Made by a program: the position numbers and the translations under genes. From Bacillota bacterium (GTDB taxonomy: Bacteria; Bacillota; Dethiobacteria; DTU022; UBA8154), in contig JAAYOY010000090.1 in the NCBI GenBank assembly GCA_012520035.1, positions 1 to 57,396 of the forward strand: a stretch of DNA of 57,396 bases, given 5' to 3'. Shown piece after piece: positions 1 through 57,396 of the stretch. The number at the start of each line of letters is the position of its first letter. Positions within the stretch are counted from its first letter, which is position 1. Under the pieces are notes generated by a model that worked only from the letters and a program-made list of their open reading frames with translations, did no database searches and had not been told where the DNA came from.

Positions 1-117
1 ATGGTGTTTTTTTATATCCATTTTTGCTTTGGCCTTCCCTTCAGATACTTCTAACAACTCGGCACCAATATGATTGGAAAAATTATCATTTTTATAAAAT
101 TGGAGCATGTTTTCCAT
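1..117 (-). CDS. PaaI/4HBT-type hotdog-fold thioesterase, N-terminal fragment (gene runs off left edge)
   Basis: Minus-strand ATG at 117..115 preceded by AGAGGG. Translation MENMLQFYKNDNFSNHIGAELLEVSEGKAKAKMDIKKHH fits the N-terminal pattern of PaaI-family thioesterases. Missing from the ORF track because it is truncated. Confidence 0.45.
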   Translation of the reverse strand, partial: MENMLQFYKNDNFSNHIGAELLEVSEGKAKAKMDIKKHH

Positions 118-212
118 ATAATCAACCCTCTTCAAAAATAGGGATTCTTGAAGCCTTACATGGGAACTGCTGACAATAAAGCGAAGGTTCCGATGTAAAG
201 CAATCAGATATT

Positions 213-491
213 TTAACCCCCGGACATAAAAACCATGATCATCAGTTGATCACCATTTTTTATTTTAAGATTTTTATTTTCCGGCCAGGACAAGTGTTTA
301 TTGTTTAAAACTAACTGATATATAAAATCCATTGTCCCATCTTCGTAAAACATTTCCTCTTTAAGCTTTGGGTATAATCTCAGCAATTCATTCATTACTT
401 TTTCAATAGTATCAAACGAAGGCTGCAACTCTACATAACTAGTTCCTGTAATTTCCTTTAGATATGACATAAATTTTATTTTAATACCCAC
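213..491 (-). CDS. MoaD/ThiS-family beta-grasp sulfur-carrier-like protein ending in Gly-Gly
   Basis: 92 aa with a GTG start. MGIKIKF...ITG...LYPKLKEE...KNGDQLMIMVFMSGG matches the MoaD/ThiS layout and has the diagnostic C-terminal GG. Confidence 0.7.
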   Translation of the reverse strand: MGIKIKFMSYLKEITGTSYVELQPSFDTIEKVMNELLRLYPKLKEEMFYEDGTMDFIYQLVLNNKHLSWPENKNLKIKNGDQLMIMVFMSGG

Positions 492-549
492 TATTACTAC
501 CCCTTCCCCAAAACTCTCGTGACCTCTGGAAAACTCTCATGCATAATAC

Positions 550-572
550 GGCCGGTCAAACAATCGACCGGC
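550..572. repeat. Intergenic GC-rich hairpin (GCCGGTC-N8-GACCGGC), related to the hairpin at 2128-2162
   Basis: Inverted repeat read directly from the sequence. It shares an ATCGACCGGC arm with the second hairpin. Both lie just 3' of a minus-strand gene. Confidence 0.5.
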
Positions 573-702
573 TAAAAGTATACAAACAACTACCACTACT
601 CCCGTTTAAAAATAACTGGTTATTCTTATTCAACAATTATATTAGATAAACCTGCTTATTGAAATAATTAATTCTTAAAAAGCAACCTGGGAATGAACTG
701 CT

Positions 703-2037
703 TCACTTATTTCTCAGGTCTTTGAATCGTTTTGCCTTTACTTCATAACGCGGCAGAGTGCCAAAGTCATGATACTCTATCTTGTATGCCAGATTAGTTT
801 TCAACCTGAGCTGTCTAACCAGTTCCTGCTGTACCAATTCCTTGAGGGTTTCTGCCCCCGGCACCAGCTCAACTTTAAGAGTTATAACATCGGTATCACC
901 TTTTTTACTTACGATTAGTTCGTACTCATCTCCCAGCTCAGGCATGCCCCGAACCACTTCTTCCACAGAAACAGGGCTAAACAAAACCCCCTTTACTTTT
1001 GTAATATGATCTACACGTCCGTGTATGCCGCCCTTCAATACTCTGAAAGTCCGGCCGCAGGCACAGGGTTCCCCCCACATACCCACATCTTTGGAATCAA
1101 ATCTTATACAAGGCTGGGCTTCGCGGTCAAATGCAGTAATAATAATTTTGCCGGGCTTATTGGGTTCCTCAATTGGTTCGCCGCTCTCAATATCGACCAG
1201 CTCCACCAGAAAAAAGGCTTCATTCGCATGGATACCACCCGGCTGTGATAAGCACTCGTAAGCCCATCCACCAATTTCCGTAGCCCCGACATGATCATAT
1301 ACCTTCGCGTTCCATGCTTCTTCCATGCGCTTCTTAGTAGCCGGCACACTTGCTCCGGGTTCTCCGGCACAAAGAATTTTCTTAATTCCCAACTCGGCGG
1401 GATCGATTTTAAGTTTATTACGGCAGGTCTCTGCCATGCTTAAGACATAAGTAGGGGTAGCCATTAAGGCGTTAGCTTTCAACTCCTTGATTTTTAGAAG
1501 CCTTTCTTCGGTGTTAAGTATGCCTCCAGGAACAACCTCACATCCAATTTTCTCACATGCATAATGGCCTGCCCAATAAGCCACAAATACATTGTAACCA
1601 AAGGGAATAAAGACACGGTCCGTGTTTCTAAAACCCTGTGCCCAGAGAATATATGACCAGCATTCACTCCACCATTCCCAATCCTGCCAGGTATCTGGTT
1701 GGTATACGGGTTGACCGGTGGTTCCGCTGGTCTGGTGGTATTCTGTAACCTTTTCCAAAGGGACACAAAGGCTGTCTCCATAAGGATAAGGTTCCTTCGC
1801 CTGGGCTGTGCGATAATCTTCTTTTTGCAACGTTGGAACTTTAATAATATCTTCCCATGTTTTTAAATCTTCCGGTTCGAAGCCGGCTGCTTCATAAAGG
1901 CGGCGGTACAACCTGGAGTTTTCATAACCCCATTTTACCACCCGTTTAAATTTCTTAAATTGAAAATCTCTTAGTTCGTCCCTTGAAAGCGTCTCCAAAA
2001 CAGGGTTCCAGTAGCAATCCATGTCTTTTAGCAACAT
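703..2037 (-). CDS. Phenylacetate-CoA ligase (PaaK) / coenzyme F390 synthetase-family adenylate-forming enzyme
   Basis: 444 aa. N-terminus ...YWNPVLETLSRDELRDFQFKKFKRVVKWGYENSRLYRRLYEAAG and QTSGTTGQP are typical of the PaaK family. AAGGAG RBS lies 5 nt upstream of the ATG. Confidence 0.85.
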   Translation of the reverse strand: MLLKDMDCYWNPVLETLSRDELRDFQFKKFKRVVKWGYENSRLYRRLYEAAGFEPEDLKTWEDIIKVPTLQKEDYRTAQAKEPYPYGDSLCVPLEKVTEYHQTSGTTGQPVYQPDTWQDWEWWSECWSYILWAQGFRNTDRVFIPFGYNVFVAYWAGHYACEKIGCEVVPGGILNTEERLLKIKELKANALMATPTYVLSMAETCRNKLKIDPAELGIKKILCAGEPGASVPATKKRMEEAWNAKVYDHVGATEIGGWAYECLSQPGGIHANEAFFLVELVDIESGEPIEEPNKPGKIIITAFDREAQPCIRFDSKDVGMWGEPCACGRTFRVLKGGIHGRVDHITKVKGVLFSPVSVEEVVRGMPELGDEYELIVSKKGDTDVITLKVELVPGAETLKELVQQELVRQLRLKTNLAYKIEYHDFGTLPRYEVKAKRFKDLRNK

Positions 2038-2127
2038 ATCATCTCCTTTCTCAATAGCATTCTGCTATAATTATGTCGATATAATGAATGAAAGAAAGTT
2101 TTAAATATGGAGACAACTCTTTTTTTG

Positions 2128-2162
2128 AAATATGCCGGCCGATTAATCGACCGGCATATTTT
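2128..2162. repeat. Intergenic hairpin (AAATATGCCGGCCGA / TCGACCGGCATATTT), possible terminator or REP-like element
   Basis: 15-nt arms with one mismatch, flanked by T/A runs, between the ADH stop and the PaaK-like start. Confidence 0.5.
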
Positions 2163-2211
2163 CCCTGCAGCATATTATTGCTGGAAACCTTTCTTTTAAA
2201 AATAGTTTCGG

Positions 2212-3279
2212 TTAGAAATCCGGAGTTAATACTACCCGCTTCATTAACTTACCCGAGTGAGAATCTTTAAAGGCTTCTTCAATTTGACTCATCGGGCGGA
2301 ACTCAATAAACGGTTCGATCTGTATTTTCCCTTCAAGAACCATTTTCAAAACATCATTATAATATTTGGGCAGGCAGCCCCAGGTTCCTATAATTTCTGC
2401 ATCGAAGGCCATTAAGCGGGATAACATATATTCAACCTTTTTCATGCCATAACCGACTACAACCATTTTCCCAACAAACGACAGTAACTCAAGTCCAATC
2501 TCCTGCCCTGCCGGAGAGCCAGTGCATTCAAAAATTTTCCACCCGTATCCCGGTAGTTTCTTTTCTTTAGTGTAAGCTCTGAAATCATCTCTGATATCTT
2601 TTGTGCTTTTATCAAGGGTACTGAGCGCATAAGTAGCACCATAATTTAATGAACGCTCCAACTTTTCCTTATTCCTGGCGATGGCTATTACTTCTTTGGC
2701 TCCCATGGCTGCAGCAATCTGAGTCATATACACTCCAATGCCGCCAGTGGCGCCAATAACCACAACAAGGTCCCCTTCCTTAATATCACCGCGCTTAGCT
2801 GCCTGATAGGGCGATGTTATGGCATCAGCAACAACGGCAAAATTCTCCAGGGGCATCCCCTTACGGTCTTCAATAAAACACAGGTCCGCAGAAGGTACAG
2901 GAATATGAGTGGCAAAACCGCCGTATATACCCATACTGTTGCCGGGCATTTTCTGTTTCAGGCAGCGGTTGCCCCGTCCTGATGCACAGATTTCGCAATT
3001 ATTGCAGGGCATTACCGCCGGGACGATTACTTCTTTGCCGATTAATTTTTCATCACCAGCTACTATGCGCCCGCTTATTTCATGGCCCAACGTAAGCGGC
3101 GGCTTACTTACTGTGGGCACCCCATCATAGAAATAACCGACATCTGTATGACATACCCCGCATCCTGCTACTTCTACCAGAACCTCTCCAGGTTGCAACT
3201 CCGGCACGTCAATACTGGTTTTCTCCAGCTTGCCAGGCTCGACCATTTGCCAGGTTTGAATTTTTTCCGGTACAGCCAT
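2212..3279 (-). CDS. Zinc-dependent alcohol dehydrogenase family (MDR) oxidoreductase
   Basis: GCGVCHTDVGY, GHEISG and a CNNCEIC structural-zinc motif, plus GATGGIG Rossmann. Start trimmed to the ATG at 3279 (MAVPEK...), which has an AAGGAGG RBS. The ORF-track start at 3333 overlaps the upstream gene. Confidence 0.85.
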   Translation of the reverse strand: MAVPEKIQTWQMVEPGKLEKTSIDVPELQPGEVLVEVAGCGVCHTDVGYFYDGVPTVSKPPLTLGHEISGRIVAGDEKLIGKEVIVPAVMPCNNCEICASGRGNRCLKQKMPGNSMGIYGGFATHIPVPSADLCFIEDRKGMPLENFAVVADAITSPYQAAKRGDIKEGDLVVVIGATGGIGVYMTQIAAAMGAKEVIAIARNKEKLERSLNYGATYALSTLDKSTKDIRDDFRAYTKEKKLPGYGWKIFECTGSPAGQEIGLELLSFVGKMVVVGYGMKKVEYMLSRLMAFDAEIIGTWGCLPKYYNDVLKMVLEGKIQIEPFIEFRPMSQIEEAFKDSHSGKLMKRVVLTPDF

Positions 3280-3317
3280 GTGATTAAACCTCCTTATTTT
3301 CTGTAAATGTCGGATTA

Positions 3318-4082
3318 CTATTTTCCCTTCCACACAGGTTTGCGTTTTTCCGTAAAGGCATTTAATCCTTCCACAGCATCTTCCGTTTGCATCAGTTCAT
3401 TCAGGTAGATATCATCAATAGCTTTTATCCCATCCTTAAAGCTCTTCCTCTGCCCAGCCAGCGCTGCCTTTTTGGTCAGTGCTAAAACCACAGGACTTTG
3501 TGATTGGAATTTCTTTAAGAACTCATTGCACCCATTATCAAAATCATCGGCAGGAACTACTTTATTTACCAGACCCATCCGCTCGGCACGCGCAGCATCA
3601 AAAACCTCTCCGCTCAATAGGAGCTCCAATGCTCTGGGCCAGGAAACTAAATGGGGTAATAAGTAGCAAGCAACAGGCGGTAAAACACCGACGTTAATCT
3701 CCGGCTGGCCCAGCTTGGCCTTTTCCGAAGCTACTACCAGATCACAGGCAAGAACAAGCTCGTAACCACCACCCAGAGCAGCACCATTTACCAGAGCTAC
3801 GATTGGTTTTTCTACCTCAAACATGGCTATAAAAAGCCTGTCGAATACATCGATCATTTGTTCTACTTTGTCCGGAGTATGATCGGCCACATCCACACCG
3901 GCAGAAAAGGCTTTTCCTTCCGCATCCAGGACAACTAATGCGCCGGATTCCCCTTGTGCCCATTTAAACGCTTTTACCATCTCTTCCATCATGGCAATGG
4001 TTAAAACATTCAGCGGAGGGCGGTTCAAAGTAATACGTACTATTCCGTCCTCGTTTTTCGTTTTCAGATATTCATAAGACAA
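3318..4082 (-). CDS. Enoyl-CoA hydratase/isomerase (crotonase) family protein
   Basis: 254 aa. ITLNRPPLNVL...FSAGVDV...VNGAALGGGYELVLACD crotonase signature. TTG start with a GGGGGG RBS. Confidence 0.85.
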   Translation of the reverse strand: MSYEYLKTKNEDGIVRITLNRPPLNVLTIAMMEEMVKAFKWAQGESGALVVLDAEGKAFSAGVDVADHTPDKVEQMIDVFDRLFIAMFEVEKPIVALVNGAALGGGYELVLACDLVVASEKAKLGQPEINVGVLPPVACYLLPHLVSWPRALELLLSGEVFDAARAERMGLVNKVVPADDFDNGCNEFLKKFQSQSPVVLALTKKAALAGQRKSFKDGIKAIDDIYLNELMQTEDAVEGLNAFTEKRKPVWKGK

Positions 4083-4174
4083 ATAATATCCCCCCTTATT
4101 CTTACCTCGTTATCGAGAGCAACTTCACCCACGGCTTTTAAATAGACCAGAACAGGTTTAAAAAAACTCCATCT

Positions 4175-6220
4175 TTAAGAAGCCGGCTCTACCCGAACTA
4201 GAATGGCTTTAAAGTCGGGATAACCGGTAATCGGCTCCCTGGTTTCGACATTTGTTATTTCATTCACGTTCGCCAAACCCCAACCATGAGGGACCGTTAC
4301 TACGCCTGTCATCATGTTTTCATTGGTCTTAAGACGCATCTTTACGGTTCCTACTTTTGTTGAGATATTTACTTTTTCGCCATCAACCAGTCCATAGCGC
4401 TGTGCGGTAGCGGGATGCATCTCGGCCAGAGGCTCCGGGTTTAAAGCGCGCAGTGCTGGTATATTACGCTGCTGAGAATGAGCATACTCCTCTTGCCTGG
4501 CTCCACTGATCAGAATAATAGGATATTCTTTATAAAGCTCGGGAGTGCTGATAGGACTCTGGGCAGGCTCCACATATCCCGGCAGAGGATCATAGCCATA
4601 CTCTTTTAATGTGTCTGAGTAGATCTCAATCTTTTTGCTCGGCGTGGGGAACGGTTTTGTTTTATACTGGTAATAACCCTTTTCTGCAAAGTAAACCCCA
4701 AGCTTATTTTTTAGTTCCTCTTTAATTCCGCTCGGCTCCAGCAAGAAGTCAAAGACTTCTTCATCAGAAGTCCAGGTGAAATATTCTCCCAAACCCATAC
4801 GCTTTGCCAGTTCGGTCCAGATCCACCAGTCAGGCCTGCTCTCACCCAGCGGCTCAATAACCTTTTTACGCAGCATGGCATAAGGCTCGCAATTTACAAC
4901 GCCGTAAACATAGCCAAGGCTATCTTTTTCAAGGAAAGTACATGCAGGCAGCAACACATCAGACAGCTCCGCCGTCTCATTGATAAACGGATCAATGGAT
5001 ACCCTGAAGTCTAAAGCTTCAAAAGCTTTCCTGTAGAGGCCGGAATCGGGGTAAGTTACCAAAGGATTGGCTGCCGTTACGATACTGGCTTTCATCGGAT
5101 AAGGAATTCCTTCCAACACCGCTTTGGGGAACAATGTAGCAATACCGTAAGGAGACACGCGACCCCAAACCGAATGGAAAATCGGGTACTCATCCGCACC
5201 GATGGGCTTTTCTTCCATAGGCAACCGCAAATCTGCCATGCGGAGAAATGGAATGGTTACCCAGGTTCCGGGTTTATCAATAGCGCCCACTACTATTTGC
5301 AACAGCGCTAAAAGCCTTGAATTCTGGAAGCCGTTCCGGTGCTGGTCAAGCGTATTAATACCCTGCAGGATACAGGGTGCCTTGGACTGGGCAAAAATTC
5401 TGGCCACAACCTTGATATCCTCTTTGGGAATACCGGTAATATCGGCCGCCCATTCAGGAGTATACTGCTGGATATGTTCTTTCAACTCGGGGAACCCTTT
5501 GGTGTAATTTTCTACGAATTCTTTATCACAACGGTCTTCATTGATAATAACATTCAGCATCGCCAGAGCAAGAGCTGCATCAGTACCGGGACGTATCTGT
5601 AAATGGAGACCCAGTTTAGCAAGCTCGGTTCTCTTGGGGTCAATAACAATGAGCTCAAACTTTTCATTGGCCACCTTTTCCCGGATCAGATCTCCTAACA
5701 TTTTCCTTGAGCCGTCCGGGTTGTGACCCCAAAGAATCATACACTCCGCCTGGCGATAATCCTCACCTACATAACGCCCAAATGTCAACTGGCGTGCGAG
5801 GATCCGCAGCCGGTAACAAATGTTTTCCACGGAAAGCAGGTTGGGAGTATTATAAGCACTCTTAAAGCGCTGGGCAAAAGCGGCTACTTCAATATTTTCA
5901 ACGCCGACCGAACCGCAAAAGATAGCCAGTGACTTTGCTCCGTATTTTTCTTTTACTTTGGTCAGGTTCTCCGCGCAAATATCAAATGCCTGGTCCCAAG
6001 TAATCCTCTCCAGGGTATTATTTTTCCTGCGATAAGGATAGAGCAGGCGGCTATCGGAGTATACGTAAGCCGGAAGGTTTTCTCCCCTCGGGCAAACGTA
6101 ACCATTGCTAACCGGGTGCTCTGGTAACCCTTCAGTTTTTACCAATTTACCATCCTCAACATGCGCTTTAATACCGCAATCCCACACACATAACATGCAA
6201 CTACTATTGACAACTGCCAT
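4175..6220 (-). CDS. Molybdopterin (bis-MGD) oxidoreductase, MopB/DMSO-reductase superfamily, cytoplasmic (no Tat or signal peptide)
   Basis: 681 aa. N-terminal CMLC-x3-C...VCPRG (Cx2Cx3Cx27C) FeS motif and a C-terminal MGD-binding beta-barrel region (...VTVPHGWG...). AGGAGG RBS. No adjacent FeS or membrane subunit genes. Confidence 0.85.
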   Translation of the reverse strand: MAVVNSSCMLCVWDCGIKAHVEDGKLVKTEGLPEHPVSNGYVCPRGENLPAYVYSDSRLLYPYRRKNNTLERITWDQAFDICAENLTKVKEKYGAKSLAIFCGSVGVENIEVAAFAQRFKSAYNTPNLLSVENICYRLRILARQLTFGRYVGEDYRQAECMILWGHNPDGSRKMLGDLIREKVANEKFELIVIDPKRTELAKLGLHLQIRPGTDAALALAMLNVIINEDRCDKEFVENYTKGFPELKEHIQQYTPEWAADITGIPKEDIKVVARIFAQSKAPCILQGINTLDQHRNGFQNSRLLALLQIVVGAIDKPGTWVTIPFLRMADLRLPMEEKPIGADEYPIFHSVWGRVSPYGIATLFPKAVLEGIPYPMKASIVTAANPLVTYPDSGLYRKAFEALDFRVSIDPFINETAELSDVLLPACTFLEKDSLGYVYGVVNCEPYAMLRKKVIEPLGESRPDWWIWTELAKRMGLGEYFTWTSDEEVFDFLLEPSGIKEELKNKLGVYFAEKGYYQYKTKPFPTPSKKIEIYSDTLKEYGYDPLPGYVEPAQSPISTPELYKEYPIILISGARQEEYAHSQQRNIPALRALNPEPLAEMHPATAQRYGLVDGEKVNISTKVGTVKMRLKTNENMMTGVVTVPHGWGLANVNEITNVETREPITGYPDFKAILVRVEPAS

Positions 6221-6390
6221 TAAACTAAACCTCCTAACATGAACATTGCTTGAATAAAAATTAACATATACTTTATAATTTTTTTAACGTTTATTTTTCT
6301 TACGTGAACCTTTGCTGTAAATACAACGTTTCGAGTATAACAAAAATACCCTCAAATCAAATAAGTATCATTTTGTCTAACAATTGATAT

Positions 6391-6416
6391 ATTCTACTAT
6401 TAAATTCTACTATTAA
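6391..6416. repeat. Perfect tandem duplication of the 13-mer ATTCTACTATTAA in a 620-bp AT-rich intergenic region
   Basis: Read directly: attctactattaa repeated at 6391-6403 and 6404-6416, about 170 bp upstream of the Mo-oxidoreductase start. Confidence 0.8.
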
Positions 6417-6840
6417 AGAAAAGGCACCACATGATAAAAGCAGATAAAATTGATCAACAGTATTTAAAGGCTCTGTAAAAGAAACAGAGATCTCTCACCT
6501 CCTTTATCCTTTTATCCAGTATCCAGGAATAATATCCTTATAATCCTAAAATTACCTTCCAAATCCCCCTTTCTTACTGCTCTTACATATTATTGATTAT
6601 ATTACATTATAAAACATTCCTCCCAACCGTTTGATTGGCTATATTATATCATAGATAGAAAATTAAATCTACACCCATGCTTTTACAGATAATGCAACAT
6701 CACGGCCACAAGCAGACAAGATAAGATCTTCTGTCTTCACGGGATTTTTGTTATTCATGTAACCTTCTAATTTTATGAATCATTAATACTATTTTTTATT
6801 ATAACCGCTCATCCCTCACACGTAAATAAAAAATAAAATT

Positions 6841-7581
6841 TTATGTATTCGGTTCAACGCTATTCCTGTCCATTAACTTTTTAAAAAAAGGATTGACCAG
6901 TTCCTGGTATTCAGCAGGTGTCATTGTTTCTTCGGAAATTTTCTGCATTGTCTCAAAGGATATTAATCCGTTTGAGGCAAACTCTTCTCCCGCTTTTTTA
7001 ACAAGTTCATATTTTTCAAGATAAGCGTCACGCATAAAACCCAGAGCGCTTGCAGGCACAAGAATCTCCCCCCCTGCAGCCCAGGCGAAACTATTGCATA
7101 TTATCCTGAAATGATTGCTGATTTGATCAAAATTATCCCTCTCGGAAAAACCACAGGTAGAAACAAGCAAGGCTGTTTGCTCACGGGGCTTAAACCTCTT
7201 GTGGCGGCAATGTCCCTCCTCATCGCTTATTATGAAGGGATCAAACATGGAAAAGCACCTATCCAAAACTGCTTTTACCGGAGCACTAAAACCGTATACA
7301 TAAACAGGACTGGCCAGGATTATTACATCTGCATCTTCAATCTCCTGCTTAAGAAATTGCATATCATCTTTAACAGCACACTTTCCGGGAGTTTTAAACC
7401 AGCAAGACATACAGGCTGTACAATAATTAATATTCATTTTATGCGGATAGAATATTTTCAAATCTGCTGGGTTAATCCCCTCAAGTAATAGGTTTAAGAT
7501 CTTTTCAGTAAATGATTTTTTATTTGGAAAGCCGGATCTCGGCGAACCGCTTATGGCTACTACTTTTTTGGAAAAAGTCAT
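6841..7581 (-). CDS. Iron-sulfur flavoprotein (Isf)-like NADPH-dependent FMN reductase / flavodoxin-fold protein
   Basis: VVAISGSPR flavodoxin-like N-terminus and a compact CTACMSCWFKTPGKC (Cx2Cx2Cx7C) motif typical of ISF-family proteins. Start moved to the ATG at 7581 (MTFSKK), 9 nt from AAGGGA. Confidence 0.7.
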   Translation of the reverse strand: MTFSKKVVAISGSPRSGFPNKKSFTEKILNLLLEGINPADLKIFYPHKMNINYCTACMSCWFKTPGKCAVKDDMQFLKQEIEDADVIILASPVYVYGFSAPVKAVLDRCFSMFDPFIISDEEGHCRHKRFKPREQTALLVSTCGFSERDNFDQISNHFRIICNSFAWAAGGEILVPASALGFMRDAYLEKYELVKKAGEEFASNGLISFETMQKISEETMTPAEYQELVNPFFKKLMDRNSVEPNT

Positions 7582-7644
7582 AAGAAACATTCCCTTGCGA
7601 TGAAATTTTTCATTTAATACTATAACTTCTCTAAAAAGACCCTT

Positions 7645-7762
7645 TTTCCTGCCAAAATAAATATTAAACTTAATTATTAATATTCAAAACAATAATACCC
7701 AAATTAGATAATTTTAACTCTTAAAACCTCTTATTTAAGTCGAATATTTTGGGCAGGAAATA
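7645..7762 (+). repeat. Repeat copy 1: ~95-bp AT-rich element (7670-7762) plus a 15-nt inverted partner (7645-7659 vs 7745-7760)
   Basis: 7670-7762 aligns by eye at roughly 88-90% identity with 14561-14657 in the same orientation. TTTCCTGCCAAAATA at 7645 is the inverted complement of TATTTTGGGCAGGAAA at 7745. The core holds the palindrome AAATTA-GA-TAATTT (7701-7714). Confidence 0.85.
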
Positions 7763-7885
7763 TATAAGGGGCATTCAACACCCCCGGGCTACTTAAATTT
7801 TCTCCTGGCTATAAAAACGCTATGACCGGGAGCAGGGACCAGCCCTGGCTCCCACAGTAATCCAATGTTTCTAAATGGCTGCATA

Positions 7886-8330
7886 TTATACTTTTGCTGT
7901 AATATTAGTAACCAGGTATAAATGGATATTAATCCGGGCTTTTATTGGTGTCCACAAAGTATCTGGACGAAACTGATCTACGCCCACACTTTCCCGGTGT
8001 CCGAAATTTGAAGCCCACCAAGAGGAGTTTGTTCCGCCACTCACTATTACTATGTTAAGTGCCGGTACGCGGTGAGCTAGCTCGGTTCCCTGCAGCCGTT
8101 ATCAAAAACAAACTTCAGCACAGGTACCCTATGATCGCTCGGGAGGGTAAGCCAGTATACATAAGGTTGTTCTCCTGCACGGGCTCTATCGAGATAAGAA
8201 GGGTAAGCCATAAAAAACTCTGACTGGTTAATATTGCAATTTTGGGTTAGCCACTGCATAAACTCTTGCCTAGTTGGAAATATACTAAGACCCGAAGGAA
8301 TATAAATATATTTAATCTCTTCCAGAGATT
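7886..8330 (-). pseudogene. Frameshifted gene fragment of unknown function
   Basis: Two minus-strand frames read ...SLEEIKYIYIPSGLSIFPTRQEFMQWL...PYVYWLTLPSDHRVPVLKFVFDNG...* then ...HRVPALNIVIVSGGTNSSWWASNFGHRESVGVDQFRPDTLWTP...*. No start codon and no family recognised. Confidence 0.3.
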
Positions 8331-8343
8331 TACTTTTTTATGA

Positions 8344-8985
8344 TCAAAGATCACAGGGATCTGATTCAAGGATATCTTCGATATCTTTTTCATTTTCTTC
8401 AATGATTCCTTTTTCTTCATTGATTCCTTTTTCTTCATTGATTCCTTTTTCATTTTCTTTTTTGTGAGCTTCTTGTAAAGCTGAGTAAGTAGCCTGGATT
8501 ACTTTGTAACAAGACTCAGTTGCTCCCGTAATAATATCAACATCATATGTGTTCTTCTCCACTATGTTGGATTCGAGAGTAATAAAAACTTCCCTAAGTA
8601 AAATATCTTCACCATCTTGTATGGGAATTTTATAAGTATCAGGATCTTTTGCCTTATTATCTCCGTGGTATTCTACAATAGAAGCTTTTATGATATTATT
8701 ATCAACGATCTCAATAGTGACCTCAGAGTATCCTTTTCCTTCAACTTTCTTAGAAACACCTGTATATACGCCATCTTGATATTCCTGTGCTTCAATCGGC
8801 TCCATTACAGGAGGAGAAGCTTCTTCTGTACCCCCCCTGCTTTGCCCTTCATCTGCTACCGTAATTTCTTCTTCTGCAATATCCGCAATTTCCACATCTT
8901 CTTGTGCTGCTGAGCAGCCATAAATCATAAATAACAAACATCCAGTTAATAGAATTATAAAACTCCTTTTTATTTTCATTTTCAT
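8344..8985 (-). CDS. FMN-binding-domain lipoprotein (extracytoplasmic), with flavinylation-type D-x-x-T-G-A-T motif
   Basis: MKMKIKRSFIILLTGCLLFMIYGCSAA is a signal peptide plus lipobox (IYGC). YQDGVYTG...DVDIITGATES resembles the FMN_bind domain (NqrC/RnfG/PplA type). AGGAGG RBS before the ATG at 8985. Acidic C-terminal tail with EKGINE repeats. Confidence 0.75.
   Translation of the reverse strand: MKMKIKRSFIILLTGCLLFMIYGCSAAQEDVEIADIAEEEITVADEGQSRGGTEEASPPVMEPIEAQEYQDGVYTGVSKKVEGKGYSEVTIEIVDNNIIKASIVEYHGDNKAKDPDTYKIPIQDGEDILLREVFITLESNIVEKNTYDVDIITGATESCYKVIQATYSALQEAHKKENEKGINEEKGINEEKGIIEENEKDIEDILESDPCDL
8395..8448. repeat. 3 x 18-bp in-frame tandem repeat (encodes EKGINE x3) in the lipoprotein tail
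   Basis: ttcttcaatgattccttt / ttcttcattgattccttt / ttcttcattgattccttt, read directly. Confidence 0.9.
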
Positions 8986-9127
8986 CCTATTCAACCTCCT
9001 ATCTCTGTTCTTGAAGAATATCATTTAATATCTCCGTTATTCTTACGTTATTCTTAGATTTACGAAAGTTTGTAACCTCGGGTTTAAATCTTCTTTTAAG
9101 CATAAAAATCTTCTGCAGCAACGGAGG

Positions 9128-9178
9128 CTGGCTGTGGGTATGTGGCCTTCGCCTTAACGTTGGCCACATACCCGCAGC
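9128..9178. repeat. Strong 18-bp-stem inverted repeat (GGCTGTGGGTATGTGGCC ... GGCCACATACCCGCAGCC)
   Basis: 17/18 complementary positions and a 15-nt loop. Lies next to the 3' end of the IS110-like remnant. Confidence 0.8.
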
Positions 9179-9239
9179 CAAAATATTTCCACCTTGGCCG
9201 ACATCCCACCTTAAGCCTCATCCGGCTACGCTATCATGT

Positions 9240-9760
9240 CTCATAGGGTCAATACCCTTAGACTGGTTTGTTTTAAGAATGTTCTTGGGTCTTGTTTGAA
9301 ATAGTAATACAGGACTCTTAACTGCGGGTTTTTTGACACTGTTATCGGGGCAGCCTGGCAAAGCAAACAATGCAATCTGGAGCGGCTCTTTTGGTAATTA
9401 CAGTGTTACTCGCCGGAAGTGCTGCTCTTAGGTTAAAACCAGCAAGCTTGATCACCTGGAAGGATGCTCAAAGAATCGTTGCCGCTGCCACTATGCCCAA
9501 ACCGGGAATGCTGCGAAATTTTAGCTTGAATCCTGTTACCGAGATCCCCTGTTCGCCTGTAGATCACAAATGTCATAGGAGTAGCTATCCATTCGGCCTG
9601 GGAACGAAAATCTGGTCATTCACCGTCGTAATCGGCTGCCAAGACCAGATTCGTCCAACAATGAGTGAATCCTTAGCTGTCAGCGCATATTTTGTTACCC
9701 ATAGAAGGCTACTCGTTCCCGTTTCAATAGTCACATGGTATCTTTGTCCGTTTTACCAAG
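9240..9760 (-). mobile_element. Degenerate, 5'-truncated IS110-family transposase pseudogene
   Basis: Minus-strand fragments in at least three frames: YHVTIETGTSSLLW... (DEDD-type N-domain-like), ...FRSIPGLGIVAAATIL...KLAGFNLRAALPASNTVITKRAAPD (Transposase_20 'IPGIG..tAa.ll' signature) and ...NPQLRVLYYYF.... Interrupted by stop codons and frameshifts. Confidence 0.5.
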
Positions 9761-9855
9761 GGTTTTCAGAATAGAAGTAATAATCCTCTTATCCTCTCCC
9801 TACCCTCAAATATCTATCTATACATAATAATCCCTAACAGGGACTATTGTTATTC

Positions 9856-11796
9856 TCAGCCGCAACCCGGGTCCCCCGGATCCCCAGCATCATCTATCAG
9901 CCTCGTTTCATGAGACGACCACGTGTAACAATGATCAAAATATGACCAACCGGTTACTGTTTTACCTTCTCCACCGGCTACAACAAAATGAAGAGTTTTC
10001 GGTGAAATTAGAATAGGAACTTTTCCTCCGGGCTGAAGAGATTCTTGCCACATTGGTAGATAATCAGGAGGAATCTGGTCTGCTAAGATTCCCTTTCCTT
10101 CTAAACTCTGTTGAATTCTTGCTTTTATATTTGCAATTTCTTCTGTGGATAGTTCCTCAAAGGGTATCCTGGTTTCTTCAAAGATATATTTTCGGAGGCT
10201 TTCCTGAGTATAGCCTAAGGCTTTGAAATCCTCAGCCATTTCTGGGGTAATCATAAATATATATTTGGGAGGATGTGCCGCTGGGCTGGCTATATCGGGG
10301 TTATACCCTGCAATTACTGTAGAGCGCTTACTACGTATCGAGTCAATAATCTTCTCCAAAGTAAGCTGAGCTGTCAAATGCTGGCCCGATTCCTCATATA
10401 ACGCCGTGTTCGTATAGTTTACAGGCATATTTCCTGAAATTGTGGAAACGGTTATACAGCTTTCTTCCGCATCAAAGCCGTAAGTCACATGATAGGGCTC
10501 CCAGGGGCTGCTTGAAAAATCCTCGGCAAACGTAAAAAAGGTAAATGGATACACCCTGCTACGTGCCATATCATTGATACCCGGCCACATGTGGCCAAAA
10601 TTAATCAAACACAACCTGATAGCACGGCCTATGGTAGAATTGGCTCTGTTTCCATAGGTCCATATACGGTCTTTCGAGTTCATATTGAGTTTTTCTCCCA
10701 TAGGTCCGCTCACCCAAATTGCAAGCTGAAAACCACCTAACGAGCCCTGTGGATGAATAAGATCATAGTCTTCTAATGTACCCCAGCCCGAAACAGCCTC
10801 CATTGCCGCGATAATTACCGGCAAGTACTCTGGCTTGGCACCTGCCATTACGGCATTAATTGCAATTTTTTCTACAGTGGCTTCCCCATTTTTTATAGGA
10901 ACTTTACCTATTACTTCATCCGGGGGACGAGTTGTACCTGTAAGCATCAAATCAACAGCTTCTCTTGTAGGGGGGATTAAAGCCAATCCATCTCCCCAAT
11001 GGTTCTTATCAAATATCTCCTGGAATTCCTGGATCGCATGCTCGTAACAGCAGGAGGTAATCGTGATTGGTGGAAGATCAACTTTTTCTAACTGGGGTGG
11101 GTCTTCCTCATCTGGCGTTAAGGGGCGAACGAGAGCATCAATAATATCGTTAAAATGGGATTCGGCAATAGGCCTCGACTCCTCCGAGGGTATATACCAA
11201 TAATAACCCTTCAATATTACCCTACGCAACATGGTCATTCCGTTATCGTAAGACCCTGATTCTACATCATGTTCGAATCCTCTGGCTACTAGTAAAACAC
11301 TGGGTACGCCTAATTTTTCCAACTTAATTATACCGGCAGAACTCTGCCAGGTGCAGGTCCCTCAATCACCCACACCGTATATAACGGTATCGACTTCTTT
11401 CGCTATCTGAGCTGCCATCTGATCGCCAATATCAAAAGCACCAACGTATCGTTTTACAGTGGTGGTAGGATAATATTTGTTGATCAATTCTTCAATCACA
11501 TCAAGAAATGCGGTAAACCCCTCTTTTCCATTATCATATAGCCCAATTGTCTTGCCATCCAAATCCGAAACACGCGGAGAAAGTGGCATATTTGGGGGCG
11601 GGTCAATTACACCCCTGGGATTCAGCGCCTCTAAGACCACCCCCTCACCGTGGTAGCGTCCCTGTCCATGAATATCAATAGGTTGCCCGGTTTGACCTGT
11701 ATGTTCGGGCGTTGCTGCTAGTGAAATAGAAGAGATTAATAAAACAAATAACAAACAACTAGTAACAAATAAATATCTTTTCATAATTATCAACAT
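9856..11796 (-). CDS. Predicted secreted or anchored selenoprotein A: signal peptide + GrdB/UGSC-like U-x-x-C module + uncharacterised ~450-aa domain (in-frame TGA at 11364..11362 read as Sec)
   Basis: ORFs 11362..11931 and 9856..11322 share a frame (offset 609 nt). Only TGA plus 13 sense codons separate them: ...DTVIYGVGD-U-GTCTWQSSAGIIKLEKLGVPSVLLVARGFEH.... Hairpin lies 9 nt downstream. Start chosen at ATG 11796 (MLIIMKRYLFVTSCLLFVLLISSISLA/ATPEH), 6 nt after AGGTGG. Paralog of 12210..14105, which has TGA at the equivalent position. Confidence 0.75.
11332..11352 (-). promoter_or_regulatory. SECIS-like hairpin downstream of the TGA in selenoprotein A
   Basis: ACC(U)GGCAG-AGUU-CUGCCGGU: 5-bp upper stem, bulged U, 3-bp lower stem. 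The apical loop is about 18-21 nt after the UGA, a geometry comparable to bacterial SECIS elements. Confidence 0.5.
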
Positions 11797-12209
11797 TATC
11801 AACCACCTTTCTCTTAATTTGTTAATATCCTTTTCATTCTTAGAATTACGAAGAACCTCGGCAATAACTCGCAGTATTGCCCAAGCGGGTGTGGAGCTTA
11901 TGGGGACAAGCTGGTGGATTGCCTGGTTCAACTTGATAAAACGGTTTGATAATCCCTAATCTGTTGCTAAAAATTTACAAAAAGCTGCCCGCTCTCCTTA
12001 CCGGTTGCTTTAAGCTGTGAATTGAATGATTCTGTAAACCTGGCTATGGCCTTAAGTATCCTAATTATCCGAACTGTCCAGTAGGAACAGTTAAAGTCCT
12101 ATATTGGGAAGGCAGGAATTGATAAATACCCCTTCCCGCCTTCACCATAGACTATTCAGAATCTAACATATGCACACTTCAATCCCTACCAGGGATTTTT
12201 ATTTTATCC

Positions 12210-14105
12210 TCAAGTGCTGCAGTCATCGTCCGAGGGAGGTTCAGGCTCACTAGGTTTAGAGGGAGGTTTAGGCTCACTAGGTTTAATTGGAACAGCGCCA
12301 GGAACAGGATTAATAAACGGATCATCTTTGCCAGGTTCAGCGGGTTTATATGTTTTATTAGGCATAAATTGATCTATCGATATACTACGTACATATGGCA
12401 TATCATAAACCTGACAAAAAGCATTTGTTTCCCCGCCTACTACTACTGTCTCAATCCCCCGGCCATAAAGCCAAGGCTGTATTAGCTCATCTTCCGGTAG
12501 TCTTAACCACGTTGCGTACGGTTCAATCCCGTTTTGGGCATCTCGCATAACAAAAGTCCGTACATAGTCAGTTGCCCAGTAGTCTTTGACAGTCCACTTA
12601 ATATTTTCTTTCAGCCATTCGGCAAGCTCTTCTGGAGTTTCAAAGCCTTCCCTATAGGTTTTCCAGGCCGCTGTTGGATCCATTACAAAAGTAGCTTTAG
12701 GAGTACTTGGAGGGAAAGCCTTCATTAAGATAAGCGCCTCTTCATGAAGTGGCCTGTAAGTAATGGCACCCATACAATCGATCTTAGACCAGCCAGTACC
12801 AAAGAGGCTTACAACGCTTTCGTCCTCCTTGAAGCCCTTACGGACATGAAAAGGTTTCCACGGGCTCCTTTCCTCATTCTCTGCAAAGACGATATTGCTA
12901 AAATTTAAGGGGTTGCCTACGGAACCACAATACCTTTCCGGCCAAGGCTGATATCCCCCACAATTTCTGGCAATGAACCCCCACGCTCTACCTATGGTAG
13001 AATTGGCTTCATTATATGGGCCCAACGCACCAACTTCATAATTCATGCCTATCGCCTTTCGTATTGGTCCGTTAACAACCGCCATTCCTGCCATAGAACT
13101 TGTAGAGGTAGACAAAGGAGGCGTTTCCGATGCAGCTAATGCCAAAATTACCGGGAAATATTCCGGTTTAGCTCCTGCCATTACTGCATTGACTGCAACC
13201 TGCTCCACTGTATAACTCCAAAACATCTTACCCACAACTTCATCAGGACTACGATTGGTTCCTGCAAGCATCTCAGCCACTTTATCTTCCGTTGGAAGCA
13301 CAATCGGCAATCCATCAGTCCATCCATTTTTATTAAATAATTGCCGCAGGTTATCCTCGGTATCTGGTTCTAACAACCTTACCCTTTTTGTTTCCGAAAT
13401 GCCTGTCTTCGTCTCCACTACGGATAAAGGTTTAGTGAGCGCATCAATAATCTCCTGCATTACAGGCTTGCCGGTTGTTGGATCTTTGCCGTTAACATAT
13501 TGTTTAAGTACGGTAGATGGTTCGCCCGCGAGTGGATGGGGAACAAATACCATACGCTGGAGTGGTTGCCCTTCTCGAGCGACATCGTACTTCAGATATT
13601 CAGCAAATTTTTCAGTGTGAATAGACACCGCAGGTATCCCTAGTTTTTCTATTGACCTAGCATGCCTCGCACACGACGGGGCACAACTACTTCAATGTCC
13701 ATAGGTTACTATCACTGCATCGCCGCCATTGTTTTTTATCTCCTGCCATAGCTCTGGATCATCCTGTCCATATGACCCACTTTTTTCCTTGATTATTGTT
13801 GTCACAGACGGCATGTTTTCAGCAAACCAAGCCTGTATATGCTCTAAAAACAAAACCCCTGACGGTTTCCCGAAACCCTGATCTACTAAGTATACAGTTT
13901 TACCTTCTAGGGTATCAAGCCTAGGTGCCATGGGTATTAGCTCTACAGGAGGAGGTTGGCCCAAAGGATTGAGGACGGTAATTAATTTTGCATCCTCTTT
14001 TTGCGCGTGTTCGGGGAGGGGCGAAGTTGCCAGTGCAATAGAAGAAATTAATAAAACAAATAAAAAAACAAATAAACAACTGATAGTAAATAAATATCTT
14101 TTCAT
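12210..14105 (-). CDS. Predicted secreted or anchored selenoprotein B (paralog of A; in-frame TGA at 13694..13692 read as Sec)
   Basis: ORFs 13692..14114 and 12210..13628 share a frame (offset 486 nt). Read-through gives ...GGDAVIVTYGH-U-SSCAPSCARHARSIEKLGIPAVSIHTEKF.... N-terminus is MKRYLFTISCLFVFLFVLLISSIALA/TSPLPEH. Blocks shared with A: NGWTDGLP.V.PT, AVNAVMAGAKPEY.PVI, ANSTIGRA, SPW.P.HV..GF. Pro-rich tail ends ...DDDCST. Confidence 0.75.
12232..12285. repeat. 2 x 27-bp in-frame tandem repeat (KPSEPKPPS/KPSEPEPPS) in the selenoprotein B tail
   Basis: gagggaggttcaggctcactaggttta / gagggaggtttaggctcactaggttta, 26/27 identical. Confidence 0.9.
13662..13684 (-). promoter_or_regulatory. Possible SECIS-like hairpin downstream of the TGA in selenoprotein B
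   Basis: GUGCC-C-CGU-CGUGU-GCG-A-GGCAU starts 8 nt after the UGA. An interrupted stem, less canonical than in A. Confidence 0.35.
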
Positions 14106-14560
14106 AATTATCAACCCCTTTTCAAATTTGTAACTTTTGAATTTGCCTTAAATTACTTTTGCCTTAGTCTAAAACAATCCTTAAAAACTTCCACTAACAA
14201 CATCCTCTGATAATTAAGTCATTTTACCTGTCGTCTTTAATCCACCCCCTTTTATTTATTAAAAGGAAACCTACGTATAGGATATTAGGGAGGCTAGAAA
14301 TTAAGGGCTTATTAGTGGTTTGATCTACGATAGGACACCACCTAAAAATTTATAGCAAATTGTATTCCAAATTTAAAATTGTTTATATATTTAAAGGAAA
14401 GCTAAATTAGACTATTTTTACCGGTTTATTGTTTTATGAAATAATTAATATTGATAATTTTTAGGAAAGGGGACAAATCTGATAGTATAAAGGAGATAGG
14501 AAAGTAGTAAAACTTTATAGTTAGAACAGGTTGATAGATTAAAGCGCTATTACCATTTAT

Positions 14561-14657
14561 TTAATTATATATAAATATTCAAAACTATAATACTCAAATT
14601 AGATAATTTTAACTCTTAAAACTTTTTTTTTAAGTCGAATATTTTAGGCAGGAAATA
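14561..14657 (+). repeat. Repeat copy 2 of the ~95-bp AT-rich element (direct repeat of 7670-7762)
   Basis: ttaattat..aatattcaaaac.ataatac.caaattagataattttaactcttaaaac...ttaagtcgaatatttt.ggcaggaaata is shared with copy 1. The palindrome AAATTAGATAATTT sits at 14596-14609. Confidence 0.85.
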
Positions 14658-14925
14658 AATAATTTTTGTTGAAATAATAAGTAATATATTGCTTTGCCGG
14701 GTTAATATTATAAATTGCACCCTACAGGGAGGTGTATACTGCTATTAATAAACAATTAAAAGTAGGATGGTATGATGGTTATTGTTTATATTATCTTCGG
14801 TTTTCTTAATTTTGTGAACATATATTAGTAAGACAGCAGCATGGGTACCTCTATCAAGCTTTAATGATGGGGGTGTCTTTATGTGTTGATGAATCCCCAA
14901 TTATTGAAAAGGAGGAAAATAAATA

Positions 14926-16512
14926 ATGACCGTCAGCAAATGGATGCATGTTGGAACAGTCTTAAAGATGAATGCCTTAAACTATCCTGATAAATTAGGC
15001 TGCCAGGATAAATACAAGAGTTTTACCTTTAAAGAATGGAATGAGCGGGCTTGTCGGTTGGCCAATGCCTTCTCGGAAGCAGGTGTCGGTTACGGTGAAC
15101 GGGTGGCAATACTCGCTTATAACCGCGTAGAATGGATGGAAATGTATGCAGGGTGCGCAAAAGGCGGGCAGATAGCCGTTCCTATTATGTTTCGGTTGGC
15201 TCCGGTTGATATAGAATATATCATCAACCACTCCACCAGCAAAATGATTATTGTTGAAGAACCTTTTGTAGAAAGCATTAACAGTATACGTGATAATCTT
15301 AAATCAATACCCCGGGATAACTTTATTTTCCTGGGAGAGGGGAAAGCTCCGGACGGTTATATTCATTATGAAGATTTTCTTAACCAGGGTAAACCAGTGG
15401 AACCGGATGTGATCGTAGACGCTAATGACCCGTGGACTATTATGTATACCTCCGGAACAACAGGCAAACCAAAAGGAGTCGTAAGAAACCACGAGAGTTA
15501 TCTCGGGCAGTACTTCCTCAGCAATATGAGTATGGGCGTAAGACCGACAGATAAGTCCATGCTGGTAATGCCGATGTGTCATGTTAATTCCATCTATTAT
15601 TCATTCGCCTATACTTACGTTACAGCGCCCGTTATGGTTTATAATATGATTAGCTTTGATCCCGAGGATCTTTTAAAAACAATATCCGATTATAAAATCA
15701 CATTCACCTCCCTGGTCCCGACTCATTATATTATGATCCTTGCGTTGCCTGATGAAATCAAACAAAAATATGATGTTTCCAGCATCCGGCAGTTGCTTAT
15801 CTCCTCTGCTCCGGCAAGGAAAGACTTAAAGCTGGCCATTATGGACTACTTTAAATCGGTAGAGCTCTGGGAGGCCTATGGCTCTACAGAAGCTGCTCTT
15901 GTAACGCTTTTGCGGCCGGAAGATCAGTTAACTCACCTTGGTTCTATAGGAAAGGAAATTTTTGGTCTTGACAGAATTAAACTGCTTGATGAAGATGGGA
16001 ATGAGGTACCAGATGGAGAGGTAGGAGAGCTATATTCCAGGTCCCCGGGAACATTCCAGAAATACTGGAACGACCCCGAAAAAACCAAAGAGGTATTCCG
16101 CGGGGAATGGTGCACTGCAGGTGATATGGCCAGAAGAGATGAAAACGGCTATTATTATCTGGTAGACAGAAAGAAGAACATGATTATTACAGGAGGCGAA
16201 AATGTTTATCCTTCTGAAGTGGAAAACATCATAGGAGCACATCCGGCAGTAAAAGATGTAGCGGTAATCGGAGTCCCGGACGAAAAATGGGGCGAGTCAG
16301 TTACCGCGATTATTATTTTACACCAGAATTACCAGCCCGGAGAAGAAATAAAGAAAGAAATAATGGAATTTACCAAAGGAAAGATGGCAGGCTTTAAACG
16401 TCCCAAAAATATCCATTTCATCTCTGATGAAGAAATGCCGCGGACGGGTACAGGCAAAATACTGCACCGTGTATTGCGGGAACAGTTCGGCAAATGGAGC
16501 GACATGAATTAA
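14926..16512 (+). CDS. AMP-dependent acyl-CoA synthetase/ligase (ANL superfamily)
   Basis: 528 aa with YTSGTTGKPKGV (AMP-binding motif), GEL..RSP, ..GD.ARRDENGYYYLVDRKK, PRTGTGKI. AAGGAGG RBS. Confidence 0.9.
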   Translation: MTVSKWMHVGTVLKMNALNYPDKLGCQDKYKSFTFKEWNERACRLANAFSEAGVGYGERVAILAYNRVEWMEMYAGCAKGGQIAVPIMFRLAPVDIEYIINHSTSKMIIVEEPFVESINSIRDNLKSIPRDNFIFLGEGKAPDGYIHYEDFLNQGKPVEPDVIVDANDPWTIMYTSGTTGKPKGVVRNHESYLGQYFLSNMSMGVRPTDKSMLVMPMCHVNSIYYSFAYTYVTAPVMVYNMISFDPEDLLKTISDYKITFTSLVPTHYIMILALPDEIKQKYDVSSIRQLLISSAPARKDLKLAIMDYFKSVELWEAYGSTEAALVTLLRPEDQLTHLGSIGKEIFGLDRIKLLDEDGNEVPDGEVGELYSRSPGTFQKYWNDPEKTKEVFRGEWCTAGDMARRDENGYYYLVDRKKNMIITGGENVYPSEVENIIGAHPAVKDVAVIGVPDEKWGESVTAIIILHQNYQPGEEIKKEIMEFTKGKMAGFKRPKNIHFISDEEMPRTGTGKILHRVLREQFGKWSDMN

Positions 16513-16551
16513 ATAAGTTCCAATAATCTATATATTTATAATAACAAAAAT

Positions 16552-16593
16552 AGTATGACTCTACCGGTTGCAAAAATCCGGTAGAGTCATACT
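16552..16593. terminator. Bidirectional intrinsic terminator between the convergent ligase genes
   Basis: Perfect 16-bp stem AGTATGACTCTACCGG / CCGGTAGAGTCATACT with a 10-nt loop. Confidence 0.75.
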
Positions 16594-16644
16594 GTACGCC
16601 AATGTTTCGTCTTTTTTATTCGTTAATTTTGTCAGCCTCTGCAA

Positions 16645-18225
16645 TTAACCGGCATTTTTTTGTGAAGGACCTATATATTTTTCTCGCATTAAAGGTTTGT
16701 TAATTTTTCCTGTTACGTTGCGTAAGACATTATCGAAGACAATTTTCTCCGGCCATTTATATTTAGCCAACCCCTGCTGTGAACAAAATTCAATGACTTC
16801 TTTTTCGGTCATTGTTTCTCCGGGATATAACTGGATTATCGCCATGGCTATCTCCACCAGCCTTTCATGAGGATAACCTATTACAGCTACATCCGCAATC
16901 TTTGAATTTCTGCGCAATACATCTTCAATCTCAACCGGGAAGATGTTTTCTCCTCCCCTGATAATGAGATCTTTCTTTCTGTCCGCGATATAAATATAGC
17001 CATCCTCATCCATTCTAACCAGGTCACCGGTGTAGAGCCAGCCATCAACAAGCGTTTTACCTGTCATTTCAGGGTTTTTAAAGTATTCTTTCATGTTTCT
17101 AGGCCCTTTCAGGAGCAGTTCACCTACTTCACCAACAGGAACATCCTTTCCGTTTTCATCAACTATTCTTGTTTCCACATTAAAAGTACCTTTACCAATT
17201 GAACCGGGTCTATCTAATACATCTTCGTCATACAAGTTTATTGTGCCTCCGCCACCGCCTTCAGTGATGCCGTAAATATTGCCTGTTTTAAAAGGAAGGA
17301 GCTCTTTCATATCTTTATACAGTGAGGAAGGTACAGGTTGCGCTCCGATTACAATACTACCTGTTACATGGGAAAAGTCATATTTGCTCAAATCAATCGT
17401 ACCCTTTTTAACGGCATTTACAGTATCGGACATGGTAGGTACCGTAACCCAACCATGGGTTACTTTCTCCTGGTAAATGGCATCCAATAAATAGCTCGGT
17501 TCATTTAATTCCAAGAGAATAATAATCTTGCCACCGGCCAGGTAGGACGGAAACGAAAGGAAGAAGCTCCCGCTGTGATAAAAGGGGTGAGGCGCCAGAT
17601 AAACCGTCTGGTGGCCTTCACCATAGGTTAGTGCATTGCCTATACCTATTTGATATAGGTTATTGTGCGCCTGGCAAACAGGCTTGGGAGGTCCGGTTGT
17701 CCCGGAGGTAAACATCAGCTCTGCCGGATCCTCCCCATCGACATTAACGATAATATCCTCTGGAGAAGAGCTTTCCATTATCTCGTTATATGAAACCATA
17801 TTATCCGGAATATTCTCACCAATACAAATATAAGAAATCACACTGTTTAGTTCACCTTCTATCGGCTGAACCTTGGGAAGAAAACCTTCTCCAAAAATAA
17901 AAACCTTTGGATTGCAGGCATCAGCTGCATATTTGATATCATTGGGAGCAAATCGGAAATTTAACGGTACAGCAACAGCGCCTACCCTTAAAATAGCATG
18001 AAAAGTGACAATCCATTCCATGCTATTCATTTGCAAATGAAGGACATAATCACCTTTTTGCACACCGAGCTTATTTTTCAAATAATTGGCAACTTTATTG
18101 GTTTGTTCGTTAAATTCTTTCCATGTTAAAGAACGTCTCATTTTTTTTGATGGGGTAAGCTCAATAAGAAACTCCTGCTGTGGGTACTTCTTCGCATTTA
18201 TGATGCCATAATAAGAAAAATTCAT
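16645..18225 (-). CDS. AMP-dependent acyl-CoA synthetase/ligase (second, divergent paralog)
   Basis: 526 aa with FTSGTTGPPKPV, GEL.LKGP, YTGDLVRMDEDGYIYIADRKKD. AGGAGG RBS. Confidence 0.9.
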   Translation of the reverse strand: MNFSYYGIINAKKYPQQEFLIELTPSKKMRRSLTWKEFNEQTNKVANYLKNKLGVQKGDYVLHLQMNSMEWIVTFHAILRVGAVAVPLNFRFAPNDIKYAADACNPKVFIFGEGFLPKVQPIEGELNSVISYICIGENIPDNMVSYNEIMESSSPEDIIVNVDGEDPAELMFTSGTTGPPKPVCQAHNNLYQIGIGNALTYGEGHQTVYLAPHPFYHSGSFFLSFPSYLAGGKIIILLELNEPSYLLDAIYQEKVTHGWVTVPTMSDTVNAVKKGTIDLSKYDFSHVTGSIVIGAQPVPSSLYKDMKELLPFKTGNIYGITEGGGGGTINLYDEDVLDRPGSIGKGTFNVETRIVDENGKDVPVGEVGELLLKGPRNMKEYFKNPEMTGKTLVDGWLYTGDLVRMDEDGYIYIADRKKDLIIRGGENIFPVEIEDVLRRNSKIADVAVIGYPHERLVEIAMAIIQLYPGETMTEKEVIEFCSQQGLAKYKWPEKIVFDNVLRNVTGKINKPLMREKYIGPSQKNAG

Positions 18226-18289
18226 CTGATAAACGCCTCCTAGATTAGGAAATAATTAAAATCTTCAACCTATTTTTATAACAGAAGGG

Positions 18290-18369
18290 GACAGCGCTGC
18301 AGTAGGAGTTCAGACTCGAGTGATCATGTGTTTTCCCGAAAAGTACCTGAACACCAACTGCAAGCTGTC
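18290..18369. repeat. Long imperfect inverted repeat (about 23-bp arms, 33-nt loop) between iorB and the ligase gene
   Basis: GACAGCGCTGCAGTAGGAGTTCAG ... CTGAACACCAACTGCAAGCTGTC. The arms pair with a few mismatches. Confidence 0.6.
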
Positions 18370-18406
18370 AGCTCATTATCTAAGAAGATATTTGCCTCAT
18401 AATTAA

Positions 18407-18994
18407 TCAAGCCAATTGTATTTGTCTGCCTGCCTCAAAGGCTTTTAAGTTTAAATCCACAAACCTCTCCGGTACCATACGTTTAATAACGTTAAGCCAG
18501 GCGCTCTCTTCACCGCCAACCAGACTGGAAAGGGCGCCAAGCATAACTACCCCAATGACTGCTGGATTACCGAGTTCTTTTGCTTTCTCCGTAGCGTTAA
18601 TCCAAAACACCCTGGAAGCAGCACTCTTTAGCAGGGAATCCAGTTCCTCTTCACGAGGGTACCTGGCTTTCCCAAGGTTTACCGACGGAGGCGGAATGCG
18701 ATAACGATTTACTATAACCACAGCATCTTTTTTAATAAAAGCCGGCCATCTTCCCGCTTCGAGCATTTCAAAACCAAGCAAGTAATCCACATCTCCCTGA
18801 ATGGCCACAGGCGCATAGACCTTATCCCCCCAACGTATATGGCTTTCCACTGTACCGCCACGCTGGGCCATCCCATGTACTTCTGCCTTCTTAACATCAT
18901 AACCTAACTCCAGTCCCACTTCCGCCAGAATATTGCTGGCCAGAATAGTTCCCTGTCCGCCAACACCGGCCATCAAGAAATCAATTTTTTCCAC
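18407..18994 (-). CDS. iorB: Indolepyruvate:ferredoxin oxidoreductase, beta subunit
   Basis: 195 aa. FLMAGVGGQGTILASNILA...AEVHGMAQRGG is typical of IorB/POR-gamma. GTG start with a GGAGG RBS. Directly downstream of iorA. Confidence 0.85.
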   Translation of the reverse strand: MEKIDFLMAGVGGQGTILASNILAEVGLELGYDVKKAEVHGMAQRGGTVESHIRWGDKVYAPVAIQGDVDYLLGFEMLEAGRWPAFIKKDAVVIVNRYRIPPPSVNLGKARYPREEELDSLLKSAASRVFWINATEKAKELGNPAVIGVVMLGALSSLVGGEESAWLNVIKRMVPERFVDLNLKAFEAGRQIQLA

Positions 18995-19030
18995 CTGCCA
19001 GCCTCCTCTCTTATCAAAACATATTGTTGT

Positions 19031-20794
19031 TTAGTTAACTTCATGAACAATGGCCTCAACAGGACAAACCTGAACACAAAGGCCGCAACCGTTGCAAAGC
19101 ATTGGATCTATACTTACATTATTCTCTTCCTGCATGAGAGGTGAGCACCCCAGATCCAGGCAGGTCCCACAGTTGGTACACTCGTCGGCATTAACCTGTG
19201 GAGGGGTGCGTTTTTCCTTAGTGTAAAGGACACAAGGCCGCTTGGAGATAATTACCGAAGGCTTCCCGCTATTAAGGTGATTTTCCAGCACCTCCTCGAA
19301 TTTCTCCAGATTATACGGATCAACCACATCTACCAGGTTATAACCTATACTGCGCACCAGTTTTTCCAGATCCACCGCATGGGTTGTTTTTTTCTGCAGG
19401 GTAATACCTGTTCCAGGATGTTGCTGGTGTCCTGTCATCGCCGTTACACTGTTATCGGCAATAATAACAGTGATATTGCTCTCATTGTAGAGCACATCTA
19501 TCAGGGGATGAATACCCGAATGGAAAAAGGTAGAATCCCCGATGACGGCTACGATACGGTCTTTAACCCCTGCTTTTGCCACCCCATGAGCCACCCCGAT
19601 ACTAGCCCCCATACATCCGCACGTATGCATAGCGCTCAAGGGAGGCGCAAAGCCCAGGGTATAGCACCCGATATCACCAAGCACTAAAACGCCGGTCTCC
19701 CTGAGAACATGGAACATACCGCGATGGCCACACCCCGGACAAAGTATTGGCGGCCGTATAGGAAGCTCGACAGCAGGGGCAGTTGCTGCTGCTTCCGCTT
19801 CAACTGCCGGTGCATCAATCAATCCCGCTTCAAGGGCACACTGATGGATTAGGGAAGGACTAAATTCACCGATCATGGGGAAAATATCCTTTCCTTTTAC
19901 TTCTATCCCCATCAAACGGATATGCTCTTCAAAAAAGGGATCCAGTTCCTCAATTACTACTACGGTTTTTACCCTGGAAGCAAATTCTTTAATGAGTTTT
20001 TGCGGCAGGGGATAAACCATGCCCAGCTTAAGGAAGGTAGCGTTAGGGAAAACCTCACGTGCATACTGGTAAACTGAACCGGAGGCAACAATCCCCAGGG
20101 AATCATCGCCCGGTTCAATACGGTTTATGGCAATTGTTTCAGCATAGTCGGCCAGTTTTTTTATTTTCTCTTCGATTACCGGATGACGTTGGCGGGCATT
20201 GGCAGGAACCATCACACATTTTAAAGGATTACGTTCATAAAGCGGAAGGTCCTCCGGAGGCGGTGGTGGACCGTCTTCCAGGATCTCTACCGGTGAAGAA
20301 GAATGGGATATACGCGTAACGGTCCGTACTATTACCGGTGTATCAAATGCCTCGCTCATTTCCAGCGCGATACCCATAAACTGCTTGCATTCCTCGCTGT
20401 CGGCCGGTTCAAGCATGGGAAGTTTAGCAAATTTGGCATAGTTTCGATTGTCCTGTTCATTTTGAGAACTGTGCATACCCGGATCGTCAGCACAGGCGAT
20501 GACCAGCCCTCCTTTTAACCCGGTATAGACAGCATAAAAAAGTGAATCAGCAGCAACGTTTAACCCCACGTGCTTCATGGAAACCATGGCCCTGCTGCCT
20601 GCATATGCAGCACCGATTCCCACGTCCATGGCCACTTTTTCGTTAGGTGCCCATTCGGCAAAAACCCCCGGGTACCTGGCGAAGTTTTCCATTATCTCTG
20701 TGCTGGGCGTCCCCGGATAGGCTGCACCTACCCGTACCCCGCTGAGATAAGCACCATAGGCCAGAGCCTCATTTCCTGTCATTAGTTTTTTCAA
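19031..20794 (-). CDS. iorA: Indolepyruvate:ferredoxin oxidoreductase, alpha subunit (TPP plus 2x[4Fe-4S])
   Basis: 587 aa. MTGNEALAYGA...YPGTPSTEI, GDIGCYTLG, GDSTFFHSG (TPP motif). C-terminal CTNCGTC...CNGCGLCVQVCP ferredoxin domain. Confidence 0.9.
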   Translation of the reverse strand: MKKLMTGNEALAYGAYLSGVRVGAAYPGTPSTEIMENFARYPGVFAEWAPNEKVAMDVGIGAAYAGSRAMVSMKHVGLNVAADSLFYAVYTGLKGGLVIACADDPGMHSSQNEQDNRNYAKFAKLPMLEPADSEECKQFMGIALEMSEAFDTPVIVRTVTRISHSSSPVEILEDGPPPPPEDLPLYERNPLKCVMVPANARQRHPVIEEKIKKLADYAETIAINRIEPGDDSLGIVASGSVYQYAREVFPNATFLKLGMVYPLPQKLIKEFASRVKTVVVIEELDPFFEEHIRLMGIEVKGKDIFPMIGEFSPSLIHQCALEAGLIDAPAVEAEAAATAPAVELPIRPPILCPGCGHRGMFHVLRETGVLVLGDIGCYTLGFAPPLSAMHTCGCMGASIGVAHGVAKAGVKDRIVAVIGDSTFFHSGIHPLIDVLYNESNITVIIADNSVTAMTGHQQHPGTGITLQKKTTHAVDLEKLVRSIGYNLVDVVDPYNLEKFEEVLENHLNSGKPSVIISKRPCVLYTKEKRTPPQVNADECTNCGTCLDLGCSPLMQEENNVSIDPMLCNGCGLCVQVCPVEAIVHEVN

Positions 20795-20830
20795 TGTTAT
20801 TATTCCTCCTTTCTTTTAGCTACTGGAACT

Positions 20831-22036
20831 TCATTGGGATGAAGCCAATTGTTCAAAAAATGGTTCCAATCTGGCAAGAATTTGGGCCTCGGAGAAAAAG
20901 CGCAAGTCGGACATATCAGCATCAAAAACCACCCCTGGTAGGCCGGTTCTTTCGCTTAAAACGCTGCGTTTGTCGTAAAGGCCCAGGGAAGTCGGTTTGC
21001 AGCTGCGGTTTGAAAAAAGCACGAAACCGTCAACACCGTACTTTCTAAAAAAATTCATTTTCAACTGTAATCTGTGTTCAAAAGAGCGGTTGACAAACTC
21101 CTCGGTATAGTTTTCCGCCAGGCTTTCAAGGGGGCGCTCCAGGTCAAACGAGTAGGCCCAGGAATGGGTATACTGTGAAACGGCTACCAGGGAATTATGG
21201 GATGCAAACAGCTCGGAAAACCAGCGCAGTTTTGGCCAAAGGGGTATATGGTCAAAATATATTTTAAAGCGTTCGTTGGGTATAGCATATTTCCCCTCTT
21301 TTATTCTCTCATCAACCTCCTCCTTGAGCGCCTGGTAATATTCAACCGCTTCACGCGTACCGCGCATGGTAACAATAGGAGCCATATGGAAACATGCATC
21401 AAAAAAGCCGAAAGGCGCCGGTTTCATGGCAGCGGTGTCGAGAATCTCATTCCAGAGCCGGCATGTTTCGTTGGAGAGGTGCAGTACCTCGAGCAAGCGA
21501 TCATAGTCGAAGGGTTTGCCGGTGATCTCTTCCAGGAAGGCAATCATCTCTTTAAGCTGGTCTACGTAATAACCGGTGGCAAGCTCTTCAGGCTGATCCA
21601 GTATCTGGGGTGCATCAAGCAGGAAGTAAGGTACGTTATAAAACCTGCTGGCTACTTCAAACCACTTCGACAGGGAGCCGCACTGGGTGTTACAGCAAAA
21701 TGTTACGTCCGGCTTAAGAATTTCCCCTACAGGATGCTCTTCGGCATAGGCATCCCCTATACCGCAGCGGGCATAACCGCACAGATCGTGAGCATACCCT
21801 TTGGCTTCAGCATAACGGGAGAGCTTATCCGCCACCTTCCTTGCCGAAGCAAGCGCACCAAAATTCTCCGGATAATAAGGAAATATCCCTGCCGCGTAGA
21901 GTAGCTCTACCGGAAAGATTGCGGTCACCCAGGCGACTGGAATGCGTTTTTCCTTTGCAGCAGCTCCTTTGGCATAGTATTCTTGCATGATCTCTTTCAT
22001 CCGGGCAGCTGTTTTAAAGGTTTTTTTCTCAGACAT
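20831..22036 (-). CDS. 2-hydroxyacyl-CoA dehydratase / benzoyl-CoA reductase BcrB/BadE/HgdA-type subunit (HGD-D family)
   Basis: Start trimmed to ATG 22036 (MSEKKTFKTAARMKEIMQEYY...). ...PVAWVTAIFPVELLYAAGIFPYYPEN...DLCGYARCG is characteristic of the family. Overlaps the upstream gene by 8 nt. Confidence 0.8.
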   Translation of the reverse strand: MSEKKTFKTAARMKEIMQEYYAKGAAAKEKRIPVAWVTAIFPVELLYAAGIFPYYPENFGALASARKVADKLSRYAEAKGYAHDLCGYARCGIGDAYAEEHPVGEILKPDVTFCCNTQCGSLSKWFEVASRFYNVPYFLLDAPQILDQPEELATGYYVDQLKEMIAFLEEITGKPFDYDRLLEVLHLSNETCRLWNEILDTAAMKPAPFGFFDACFHMAPIVTMRGTREAVEYYQALKEEVDERIKEGKYAIPNERFKIYFDHIPLWPKLRWFSELFASHNSLVAVSQYTHSWAYSFDLERPLESLAENYTEEFVNRSFEHRLQLKMNFFRKYGVDGFVLFSNRSCKPTSLGLYDKRSVLSERTGLPGVVFDADMSDLRFFSEAQILARLEPFFEQLASSQ

Positions 22037-23177
22037 TGCTTTCACCCCCAACCATCTCCATAAATGCATGTATTCTTGTTTGCAGTTGGCCCAGTGAGGT
22101 ATCTCCAAATTCGGTTTCGATACGCATGGAGGGAATTCCCGCCTGCTCTAATGCCTGCAAGTTGTCGTAGTAATCGTAGTTCTCCGGTTCACAGTATTTC
22201 AGATGCAGAAAGAGTACTCCCTGTGCCTTTTTCTGTTGTGATGCTTTTACAAGGTTATAACGGCGCGGAGCCGAAGGTACATCGTAACCGGCAAAAGGTT
22301 TTTTCTTTAACTGGCGGTTTACCAGCGACTCCAAGGGGGATATGCCGGCCTCTTCTACATCGTCTTGGATATATCGATATCCGTTTTTTAGGTCATCCCC
22401 GACAACGGTCCCACCGCTTTCATCCAGGTAATCCAGTACTTCCGGGGGGTTGATGAATGTGCCGGAAATATATAATTTTGTTTTCTTTTTACCAGCTGGA
22501 GGCTTTGTTTGTTCTTCCAGCGTTGCTACCAGCTCGCTTAAATACCGGTTTAGTTTTTCCCTTTCAATTACCATGGAAGCCCCGAGCACGGTGTAAAGGT
22601 CTTTATTACTGATAGCCTCCGGGTTATGTTCATGAATGTTATACAGCTTGCGCAACAAGCCCCTGTTACTGTTGTAAAGCCGGATACTTTGTTTTAATTC
22701 TTCATCGGTGATCTCTTTTCCTCTGTATGCGCTCAGGTTGTATTTTATTCTCTCCAGTTCCTTAAAAAGGTATTTTTTAGCGCTCGGGCGCTCGACTTGT
22801 TTTGGCAAGCGGTAGCTATCCATATAGGGAAGCGGCTTGTTGTGTTTCCAGATACCGGGAAGCAAACGGGTAGAATCACACGTGAGCGGGACAATTATCC
22901 CATCTAAAAAGTCAAGTTCACCGTTTATGGCCATGGCCAACCCCTTTCGGACGTAGGAACACGCCCAAGACTGCAGATGGGCTTCCGCCTGCTCCAGTCG
23001 TGCCCTACCGCCACAAATGCCGAAAGGGAAAAAACCTGCCGCGTGAATTAACTCCTCCGGAACTTCAGTCAGTAGAAAACCGATTGCTTTACCGCCTGTA
23101 TCTTGTTTCCACTCCTTGACCTGCCGGCCGGGGTCCGCAAATGTTTTTTTTAGAACTTCTAATACTTCTATGCTCAC
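22029..23177 (-). CDS. 2-hydroxyacyl-CoA dehydratase / BcrC/BadD/HgdB-type subunit (HGD-D family)
   Basis: 382 aa. ...GGKAIGFLLTEVPEELIHAAGFFPFGICGG...SWACSYVR. Translationally coupled with 20831..22036. Confidence 0.8.
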   Translation of the reverse strand: MSIEVLEVLKKTFADPGRQVKEWKQDTGGKAIGFLLTEVPEELIHAAGFFPFGICGGRARLEQAEAHLQSWACSYVRKGLAMAINGELDFLDGIIVPLTCDSTRLLPGIWKHNKPLPYMDSYRLPKQVERPSAKKYLFKELERIKYNLSAYRGKEITDEELKQSIRLYNSNRGLLRKLYNIHEHNPEAISNKDLYTVLGASMVIEREKLNRYLSELVATLEEQTKPPAGKKKTKLYISGTFINPPEVLDYLDESGGTVVGDDLKNGYRYIQDDVEEAGISPLESLVNRQLKKKPFAGYDVPSAPRRYNLVKASQQKKAQGVLFLHLKYCEPENYDYYDNLQALEQAGIPSMRIETEFGDTSLGQLQTRIHAFMEMVGGESNV

Positions 23178-23257
23178 TTGCTATCTCCTTTCCGCAACTA
23201 AAAATATTAACTGTCTCAATATAGCTCTAAGGGCCACTGCGAGAACTACACACGTTG

Positions 23258-24256
23258 TTATTTGCGAGAGGGTTCAAATTCTGGAGCAATATTACTTAAT
23301 GGCTCTCCTTTTAAAAAGCGTTCGATATTATCTACAAAAACACCGCCGAATCTCGCAGCATACATATCCGTCCAGCTGGAAACATGCGGAGTAATAATAA
23401 CATTTGGCGTTTCCCAAAGTTCATCTTCCGGAGGCAAGTAAGAAGGCAGGGGATTCTTAATCCATTGCGTATCGTTCGCAGCTCCGGCAATCCATCCCTC
23501 CCTCAAAGCTTTCATCAGGGCATCTTTAACAACCAACGAGCCGCGGGCACAATTTATCAGATAAGCTGTCTTTTTCATCAATTTAAAACGCTCTTCATTC
23601 ATTAAACCCAAAGTTTCGGGAGTCTCAGGGCAAGAGAGGACAAGAAAATCCGCCTGTTTAATTACTTCGTCCACCTGATCATTCAAATACATTTCATCTA
23701 CGTTGGGAATATCCATAATAAGAATATCTGTTCCAATCACGCGCATATCAAAGCCTTTGGCCCTTTTTGCAATCTGGCGCCCAATTCCCCCGAGGCCAAT
23801 TATTCCCAGCGTCTTTCCATAGAGTTCTTCACCGCATACACGGACAAATTTCTTTTCCTTTTGATTATCCCAAATCTGATTATATTTTTTTGCTAAATTC
23901 AGCATAAGTCCAAGCGTAAATTCCGCCACCGGTATTCCAGAACCTCCGGGCAGATGCAGCAACGGAATATGGGCGGGCATTTTCCCCCACTTAATGAAGT
24001 GATCATAACCTGAACTGAAGGTCATTACCCATTGCAGGTCTTTCATCTGCGGAATTTTTTCAACTATCATTCCTGTACCGATAATATGCGTATCTAAAAC
24101 ATCATCATCAAGCGACGAACCATCCTGGGATAAACGGATACGAATTTCGCCCTTGGCGACTTTATCCGGGAAACGTTCTCTAATCAATTGTTCATACTCA
24201 TCCGGAGTGCCCAACCCGGGTTGTAAAACAATCAAGATGTTAAGAGGATTAAACAT
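23258..24256 (-). CDS. D-isomer-specific 2-hydroxyacid dehydrogenase (NAD-binding)
   Basis: 332 aa. GKTLGIIGLGGIGRQIAKRAKGFDMRVIG...NCARG...TPHVSS catalytic and NAD motifs. GGAGG RBS. Confidence 0.85.
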   Translation of the reverse strand: MFNPLNILIVLQPGLGTPDEYEQLIRERFPDKVAKGEIRIRLSQDGSSLDDDVLDTHIIGTGMIVEKIPQMKDLQWVMTFSSGYDHFIKWGKMPAHIPLLHLPGGSGIPVAEFTLGLMLNLAKKYNQIWDNQKEKKFVRVCGEELYGKTLGIIGLGGIGRQIAKRAKGFDMRVIGTDILIMDIPNVDEMYLNDQVDEVIKQADFLVLSCPETPETLGLMNEERFKLMKKTAYLINCARGSLVVKDALMKALREGWIAGAANDTQWIKNPLPSYLPPEDELWETPNVIITPHVSSWTDMYAARFGGVFVDNIERFLKGEPLSNIAPEFEPSRK

Positions 24257-24742
24257 AAAAAAGACACCTCCACAAAATTATAATTTATTTTCCGTTCAGG
24301 AAACAATCCATACTGCCGTATTACTTTCCAAATTTAACGACAGGGCTGATCACATTTTGCGCAGAGGTATCCGTTCTACCATTCTTCAGCCTGAAAAATG
24401 ATTTTTTTATAAACCCTTTTAAAAAACAAACTGCCAAACCACAAAATTAGTGCTAAAATAGGGATAAGAGTTAGTTTTAACAGTTATTTCATATCCTAAT
24501 AGGTGAACTATTTTATGTTTTTCTAATTATCTGATTTGTTAATGAATAAACATCCCCTGCCTTTCGAATTATTTTATCTTTGCCTTATCATCTTTATAAT
24601 ACATATTCTACAATGAGGCAGTTTTTCCTGCGGAAAATATAAAAAAAAATAAAATATCCCTTTTTTTTGATTAAAATATAATGTCTGAATATTTATAGCA
24701 TGAAACAATAAGATATTGACCATATATTTTATGTTTTTGTTT

Positions 24743-25570
24743 TTATATATTCAATAACATAGCGGCAGTGCCACCCAAAATTCGTTCTTTCGCTTCTTCA
24801 TTAAGAGGCAGCTGCCTTAATTCACTAATATTATGTTTTATATCCTTTACTCCAGGCCAGTCAGAACCAAATAATACCTTATGACTAATTTTTTCCAACT
24901 CAGGGAAATAATAGGTTAATTTTTTAGGAGGCAAACCTGCTATCTCCATATAAACGTTGGCATGTAGCTTTGCTAAGAAAAAAGCCCTGTCATACCAGAA
25001 TCCCCTGCCCCCGTGGACAAGAATAATCTTCATCTTTGGAAAATCAACAGCCACATCATCCAGATAAAGGGGATCTCCATACTTAAGCCTTGCCCCTTCA
25101 AAAACAGAAGAACCGGTATGAAACATAACCGGAATCTGCAACTCCTCAGCCCGAGCATATAAAGGATACAATGAAGGGTCATTTGGATAAAAATGCTGGT
25201 ATGTAGGATACATTTTTATTCCCCGGTACCCTTTTTCTACCAGACGTTGCAGCTCTATGTCCATTCTAACAGTAGTGAAGGGGTTTATACTGGCGAATGG
25301 GATTAGCATTTCCTGCCCCCGGCAGAACTCAAGCACATATTCGTTGGAACATATACCGGTTACTGCAGGACTAAGTTCTGCCAGGACAACTCCGTAATCG
25401 ACCCCACTTGCTTTTAAGTATTGCACGAAAAAATTCGGATCACAGTATGATGCGTAAAATTCATCCCAGTTCTTCCCCGCATGTATACTCTTAAGCCAAT
25501 TAAGAGTACTTTCTCCGTAATACTCATAATGTATAGGGTGAAGATGAAAATCAATAACGGGAGTGTCCAT
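24743..25570 (-). CDS. Amidohydrolase-2 (TIM-barrel metal-dependent hydrolase/decarboxylase) family protein
   Basis: 275 aa. VIDFHLHP..., ...MFHTG..., ...ILVHGG..., ...FGSDWP metal-ligand pattern of PF04909-like proteins. Confidence 0.75.
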   Translation of the reverse strand: MDTPVIDFHLHPIHYEYYGESTLNWLKSIHAGKNWDEFYASYCDPNFFVQYLKASGVDYGVVLAELSPAVTGICSNEYVLEFCRGQEMLIPFASINPFTTVRMDIELQRLVEKGYRGIKMYPTYQHFYPNDPSLYPLYARAEELQIPVMFHTGSSVFEGARLKYGDPLYLDDVAVDFPKMKIILVHGGRGFWYDRAFFLAKLHANVYMEIAGLPPKKLTYYFPELEKISHKVLFGSDWPGVKDIKHNISELRQLPLNEEAKERILGGTAAMLLNI

Positions 25571-25625
25571 TCGCCAAAACCCCTTTCACCTTAAGACCTC
25601 TGCATTCCTCAACTGCTTAATCAGA

Positions 25626-26036
25626 TTATGCCGGCAAAAATTGATAGCTTACCTGCCCATTTGGAAGAGAAATTGCCTCAGCTTTTACTTCCTTACCAAC
25701 TGCAATTTGTTCTTCAGGGGTATCTTTGCTTATACGGCCGAAAACTTTAATTCCATTGAAATCCGCCAGTGCAAGAATATAGGGTACATCATCTTCGAAA
25801 CCGGTGGGGCCATAATTTACCTTCGTAAAGCTTATGATCCTCCCGCTTCCTTCAACTTTTACCCACTCCATATCTCTTGCCAAACAGGAACTGCAATCTG
25901 CTTGCGGAGGGAAAAAGACGCGGCCACACGCGCGGCATTTGGTAGCACGTATTTCATTTTTGCTCAGATAGTCTACAAAAGCCTCTGTTTTTGTTTGAGA
26001 TGTAAAGCTGACATGTCCAAATTTTTCAAAACCCAT
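25626..26036 (-). CDS. DUF35 Zn-ribbon/OB-fold protein (thiolase partner, BbsA-like)
   Basis: Start trimmed to ATG 26036 (MGFEKFGHV...) with a GGGAGG RBS. CRACGRVFFPPQADCSSC rubredoxin-like Zn ribbon followed by an OB-fold. Located 2 nt after the thiolase stop. Confidence 0.8.
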   Translation of the reverse strand: MGFEKFGHVSFTSQTKTEAFVDYLSKNEIRATKCRACGRVFFPPQADCSSCLARDMEWVKVEGSGRIISFTKVNYGPTGFEDDVPYILALADFNGIKVFGRISKDTPEEQIAVGKEVKAEAISLPNGQVSYQFLPA

Positions 26037-26040
26037 TTTT

Positions 26041-27195
26041 TTACCTCCCAAAAATGGCCACATTGCCGTATATTCCAACGCCGCCAATATTATGCACCAG
26101 GCCGATCTCTGCGCCCGGCACCTGTATCTCACCGGCCTCTCCACGTAATTGCAATACAATGGTACGCACCTGTGAACCACCGGTAGCTCCGATAGGATGA
26201 CCTTTAGACAGAAGGCCGCCGTCAACATTTACGGGAATCTTACCTTCCAGGTAAGTTTCCCCTTCCCGAATAAGCTCCGCTCCTTTGCCGGGCTCAGCAA
26301 AACCAAGGTTCTCGTAAGCCATCATCTCGGCAATAGTAAAACAATCGTGAACCTCTGCCACATCAATATCCTGGGGACCTACTCCGGCCATCTTATAAGC
26401 CTCCTGGGCAGCCACCCGGGCACAGTTAAGGCCATCCAATGCATCCCTGCCCGTCATCGTCAATGAAGCTGTTCCTGAACCCAGACCCAAAATCCATACC
26501 GGTTTTTTAGATATTTCCTTAGCTCTATCTGCGCTGGCCAGAATCATACAGGAAGAACCGTCCGCATTCGCGCAACAATCAAATTTTTTTAACGGACTGG
26601 CAATGTACTCGGATTCTAAACATTGTTCCAGGGTTAGCTGTTTGCGGTAGACTGCTTTTTCATTAAGTGTACCATACTTGGTAGCCTTAACTCTAATTAA
26701 CGCCAGATCCTTTTCCGTCGTGCCATACCGGGCAAAATGTGCACGGGCATGCATCGCATAATAAGCAGGCATCATTGTCCCAAAAGGCGATTCCCACATA
26801 ATATCCGCTCCGCGCCCCATACGTTCCTGAGAATCTGCGGAAGTAATTTCAGACATCTTTTGGAAACCCAGCACAACAACGATGTCGTGTAACCCTGATT
26901 TGATAAGTGCATAGGCAGCTCTTAAGCCGCTGGTGCTTGAAGAACAAACTGACTCCAATGCAAAAGTAGGTTGTGGGTTTAAACCCAGGTATTCCGCCAT
27001 AAGACCCGCAGGGCTGCGTTGTTTATCATACTCCGGCGCCGAGCAAATTATTGAAGCGCCAACATCCCTGTTTGTTATTCCCGCATCTTTCATCGCTTCA
27101 CTGTAAGCTTCAAAAGCTAATTCTCTGATAGAACCTTCATAATTTCTCACGAAAGCACTCTGGCCTACTCCAATAATGGCCACATCTTTTGGCAT
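26041..27195 (-). CDS. Thiolase-like (SCP-x/BbsB-type) acetyl-CoA C-acyltransferase family protein
   Basis: Start trimmed to ATG 27195 (MPKDVAIIGVGQSAF...). ...ESVCSSSTSGL (active-site Cys), ...EVHDCFT..., ...GHPIGATG.... Confidence 0.85.
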   Translation of the reverse strand: MPKDVAIIGVGQSAFVRNYEGSIRELAFEAYSEAMKDAGITNRDVGASIICSAPEYDKQRSPAGLMAEYLGLNPQPTFALESVCSSSTSGLRAAYALIKSGLHDIVVVLGFQKMSEITSADSQERMGRGADIMWESPFGTMMPAYYAMHARAHFARYGTTEKDLALIRVKATKYGTLNEKAVYRKQLTLEQCLESEYIASPLKKFDCCANADGSSCMILASADRAKEISKKPVWILGLGSGTASLTMTGRDALDGLNCARVAAQEAYKMAGVGPQDIDVAEVHDCFTIAEMMAYENLGFAEPGKGAELIREGETYLEGKIPVNVDGGLLSKGHPIGATGGSQVRTIVLQLRGEAGEIQVPGAEIGLVHNIGGVGIYGNVAIFGR

Positions 27196-27227
27196 ATTGT
27201 TCCCTCCCACAAAATGTATATTCTCTC

Positions 27228-27974
27228 CTAGGGCATAATCAATCCGCCATCGATACAAATCGTCTGGCCGGTTATAAAACTTGATTCATCCGAGGCTAAA
27301 AAGACAACCGCAGGCGCTATTTCTTCTGGTTTGGCAAAGCGGCCTAAAGGAATACGTTCCAGATATTTTTCTTTAAATTTTGGATCGTGCGCAATTTTTT
27401 GCGTCATATCAGTTTCAGCCATCGGTGAAATAGTATTCACCCGTATAGAATACCTGGCCAGTTCTCTAGCGGCGGACTTGGATAAGGCATATATGCCTCC
27501 CTTGGCTGCGGTGTAGTTTGCCTGCCCGATCGTTCCATTCAGGCCGGCAGAAGAAGTCACATTGATTATAGAACCAGACCTCTGCTCCATCATCGGTTTT
27601 GCTACTGCTTGAATACAGTAAAAGGTTCCGCTTAGATTTATCCTGATAACATCTTCCCACTGTTCTTCTGTTGTATTCCAGAGCATAACAGGCTTGCTGA
27701 CCCCAGCATTGTTAAACAGTACGTCAATCCGACCAAAATATTCCAGAGCTTCGTCAACCATTTCAAATACTTGTGCCCTGTTGCCCACATCTACCTGCTT
27801 CACAAATACCCGGCGGCCAAGATTTTTAACCTCCTGCACCAGAGGAGCGTCAGGCTGGATGCTTCGGCTAACCAGTACAAGATCGGCTCCCTCCCTGGCC
27901 AGCGCCAGGGCTACCGACTCGCCGATACCTTTCCGCGCACCGGTTACAATAATAACCTTGTCCTTTAACCGCAT
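27228..27974 (-). CDS. Short-chain dehydrogenase/reductase (FabG-like 3-hydroxyacyl/3-oxoacyl reductase)
   Basis: Start at ATG 27974 ([18 protein letters not shown]). NNAG, S...YTAAK catalytic triad pattern. Confidence 0.85.
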
Positions 27975-28156
27975 GTAATCACCTCTCATTATTATATTTT
28001 TTTACAATCTCAAACTATATTTTCGGCAAGGATTTAGAAAACTCCTTCTTTTGTTATTAAAGTGTTATGAAACACAAGCCTTATTTTAGGAAAAAAAAAT
28101 GCAATACAGCTTAATGACAAAAAGAATTCACCTGCAGTAGTTTTTTCTAAAAAGCC

Positions 28157-28702
28157 TTACCCGGTAATTACATCCTTTATATCTAATTGAACCAGTCCTT
28201 TAAAACACCGGGGAGGCAGCTTAATATAAACACCGGTAGCATAATCCATGTACTTGCTCATTTCCAAAGTTATCTCTCCCGCGTCTTTGGCCGGTACACC
28301 TATGTACAGTCTCCCTGGCGCAATAATTGTCCCGGCGGTTACAAGGGCTCCTGCTCCGATGCAGCTACCGGCCCCAATTCTGACATTATCCATAATAATA
28401 GCGCCCATTCCAATTTCAACGTGCTCCTCCAGAACAGGCCCGTGTAAAATAGCACCATGGCCCACATGACTCCTTTCGGCAAGCAAAGTAACGGCATCAG
28501 GAGCAGAATGAATAATGCAATTTTCCTGGATATTGGAATTAGCGCCTATAACAATTGCTCCCCAGTCGCCTCTAATCCGCGCACCCGGGCCGATGTAACA
28601 ACCTTCACCGATAACAACATCTCCAATGATCGTTGCCTCAGGATAAACAAAAGCACTGGCTGCAATCCTTGGCCTCTTTCCTTCAAATTCATAAACCGGC
28701 AT
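28157..28702 (-). CDS. Gamma-carbonic-anhydrase-like / PaaY-CaiE hexapeptide-repeat protein
   Basis: 181 aa. FEGKRPRIAASAFVYPEATIIGDVVIGEGCYIGPGARIRGD... left-handed beta-helix repeats. Confidence 0.8.
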   Translation of the reverse strand: MPVYEFEGKRPRIAASAFVYPEATIIGDVVIGEGCYIGPGARIRGDWGAIVIGANSNIQENCIIHSAPDAVTLLAERSHVGHGAILHGPVLEEHVEIGMGAIIMDNVRIGAGSCIGAGALVTAGTIIAPGRLYIGVPAKDAGEITLEMSKYMDYATGVYIKLPPRCFKGLVQLDIKDVITG

Positions 28703-28732
28703 TACTATAACATCCTTTCGATATTAATACCA

Positions 28733-28762
28733 ATATAAAAAGAACACCCGTTTAGGTGTTCT
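28733..28762 (-). terminator. Intrinsic terminator after tsf
   Basis: AGAACACC-N6-GGTGTTCT stem followed by a U-tract on the minus strand, 25 nt after the tsf stop. Confidence 0.75.
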
Positions 28763-28786
28763 TTTTATCAGAAAATAATAACTGCA

Positions 28787-29401
28787 TTAGGGAGTTTGTG
28801 AATAATCCAGACCCTCTCCCATTTCATAACGCACAAACCGGCGTATAACAATATTTTCTCCAATTTTGCCTATAAGCTCTGTTAACAGATCTTTTATTGT
28901 TTTGTCCTGATCTTTGATAAACTCCTGGTCAAGAAGGCAATTTTCAGTGTAGAATTTTTCCATCCTGCCTGTTACAATTTTTTCTACGATCTTCTCAGGC
29001 TTCCCTTCAGCAAGCGCCTGTTTTGTCAAAATTTCCTTCTCTTTTTCTATTACCTCCGGCGGAACCTCTTCACGTTTGAGGTAAGATGGATTTGTTGCAG
29101 CCACCTGCAGACAAATATCCTTCACAAATGCCCTGAAATCTTCGTTCCGTGCGACAAAATCCGTCTCGCAGTTAACTTCAACGAGAACCCCAACTTTACC
29201 CCCCAGGTGAATATAAGACTCAATCACACCCTGAGCGGCTATACGGCCTGCCCTTTTTGCCGCAACTGAAAGGCCTTTTTCGCGAAGCAGCTCCTTCGCT
29301 TTTTCTATATCTCCTCCGGCTTCGATAAGAGCTTTTTTACAATCCATCATACCGACACCGGTTAAAGCACGAAGTTCTTTTACCATTTCAGCGCTGATCA
29401 T
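28787..29401 (-). CDS. tsf: Translation elongation factor Ts (short form)
   Basis: [43 protein letters not shown]... is the canonical EF-Ts N-terminus. Directly downstream of rpsB. Confidence 0.95.
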
Positions 29402-29435
29402 TTTCTAATCCTCCTAATAATAATATAATTATAAT

Positions 29436-30299
29436 CTATTCCCCTTCCGTTTCGGCTGCCTCTACCCCGGTCTCGATTACGTTATTCTCATTGAGCCCTT
29501 CTTCATCTATTTCATCTGATTCATCTGTTTCATTTTTGAAAATAATATCCTGCTCTTCAACTTTGGGTAATTCATTTTGTTTTTCTTCTTCGGCAGCTTC
29601 TTCCTGGGCAATTTGCAGGCCCTGCTTTCCTTCCAGAACCGCATCAGCAATTTTTGAAGTAATTAACTTAACAGCTCTGATAGCATCATCATTACCCGGG
29701 ATAATATAATCTATCTCATCAGGGTCACAATTTGTATCGACAATAGATACAATCGGTATCTCTAATTTACGAGCTTCTGCAATTGCAATTCTCTCTTTTC
29801 TTGGATCAACAACAAATACTGCACCGGGCAGTTCCTGCATGTCACGAATACCGCCCAAAAATTTAAGTAACTTGTCCTTTTCATGATTCAACTTGATAAC
29901 TTCTTTTTTAGGCAACAAAGCAAACCGGCCTTCTTCTTCCATTTGCTCCAGTTCAACTAGCCTGTTAATACGCTTACGTATTGTATTAAAATTTGTAAGC
30001 ATACCTCCAAGCCAGCGTTGGTTTACATACGGCATCTCACAGCGCACTGCTTCAGTTTCAATAGATTCCTGAGCCTGTTTTTTAGTCCCCACAAAAAGAA
30101 TCTTTTCTCCCTGCATGGTTATTTTTTTGACAAAAGCATAGACACCTTCCATGAGGCGAACTGTTTTTTGCAGGTCAATGATATAGATGCCGTTTCGCTC
30201 TGTAAAAATGTATTCCCTCATCTTAGGATTCCAACGCCTTGTCTGGTGTCCGAAATGGACTCCAGCTTCCAACAACTGCTTCATTGTTACTACAGACAT
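29436..30299 (-). CDS. rpsB: 30S ribosomal protein S2 with a ~50-aa acidic C-terminal extension
   Basis: [27 protein letters not shown]... The tail ...[11 protein letters not shown]...[10 protein letters not shown]...EAAETEGE is longer than a typical S2. Confidence 0.95.
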
Positions 30300-30407
30300 A
30301 TTAAATGGTTCCTCCTTTTGGTTAGCCTCCGCCTGATCATTATTATAGAGAACTCATCAAGAGCACCTCTCTACAATTTTCACAGCGTGTGTATTTAAAC
30401 AATAAGT

Positions 30408-30436
30408 AGTATAACACAGCCTACAGAAAATGACAA
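30408..30436 (-). promoter_or_regulatory. Candidate sigma-A promoter for rpsB-tsf
   Basis: Minus strand TTGTCA (30436..30431), 17 nt, TATACT (30413..30408), about 110 nt upstream of the rpsB ATG. Confidence 0.5.
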
Positions 30437-30449
30437 GTAACAGAGAATA

Positions 30450-31013
30450 TTACTCCAGCCATACCCTGAGGGGAATAGAATAATGTTCTGTAAGCGGAAT
30501 CGATACCTTACGCCCATTTAAATCAATAAACAGCGAATTCAATACATCACCCGTTATACTGCTGCTTAACTCATTGACAAACTTCTCCTCCTCCAGCGTA
30601 TCTAGCAATTCATAAATGTAATAGGTAACATCATTACGCAGGTCTTTTTCCAGTTCTCCAATTAACTGCTCCGGGAGCTCAACGGTATAGCCACCTATCT
30701 CCAGGTCGCCGATTCTAATAAAATCCTCCTGTATATATTTTTCCACTAAAAATGGAACTTCAGAGCGAACCTCCTGTATAAAAGCCGGAAACTCTTCCTG
30801 TGTCTGACGGTCTACTTCATAACTAATCACATTAAAAATTTGTTCTTTGTTAAGATAAATATTAAGCCCATCCGAATTTAAATAAACAACGGAAAAAATG
30901 AATACAATACTAATTAGAATCCCAGTAAAGGCCCCACAACTGAAATAGAAAAAATATCCTGAGAATAATCTCTTTTTTTTCCTCAAACTAGCTTTTTTAT
31001 TATTTAATAACAT
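30450..31013 (-). CDS. Hypothetical single-pass membrane protein
   Basis: 187 aa. Basic N-terminus, one TM (FFYFSCGAFTGILISIVFIFSVVYL), acidic extracytoplasmic domain. No family recognised. Confidence 0.55.
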   Translation of the reverse strand: MLLNNKKASLRKKKRLFSGYFFYFSCGAFTGILISIVFIFSVVYLNSDGLNIYLNKEQIFNVISYEVDRQTQEEFPAFIQEVRSEVPFLVEKYIQEDFIRIGDLEIGGYTVELPEQLIGELEKDLRNDVTYYIYELLDTLEEEKFVNELSSSITGDVLNSLFIDLNGRKVSIPLTEHYSIPLRVWLE

Positions 31014-31084
31014 AAGTTCACCACCTTCATATTATACTAGACTGTCCGGCAGTAGTTTATGCCTGAAGATTTCAAGTACAAAAA

Positions 31085-31111
31085 CATAAAAAAACAGCCT
31101 TAACGGCTGTT
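31085..31111 (-). terminator. Intrinsic terminator after codY
   Basis: Minus strand AACAGCC-GTTAA-GGCTGTT followed by TTTTTAT, about 20 nt after the codY stop. Confidence 0.7.
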
Positions 31112-31131
31112 TCCAATAACGAATATTAAAT

Positions 31132-31932
31132 CTATCTATGGAATGGTTTTTTCTTCTTGGACAACTGTTCCAGCAGATAAGGGTTAAGCACTTTAATATA
31201 GGTGCCCTTCATACCAAGCGAACGCGATTCAATTACGCCTGCACTTTCAAACTTGCGTAAGGCATTGACAATAACTGATCTTGTTATTCCCAACTGGTCC
31301 GCAATCTTACTGGCAACGAGGAGCCCTTCATCACTGTCCAGCTCTTCAAAGATATGCTCAACCGCTTCCAACTCAGAATAAGAAAGCGTTCCGATTGCCA
31401 GCTGAACAACAGCTTTATTTCTGGCCTCTTCTTCAATTTTTTCAGCTCTTGAGCGCAAAATTTCCATACCGACTACTGTAGCCCCTGTTTCAGCCAGGAT
31501 TAAGTCTTCCGCATTAAAGGTTTCGGCAAAACGGGCCAAGAGTAAAGTCCCCAATCTTTTCCCTCCACCCATAATGGGCACGACCGTGACAATCTTGTTT
31601 GTAAAGAGACAGTTTTCCGTCTCTACAAAAACACAATCGTTTGTCTTCTGATGCAGATTTACTCTTGTTTCATCATCACGCAACAAAAAATTGTTATAAC
31701 GTTCCGGGAAAAACCCTGTTTTAAGAACCCGTGAGACCATTATTTCACATTCGAACTCATCTACCAATGCATAACCCAGTATTTTCCCTTCGCGATCAAC
31801 AAGATATGAATTGGCATGGATGACATTTTTTAATACTTCCGCTACTTCCGAGAAATCTACCCTTTGACCGGCAGTTTTCTGGAGAATTTTGTTGATACGG
31901 CGTGTCTTCTCTAGCAATGGAGAAGTAATCAA
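31132..31932 (-). CDS. codY: GTP/BCAA-sensing global transcriptional regulator CodY
   Basis: ...[13 protein letters not shown]... GAF domain, C-terminal wHTH ...[26 protein letters not shown]. Start uncertain: TTG 31932 is 5 nt after AGAGGTGA, while the ORF track gives GTG 31941. Confidence 0.9.
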
Positions 31933-32007
31933 TACTATCACCTCTTTAAGTTGTTATTAAATGGGGAAAAGCAGATATACCAGTCTATCAAAATAGCTTT
32001 TCTGAAA

Positions 32008-33435
32008 TTATAAAATATATCTACTTAAATCTTTATTTTTAACAATATTTTTTAATTTATTCCTTACATATGCTCTATCTATAACAATTTTTTCTCCTTT
32101 TAAATCTGCTCCTTCGTAAGAAATATCTTCCAGCAATTTTTCCATGATGGTATGCAGGCGTCTTGCACCGATATTCTCCAAATCATCATTCAGAATGGAT
32201 GCAATATCAGCAATCTCCTCTACACCATCAGGTGAAAACATGACTATCACCCCCTCTGTCTCCAGCAAGGCTGAATATTGCTTGAGCAAGGCATTTTCAG
32301 GATCGGTTAAAATTTTTTTCAAGTCCTCTTTGGAGAGGCTTTGCAATTCAACCCTTATGGGAAATCTTCCCTGCAGTTCCGGAATAAGGTCTGAAGGTTT
32401 GGTAAAATGAAATGCTCCTGCCGCGATAAAAAGCATGTAATCAGTTTTAACCGGTCCGTATTTTGTCATCACGGTAGAACCTTCAACAATCGGAAGGATA
32501 TCCCGCTGTACTCCCTCCCTGGATACATAATGTCCAGCATGAGAAGTATCACTACCTGCGATCTTATCTATCTCATCTAAAAACACAATTCCCATCTGTT
32601 CGGCCCTTTCTATCGCCTCACTGATAACTTCATCCATATCAATGAGTTTTTCGCCTTCTTCCTGCTGCAAAATCCTCCTCGCCTGTTTCAAAGATACCCT
32701 TTTCTTTTTTTTCTTTGACGGGAACAGATTCCCAAACATATCCTGGATATTTGTGCTCATTTCTTCCATGCCCAGACCTGAAAAAACTTCAAACATAGGA
32801 GTAGAGCGATCTTCTACATCGATTTCAACAATATAATCCTCAAATTCGCCCCTTTTAAGCCTTTGCAATTTAATTTTTCGTTCTTCCACGGCCCGGGTAA
32901 TACCCTCACCATAATTATCTTGTTCATTTTTTAAGGAAAGATTTTTGTATTCCTCGGCAGTATGAAACAACAGGTTTAACGGGTTGGTTCCGGCTTTGGG
33001 CTTAACAGGCAAAGGAGCAATTAAATCCAGCAGCCTCGCTTCCGCCATTTCAGCTGCCTTAACCTCTACAATCTTCATTTTTTCAGACTTTACAATTCTA
33101 ATCGAGGTTTCGACGAGATCTCTTATAATGGAATCCACATCACGGCCAACATAACCGACTTCAGTGAATTTAGTGGCTTCAACCTTAATAAACGGGGCAT
33201 TAACCAAACGCGCTATTCTTCGAGCAATTTCAGTTTTGCCCACCCCGGTTGGGCCAATCATGATAATGTTCTTCGGTATCACTTCGTCTTTTATATTATC
33301 TTTTAATTTTTTCCTCCTGTATCTGTTGCGCAGTGCTATCGCTACACACTTTTTTGCCTCTTCTTGCCCGATTATATACTTATCCAGTTCCTGGACTATT
33401 CTTTTCGGTGTGAGTTCGGCTTCATAATCCACCAT
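32008..33435 (-). CDS. hslU: ATP-dependent protease ATPase subunit HslU
   Basis: [22 protein letters not shown]...[16 protein letters not shown] (Walker A)...[10 protein letters not shown] (Walker B). Confidence 0.95.
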
Positions 33436-33519
33436 TAATCTGCAATAACACCTCCAGGGATTTAAAAAACAAGGATTCTAAAAAAAAACAAATATTTCAT
33501 TTTATTAGCAATCTGTTGA

Positions 33520-34050
33520 TTAAATTTCTTCAATCGAGATATGATCGTTTGTGTAAACACAAATCTCAGCAGCTATTAAAAGAGACCTGCGTACTATTTC
33601 CCCTACAGGAAGTTCTGTATTTCTAAGAAGAGCCCTTGCCGCAGCTAGAGCAAAAGCCCCGCCCGAACCGATAGCAGCAACTCCGTCATCAGGCTCAATC
33701 ACTTCACCTGTGCCTGAAATAAGAAGCAGTCCATCTTTTGCCGCTACGATGAGCAAGGCTTCTAATTTCCTTAAATAACGATCCGTTCGCCATTCCTTTG
33801 CCAATTCCACAGCGGCCCGACGCAAGTTTCCATGATAGTTTTCCAACTGTTTTTCAAACTTCTCAAAAAGGGTAAGGGCATCCGCCACCGAACCGGCAAA
33901 ACCTCCGATAACCGTGTTGTTATATAGCTTTCTCACCTTCCGGGCCTGATGTTTGATAGCAATATTTCCGGAGATTGTTACCTGCCCATCTCCAGCGATA
34001 GCGACTCTCTCACCCTTTTTTACAGCTATAATTGTTGTAGCATGAAACAA
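33520..34050 (-). CDS. hslV: ATP-dependent protease subunit HslV
   Basis: [24 protein letters not shown]... Start likely TTG 34050, giving M-FHATT with catalytic Thr (GGGG RBS 10 nt upstream). The ORF track extends to 34077. Confidence 0.9.
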
Positions 34051-34105
34051 TACAATTTTTCCCCTTTTAATTTCCAAAAAACAGAAAATCTTTTTATAAT
34101 TACAA

Positions 34106-35002
34106 TTATGCCCTTGGATGCGCCCGCATATAAGTCCTTTTCAACTCTTCCTTGGTTATATGCGTATAGATCTGGGTTGTTGAGACAGAAACATGACCCA
34201 GTAATTCCTGAACAACCCTCAGATCAGCCCCCGCATTCAAAAGATGGCTGGCAAAAGAATGCCGCAAAACGTGAGGCGACAAATTACAACTGCTGCTTAT
34301 TTCCAACCCATACTTATGCACCAGCCGCCTTATACCTCTTACCGACAACCTTTGTCCAAACCTGTTTAAAAACAATGCCGCGTTCTCATCTTTTACTTGA
34401 TTACATCTTTCCAGAAAAGGACGGCTTTTAGTCAAATATACAGCGAGCGCCTGTAGAGCATAAGAACCGAGAGGCAGTATTCTTTCCTTGGAGCCTTTAC
34501 CCTTTACTTTTAGATATCCATTTTCCGCATCAATTGAAGACACATCCAAACCCGCCAATTCGCCAACTCTAATACCTGTCCCATAAAGAACCTCTAAAAT
34601 AGCCTTATCCCGGAGGCCTGTATACGAAGTCCTCTCCGGTTTTTCCAACAAATCCAGCGCCTCATCTGCATAAAGAAACTTAGGAAGCTTCTTTTCTTTT
34701 TTGGGAATAGAAACAAGCTCCCAAGTATTGTTTTCTAAAAAACCCTGTATTTTTAAAAACCTCAGGAATGATCTGGTAGATGATATTTTCCTGGCAATAG
34801 TGCTGCGAGCATATTTCTGCTCTTTTAGAAGGGCTAGATATTCACGCATGGTTAAATGGCTTACTTTTTTCAGGGCAGATATATCGTTACCTAGAAATTC
34901 TAAAAACCTTCTGATATCCTTTTCATAGCTTTTCAGGGTCAATGGGGCAGAATTTTTCTCAATTTTCAAGGATTCTACAAAATCCTTTAAATATGTGTTC
35001 AT
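34106..35002 (-). CDS. xerC: Tyrosine recombinase XerC
   Basis: 298 aa. SAM-like N-domain, R...HxLRHSFA...LGH...Y catalytic motif. Conserved hslVU-xerC-trmFO-topA synteny. Confidence 0.9.
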
Positions 35003-35042
35003 AACTTAGTCCTTCTATTTAATATTAGCATATTCAAATTGT

Positions 35043-36362
35043 TTATGCAAGCTGCTTATGGAATTTTTTTCGAAATCTCGACAAAATCTCTATACTGCGT
35101 TCAGCAAGTAACTGCTTTCTTTTTTGTTTCGAAGTTTTTACTGATAACCCGGGCAAAAGTCCATAATTTACATTCATCGGTTGAAAATTATGCGGATCTG
35201 CAGTTGTAATATATTTTGTTAGTCCTCCTATAGACGTTTCTTCGGGAAAAATGAGCATCTTATCCCCGTTCAAACGGCAAAAGGCATTAATACCCGCAAC
35301 CAACCCGGTGGCTGCTGATTCAACATACCCTTCCACTCCGGTTATCTGCCCGGCAAAGAAGATCCCCCGGCAATCTTTCATCTCTAAAGTCGGATGAAGT
35401 AGAAGCGGAGAATTAATAAAAATATTCCTGTGCATCACACCGTAGCGAACAAACTCTGCGTTTTCCAGTCCAGGTATCAAGGAAAAAATTCGTTTTTGTT
35501 CCGGCCATTTTAAGCGTGTTTGAAAACCTACCATATTGTAAAGCGTTCCTTCCCTGTTGTCTCTCCTCAACTGGACTACAGCATATGGCTGTTCACCTGA
35601 AGACGGCAGTGAGATGCCTACCGGTTTTAACGGTCCAAATCTTAAAGTATCCTTTCCTCTTTTTGCCAAAACCTCGATAGGCATGCACCCTTCAAAAAAG
35701 ATCTCTTTTTCAAATTCCTTCCTCTCAGCCACCTCTCCCTTGATCAGCTCGTCCCAAAACAACTCATATTCTTCCTTGTTCAGCGGACAGTTTAGATAGT
35801 CTTCCCCGCCCTTGTTGTAACGCGAAGAAAAAAAAGCCTTTTCCATATTAATAGACTCGTAAGTTAGAATGGGAGCAGCAGCATCAAAAAAATACAGCTT
35901 CCCCAATCCGGTTAATCTATCCAGGGCAGATGCCAGATCGGGTGAGGTGAGGGGCCCCGTAGCAATAATTACAGGCCTACTCTCCGGCAATTCTTTTAGC
36001 TCTTCATAAAATATATCGACCAGCGGATGATTCTGTAAAGTCCAGGTCACAAGACGGGCAAATTCTTCCCTGTCTACCGCCAGAGCACCGCCTGCAGGAA
36101 TGCGTGTCTCCAGGGCACACTTTATTATCAGCGAATCGAGCAAACGCATCTCTTCTTTAAGCAGCCCAACCGCATTATTTACTGAAATTGCCCGCAGAGA
36201 ATTGCTGCAAACCAGTTCTGCAAAATAAGCCCCATGATGTGCAGGTGTCATTTTCTTTGGCCTCATTTCAAAAAGCGACACCCTTACACCCCTCTTTGCC
36301 AGCTGCCAGACCGCCTCAGAACCGGCCAACCCGGCTCCAATTACTATTACTCTATCTGAGAT
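35043..36362 (-). CDS. trmFO: Methylenetetrahydrofolate--tRNA-(uracil54-C5)-methyltransferase TrmFO (Gid)
   Basis: ...[39 protein letters not shown]...ELVCSNSLR... The ORF-track TTG start at 36329 cuts the GxGxxG motif. The frame is open upstream to 36365 but has no ATG/GTG/TTG, so ATC at 36362 (8 nt after AGGAGG) is my best guess. Confidence 0.85.
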
Positions 36363-36419
36363 AAGACATTCCTCCTAAATAATTCCCATCTAAAAGTTAT
36401 AAATGGACAACCTGCTTTT

Positions 36420-38507
36420 TTATTGATTATCCAGCCTTTTTTCTTGATAGTCACATTCCCTGTTTGAACAGCGATATACCGTATGAGGTCCTTTATGTTT
36501 TTTTTCTATTAAAAGATAACCGCACTGAGGGCATTTTTTATCCAGAGGTTTACTCCACGATACAAACTTACACTCCGGATAATTACTGCAACCATAAAAT
36601 AATCTCCCTTTTCTGCTTCTGCGCTCAATTATATTCCCGTTACATTGAGGGCATTTTACCCCTGTTTCTTTTTTATGTTGCATAGTATACCTGCATTCAG
36701 GGAAACCGGGGCATGCCAGAAACGGCCCATAGCGACCATGTTTTTTTACAAGTTTTTTTCCACAATGCGGGCATATTTCATCAGTTTCTTCATCCTGAAT
36801 TTCTACTTTTTTCATCTCGTTCTTCGCTACCTGTAAGCGGCCTTTAAAAGGAATATAAAATTCGTTTAAAACCTTTAAACGCGACTCTTCCCCCGATTCG
36901 ACTTTGTCAAGTTTATCTTCAAGCTGCGCTGTAAAATCCTCATCAATTATCTCGGGGAAATATTTTTTTAGTAATTCTACTATAATAAAACCCAGTTCAG
37001 TTGGCTTTAATGTCTTATTCTCCTTTATTACATAACCTCTGCTCTGGATAGTATCAATAGTAGGAGAATAAGTGCTGGGCCTTCCTATTCCCTTGTTTTC
37101 CAGAGTTTTGACCAGAGATGCTTCAGTAAACCTGGGTGGAGGCTGGGTAAAATGCTGTTCCGGCGATATAGTTACCGGCTCCAGCTTTTGCCCCTCTTTC
37201 AGCTGTGGAAGCTGTTTTTCCTTTTCTTTTTCCTCATCCTCCCCTTCAATATAAAGCACCATAAATCCTGGAAATTTAATGCTGGATCCGTTAGCTCTAA
37301 AAAGATAATCTCCGGCATCAATATCAACCCTTACCTGCTCAATAGTAGCAGATTCCATCTGACTGGCCAGAAACCGATCCCAGATTAATTTATAAAGCCG
37401 ATATTGATCTCTTTTCAAATATTTTTTAATTGTATCCGGATCTCTGGTAATTGACGTAGGCCGGATAGCCTCATGCGCCTCCTGCGCACCTTTCTTCGCA
37501 GTAAATTTCCTGGGTTTATCCGGCAAAAAGTTTGGACCGTATTTTTCATGTATATATTTTCCGGCCTCTTCCTGAGCAAGAGGAGAAACCGTAACAGCGT
37601 CTGTTCTAATATAAGTTATTAAACCAACAGCTTCTCCTTTTTGACCGATTGGCAATCCCTCATAAAGCTGCTGAGCAAGCATCATTGTTTTTTTTGTGGT
37701 GAAACCGAGCTTGCGTGAAGCTTCTTGCTGCAGAGTACTTGTTGAAAACGGCGGTGCAGGATTCCTTTTTCTTTCCTGTACTTGAATTTTAGTCACTTGA
37801 TAGTTAACGTCCTCAAGCGCGGATAATATTTTATTTACCTCTTCTTCACTTTTTAAATCTATCTTTTCGCCGTCTTTACCGTAAAATTTTGCATTAAAGG
37901 TATTTTTCCCATTCAATTCCTTAAATACGCCTTCAATTGACCAGTATTCTTCCGGAATAAAAGAATCTATTTCTTTTTCACGATCGCATATCATCCGGAC
38001 AGCCACAGACTGTACCCTTCCTGCACTAAGGCCTTTGCGCACATTTTCCCAAAGTAAAGGGCTGATCAGGTAACCTACAAGTCTGTCCAGAATACGCCTG
38101 GCCTGCTGAGCTTCGATTCTATGACGATCTATGGGTCGCGGTTTTGCAAAAGCATTTTTAACAGCATTTTTCGTGATCTCATGAAATTCAACCCGGCAAG
38201 GATAATCCTCCCTAATTCCAAGGGAATTACATAAATGCCAGCTTATTGCTTCCCCCTCCCTGTCGGGATCAGTTGCCAAAAAAACCTTTGCCGCTTTTTT
38301 ACTTGCTTCTTTTAATTCATTTAATATCTTTCCTTTACCCCTGATTGTTATATACCTGGGATTAAAATCATTTTCTATATCGATTCCGAGGCGGCTTTTC
38401 GGCAAGTCTACCAGGTGGCCGATGGAAGCTTTAACCATATATTTACTTCCCAAAAATTTACTTATAGTCCGTGCTTTTGCTGGAGATTCTACAATAACAA
38501 GATTCAT
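36420..38507 (-). CDS. topA: DNA topoisomerase I (type IA) with C-terminal Zn-ribbon repeats
   Basis: MNLVIVESPAKARTISKFLG... TOPRIM, ...active-site region..., three CxxC...CxxC zinc fingers at the C-terminus. Confidence 0.95.
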   Translation of the reverse strand: MNLVIVESPAKARTISKFLGSKYMVKASIGHLVDLPKSRLGIDIENDFNPRYITIRGKGKILNELKEASKKAAKVFLATDPDREGEAISWHLCNSLGIREDYPCRVEFHEITKNAVKNAFAKPRPIDRHRIEAQQARRILDRLVGYLISPLLWENVRKGLSAGRVQSVAVRMICDREKEIDSFIPEEYWSIEGVFKELNGKNTFNAKFYGKDGEKIDLKSEEEVNKILSALEDVNYQVTKIQVQERKRNPAPPFSTSTLQQEASRKLGFTTKKTMMLAQQLYEGLPIGQKGEAVGLITYIRTDAVTVSPLAQEEAGKYIHEKYGPNFLPDKPRKFTAKKGAQEAHEAIRPTSITRDPDTIKKYLKRDQYRLYKLIWDRFLASQMESATIEQVRVDIDAGDYLFRANGSSIKFPGFMVLYIEGEDEEKEKEKQLPQLKEGQKLEPVTISPEQHFTQPPPRFTEASLVKTLENKGIGRPSTYSPTIDTIQSRGYVIKENKTLKPTELGFIIVELLKKYFPEIIDEDFTAQLEDKLDKVESGEESRLKVLNEFYIPFKGRLQVAKNEMKKVEIQDEETDEICPHCGKKLVKKHGRYGPFLACPGFPECRYTMQHKKETGVKCPQCNGNIIERRSRKGRLFYGCSNYPECKFVSWSKPLDKKCPQCGYLLIEKKHKGPHTVYRCSNRECDYQEKRLDNQ

Positions 38508-38522
38508 TTCAGCACCTCCATC

Positions 38523-39650
38523 TTAATTCCTTACAAAATATTTCCCCGGCAGCTGCTTAATTATTCCTTTTAATTCCAAATTGAGCAATACAGTATTTAC
38601 TGTAGAAATAGGCATTTTGCTCATCCTCACGATATCCTCCAGGATAAGGGGCTCATAGGATATTACTTCTATCAATTTGATTTCATCCACACTGAACTCT
38701 CCCTGATCATCCGCCTCTCCAAAGGTTTTTGCCTGAGAAATAACGGCTTCATTTTCCGGGAAAGATTGTAATTCCTCCAAAATATCTTCGACCTTTTCTA
38801 CAAGCTTCGCCCCCTCTTTAATAAGTTTATGGCAACCCTTGCTGTAAGGGCTCTTAATCCCGCCCGGTACCGCAAATACTTCCCGGCCCTGTTCCAGGGC
38901 AAAATCAGTTGTAATAAGAGCGCCACTTCTTTCCCCTGCTTCTATAACTATTGTTCCCGCCGAAAGCCCGCTTATAATTCTATTTCTCCGGGGGAAATTT
39001 TGGGGGAAAGGTTCAATGCCAGGGGGAAACTCACTGATTACTGCTCCTGATTTAGATATCTTTTCCATTAGCGTTCTGTTCTCGGGAGGGTAGCAGATGT
39101 CCAGACCACAGCCCAGAACCGCTATAGTATTCCCTCCGGCATCAAGAGCACCTTTGTGGGCCCATGTGTCAATGCCCCTCGCCATACCGCTGACAACTGT
39201 TATATTATATTGTGCTAAATCCGCAGCAAATTTGTAGGCAACATCCTTTCCATAGGCCGTATGGCGGCGGCTTCCCACAATCGCCAGGCATGGAGCGGCC
39301 GAAACATGAATATCCCCCATATAATATAATAGAGGCGGAGCATCATATATTTCTTTTAAAAGGCAGGGGTAATCATCTTCATCCCAAATTACATATGAAT
39401 AACCTTTTTGTTCAAATTCCCCCCATGCTCTATCCAGGTTTATACCGCCGTGTTCCCTAGCAACCTTTTCAGCCAGGGGTTTGCCAATTCCTTTTACTTC
39501 GGCCAATGCCTCAATATTTTTTGCTGCTTCCCATGCCTGTTCTATAGAGCCAAAGTGACGGATTAACCTTTTTATCCTTACTGGGCCAAGCAATGGCATC
39601 AAATTAAATGCATGATAATATCTGGCCTTATAAACTTTTTCATCCAGCAA
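38523..39650 (-). CDS. dprA: DNA-processing protein DprA (Smf)
   Basis: ...AIVGSRRHTAYG...VVSGMARGIDTWAHKGALDAGG.TIAVLGCG Rossmann-like DprA core, C-terminal wHTH. TTG start with a GGAGG RBS. Confidence 0.9.
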   Translation of the reverse strand: MLDEKVYKARYYHAFNLMPLLGPVRIKRLIRHFGSIEQAWEAAKNIEALAEVKGIGKPLAEKVAREHGGINLDRAWGEFEQKGYSYVIWDEDDYPCLLKEIYDAPPLLYYMGDIHVSAAPCLAIVGSRRHTAYGKDVAYKFAADLAQYNITVVSGMARGIDTWAHKGALDAGGNTIAVLGCGLDICYPPENRTLMEKISKSGAVISEFPPGIEPFPQNFPRRNRIISGLSAGTIVIEAGERSGALITTDFALEQGREVFAVPGGIKSPYSKGCHKLIKEGAKLVEKVEDILEELQSFPENEAVISQAKTFGEADDQGEFSVDEIKLIEVISYEPLILEDIVRMSKMPISTVNTVLLNLELKGIIKQLPGKYFVRN

Positions 39651-39697
39651 GTCAACTTCCTCCCCCGGGCAGGTTTACCCTGAAATAGACAGATAGA

Positions 39698-39720
39698 AAC
39701 CATGAGTAAAAACTCATGGT
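39698..39720 (-). terminator. Probable terminator after the KamA-like gene
   Basis: ACCATGAGT-TTTT-ACTCATGGT followed by TTCT on the minus strand, about 30 nt after the stop. Confidence 0.5.
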
Positions 39721-39751
39721 CCCGGATGAAGACACCCATTTTATCAGCAAC

Positions 39752-40993
39752 CTATGTTTCCTCGATATTATCATATTCAAGAATTCTTTTTTCCCATGTT
39801 CTAATCAACATTTTGTTTTTACCCATGGAAATCAGGTATTCAGGAAACATAGGCGTTTTACCGTAACCATGCGGGGCATTAATAATATACGTCGGAATAG
39901 CCAGACCAGATGTATATCCCCTTAATTGCTCCATTATTTCAATACCGTCTTCTACTTTAGTACGAAAATGTCTTGTTCCTTGAACTCCTTTAGCATGAAA
40001 AAGAAGATAAGGCTTTACCATAATTTTCAACAGTTCCTGGTTTAATACCTTCATGGTAAAAGGATCGTTATTAATTCCCTTTAAAAGAACCGACTGGTTA
40101 CCGAGTGCTATTCCACATTTGGCCAGCTTAAAACAGGCCTCCCCGGCATCCGGTGTCACCTCCATGGGATGATTGAACTGGGTATTAATATATAAAGGCA
40201 GGTGCTTACTCAACATCCCGCATAGCTCATCAGTTATCCGGTAAGGCAGGGTAACGGGAACCCTGCTTCCCAAACGCTTTATTTCTACGTGGGGGATGTT
40301 ATCGAGTTCAGTCAAGATCCAATCAAGGGTTTTTTCGGAAAGCATCAGCGCATCTCCGCCGGTAATCAGAACATCCCTGATTTCTTCATTTTCCGCAATA
40401 TATTTAATGGCGGACTCTAAATTCTTGCGGGGAGTATGCCGATCAATTTCGCCGATATTTCTCCTCCGCTGGCAGTGCCGGCAGTAGCTGGCACACTGGT
40501 TGGTAACATTAATAATAAGGCGATCGGGATATCGCCTGGTAATTGCAGGTGCGGGCGAGGTGTACTCCTCTGCCATGGGATCCAAAACCCCACAATCGTC
40601 AAAATACTCTTTTGCAGACGGTACAGATTGCATACGCACAGGATCAACCGGATTGACGGGATCAACAAGGCTCAGATAATAAGGTACCATTGCCCAGCGA
40701 AACTTGCTTCCGGTTAACGATATTTCCTGCTTTTCTTCCGGGCTGAGCTGAATAAATTTTTCCAGCTGCTCGACATTTTGTATGCGATTCCGCAGCTGCC
40801 ATTTCCAATCTCTCCATTCCTTATTTGAAACACCAAAAACCTTCTTAATATGCTCCTGCCTGGATTTTATCTTTTCCCACTCTTTATAGCCGGTGGGAAA
40901 AGCTTTTTTGTAATCTAAAAAATCTGCTATACTCTCTTTTAGTTCAGCAGCTCTTTTTATTGATATATCCCTGCAAACATCATCTGGCATCAT
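39752..40993 (-). CDS. KamA-family radical SAM aminomutase (lysine/glutamate 2,3-aminomutase-like)
   Basis: Start trimmed to ATG 40993 (MMPDDV...) with an AAGGAGG RBS. ...VTNQCASYCRHCQRRR (CxxxCxxC), ...DVLITGGDALML..., ...NHP.E... typical of the KamA family. Confidence 0.85.
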   Translation of the reverse strand: MMPDDVCRDISIKRAAELKESIADFLDYKKAFPTGYKEWEKIKSRQEHIKKVFGVSNKEWRDWKWQLRNRIQNVEQLEKFIQLSPEEKQEISLTGSKFRWAMVPYYLSLVDPVNPVDPVRMQSVPSAKEYFDDCGVLDPMAEEYTSPAPAITRRYPDRLIINVTNQCASYCRHCQRRRNIGEIDRHTPRKNLESAIKYIAENEEIRDVLITGGDALMLSEKTLDWILTELDNIPHVEIKRLGSRVPVTLPYRITDELCGMLSKHLPLYINTQFNHPMEVTPDAGEACFKLAKCGIALGNQSVLLKGINNDPFTMKVLNQELLKIMVKPYLLFHAKGVQGTRHFRTKVEDGIEIMEQLRGYTSGLAIPTYIINAPHGYGKTPMFPEYLISMGKNKMLIRTWEKRILEYDNIEET

Positions 40994-41128
40994 AAACCTC
41001 CTTGCTAACCAACAAAAATCAATTTTGAAAATTATTTTGATTATAGCATAAATATAAAAAAGTGTAAACAACTCACCCCGGCAAGTAAAATGTACCGTCG
41101 ATGGAATAGTAAGGCGCCAAAAATGCGC

Positions 41129-41494
41129 CTAACCCTCCGTGGCAATTTGTATAATCTGATTCTTTTCGTTTACAAACAACACTATCGGCCGATAATCCCG
41201 GAGTTCTTCCCGAGAATAGTGAGCAAAACTGATAATGATAACCGTATCCCCCGGCTGGACAAGACGTGCAGCAGCCCCATTGAGGCATATTACCCCTTTT
41301 CCACGTTCCCCTTTGATAACATAAGTTTCCAGACGTGCGCCATTATTATTGTTTACCACCATCACCTTTTCATAAGGAAGAATATCAGCTTTTTCCATTA
41401 ATTCTTCATCAATAGTAATACTGCCGATATAATTTAAATTTGCATCTGTGACAGTAGCTCTATGAATTTTGGATTTACACATTGTCCTCCACAA
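41129..41494 (-). CDS. panD: Aspartate 1-decarboxylase (pyruvoyl-dependent)
   Basis: [29 protein letters not shown] contains the conserved G-S self-cleavage site. TTG start 3 nt after the panC stop. Confidence 0.9.
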
Positions 41495-41497
41495 AGC

Positions 41498-42346
41498 TTA
41501 CACCTCCAGAATTATATTATCAATTAATCTGGTTTGACCAAATTTAACGGCAAGGGCAATCAGACATTCTCCTTTTAACATGTGAAGGGAACGCAGATTT
41601 TGGGTATCGACTATTTCTATATATTCAATTTGGGCATGTCCAGCTTCAGAGATTATATCGGATATCACTTTTTTAATTACTTCGACATTCCTTTCTCCCT
41701 CAACGGCCAACTTGCGGGCCTGTTTCAAACTTTTATATAGTACTGCAGCTTCTTTTCTCTGTTCGGGCGTCAGATATTTATTGCGGGAACTCATCGCCAA
41801 ACCGTCATCTTCCCTAAAGGTGGGCAGAACAATAAACTCCAGATCCATATTTAAATCATTAACCATTTTCTTAAGCACAAAAGCCTGCTGGGCATCTTTT
41901 TGACCAAAATAAACGCGATCGGGTCTGAGCAGATTAAAGAGCTTGGTTACCACAGTGGTAACACCGAGAAAATGTCCCGGCCGGGATGCACCGCAGAGGC
42001 CTTCCGTCAGTTTTTTAACCTCAACGAACGTTCCATAGCCGGTAGGATACATCTCCTTCACCGAAGGCGAAAAAATAAGATCACAGCCCGTCGAACGGGC
42101 GAGCATTTCGTCCCTGGCAAGATCCCGGGGGTATTCTTCAAAATCTTCTCCCGCCCCGAACTGCAGAGGGTTAACAAAAATACTGATCGCCATAAAATCA
42201 TTTTCTTTTTTAGCGGTTTTCATCAAAGAAAGATGCCCCTCGTGCAAATACCCCATGGTAGGTACGAACCCAATACTCAATCCCTTTTTCTTTACTTCGC
42301 GGATCCTCTCCCGTAACCTGGCAATATCCTTGATTATTTCCAACAA
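41498..42346 (-). CDS. panC: Pantoate--beta-alanine ligase
   Basis: ...GFVPTMGYLHEGHLSLM...SIFVNPLQF...FGQKDAQQ... canonical PanC motifs. Confidence 0.95.
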   Translation of the reverse strand: MLEIIKDIARLRERIREVKKKGLSIGFVPTMGYLHEGHLSLMKTAKKENDFMAISIFVNPLQFGAGEDFEEYPRDLARDEMLARSTGCDLIFSPSVKEMYPTGYGTFVEVKKLTEGLCGASRPGHFLGVTTVVTKLFNLLRPDRVYFGQKDAQQAFVLKKMVNDLNMDLEFIVLPTFREDDGLAMSSRNKYLTPEQRKEAAVLYKSLKQARKLAVEGERNVEVIKKVISDIISEAGHAQIEYIEIVDTQNLRSLHMLKGECLIALAVKFGQTRLIDNIILEV

Positions 42347-42395
42347 GCTCTCCCCCCGGAATACTAATAAGAAAAACAGCCACAGCTAACAAAGG

Positions 42396-43238
42396 TTATT
42401 CCTTCAACGCAATCTCCAGGATCTCCTCAGACATGGTGAAAGTATGTTTTTCTTCAGGATAAGTACCTTGTCTAACTTCGGAAATATAAGCTTCAACACC
42501 TTTTTTCATTTCATCTCTTGCTGCAGCATATTGTTTTACAAACTTCGGCCTTTTACCCGCATAGATGCCCATAACATCGTGAAAAACCAGAACCTGGCCG
42601 TCACAATACGCTCCGGCTCCGATCCCGATTACGGGTATTGATAGCTTTTCAGTTATTACCTTACCCAGCTGCCAGGGTATACATTCCAGAACGACCATAA
42701 AAGCGCCGGCATCTTCCAGGGTCAGGGCATCTTTAATCATTTTCCGCGCTACCTGCGGATCTTTTCCCTGAACTTTATAACCCCCGAGCTGTCCAACCGA
42801 TTGAGGTGTCAAGCCCAAATGGCCCACAACAGGTATACCCGCTGAAGTAATGCCCTTTACAGCCTCAGCGATTTCCACTCCGCCTTCCAGCTTTAACCCC
42901 TGTGCCCCTGTTTCCTGGATGATTCTTCCGGCATTGCGCAGGGCATCCTCGCTGTTTATCTGGTATGTCAAAAACGGCATATCAATGATTACAAAAGCCC
43001 TTTTACTGCCTCTGACTACCGCCTTGCCATGATGAATCATATCGTTTAAGGTAACAGCAAGGGTATTATCGTAACCCAGCACCACATTCCCCAAAGAGTC
43101 CCCAACAAGAATAGTCTCTACGCCGGCTTCGTCAGCGATCTGTGCCGTTGGATAATCATAAGCGGTAATCATTGTAATTTTTTCTTTCCTCTGTTTCATT
43201 TCTTTCAGTTCCAGGGTTGTAAAACGATTGACAGTCAT
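42396..43238 (-). CDS. panB: 3-methyl-2-oxobutanoate hydroxymethyltransferase
   Basis: ...ITMITAYDYPTAQIADEAGVETILVGDSLGNVVLGY...HLGLTPQS... canonical PanB. ATGA overlap with the upstream gene. Confidence 0.95.
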   Translation of the reverse strand: MTVNRFTTLELKEMKQRKEKITMITAYDYPTAQIADEAGVETILVGDSLGNVVLGYDNTLAVTLNDMIHHGKAVVRGSKRAFVIIDMPFLTYQINSEDALRNAGRIIQETGAQGLKLEGGVEIAEAVKGITSAGIPVVGHLGLTPQSVGQLGGYKVQGKDPQVARKMIKDALTLEDAGAFMVVLECIPWQLGKVITEKLSIPVIGIGAGAYCDGQVLVFHDVMGIYAGKRPKFVKQYAAARDEMKKGVEAYISEVRQGTYPEEKHTFTMSEEILEIALKE

Positions 43239-44107
43239 TTTAATCCTCCTAGCAATTTTTTGATTTTTTCTTCTCCTTCTTTATCGAGCGTACCCTTTTT
43301 AAGGGCAAGATCCACTGTATAGAGCCCCAGGGACCGGTACAGCGGAAGGAGTTCCGGTGTCAGCTTCCGCATGATGTCTATATGTGAACTGATCGTAGAA
43401 CTGTCGCCCCGTGATACCGGGCCTGTCAAAGCCTTTTCAGGTCCCAGTGCTTTTATATTGCCCATTGTGCTAAAAATTAACGGAGAAAGTGCTTCAAATG
43501 CTTTTTCAGGAGAAATTTCCATAACCCTGTACATCCTTAAGGCCACATCCATAAGTGATACCAAATAATTGCAGGCCACGCATGCCGCCGCATGATAAAG
43601 CGGTTTCATCTCTGTAGGTATAGTAAGCATCTTCCCTTCCATGGCAACAACCAGTTCCTCAGCAAGGGGTAAAGCCTTTTCATCCCCCTCTACGGCAAAA
43701 AATGTACCCGGCAGGGAACGCAAACCAGCCTCAAGCTCCGGAAAGGTTTGCAAGGGGTGGAATGAAAGGACATCTGCCCCCATATCCCTTGCAGAAATTA
43801 ATATGGTTGAGCTATGGGCGCCGCTGGTATGCAAAACAACCTGTCCCTTTCTAAACCCCTTTTTTAACGCTATCGATACACATACTTCTTCGATAACGCG
43901 ATCCGGGGTGGTTAAAAAGACGACATCCGCTTCATAGGCAGCCTTTTCGGGTTCGCTGTAAACAGGACATTGAAATAAATTTGCAGCCATTTCTCTTGAT
44001 TTTTCTGATCTGGAAAAAGCCGAAGTTATCCTATAACCTTTTTTCTTAAGGGCACAACCAAGAACTTTTCCTACATTTCCGGCGCCAATAATAGCTATTT
44101 TACGCAC
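43235..44107 (-). CDS. Rossmann-fold NADP oxidoreductase with DUF2520-like C-domain (candidate ketopantoate reductase for the pan operon)
   Basis: MRKIAIIGAGNVGKVLG... First gene of the pan operon. Function inferred from context only. Confidence 0.6.
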   Translation of the reverse strand: MRKIAIIGAGNVGKVLGCALKKKGYRITSAFSRSEKSREMAANLFQCPVYSEPEKAAYEADVVFLTTPDRVIEEVCVSIALKKGFRKGQVVLHTSGAHSSTILISARDMGADVLSFHPLQTFPELEAGLRSLPGTFFAVEGDEKALPLAEELVVAMEGKMLTIPTEMKPLYHAAACVACNYLVSLMDVALRMYRVMEISPEKAFEALSPLIFSTMGNIKALGPEKALTGPVSRGDSSTISSHIDIMRKLTPELLPLYRSLGLYTVDLALKKGTLDKEGEEKIKKLLGGLK

Positions 44108-44332
44108 ATACTAAACCTGCCTTTTAAATAATAAAACCTTCCTGGCGGGCAGGAAGGCACACTACTTCCATTCATTACACACGTACCTACTGTCCCGGTC
44201 CTTTATTCGGCTCCAGGCAGAAAAATATCCGGTTGTAAACTTTAATTAACCTTAATTAACCCTGGCAACAATGGTGCAGGCACTGTGTTCCCGCCCAAAA
44301 AATATTTTAACACTTAATTAGTACAAATACAA
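44108..44332 (-). promoter_or_regulatory. Candidate promoter plus ~190-nt structured leader with terminator hairpin upstream of the pan operon
   Basis: Minus strand TTGTAT (44332..44327), 17 nt, TAAAAT (44309..44304). Leader ends with CCUUCCUG-CCCGC-CAGGAAGG plus UUUUAUUAUUU (44157..44126), about 19 nt before the GTG. The 5' GGGCGGGAA can pair with UUCCUGCCC of the terminator. Confidence 0.45.
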
Positions 44333-44348
44333 TAACCTTGTTATTTTT

Positions 44349-45341
44349 TTACCAATTTTTTTTCAATAACTCCAACAATAAAGAAACACCGTTTTCGACA
44401 TCATTGAGATCCACCATTTCACCTGGCGAATGAACATAGCGGCAGGGGATGGAGAGCGCTCCGGAGCGGATACCTTCCTTCGAAAGGTGTATAGCTCCAG
44501 CATCGGTACCCCCCTTTTCCAACACTTCAAGCTGGTAGGGAATATTATTGGTTTCCGCCGTTTCTATCATTAATTGTATAACCTGCGGGTGACAAATAAC
44601 TGATGAATCCTTAATTTTTACTGCAGGCCCCTTTCCCAGCGACACCTCCATCTTATAATCCGGTTCAGGAGTATCCCCCACCCTTGTTACATCAACCGCC
44701 AGACCGTAATCGGGCTCTAAGCGATAGGAAACCGTCCTGGCTCCCCTTAACCCAACCTCTTCCTGGACTGTAAAAACAAAATATACTTCGTTCGGCAAGG
44801 AAGAAGGAAGCCTTTTTAACACTTCCAGCAACACAGCACAGCCAATGCGATTATCAAGGGTTTTTGCTACGATCCTGTCTCCAAGCCTATTAAAGGGAGT
44901 ATAAAAAACCGCCGGGCTGCCTATGCGCACCATTTTCTGTGCTTCGTTCCGGTCCTTTGCACCGATATCAATATATAACTTATTTAAATCAAAATTCTTT
45001 GCTTCTTTAATCTTTTCCCGACCGATTATACCAACAATTCCATTTTCAAAAACAACCCTTGTTCCTAACAGGGTTTCTTTTAAAACACCGCCGATATTTG
45101 TAAAGCGTAAAAAGCCGTTTTCATCTATAAATGTAACCATTAAACCTATTTCATCCATATGTGCAGCCGTTAAAATTTTTTTTCCGGATCTACCCCCTAC
45201 GGTAACAACCAGATTCCCAAGGGTATCCACGAAATAATTATGATTTAGCTTCCCCACCTCTTCACAAAGAAGAGCTCTTATTTTTCCTTCACTGCCGGCG
45301 GGGCCAAAAGTTCCGGTTAGCCTTTCTATCAAGTCGATCAT
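44349..45341 (-). CDS. M42-family metallopeptidase (glutamyl aminopeptidase/CelM-FrvX-like)
   Basis: ...FGPAGSEGKIR...TAHMDEIGLMV...TVQEEVGLRGA... Confidence 0.85.
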   Translation of the reverse strand: MIDLIERLTGTFGPAGSEGKIRALLCEEVGKLNHNYFVDTLGNLVVTVGGRSGKKILTAAHMDEIGLMVTFIDENGFLRFTNIGGVLKETLLGTRVVFENGIVGIIGREKIKEAKNFDLNKLYIDIGAKDRNEAQKMVRIGSPAVFYTPFNRLGDRIVAKTLDNRIGCAVLLEVLKRLPSSLPNEVYFVFTVQEEVGLRGARTVSYRLEPDYGLAVDVTRVGDTPEPDYKMEVSLGKGPAVKIKDSSVICHPQVIQLMIETAETNNIPYQLEVLEKGGTDAGAIHLSKEGIRSGALSIPCRYVHSPGEMVDLNDVENGVSLLLELLKKNW

Positions 45342-45360
45342 ATCAACAACCCCTTTTCAT

Positions 45361-46383
45361 TTATATTCCCTTTTCAGATACTGACCTGATAAATAAATCT
45401 ATTATATTAACCAGATGGTTCCAATCTTCCAGTGATAACAATGACACGGGTGTATGAATATACCTGCAGGGAGTAGAGATTACGCCGACAGCCGCGCCGC
45501 TGTGAGCCAGCGCGACTGCACCGGCATCAGTAAAACTGCCGGTATAGCGCCGGAACTGATAGGGGATCTTTTCCTGTCCGGCAATCGACACCAGACGATC
45601 CAGTATCTGCGGATGAGCCATAAAAGAATCATCCATCAGAGTAAAGGCAGGGCCGCCGCCGATTGCCACGGAGCCGTTCTGCTCCTTTACCCCGGGAATA
45701 TCCATCGCCCCGGTAGTTTCCAGGACCAGAGCTATCCTCGGATTCACCCTGTGTGCTGCCGCTCTGGCTCCCCTTGAGCCAACTTCCTCCTGTACTGTAA
45801 ACACTACTGTAAAAGAAAAGGGATAATCTTTTTGCAGTATTTCCAACAGAGCTGCACATCCCGCCCTGTTATCGAAAGCCTTTCCCTTCACCAGATTTTC
45901 AATTGTGGAGGCTTCACTGTCAAAGGATACGTAATCTCCGATTTTGATCGCCTTTTCAGCATCTTCCCTGTTTTTAGCGCCAATGTCGATATACAGTTTA
46001 TCAACTTCCAGGGCTTTTTTCCTCTCATCTTTTTTTTGCAGATGAATAGCCTTGGCGCCGATGACTCCCCTGACATCCCGGTGGCCTATCTTCACCGGCT
46101 TGGAGACAAGGGTATGCTCATATATGCCTCCTACTTTATAAAAACGCAGGTGCCCGCTTTTTTCTATAGAAGAAACCATCAGGCCCACTTCGTCCATATG
46201 TGCTGTTAACATGATACCGGAATCTTCTCCCTTGCCCCGGCCTTCTTTAAAAGCATATAAATTACCCATCGAATCGGTCTGGTTTTTAATCCCCCACTGC
46301 ACCAGTTTTTCCTTGATAAAATTTCTAACCCTCGATTCATCGCCTGAAACACCGGGCAACTGGGATAGCTCTTTTATATACAT
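45361..46383 (-). CDS. M42-family metallopeptidase (paralog 2)
   Basis: ...LPGVSGDES...TAHMDEVGLMV...TVQEEVGSRGA... Confidence 0.85.
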   Translation of the reverse strand: MYIKELSQLPGVSGDESRVRNFIKEKLVQWGIKNQTDSMGNLYAFKEGRGKGEDSGIMLTAHMDEVGLMVSSIEKSGHLRFYKVGGIYEHTLVSKPVKIGHRDVRGVIGAKAIHLQKKDERKKALEVDKLYIDIGAKNREDAEKAIKIGDYVSFDSEASTIENLVKGKAFDNRAGCAALLEILQKDYPFSFTVVFTVQEEVGSRGARAAAHRVNPRIALVLETTGAMDIPGVKEQNGSVAIGGGPAFTLMDDSFMAHPQILDRLVSIAGQEKIPYQFRRYTGSFTDAGAVALAHSGAAVGVISTPCRYIHTPVSLLSLEDWNHLVNIIDLFIRSVSEKGI

Positions 46384-47441
46384 GATAATCCCTCCACAAA
46401 GTCTCCTCTCAGGCCTGTCAGGAAAAATGCCAGCAGTTTTCCGGCAACTTTAATATCTTCGAGGTTAACCAGCTCTACCGAAGTGTGCATGTAACGCAAA
46501 GGGATAGATAGAAGCCCCGTCGGGATACCTCCCAGGCTTACCTGAATTGCACGGGCATCTGTACCCGTTGGTCCAGGGGAAACGTCTTTTTGGTGTGGCA
46601 GGTGATTTTCCTTTGCCGTTTCCGTCAACCGTTCCGCCAGCTGGGGGTGAATGTTTGGCCCCCAGGTAATTACAGGCCCTTTACCCAGCGGAGAGACCTC
46701 ATACTCCTGAGCACCTGGAAAATCCCCGTGACAAACGTCCACAGCGATTCCGATATCCGGAGAAACACCAAAAGCTGATACCAGGGCTCCTCTGGTGCCG
46801 ACTTCCTCCTGGATAGTCGCTACCAGGTAAATATCGGCTTGATGCTTTAGATTAGCCAGTTCACGGGCGCAGAACCACAATACCGCCACCCCCGCGCGGT
46901 CATCAAGCGCTTTACCCGTAATACAATCGTTTAAAAGGGTAAGCAAAGTTCTTTTAATAATTGCAACAGTCCCTACTTTTATCTCTCTGCGTACTGTTGT
47001 TTCCGGAAGGCCGGTATCTATAAAGAGGTCTTCCATTTCCGCTCCCTTCCCTTTTTCATCATTTTCAAAAAGGTGGGGCGGTTTGATACCTATTATCCCT
47101 TCCAAAGGTTCCCGTCCGCGAATAACAACTTCCTGTCCGGGAAGGGTTCGCGGATCAAAACCGCCAAGGGAAGTAAACCTCAAAAATCCATTCTCTTCTA
47201 TCTTTGTAATCATTAACCCTATCTCGTCCATATGCGCACATAAAAGAACCTTCGGCCCGCCTGTACCATTTCCTTTTTTTAAAAAAATAAGGTTTCCCAG
47301 GTTATCCGTCCTTTGTTCGTCTATATATGGCGCAAAGGCATCTGCAATTATCTTTGCAATGCTTTCTTCATAACCCGAAGCGCCACCTTTTTCTGTTAAT
47401 TCCTTAAGCAACTTATGTAAATCGTATTTGTTATCGCTCAT
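46374..47441 (-). CDS. M42-family metallopeptidase (paralog 3)
   Basis: Start trimmed to ATG 47441 (MSDNKYDLHKLL...) with an AAGGAGG RBS. ...GGASGYEES...CAHMDEIGLMI...TIQEEVGTRGA... Confidence 0.85.
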   Translation of the reverse strand: MSDNKYDLHKLLKELTEKGGASGYEESIAKIIADAFAPYIDEQRTDNLGNLIFLKKGNGTGGPKVLLCAHMDEIGLMITKIEENGFLRFTSLGGFDPRTLPGQEVVIRGREPLEGIIGIKPPHLFENDEKGKGAEMEDLFIDTGLPETTVRREIKVGTVAIIKRTLLTLLNDCITGKALDDRAGVAVLWFCARELANLKHQADIYLVATIQEEVGTRGALVSAFGVSPDIGIAVDVCHGDFPGAQEYEVSPLGKGPVITWGPNIHPQLAERLTETAKENHLPHQKDVSPGPTGTDARAIQVSLGGIPTGLLSIPLRYMHTSVELVNLEDIKVAGKLLAFFLTGLRGDFVEGLSCI

Positions 47442-47457
47442 AAAATAACCTCCTTTC

Positions 47458-48561
47458 TTATTTATGATCAAGAGATGTTTCCGACAGCAATTTTTGCAAC
47501 TCCGAGGTAATACGGTATACTTTTTCGCACTCAGCGACTGAAAGAGTGCCGGCCCCACAACTCGGGGTCAAAAGATACTGTCTGGACAGCAGTTCAGGGC
47601 TAACACCCCTTCGCGCAAGGCGAGCGATGCCTTCAAAAAACCTCTCTTTTAAAGAAAGGGCGTTTTCCTTCTCAATAGCTTCTGAGGTCGGCACAAGACC
47701 CCAGGCCAAACAGCCTCCATTTTTTAAAAAAGCATCGATTGCCTCGCTGTAAACCAGCAGCGACTCAAAATAGTCATAGGCATCAAAACTCACTATTTGC
47801 AGGGGCAGTTCAAATATAATAGACCAGTCTATGCCGGAACAGCAGTGAACACCGGCATAAGCACCCTCCGCATTTATAGCTGCGACAACCTCACCGATGC
47901 TCTTAGAAATCCCTTCTCTGGAAAGCGCAACATAAGCAGATTGGCCGAAGGAAAGCAATTGCGGTTCATCTATAAATATTACTACCGGAAGCGAAAATTT
48001 TTTCAAAAGGTGTACCTGATTCCGGGCATTTAAGGCCAGGGTCTTGGTAATTACATCCCGCAGGTCGTCTCTGTAAAAGGCAGGTACACCGTTTTCGTCA
48101 TTTACCTGCAAACCTATAGAAAGCGGTCCGCTCAGCTGACCTTTAAGAAAAAGAGGTTTTCTAGATAACTTACCCCATTCTTCCTCTAAAAATTTATAAA
48201 AACCCGTTGCCACTCCCCGGGGGAAAGCAAAGTTGGAAAGAGAATCCTCTTTTTGTACCCCTTCTAGATCGCAATCAAGATAAAGGCTATAAAAGCGCTC
48301 CATTTTTTGCAGCCAGTCATTACGCTCGTTACAAAAAAAAGAGGCCCCCGCCTTCCCTGTATCCAACATCCCCAGCCTCAACAACGGAGCCAAATATTGC
48401 CGGACAAAAGTTTCTTCTCTCCCTAATTTCGGCAACTGAGGCCAGTGCGGCCCGGAATAGAGCGTATCTTTAATCAGCGCAATTGCCGCATCTATGTCCT
48501 GATGAGGCATACTCCCAATAGCGGTTGCCAAGCCGTATAAAAAATCTATCCTCTCTTTCAC
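47458..48561 (-). CDS. MetE C-terminal-like (cobalamin-independent methionine synthase / URO-D-like) Zn-methyltransferase-fold protein
   Basis: 367 aa. ...IGSMPH..., ...GVHCCSG... and ...LTPSCGAG... resemble the His/Cys/Cys zinc-ligand pattern of MetE-type enzymes. Substrate unknown. Confidence 0.5.
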   Translation of the reverse strand: MKERIDFLYGLATAIGSMPHQDIDAAIALIKDTLYSGPHWPQLPKLGREETFVRQYLAPLLRLGMLDTGKAGASFFCNERNDWLQKMERFYSLYLDCDLEGVQKEDSLSNFAFPRGVATGFYKFLEEEWGKLSRKPLFLKGQLSGPLSIGLQVNDENGVPAFYRDDLRDVITKTLALNARNQVHLLKKFSLPVVIFIDEPQLLSFGQSAYVALSREGISKSIGEVVAAINAEGAYAGVHCCSGIDWSIIFELPLQIVSFDAYDYFESLLVYSEAIDAFLKNGGCLAWGLVPTSEAIEKENALSLKERFFEGIARLARRGVSPELLSRQYLLTPSCGAGTLSVAECEKVYRITSELQKLLSETSLDHK

Positions 48562-48589
48562 ATGTACCTCCTCTTACCATTGCTTGCTT

Positions 48590-50254
48590 CTAAAACTTGC
48601 CGGAGTTATCTAATAAATGCTCATTTTTATCGATATACTCTTCCTCCCAGGTTATATCGCTAATGGCTTTTTTAAAATCATCCACCGCCGGATTTCGTTT
48701 GCAGAGCAGACCGTATTCGATGCTGTCAACCAGTGCAACCCAGCTGGCCTCAATAAGATTCTCCGAAACACCAACTGTTCCCCACCTTTTATTGCCGTTT
48801 TGAGAGGTAATTAACACCCGCACCTTTGCCCCTGTGCCATCTTTGCCGTCAAGCACCCGCACTTTATAATCAACCAGCTTTATATTTTTAATCTCCGGGT
48901 AAATCTCTTCCAGGGCTTTACGCAAAGCGTTATCCAAAGCATTGACCGGGCCATTTCCCTCAGCAACGGTATGAACCGACCTCTCTCCTACTTTTAGTTT
49001 TACCGTTGCCTCGATATAGAGATCGTTGCCCCGCCGCTCCTTATCCAGTATTACGCGAAACCCCTCCAGCTTAAACAGGGGATTGTAAGTTTTTAACGTT
49101 TTCCAGATAAGAAGCTCGAAAGAACCTTCAGCCCCTTCAAACTGGTATCCTTCATGCTCCATTTTCTTGATCGCTTGCAATACTTCTCTTGCCTCCGGAT
49201 AATTCTTAATTAATTGTATTTCATCATCCCTGGCCTTTGAGAGAATACTGCTCTTGCCGGAGAGCTCCGAAACCAGGATACGGCGTTTATTGCCTACCTC
49301 TTCCGGATTGGCATGTTCATAAGTACGGGCATGCTTCACCACTGCATCGACATGAATACCACCCTTATGTGTGAAAGCATTTCTTCCGACATATGGTTGC
49401 CCGTCAAGGGGAATCATATTGGCCAGCTCGGCAACAACTTTAGAAATCCTCGTTAATTCTTTCAACTGGGGCTTAAATTTCTTGATATTTAACTTGAAGT
49501 ACATGTTGGGTATTATGCAGCAGAGATCTGCATTACCACACCTCTCCCCGTATCCGTTTATCGTTCCCTGAACATGGACAGCCCCGCTTTGTAATGCAAT
49601 GATTGAATTTGCATCCCCCATTCCGCAATCATTATGGGCATGAATGCCGAGAGGAACATCAATTTCCTTTTTTACAGCCTCAATAACCTTTTTTACGTCC
49701 AGTGGCAATGTTCCCCCGTTAGTATCACACAATACAACAGTATCCGCGCCGTTATCTGCAGCTACCCGGATAGTTTGCAGGGCATAATCAGGGTTGTTAA
49801 AAAAACCGTCAAAAAAGTGCTCCGCATCATAGATAACCTCCAAACCCTTTGCTTTCAAATAGGCAACAGTATCGGCGATCATGTGCAGATTTTCTTCCAG
49901 CGTGGTACCGAGGGCCTGAGTTACATGAAAATCCCAGCTTTTTCCTACAATTGTCACCACGGGTGTTTTTGCCTCCAGCAGGGCTTTAACATTATCATCC
50001 GCTTCCACATCTTTGTTGGCGTGTCTGGTACTCCCAAAAGCAGATACCTTGGCATGTTTTAAAGATAAATCCTTTAAACGGTCAAAAAACTCAATATCTT
50101 TTGGGTTGGAACCCGGCCATCCGCCTTCAATGTAGTCTATTCCTAAAGCATCCAGTAGTTGTACTATCTCAATTTTATCGCTAACAGAAAAGGAAATACC
50201 CTCCCTTTGTGCCCCGTCTCTTAAAGTTGTATCATAAACATAATATTTCTTCAT
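48590..50254 (-). CDS. cimA: (R)-citramalate synthase (LeuA/CimA family, with LeuA-dimer regulatory domain)
   Basis: Start trimmed to ATG 50254 ([23 protein letters not shown]...). ...HAHNDCGMG...[11 protein letters not shown]... Confidence 0.8.
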
Positions 50255-50446
50255 GGAAAACCTCCAAAAAACCTGCATAAATTAGAAATATTATACTATA
50301 ACCCTGAAATCCTGTCTACCGCGCAGGTGCTATAAACCTACGGATAAAGGAAGATATTAAAAGAATATTTAACCATATGATGCCACGTATAGATGCAAGG
50401 ATAACGGATAAGATAAAATCAAGCTTTTAGCGGAAGGAGGGATATA

Positions 50447-50680
50447 ATGCAGCAAGTTAGAACCAACATAAAAAATATCGGCAAAGCTGAGTTTATGTCT
50501 ATTTTCCATCAGTATCAGGGTGAATCACTGTGTTTAAAAAAGCTAAATGCATACTCAAGCCAGGTCCAGGACCCCAACATGAGGAACATAATTCAACAAA
50601 TGAGTACCCAATGCCAGGAAAGAGCAAACAGACTCTCTTCCTTATTGCAGCAAGCCGGTGGAGGCCACCTGCTCTCCTAA
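50447..50680 (+). CDS. Small Gln-rich hypothetical protein, partner of the CotF-like protein
   Basis: 77 aa with a GGAGGG RBS. Co-directional and adjacent to the CotF-like gene. No confident family call. Confidence 0.5.
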   Translation: MQQVRTNIKNIGKAEFMSIFHQYQGESLCLKKLNAYSSQVQDPNMRNIIQQMSTQCQERANRLSSLLQQAGGGHLLS

Positions 50681-50725
50681 AAATCTAACAGAAAATTAAA
50701 CAGAAGATAAAAAGGAGGTTATGAT

Positions 50726-50980
50726 ATGCCCTACATGCAACAATTTACCGATAAAGATATCGCGGGCGATATGTTAACCGGTGTAAAACATATGGCTGAG
50801 GGCTATATGATGGCAATACTTGAAGCCCAAGACCAGAACTTGCGCCAGACCTTTAAAGATTTTCATGATCAATATTTAAATGATCACTATAGAATTTTTC
50901 AGATCATGCAACAAAACGGATGGTATAAAGTACCCAGAATTCTCGACGAACAAATGCAACAGCCGCAAATGCAAATATAG
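50726..50980 (+). CDS. Spore coat protein F (Coat_F domain)-like protein
   Basis: 84 aa. ...DKDIAGDMLTGVKHMAEGYMMAILEAQDQNLRQTFKDFHDQYLNDHYRIFQIMQQNGWYKVP matches the Coat_F pattern. AGGAGG RBS. Confidence 0.7.
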   Translation: MPYMQQFTDKDIAGDMLTGVKHMAEGYMMAILEAQDQNLRQTFKDFHDQYLNDHYRIFQIMQQNGWYKVPRILDEQMQQPQMQI

Positions 50981-50995
50981 GGATGAATAAACCAA

Positions 50996-51064
50996 AAAAA
51001 GTGGTGCAGGCTTATAGTCGCTACGGGTTCCTCCGCAGTAGCGAGTTTGCATGCACCACTTTTT
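50996..51064. terminator. Bidirectional compound stem-loop terminator between convergent genes
   Basis: AAAAAGTGGTGCA ... TGCACCACTTTTT outer stem enclosing a TCGCTAC...GTAGCGA inner hairpin. Confidence 0.7.
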
Positions 51065-51131
51065 ACTAGAAAAAAATTGGCTTCAAAATGCTATTGGTAT
51101 TCAGGTGTCTCTTTTAAGTAATATACACTGT

Positions 51132-52901
51132 TTACCTTTCCTTGCCAGGGAGCAATTCAAACCGTTGGATCCTAAAGGATTTCTTTTTCAAAAATGAATG
51201 CCGGAGATCACCCTTACGGTATATTATCTGTACCCGGCCAACACGTCTTCCGAGGCGCTCTAGAGAGCGGGTAAATGCACGGGCTGTTTTTTCTGAAAAA
51301 GATAGCCCTTCGGTATTAATGACAAGTTGCAAACAGGGCTTGGGTACCAGACCCTTGAGTGTCCGGTTCAATTCCCTCAAGGCAAACCGGTTTAATAAGC
51401 CCCGCAGGCGCAGATAAAAAACACCGTTACTCTCCGAGACATAGATCTTTAAGTGATTTGCCGCTTCATCCCGCTTTAATTTTCCTTCCTGATTAATGGG
51501 AATCCGGCGATAAAGAAGAGGTACTGAACGGCTGCTCTTATTTTGTAAGCGCTCTAAAATTTGATCGTACCAGCGGTTTTGTTTTTCAAAACGTTTCACC
51601 AGCCACCAACCTACCCCGCGGTAGAGGGAAGAACCCCAGCCTGTTAACATTGTATTTTGAAATATATGGGACATGGAGTAAAAACGCTTAAACGCCTTGA
51701 AAGACTCCTCCTGGAGCTGCTCGGGGGACATTAGCGCAGGTTGAAAGACTGCATGGTGGCCGTCATAAAGGTCCCACTCCTTGGTAATAAGACGCCCCTC
51801 GGATTCCAGTTGTTTAAACAACGGTGTTCCCGGTAAAGGTGTGAGCATCAAAAACTGCACGCTGTCAATACGCATTTTCAAAGCAAAATCCACGGTGTCC
51901 CTGATCGTCTGCACAGTGTCACTGTCACTGCCGAAAACAAACATACCATGTATCCTTACTCCGTAATCGTGAAAACGTCGAATACCCTCCTCGATATCAT
52001 CCAAGCTTTGTTGTTTGTTATAAGCTTTAAGTGTGGCAGGATTGATTGATTCTAACCCGATATAAGCAATATTCCCCCTGGTACGCCGCATCAGCTCTAA
52101 AAATTCTTCGTCCCTGGCTGCATCGACACGAACCTGGGCCCCCCACCCCTTAAGGTTAATTTTTCGATCCAACATTCCCCGCAGTACCTCTTTAGTGCGC
52201 TTCGGGTTAGCAGTAAAATGATCGTCACAAAAAAACACATGCTGTCCTCGGTAAAGAGAAAGCTCCTCCAACACCTTTTCCGTACTGCGGTAGCGATAGC
52301 CCCTTCCAAACATCGGGGTAACACTGCAAAAGGTACAATTAAAGGGACACCCGCGGGAAGTCATCACCGGAATAGCGCCGCCAGGCTTTCCCTGCACAAA
52401 AAGACTCAAGTCGGGGATGGGGAGATCATCCATCTCCACCCAGCAATCCTGGGCGGGGTTATGCACAGGTACTCCATTATCCCAGTAAGATACTCCCGGA
52501 ATATCCCTGGGCAACTGACCTTCTTTTATCGCTCGCACCAATGGGAGAAAGGTGTAATCCGCCTCCCCCCTCACAACATAATCCGCGTAATGTAAAGCCT
52601 CATCCGGCAGATAGGTTGCATGAATACCGCCGATCACAACGGGAATATTATTAGCGCGCAGGTGGCTCGCGATACGATAGGCATCAAAACTGGTAGAAGT
52701 AGTGGTTGAAACCCCAACCAGATCGGCCTCCAAAATTTTATTCCAGGGCAGGGTTTCCGGCGATGCCGTATAAATGGACACCTTATATCCCTCGGCTTTT
52801 AACTGCGCCCCCAATAAAGGCAAACCCAGGCGTGGCATGCGCACCATGCTATAGACATGCCCCCTTTTGGTTTTTGGTTCAATAAGCACAATTTCCTTCA
52901 A
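51132..52901 (-). CDS. B12-binding-domain radical SAM protein with a ~110-aa STAS-like C-terminal extension
   Basis: N-terminal cobalamin-binding-like Rossmann (...VGVSTTTSTS...VIGGIHAT), SRGCPFNCTFCS (CxxxCxxC). The tail ...VFYLRLRGLLNRFALRELNRTLKGL...LQLVINTEGLSFSEKTARAF...LERLGRRVGRVQIIY resembles an anti-sigma-antagonist/STAS fold. Start guessed at TTG 52901 (AGGAG 8 nt upstream). The ORF track extends to 52979. Confidence 0.75.
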   Translation of the reverse strand: MKEIVLIEPKTKRGHVYSMVRMPRLGLPLLGAQLKAEGYKVSIYTASPETLPWNKILEADLVGVSTTTSTSFDAYRIASHLRANNIPVVIGGIHATYLPDEALHYADYVVRGEADYTFLPLVRAIKEGQLPRDIPGVSYWDNGVPVHNPAQDCWVEMDDLPIPDLSLFVQGKPGGAIPVMTSRGCPFNCTFCSVTPMFGRGYRYRSTEKVLEELSLYRGQHVFFCDDHFTANPKRTKEVLRGMLDRKINLKGWGAQVRVDAARDEEFLELMRRTRGNIAYIGLESINPATLKAYNKQQSLDDIEEGIRRFHDYGVRIHGMFVFGSDSDTVQTIRDTVDFALKMRIDSVQFLMLTPLPGTPLFKQLESEGRLITKEWDLYDGHHAVFQPALMSPEQLQEESFKAFKRFYSMSHIFQNTMLTGWGSSLYRGVGWWLVKRFEKQNRWYDQILERLQNKSSRSVPLLYRRIPINQEGKLKRDEAANHLKIYVSESNGVFYLRLRGLLNRFALRELNRTLKGLVPKPCLQLVINTEGLSFSEKTARAFTRSLERLGRRVGRVQIIYRKGDLRHSFLKKKSFRIQRFELLPGKER

Positions 52902-53081
52902 TAATAACACTCCTATCCCATTAGTGCATTCATGTCTATTAATATTATCCCCGACAATATTTTTACTATATACTATCAATACTATTAAACTTTGGATCTA
53001 ACCATTTTTAAAATTTTCAAACAAAACAGGGAAACAAAGAAGGGAATAGTTATCAAGTTCTTTTAATCCTCACAAGAATCA

Positions 53082-53768
53082 TTATTCCAGTATAATACGC
53101 GCATCTGCAGCAACGCACCCCCGGCTATCCGCAAATAGAGGATTGATATCAAGCTCTTTCACTCCCGGGTTAGCTTCAGCAAAATGAGATAGCTTAAGAA
53201 GTACCTCAGCGAGCGCTTCAATTTTTACCGGATCTGTCCCTCTTGCCCCATCCAAAAGCGCACGTCCCCTGATTTCATCGATCATCTCATAAGCATCCTC
53301 TTCGGTTAGAGGTACTATGCGGAATGATACATCCCTTAATATCTCGACAAATATCCCACCCAAACCGAACATTACCATCGCCCCGAACTGCGGATCCCGG
53401 GTAACACCGGCAACTACTTCGATCCCCCCGTCGATCATCGGTTGGACGGTCACCCCCTCAATACTATAACGGGGATGTTCTGTTTTCATGGTTTTAAGCA
53501 TACGATCATAGGCAAGTCCAACTTCCCCCGAACCGGCAAGACCCAGCGAAACTCCACCCGCTTCTGTTTTATGTACCAAATCCCGGCAGCAAATCTTCAA
53601 CACCACCGGATAACCAATATTATCGGCAAGTAGCTGCGCTTCTTCTTTTGACCTTGCGAGAAATGTCTTTACCACAGGTATGCCGGCTGTTTTTAATATT
53701 TCTTTAGCCTCAAATTCGGTAAGTTTTTTTAGCCCCTGAGCTTTTGCCTCCAGGATTGAAAAAATCAT
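53082..53768 (-). CDS. ADP-forming acyl-CoA synthetase, beta subunit (ATP-grasp domain)
   Basis: ...LTEFEAKEILKTAGIPVVKT...EEAQLLADNIGYPVVLKI... ATGA overlap with the alpha subunit gene. Confidence 0.8.
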   Translation of the reverse strand: MIFSILEAKAQGLKKLTEFEAKEILKTAGIPVVKTFLARSKEEAQLLADNIGYPVVLKICCRDLVHKTEAGGVSLGLAGSGEVGLAYDRMLKTMKTEHPRYSIEGVTVQPMIDGGIEVVAGVTRDPQFGAMVMFGLGGIFVEILRDVSFRIVPLTEEDAYEMIDEIRGRALLDGARGTDPVKIEALAEVLLKLSHFAEANPGVKELDINPLFADSRGCVAADARIILE

Positions 53769-55228
53769 TTGTTATATCCCTCTGCTTTTTGATATCTATA
53801 ATAATATGCCAATTTTACGATTGCCGTCGCCGCCTGACCGGCGCTGGAGAAAACAGGTATACCCTCCCTTATTAACTGTTCACGCAATCTAAAAAGAGTC
53901 TGCCAACGCCAGTTATCAACCTGGCTAATCCCAATTTCGGGGTTGCCTACCACAGCAATAACCGGCTTACTTCCCTCTTTATGAATTTTTACAGCTTCAT
54001 TCATATAGCTTTGCATAAATGCAATCCAATCATCCTTGTAAAATAATGAATCCTCGGATGAATTGATACATAACAGATCAAAATAAGGTGATTGGGCCAT
54101 ACATCTTAATACATCAGCAGATTCTATATTTAAACTGGCCAGGATGGACGCATCAACAGGATTGACAAGCCACCGGCGCACTTTAGGGTTCATCTTTGCT
54201 AACAATTGAATTATCTCATCAGGAATGGGGACAACTTCAAGGCCGGCTTCCTCATATTCATCGCCGGCCAGAACACTTTTGCCTCCGCCTCCTCCGACAA
54301 CCCCCACCCGATTTCCGGTTATCGGGGGAAGAAAATAAAATGCTGTACAAAGATCAATCAGTTCGGTTAAACTATTGGCTTGAACCGCTTTAACCTGTCG
54401 CAATACTACCTGCCATGTACTTATCGATCCGGCAATAGAAGCAGTATGGGAAGTAACAGATTTGGCACCTGCCCTGCTTCTTCCACCTTTTAATACGATT
54501 ACAGGTTTTTCCTTTGTTACCCTGCGCAGTGTTTTAAAAAACTTTTGGCCATCTTTAACGCCTTCAAGATACATGAGAATAATTTTCGTTTCTTTGTCCC
54601 ACAATAAATACTCCAGAAAGTCGGTTTCGTTTAGGTCTGCCGCATTCCCATAACTGACAACCTTACTAAAACGAACTCCCCGCAGGGCTGCCAGCCGCAC
54701 TATCTCACCGGCAAGTCCGCCGCTTTGAATTATTGCTCCCACAGAACCCGGCTCCATGCATAAATCATGATTATAAGCAATCCGTTCCCCCGGATTGTAG
54801 ATTCCCATACAGTTGGGACCTATTAAGCGTATCCCTAAATTTTGAGCCCGTTTTTTTATTTCCTCTTCTAGCTGAAGAGCTTTTTCGTCTCCAGTTTCAC
54901 TTAACTTTCCAGTAAAAAGGTGTATAGCCTTGACTTTTTTTCGCGAGCTCTGAGCGAGCAAATCTAAAACAAACCTGGCATTAATGCAACAGATGACATA
55001 ATCAATTTCTCCCGGAATATCTTCAAGGGATGGGTAAACTTGGATTCCAAGTATTTCTTTCTCTTGCGGATTAACCGGATATAAGCGCCCCCGGTAACCG
55101 GATTCAACCAGAATTTGCAAATACTGATAACCAAAAGAAGTATGCCCCTTTGATGCTCCAACAACAGCAATGGAACGGGGATGAAAAATATCGTCGATTA
55201 TTTTAACAATAGCGGCAGATGGTTGCAA
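53765..55228 (-). CDS. ADP-forming acyl-CoA synthetase, alpha subunit (CoA-binding plus SCS-like domains)
   Basis: ...IFHPRSIAVVGASKG...YPVNP...IGPNCMGI...QSGG...GGRS..G..S..SHTASIAG (phosphohistidine loop). Confidence 0.8.
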   Translation of the reverse strand: MQPSAAIVKIIDDIFHPRSIAVVGASKGHTSFGYQYLQILVESGYRGRLYPVNPQEKEILGIQVYPSLEDIPGEIDYVICCINARFVLDLLAQSSRKKVKAIHLFTGKLSETGDEKALQLEEEIKKRAQNLGIRLIGPNCMGIYNPGERIAYNHDLCMEPGSVGAIIQSGGLAGEIVRLAALRGVRFSKVVSYGNAADLNETDFLEYLLWDKETKIILMYLEGVKDGQKFFKTLRRVTKEKPVIVLKGGRSRAGAKSVTSHTASIAGSISTWQVVLRQVKAVQANSLTELIDLCTAFYFLPPITGNRVGVVGGGGGKSVLAGDEYEEAGLEVVPIPDEIIQLLAKMNPKVRRWLVNPVDASILASLNIESADVLRCMAQSPYFDLLCINSSEDSLFYKDDWIAFMQSYMNEAVKIHKEGSKPVIAVVGNPEIGISQVDNWRWQTLFRLREQLIREGIPVFSSAGQAATAIVKLAYYYRYQKAEGYNK

Positions 55229-55390
55229 TTATACAATAACCCCCCGGTTGAACATTATTAATGTATACTTAAATTAATATATACTTAGATTGCAAGATTT
55301 CATAATGAAAAAATAAAACGAAAGTGCCGGGTTTTACTTTGGGCCCGGTGGTTATTATCAATTCTCAATGCAACTAAAAGAATAATAAAC

Positions 55391-56377
55391 TTAACCTTCT
55401 ATAATTCCCTCCAGCTCAACCCTTCCAATACCGTAAGGTGTCAGCCCAATAGCATTAGCGGCAGCAGCGGAAAGATCAATAATTCTCCCCGGAGCATGTG
55501 GACCCCGGTCATTAATCCGCACCCAAACGCTGCGGGCGGTTTCCGGAAAGGTTACCTTAACCATGGTTCCAAAAGGGAGGGTGCGATGGGCGGCTGTATA
55601 CAAATTTTTATCGTAAATTTCACCGCTTGACGTCTTATTCCCGTGGAACTCATTTCCGTAATAGCACCCCTGCCCTTTTTCTTTATACGATATTATAAGG
55701 TTTGCTTTCAAAATTTTAAATAATGCATCGTCTACCGACGGTAAATCTTTTATTTCTCCAAAACTTTTGTAAGGACCGAATGTTTCCCGATGGGCAAGAA
55801 TTTTTTCGGCTATCTCCTTGCTGACCCCTTTTATCCCTACCAGTTCATCCACACCCGCCGCATTAATATTAATCTTACCTCCGTAAATACCGGCGGGATC
55901 CCTACCTCCGCCCCCCCTTGAGCCAAGCTTCCTGGCAGAAGTCGTTATCAACACTTTGCTACTGCCTGCTTCCCAGTTTACCTCTCCACCCAGGGATTCA
56001 GCAGCAAACCGCAGGGGAATATAAACATGGCTGCCGATAATCATAGCCGGGACATCAACCTGTACCGGCACGTCATTAACCGTTGCCACGTTGCTCCCAA
56101 CGGGTATGTTAACCCTCACCTTATCCTTAACAGCAATTGTCGCTTTAGTTTTACCGTCCCAGGAAACCACAGCACCCAAGAGGGTAAAAAACTCCCGCGC
56201 CGGTACTAATATATACCCATTCTCTATGTGCGGGGGATTAATAAATTCAACTGTTTCACCGTTAACTTCAACCTCTATTCCATTAGCGCTTACGGCTGCA
56301 GGAATACTGAAAAAAAACATAAACAAAATAAAAATACACCAGTATTTATTCACAATAATCCTCCATATTCCCTTCAT
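55391..56377 (-). CDS. Secreted three-domain wall protein: copper-amine-oxidase-N-like stalk + ComEA-type helix-hairpin-helix + RlpA-like DPBB domain
   Basis: Signal peptide ...FFFSIPAAVSANG. ...ENGYILVPAREFFTLLGAVVSWDG...VYIPLRFAAESLGGEVNW. ...ININAAGVDELVGIKGVSKEIAEKILAHRETFGPYKS. ...YYGNEFHGNKTSSGEIYD...AAHRTLPFGT.VKV...VRINDRGP. Confidence 0.75.
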   Translation of the reverse strand: MKGIWRIIVNKYWCIFILFMFFFSIPAAVSANGIEVEVNGETVEFINPPHIENGYILVPAREFFTLLGAVVSWDGKTKATIAVKDKVRVNIPVGSNVATVNDVPVQVDVPAMIIGSHVYIPLRFAAESLGGEVNWEAGSSKVLITTSARKLGSRGGGGRDPAGIYGGKININAAGVDELVGIKGVSKEIAEKILAHRETFGPYKSFGEIKDLPSVDDALFKILKANLIISYKEKGQGCYYGNEFHGNKTSSGEIYDKNLYTAAHRTLPFGTMVKVTFPETARSVWVRINDRGPHAPGRIIDLSAAAANAIGLTPYGIGRVELEGIIEG

Positions 56378-56754
56378 TTTTTTAATTCGTTATCCGGGGG
56401 AAAATACCTTCCGGGGTTAAGGAAATATTACCTATTATTCCTCCCTAAAATATTTCGAAATGATCTATAATATTATTTATTATTTTATCATAACTTCCAG
56501 CTAAAAAGAACCTGACCAAAACCAGAAAAAAAATTATTCAGTAAGTATTATCTATTTCTTCCATAAATTTCTTCACGTTTTCAATGTGTAGTAAAAGTGT
56601 GTCAGATAAACAGATTTTAGAAAAATATCTTATAAATATTTAAAAACAACAAGCAGCCTCATTATAAAAAGAAAGCTGCTTTTTTATTGACCAGATAAAT
56701 CTAAAAAACCGGTAAAACTATGTTCCTTGGCGCATAATAAATATTCAAGCTCTT

Positions 56755-57396
56755 TTAGATAGCATTTTTCTCCTTCAGCGCACCGTTTACATAGGCAAGA
56801 AATTCCTCAGCTTTTTCACGTGGAGGCTCTGTGAAGAGACTCACCACGATAAAAAGAATTAAGGAAACGATACCACTCCATATTCCCGGCCCCCAGCCCA
56901 GCGGCTGCACACCACCGAACTGGAAATATGCCGCTATTATGCCGCCGACTATAATGCTGGTAATAGCTCCGGCCGCGGTACCTCTTTTCCAAAAAAAGGC
57001 ACCTATAAGGGAAGGAACCGTAACCAGAAGTCCCGCTGAAGATGCCACCGACAGAACAGCGATAAGCCCCAGGCGCAAGCTGGCAAAAAAGAAAATAGCT
57101 ATAGTAAAAAGCGGTATAAATACCTTACCTACCAGCAGCTCAAAATCTTCATCAATATTGGGATTGATCCTTTTGACAACATCTCTGGAGACCATGGAGG
57201 AAAGAGTAAGGATGATCGAGTTCACCGTTGAGATAGCTGCCGCGGTAATACCGAGCAGTACAAAAAGGGCAATCGCGGTTGGTACTATATCCAACGACAG
57301 CAGGGCGGGGGTAGCATCATCGGCCACGGCAAGATCAGGAAACAGCAAACGGGCGGAGAACCCCCAGATTATAGAGATTAATGTATAAATAAACCC
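56755..57396 (-). CDS. Sodium:solute symporter (SSS) family transporter, C-terminal part (gene runs off right edge)
   Basis: Hydrophobic multi-TM sequence ...AAAISTVNSIILTLSSMVSRDV.... The frame stays open to the window end upstream of the annotated Met. Confidence 0.65.
   Translation of the reverse strand, partial: GFIYTLISIIWGFSARLLFPDLAVADDATPALLSLDIVPTAIALFVLLGITAAAISTVNSIILTLSSMVSRDVVKRINPNIDEDFELLVGKVFIPLFTIAIFFFASLRLGLIAVLSVASSAGLLVTVPSLIGAFFWKRGTAAGAITSIIVGGIIAAYFQFGGVQPLGWGPGIWSGIVSLILFIVVSLFTEPPREKAEEFLAYVNGALKEKNAI

Follow-up and report, generated by a model that had tools for sequence, protein, structure and literature searches.

We believe that two open reading frames of the minus strand, 13692..14114 and 12210..13628, belong to one gene (B) in which the UGA at 13692-13694 is recoded to selenocysteine (Sec), and that this gene encodes an exported UGSC-family protein of the long form; we put the probability of this reading at roughly 0.88. 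UGSC has been known in the literature as a selenoprotein family since about 2005-2008 (PMC2398784, PMC1976440, PMC13188914). The selenoprotein call for B is right but not new, and B adds to an established family. It overturns nothing; what it contributes is a well-supported exported member and testable leads.

One gene across an in-frame TGA

The initial annotation described the two frames as being in register and split by a TGA and 21 sense codons, and this is confirmed on the minus strand. The TGA (13692-13694) is followed by exactly 21 sense codons (13629-13691) and then by a GTG at 13628, and the read-through product is ...GGDAVIVTYGH*SSCAPSCARHARSIEKLGIPAVSIHTEKF.... The likely start is the ATG at 14105 with AAGGGG upstream; counted from it, the product has 137 aa, U and a further 493 aa (631 aa in all), which corresponds to a single gene of 631 codons at 12210..14105 (minus strand) with Sec138 and a true stop, TGA, at 12210-12212. 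Gene B continues across the in-frame TGA, and homologues of 550-600 aa are collinear with it there.

The paralogue A (9856..11784, minus strand, 642 codons) has the same architecture and carries its own Sec codon at 11362-11364, in the motif GVGD-U-GTC. In the BLASTP alignment of A and B (33% identity, E 7e-57) both TGAs fall in one column, which confirms the homology of the two codons proposed earlier. Homologues of B number more than 6665; the full-length ones have Cys in the column of B's TGA, in the motif GH-C-STCAP, and NCBI/UniRef give some of them the name "UGSC family (seleno)protein". Among 80 related loci, which span Acidobacteriota, Chloroflexota, Thermodesulfobacteriota, Alpha- and Gammaproteobacteria and others, the column holds TGA in 72, Cys in five and Leu or Met in three. 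The last three are divergent copies, in which the centre is lost in both paralogues; apart from them, the column is Sec or Cys in the orthologues, as had been expected. TGA also stands at this column in loci L001 and L002, and at the Sec column of the A-type orthologue in locus L020. The motif U-x-x-C-x-x-x-C of the earlier reading holds in its first half: U/C-x-x-C is conserved (U138-S-S-C141 in B, GH-C-STC in homologues), but the second Cys, C145, is not conserved in the homologues.

It can be argued that B is a pseudogene or two genes and that the TGA is a true stop, either a nonsense mutation or the end of a gene of ~140 aa followed by a 472-aa gene from GTG 13628. Gene callers do split B, the public protein collection contains only its 472-aa ORF (P0001, 100% identical), and the hairpin of B described below is not significant when taken alone. 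However, the 21 codons that separate the TGA from GTG 13628 are conserved and encode the segment S-x-C-A-P...E-K-L-G-I-P, including the resolving Cys; the same TGA is found in paralogue A and in the 72 orthologous loci across phyla; and the homologues with Cys are single, unsplit proteins of 550-600 aa. We regard a genuine stop here as highly improbable.

The TGA could also reflect an alternative code (UGA standing for Trp or Gly throughout the genome) or a sequencing or assembly error in a true TGC or TGT. We see nothing specific in favour of this, though Cys forms of the family exist. In the whole window (the complete 57-kb stretch of DNA that was analysed), the only long in-frame TGAs are the two in A and in B, both at the same family column, and both genes terminate at TGA; UGA does not serve generally as a sense codon here. 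An error would have to be the same in two paralogues, and the truncated ORF from an independent public contig is identical, which fits the presence of this TGA there too. We consider a code change or an error hardly credible.

The reading of B as a selenoprotein, made in the initial annotation, is thus supported by the homologous TGAs, by the Sec/Cys column in orthologues and by the recurrent post-UGA hairpin. We presume that Sec is actually inserted at this UGA in the organism. The window contains none of selA, selB, selC and selD: it has no tRNA, and the scanned ORFs include none of these genes.

The stem-loop past the UGA

Recoding in B would proceed via the SelB/tRNA-Sec system, aided by a stem-loop beginning at the UGA. 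This SECIS-like element occupies 13651..13696 (minus strand), its lower stem takes in the UGA, and the fold is at -19.4 kcal/mol. The interrupted hairpin reported earlier, GUGCC-C-CGU[CGUGU]GCG-A-GGCAU (13662-13684, minus strand), is indeed there; it starts at the 8th nucleotide after the UGA and lies within the minimum-energy fold.

The published bacterial SECIS rules specify 16-37 nt from the UGA to the apical loop, a minimum free energy of at most -7.5 kcal/mol and an upper stem of 4-16 bp (PMC13188914). The apical hairpin of B passes the rules for spacing (16 nt) and energy (-9.4 kcal/mol), and its loop CGUGU, with G at position 2 and then U, agrees with the bSECIS consensus (PMC13188914 Fig. 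2A). Its upper stem consists of 3 bp, a C.A mismatch and 5 bp; where 4 or more contiguous bp are strictly required, B fails, because the apical helix has only 3 bp before the mismatch, and it passes the 4-bp minimum only if one mismatch is allowed. Taken alone, the hairpin of B is not significant against dinucleotide shuffles (z -1.29) or synonymous-codon shuffles (p 0.17-0.28). The hairpin of A, CUGGCAG[AGUU]CUGCCGG (11333..11350, minus strand), agrees with all the published rules: it has 7 contiguous bp and the loop AGUU, lies 18 nt after the UGA and has -11.3 kcal/mol.

Conservation of the hairpin in orthologues, which the initial annotation proposed to examine, is observed: the hairpin with a G-U apical loop is conserved in position in Sec forms and largely missing from Cys forms. 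In the former, an xGUx-loop hairpin recurs ~16-22 nt past the UGA. The loops are mostly GGUC or AGUU (the AGUU of A is common to 13 orthologues), and a loop type near-identical to that of B, CGUGA, is found in L050 and L061. The SECIS rules are passed by 67 of 77 Sec forms versus one of eight Cys forms (a small Cys sample), and by 105 of 385 codon-order shuffles (27%); the pair counts in orthologues are higher than in 500 of 500 shuffles. Cys forms encode the same peptide with other codons and fold more weakly (mean -6 versus -12.4 kcal/mol in Sec forms). RNAalifold found no single consensus structure for 75 post-UGA segments because hairpin registers differ between subfamilies; explicit pair counts and rule-based scoring were used in its place. 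A search of Rfam gave no SECIS or other match, either in the whole window at the gathering threshold or around both TGAs at E<=10.

The stem-loops of B and A resemble the SECIS of the E. coli fdhF type, as they lie directly past the UGA in the coding region and have a small loop with G-U at positions 2-3, spaced 16-18 nt from the UGA. The differences are the interruption of B's apical helix after 3 bp and the lack of primary-sequence similarity to fdhF.

One may suppose that Sec is inserted, while the hairpin noted in B is weak or does not recruit SelB, so that another or an extended structure is used or recoding is less efficient than in A. The failure of B on contiguous pairs, where A and 67 of the 77 orthologues pass, is in line with this, as are a fold no better than either kind of shuffle and a minimum-energy structure that is a 46-nt interrupted stem including the UGA. 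On the other hand, the loop, spacing, position and energy of B's hairpin fit the published model, its loop type has counterparts in L050 and L061, and the 60 nt after B's UGA show no alternative hairpin whose loop is small and contains G. This supposition seems to us unlikely, and we keep to the SECIS-like stem-loop as the element that would assist recoding of B.

Place within the UGSC family

At the Pfam level, profile matching assigns B to the known UGSC family: PF24696 is matched with E 3.9e-22 and 79.6 bits (cut-off 25), and A with E 2e-27 and 96.8 bits. The matched domain of B (residues 44-204; 13494..13976, minus strand) bears U138-S-S-C141 and is predicted to have a flavodoxin-like alpha/beta fold. 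The family is also NCBIfam NF041046, functionally uncharacterised, and the "UGSC-containing protein" of Zhang & Gladyshev; our literature search with "UGSC family" as the name found no paper. The NF041046 scores (70.5 bits for B, 70.7 bits for A) are below the curated cut-off of 125 bits, and the model is matched by 57 of 58 long-form homologues with a best E of only 1.3e-22. Judging by such scores, the long-form UGSC proteins are a distinct branch of the family.

B shares with the classical UGSC family the Sec/Cys in U/C-x-x-C at the same column and the prevalence of Sec over Cys forms among close relatives. However, the classical protein is a single domain of ~150 aa, whereas B has 631 aa with a signal peptide, an extra domain of ~350 aa and a Pro-rich tail. 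The literal UGSC tetrapeptide is absent from these multidomain proteins of 631-642 aa, being USSC in B and UGTC in A. A 2008 paper already describes UGSC fused to an unknown domain, "UGSC/Unknown_1" (PMC2398784).

The fold prediction comes from an AF2 model of the homologue P0003 (pLDDT 89). Its best local Foldseek matches are flavodoxin- or Rossmann-like alpha/beta structures (prob 0.97-0.99, with a weak E of about 5e-3), and the top 50 matches include no thioredoxin-fold protein. The predicted flavodoxin-like fold, for which this Foldseek evidence is weak, differs from the thioredoxin fold suggested for UGSC in 2008.

The name "selenoprotein B" is a label of the first reading only, and we rejected the identification of B as GrdB or PrdB: the scores for TIGR01917, TIGR01918 and TIGR04483 are 19.7, 16.1 and 14.4 bits versus cut-offs of 300, 602 and 65. 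Four models of the GrdB/PrdB superfamily match B at the Sec region (13-20 bits, E 5e-4 to 3e-2, cut-offs 65-800); the match is local (residues 116-165), and the PrdB model is matched by only 7 of 58 homologues. The likeness to GrdB/GrdF/PrdB covers ~47 residues around Sec (a beta-strand, U-x-x-C, a helix and ...E-K-x-G-I-P-x-V), and by analogy their selenol nucleophile with a resolving thiol may be a plausible chemical counterpart for B. The Sec region is C-terminal in GrdB, whereas it is N-terminal in B; GrdB and PrdB are cytoplasmic, whereas B has a predicted signal peptide, and no GrdA, GrdE or PrdA is found near B.

Precedents for extracytoplasmic selenoproteins are the exported DsbA-like, DsbG-like and thiol:disulfide interchange selenoproteins and the Tat-exported FdnG; UxxC/CxxU redox motifs are common among these proteins (PMC2398784). 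They differ from B in fold and architecture; in B, one chain unites the Sec domain with a large non-redox domain.

Probable export, C-terminal domain and possible redox partners

A Sec-type signal peptide, MKRYLFTISCLFVFLFVLLISSIALA / TSP (14028..14105, minus strand), is predicted in B by eye and by hydrophobicity, and the signal peptides of orthologues are of the Sec type or the Tat type (RRKLL); B is probably exported. The conserved C-terminal domain (residues ~232-585, ~350 residues; 12351..13412, minus strand) contains invariant polar residues and lacks a conserved Cys. It is followed by a lineage-specific Pro-rich tail of 46 residues ending in ...PSDDDCST (12213..12350, minus strand); orthologues are without this tail and end in ...SIDKWR.

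No Pfam, NCBIfam or PDB relative of the C-terminal domain was found (Pfam at E<=5 for 16 members; sequence and profile searches of PDB). The AF2 model of B's own domain has pLDDT 85.8 and pTM 0.86, and Foldseek comparison with PDB of two AF2 models, one of a Cys homologue and one of this domain, produced nothing at E<1e-3; the best matches, class I fumarate hydratase (E 4e-3, TM 0.22) and "Toblerone-fold" hydrolases, were judged to be noise. The domain has 3963 representative relatives (about 4000 clusters at 50% identity). This representative search also returned unusual architectures, forms of about 715 aa and about 350 aa with no Pfam domain, and one form of 1226 aa that adds to the C-terminal domain only Cu_amine_oxidN1.

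Downstream of A and B, an FMN-binding-domain lipoprotein is encoded at 8344..9024 (minus strand; PF04205, E 3.9e-5; lipobox-like N-terminal motif ...IYGC), and it is possible that this protein is the extracytoplasmic redox partner of B. The conserved neighbours of related loci are a secreted protein of ~190 aa, a thioredoxin-reductase-like flavoprotein and a rhodanese; tblastn of the window found no homologue of any of the three. The thioredoxin-reductase-like neighbour occurs at 13 related loci, all without a signal peptide. We note separately that exported and cytoplasmic UGSC forms have different gene neighbours. An aldo-keto reductase was rejected as a general neighbour, as it accompanies only betaproteobacterial Cys forms and L001. 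A scan of promoters and terminators gave nothing informative. A-type and B-type paralogues co-occur, and Sec/Cys is lost in both together; A is the second paralogue of this kind, diverged anciently, and it probably works with B.

The following redox cycle can be proposed. The product of B would combine a Sec-type signal peptide, a flavodoxin-like UGSC domain, the domain of ~350 residues and the Pro-rich tail. U138 and C141, placed where a beta-strand ends and a helix begins, would form a redox-active selenol/thiol pair, and the C-terminal domain would most likely be the substrate binder. The U138 selenolate would attack the substrate or partner held by this domain; C141 would resolve the adduct to give a selenenylsulfide, and an external reductant would then regenerate the selenol. 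In cytoplasmic relatives the reductant would be the neighbouring thioredoxin-reductase-like flavoprotein; for exported B, the downstream gene for the FMN-binding lipoprotein may supply it. We infer the cycle, its partners and the substrate, and the catalytic proposal rests on analogy because the C-terminal domain is without a recognisable relative.

A wider reading, which we offer tentatively and with considerable doubt, is that long-form UGSC proteins are a widespread class of selenoenzymes, combining a GrdB/PrdB-like U-x-x-C module with a catalytic domain and existing as A/B pairs in cytoplasmic and exported versions. The flavodoxin-like Sec module may be fused to a catalytic domain without a solved structural relative, and the enzymes may act in pairs made of A-type and B-type subunits that diverged long ago. 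The cytoplasmic version may be recycled by a dedicated thioredoxin-reductase-like flavoprotein; the exported one (Sec or Tat) may have a dedicated secreted partner of ~190 aa or an FMN-binding lipoprotein, the latter in the present case of a probable Bacillota anaerobe. If this is true, A and B of the window would be the two subunits of a selenoenzyme that works outside the cytoplasm of a monoderm bacterium, and their terminal-Cys tails would serve as mobile redox arms.

Among environmental selenoprotein families, UGSC ranks with the most abundant. In the long forms, its Sec module shares the chain with a large conserved domain, and the invariant polar residues of the latter, the four kinds of neighbour (thioredoxin-reductase-like, secreted, rhodanese and FMN-lipoprotein) and the A/B pairing with correlated Sec/Cys loss provide handles on UGSC function. 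Public data mis-call A and B as a 140-aa fragment and a 472-aa protein; once the Sec codon is recognised, the true product is recovered, and this applies equally to dozens of the orthologues found here.

Reading frame and family of gene B

We believe, with a probability of about 0.88, that gene B (12210..14105, minus strand) is a UGSC-family gene whose in-frame TGA is decoded as selenocysteine (Sec). The initial annotation described the open reading frames 13692..14114 and 12210..13628 as being in frame; they do share a frame on the minus strand, and the spacer consists of the TGA at 13692-13694 and 21 sense codons. The read-through peptide (...GGDAVIVTYGH-U-SSCAPSCARHARSIEKLGIPAVSIHTEKF...) is also as it was claimed. 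The best start is the ATG at 14105, preceded by AAGGGG, which gives a product of 137 residues, the TGA and 493 residues. An equivalent TGA was proposed for the paralogous gene A (9856..11784, minus strand), and the alignment of A with B (469 residues, 33% identity, E 7e-57) indeed places its TGA at 11362-11364 in one column with that of B. Considering that a six-frame scan of the 57-kb window found no long in-frame TGAs other than these two and that both genes terminate at TGA, this codon is not a general sense codon.

Both proteins match the Pfam model PF24696 (UGSC) over residues ~44-204 (E 3.9e-22 for B and 2e-27 for A); with the NCBIfam model NF041046 “UGSC family (seleno)protein” each scores about 70 bits, below the equivalog cut-off of 125 bits. 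More than 6665 homologues of B were found in a collection of 5.8 billion proteins. Most are single proteins of 550-600 residues, collinear with B through the TGA position and with Cys in that column (GH-C-STCAP), and some long homologues bear the NCBI/UniRef name “UGSC family (seleno)protein”. The collection has an entry identical to the window only for the downstream ORF of 472 residues; thus, public gene calls truncate B. The closest relatives (P0002 and P0016, 58-60% identity to B) are likewise truncated there, and contigs of the closest relatives have an in-frame TGA at the position of B (MAIGH*SSCSPAV twice and IGMGH*SQCAPAV).

The alignment of post-TGA parts against 185,579 species genomes yielded 80 loci from Acidobacteriota, Chloroflexota, Thermodesulfobacteriota/“Deltaproteobacteria”, Alpha- and Gammaproteobacteria, Verrucomicrobiia, Latescibacterota and others, and the residue in the TGA column was read by in-frame upstream translation. 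This residue, which the initial annotation proposed as a test, is TGA at 72 loci (a biased ratio, as the ranking favours relatives of B, and not the Sec:Cys ratio of the whole UGSC family), Cys (TGC/TGT) at 5 and Leu or Met at 3. At the sequence level, such a distribution is the classical Sec/Cys signature. An in-frame TGA could also be ascribed to a pseudogene, a split gene, an alternative code or a sequencing error; each is very unlikely, because the TGA recurs in paralogue A and 72 orthologues and the codons from the TGA to the next start of B are conserved. The observation on B is thereby confirmed and its interpretation as a Sec codon is supported.

A “UGSC-containing protein” was reported in 2007 as a selenoprotein of unknown function (PMC1976440). 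In the Global Ocean Sampling data UGSC is one of the best-represented selenoprotein families (255 Sec, 21 Cys), and that work had already described it fused to an unknown domain (PMC2398784); a 2026 review lists it as still uncharacterised under NF041046 (PMC13188914). Therefore, B is a further member of a known family, namely a mis-annotated, presumably exported long-form member that the initial annotation rightly spotted. Our literature search found the phrase “UGSC family” in no paper.

The hairpin following the UGA

The minimum-energy fold contains the hairpin proposed for B, GUGCC-C-CGU[CGUGU]GCG-A-GGCAU, whose first nucleotide is the 8th past the UGA. Nearly all Sec forms have a hairpin with a loop of 4-5 nt (mainly GGUC, then AGUU, GUC and CGUGA) located ~16-22 nt past the UGA. 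In the ungapped alignment of 75 sequences, pairing and co-variation in the central helix (columns 18-23 with 28-33) exceed those in all 500 column shuffles, and the helix also exceeds slid registers; double-synonymous compensatory changes are found, e.g., CCG ACG...GUC GGG vs CCU ACG...GUA GGG vs CCC ACG...GUG GGG. RNAalifold gave no consensus structure for the post-UGA segments, since the lower-stem registers differ among subfamilies.

According to the bacterial SECIS rules (a loop of 3-9 nt with G within its first two positions, 16-37 nt of spacing, no fewer than 4 bp in the stem and MFE <= -7.5 kcal/mol; PMC13188914), 67 of the 77 Sec forms pass, compared to 1 of the 8 Cys forms and 105 of the 385 codon-order shuffles. 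Cys forms encoding the same peptide CSTCAPAVAVHC use different synonymous codons and fold more poorly (mean -6 vs -12.4 kcal/mol). The hairpin of A passes cleanly (CUGGCAG[AGUU]CUGCCGG, 7 bp, spacing 18 nt, -11.3 kcal/mol). B is a weak case: the CGUGU loop, 16-nt spacing and -9.4 kcal/mol fit the rules, but the apical helix is composed of 3 bp, a C.A mismatch and 5 bp, and the fold does not surpass shuffles of dinucleotides (z -1.29) or of synonymous codons (p 0.17-0.28). Rfam searches of the whole window and around both TGAs gave no match to either hairpin. Judging by the pass rates and co-variation, the SECIS evidence is good at the family level; considering its interrupted helix and the shuffle results, the hairpin of B is compatible with a SECIS but not compelling.

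Domains and termini

AlphaFold2 gave confident models of P0003, a Cys homologue sharing 50% identity with B (pLDDT 89, pTM 0.88), and of the C-terminal domain of B (pLDDT 85.8, pTM 0.86); for neither did Foldseek against PDB find a match with E<1e-3. The best local matches of the full-length model are flavodoxin-like/Rossmann-like alpha/beta domains; in terms of predicted structure, they argue weakly against the thioredoxin fold suggested for the UGSC domain in 2008. For the C-terminal domain the best match, class I fumarate hydratase (E 4e-3, TM 0.22), is not meaningful, and no relative by sequence was found in Pfam, NCBIfam or PDB. The invariant residues (D, E, N, R, H, W) of this domain are polar, and no Cys is conserved in it; 3963 of the 50%-identity representatives are related to it (E<=1e-3). 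It also occurs by itself in proteins of ~350-370 residues (P0255/P0159), in ~715-residue proteins without any Pfam domain (P0165/P0172/P0193/P0201), and together with UGSC and a copper-amine-oxidase N-terminal-like domain in P0232 (1226 aa); copper-amine-oxidase N-terminal-like domains of this kind are found in secreted proteins of Firmicutes. Four GrdB/PrdB-type models match B locally round the Sec (residues 116-165, E 5e-4 to 3e-2), and the PrdB model is matched by 7 of 58 homologues; this likeness is a lead to remote homology or convergence and does not amount to membership.

The N-terminus of B, MKRYLFTISCLFVFLFVLLISSIALA/TSP, resembles a signal peptide of the Sec type; B would then be a truly extracytoplasmic selenoprotein if the cell is monoderm. 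Many orthologues have Sec-type signals, and the Chloroflexota and Alphaproteobacteria copies have none. Acidobacteriota orthologues carry twin-arginine signals of the MNRRKLLSLLGxSPALLAG type (L006, L009, L013-L015, L021, L022, L039, L042, L046, L048-L050, L053, L057, L059, L061, L062) and would be exported folded via Tat, whereas the window copies carry predicted Sec-type signals. The 5' ends of B (14020-14119) and A (11699-11798), both on the minus strand, are near-identical DNA from ~-14 to +85, comprising the ribosome-binding region and the signal peptide, although the mature proteins share only 33% identity; this points to gene conversion or a strong shared constraint. At the other end, B has a Pro-rich tail of 46 residues (12213-12350, minus strand; ...PSDDDCST) and A ends in ...GDPGDPGCG (9859-9895, minus strand), each with a Cys 2-4 residues before the C-terminus; orthologues end in ...SIDKWR without such tails. 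The tails may serve as mobile redox arms or for anchoring.

Neighbouring genes and proposed mechanism

Tandem UGSC copies are common (at least two at 30 of 83 loci). A-type and B-type copies stand side by side at L020:269-4757, L024:3904-7473, L036:5701-9288 and L067:3511-7275 (cf. 9856-14105 in the window). At L020 both carry the TGA, that of the A-type orthologue (50% identity) in the same column as in A. At the other three, Sec/Cys is gone from both types (D-N/S-G in the A-type; Q-L-D-T-C or H-M-D-T-L in the B-type), and this joint loss suggests that the two cooperate.

A thioredoxin-reductase-like flavoprotein (Pyr_redox_2, CATC motif) adjoins the long UGSC gene at 13 loci (L008, L017, L020, L023, L025, L030, L035, L038, L045, L051, L054, L058, L063), in all of which the UGSC gene lacks a signal peptide; the flavoprotein is a candidate for a dedicated reductase of the cytoplasmic forms. 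At 18 loci the long UGSC gene, which mostly encodes an exported form, is directly followed by a gene for a conserved secreted protein of ~190 residues with no Pfam match (e.g., L001:7262-7810, L002:1953-2510, L033:2363-2938, L040:3040-3618, L043:7417-7992); a secreted rhodanese is a neighbour at 7. No homologue of these three neighbours was found in the window. Betaproteobacterial Cys forms are flanked by TctC/Bug-type solute-binding proteins and an aldo-keto reductase (L083:4891-9742; L085:4899-11305; L016:1532-2632), which hints at catabolism of a small carboxylate; such surroundings are not seen in most Sec forms.

In the window, B and A are followed on the minus strand by genes for an FMN-binding-domain lipoprotein (8344-9024), an FMN-reductase/flavodoxin-like protein with Cys motifs (6841-7590) and a molybdopterin oxidoreductase (4175-6220), and the three may make up a redox module associated with A and B. 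The mechanism best supported, though largely inferred, is that UGA138 would be recoded SelB-dependently, placing a U-x-x-C centre where a strand of the UGSC module meets a helix; on the analogy of other UxxC selenoproteins, and of GrdB/PrdB, the selenolate would act as nucleophile, with C141 as the resolving thiol. The selenenylsulfide would be re-reduced by a dedicated partner, in cytoplasmic relatives the thioredoxin-reductase-like protein and in the window possibly the FMN-binding lipoprotein; the substrate site is probably contributed by the large C-terminal domain. Of more interest, in our opinion, are this domain without a solved structural relative, the A/B pairing with correlated Sec/Cys loss, and the exported and cytoplasmic long versions, each with different partners.

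On the opposite side of A and B lie genes for AMP-dependent ligases and for indolepyruvate:ferredoxin oxidoreductase-like and 2-hydroxyacyl-CoA-dehydratase-like proteins. The window (G+C 43%) also contains dprA, topA, trmFO (GIDA), two short genes and hslU in this order (31132-39650, minus strand), which resembles the Bacillus order smf-topA-gid-codV-clpQ-clpY-codY and suggests that the source is an anaerobe of the Bacillota. The sole Rfam match in the window, located upstream of ORFs at 42396-44107, is the pan motif RF01749 (44186-44297, minus strand; 43.8 bits vs the gathering score of 36.2). At 12181-12197, 13 nt past the stop codon of B, lies the perfect hairpin AATCCCT-ACC-AGGGATT (7 bp); as its T-run is confined to the plus strand, it may be a terminator of transcripts running the other way, or act in both directions.
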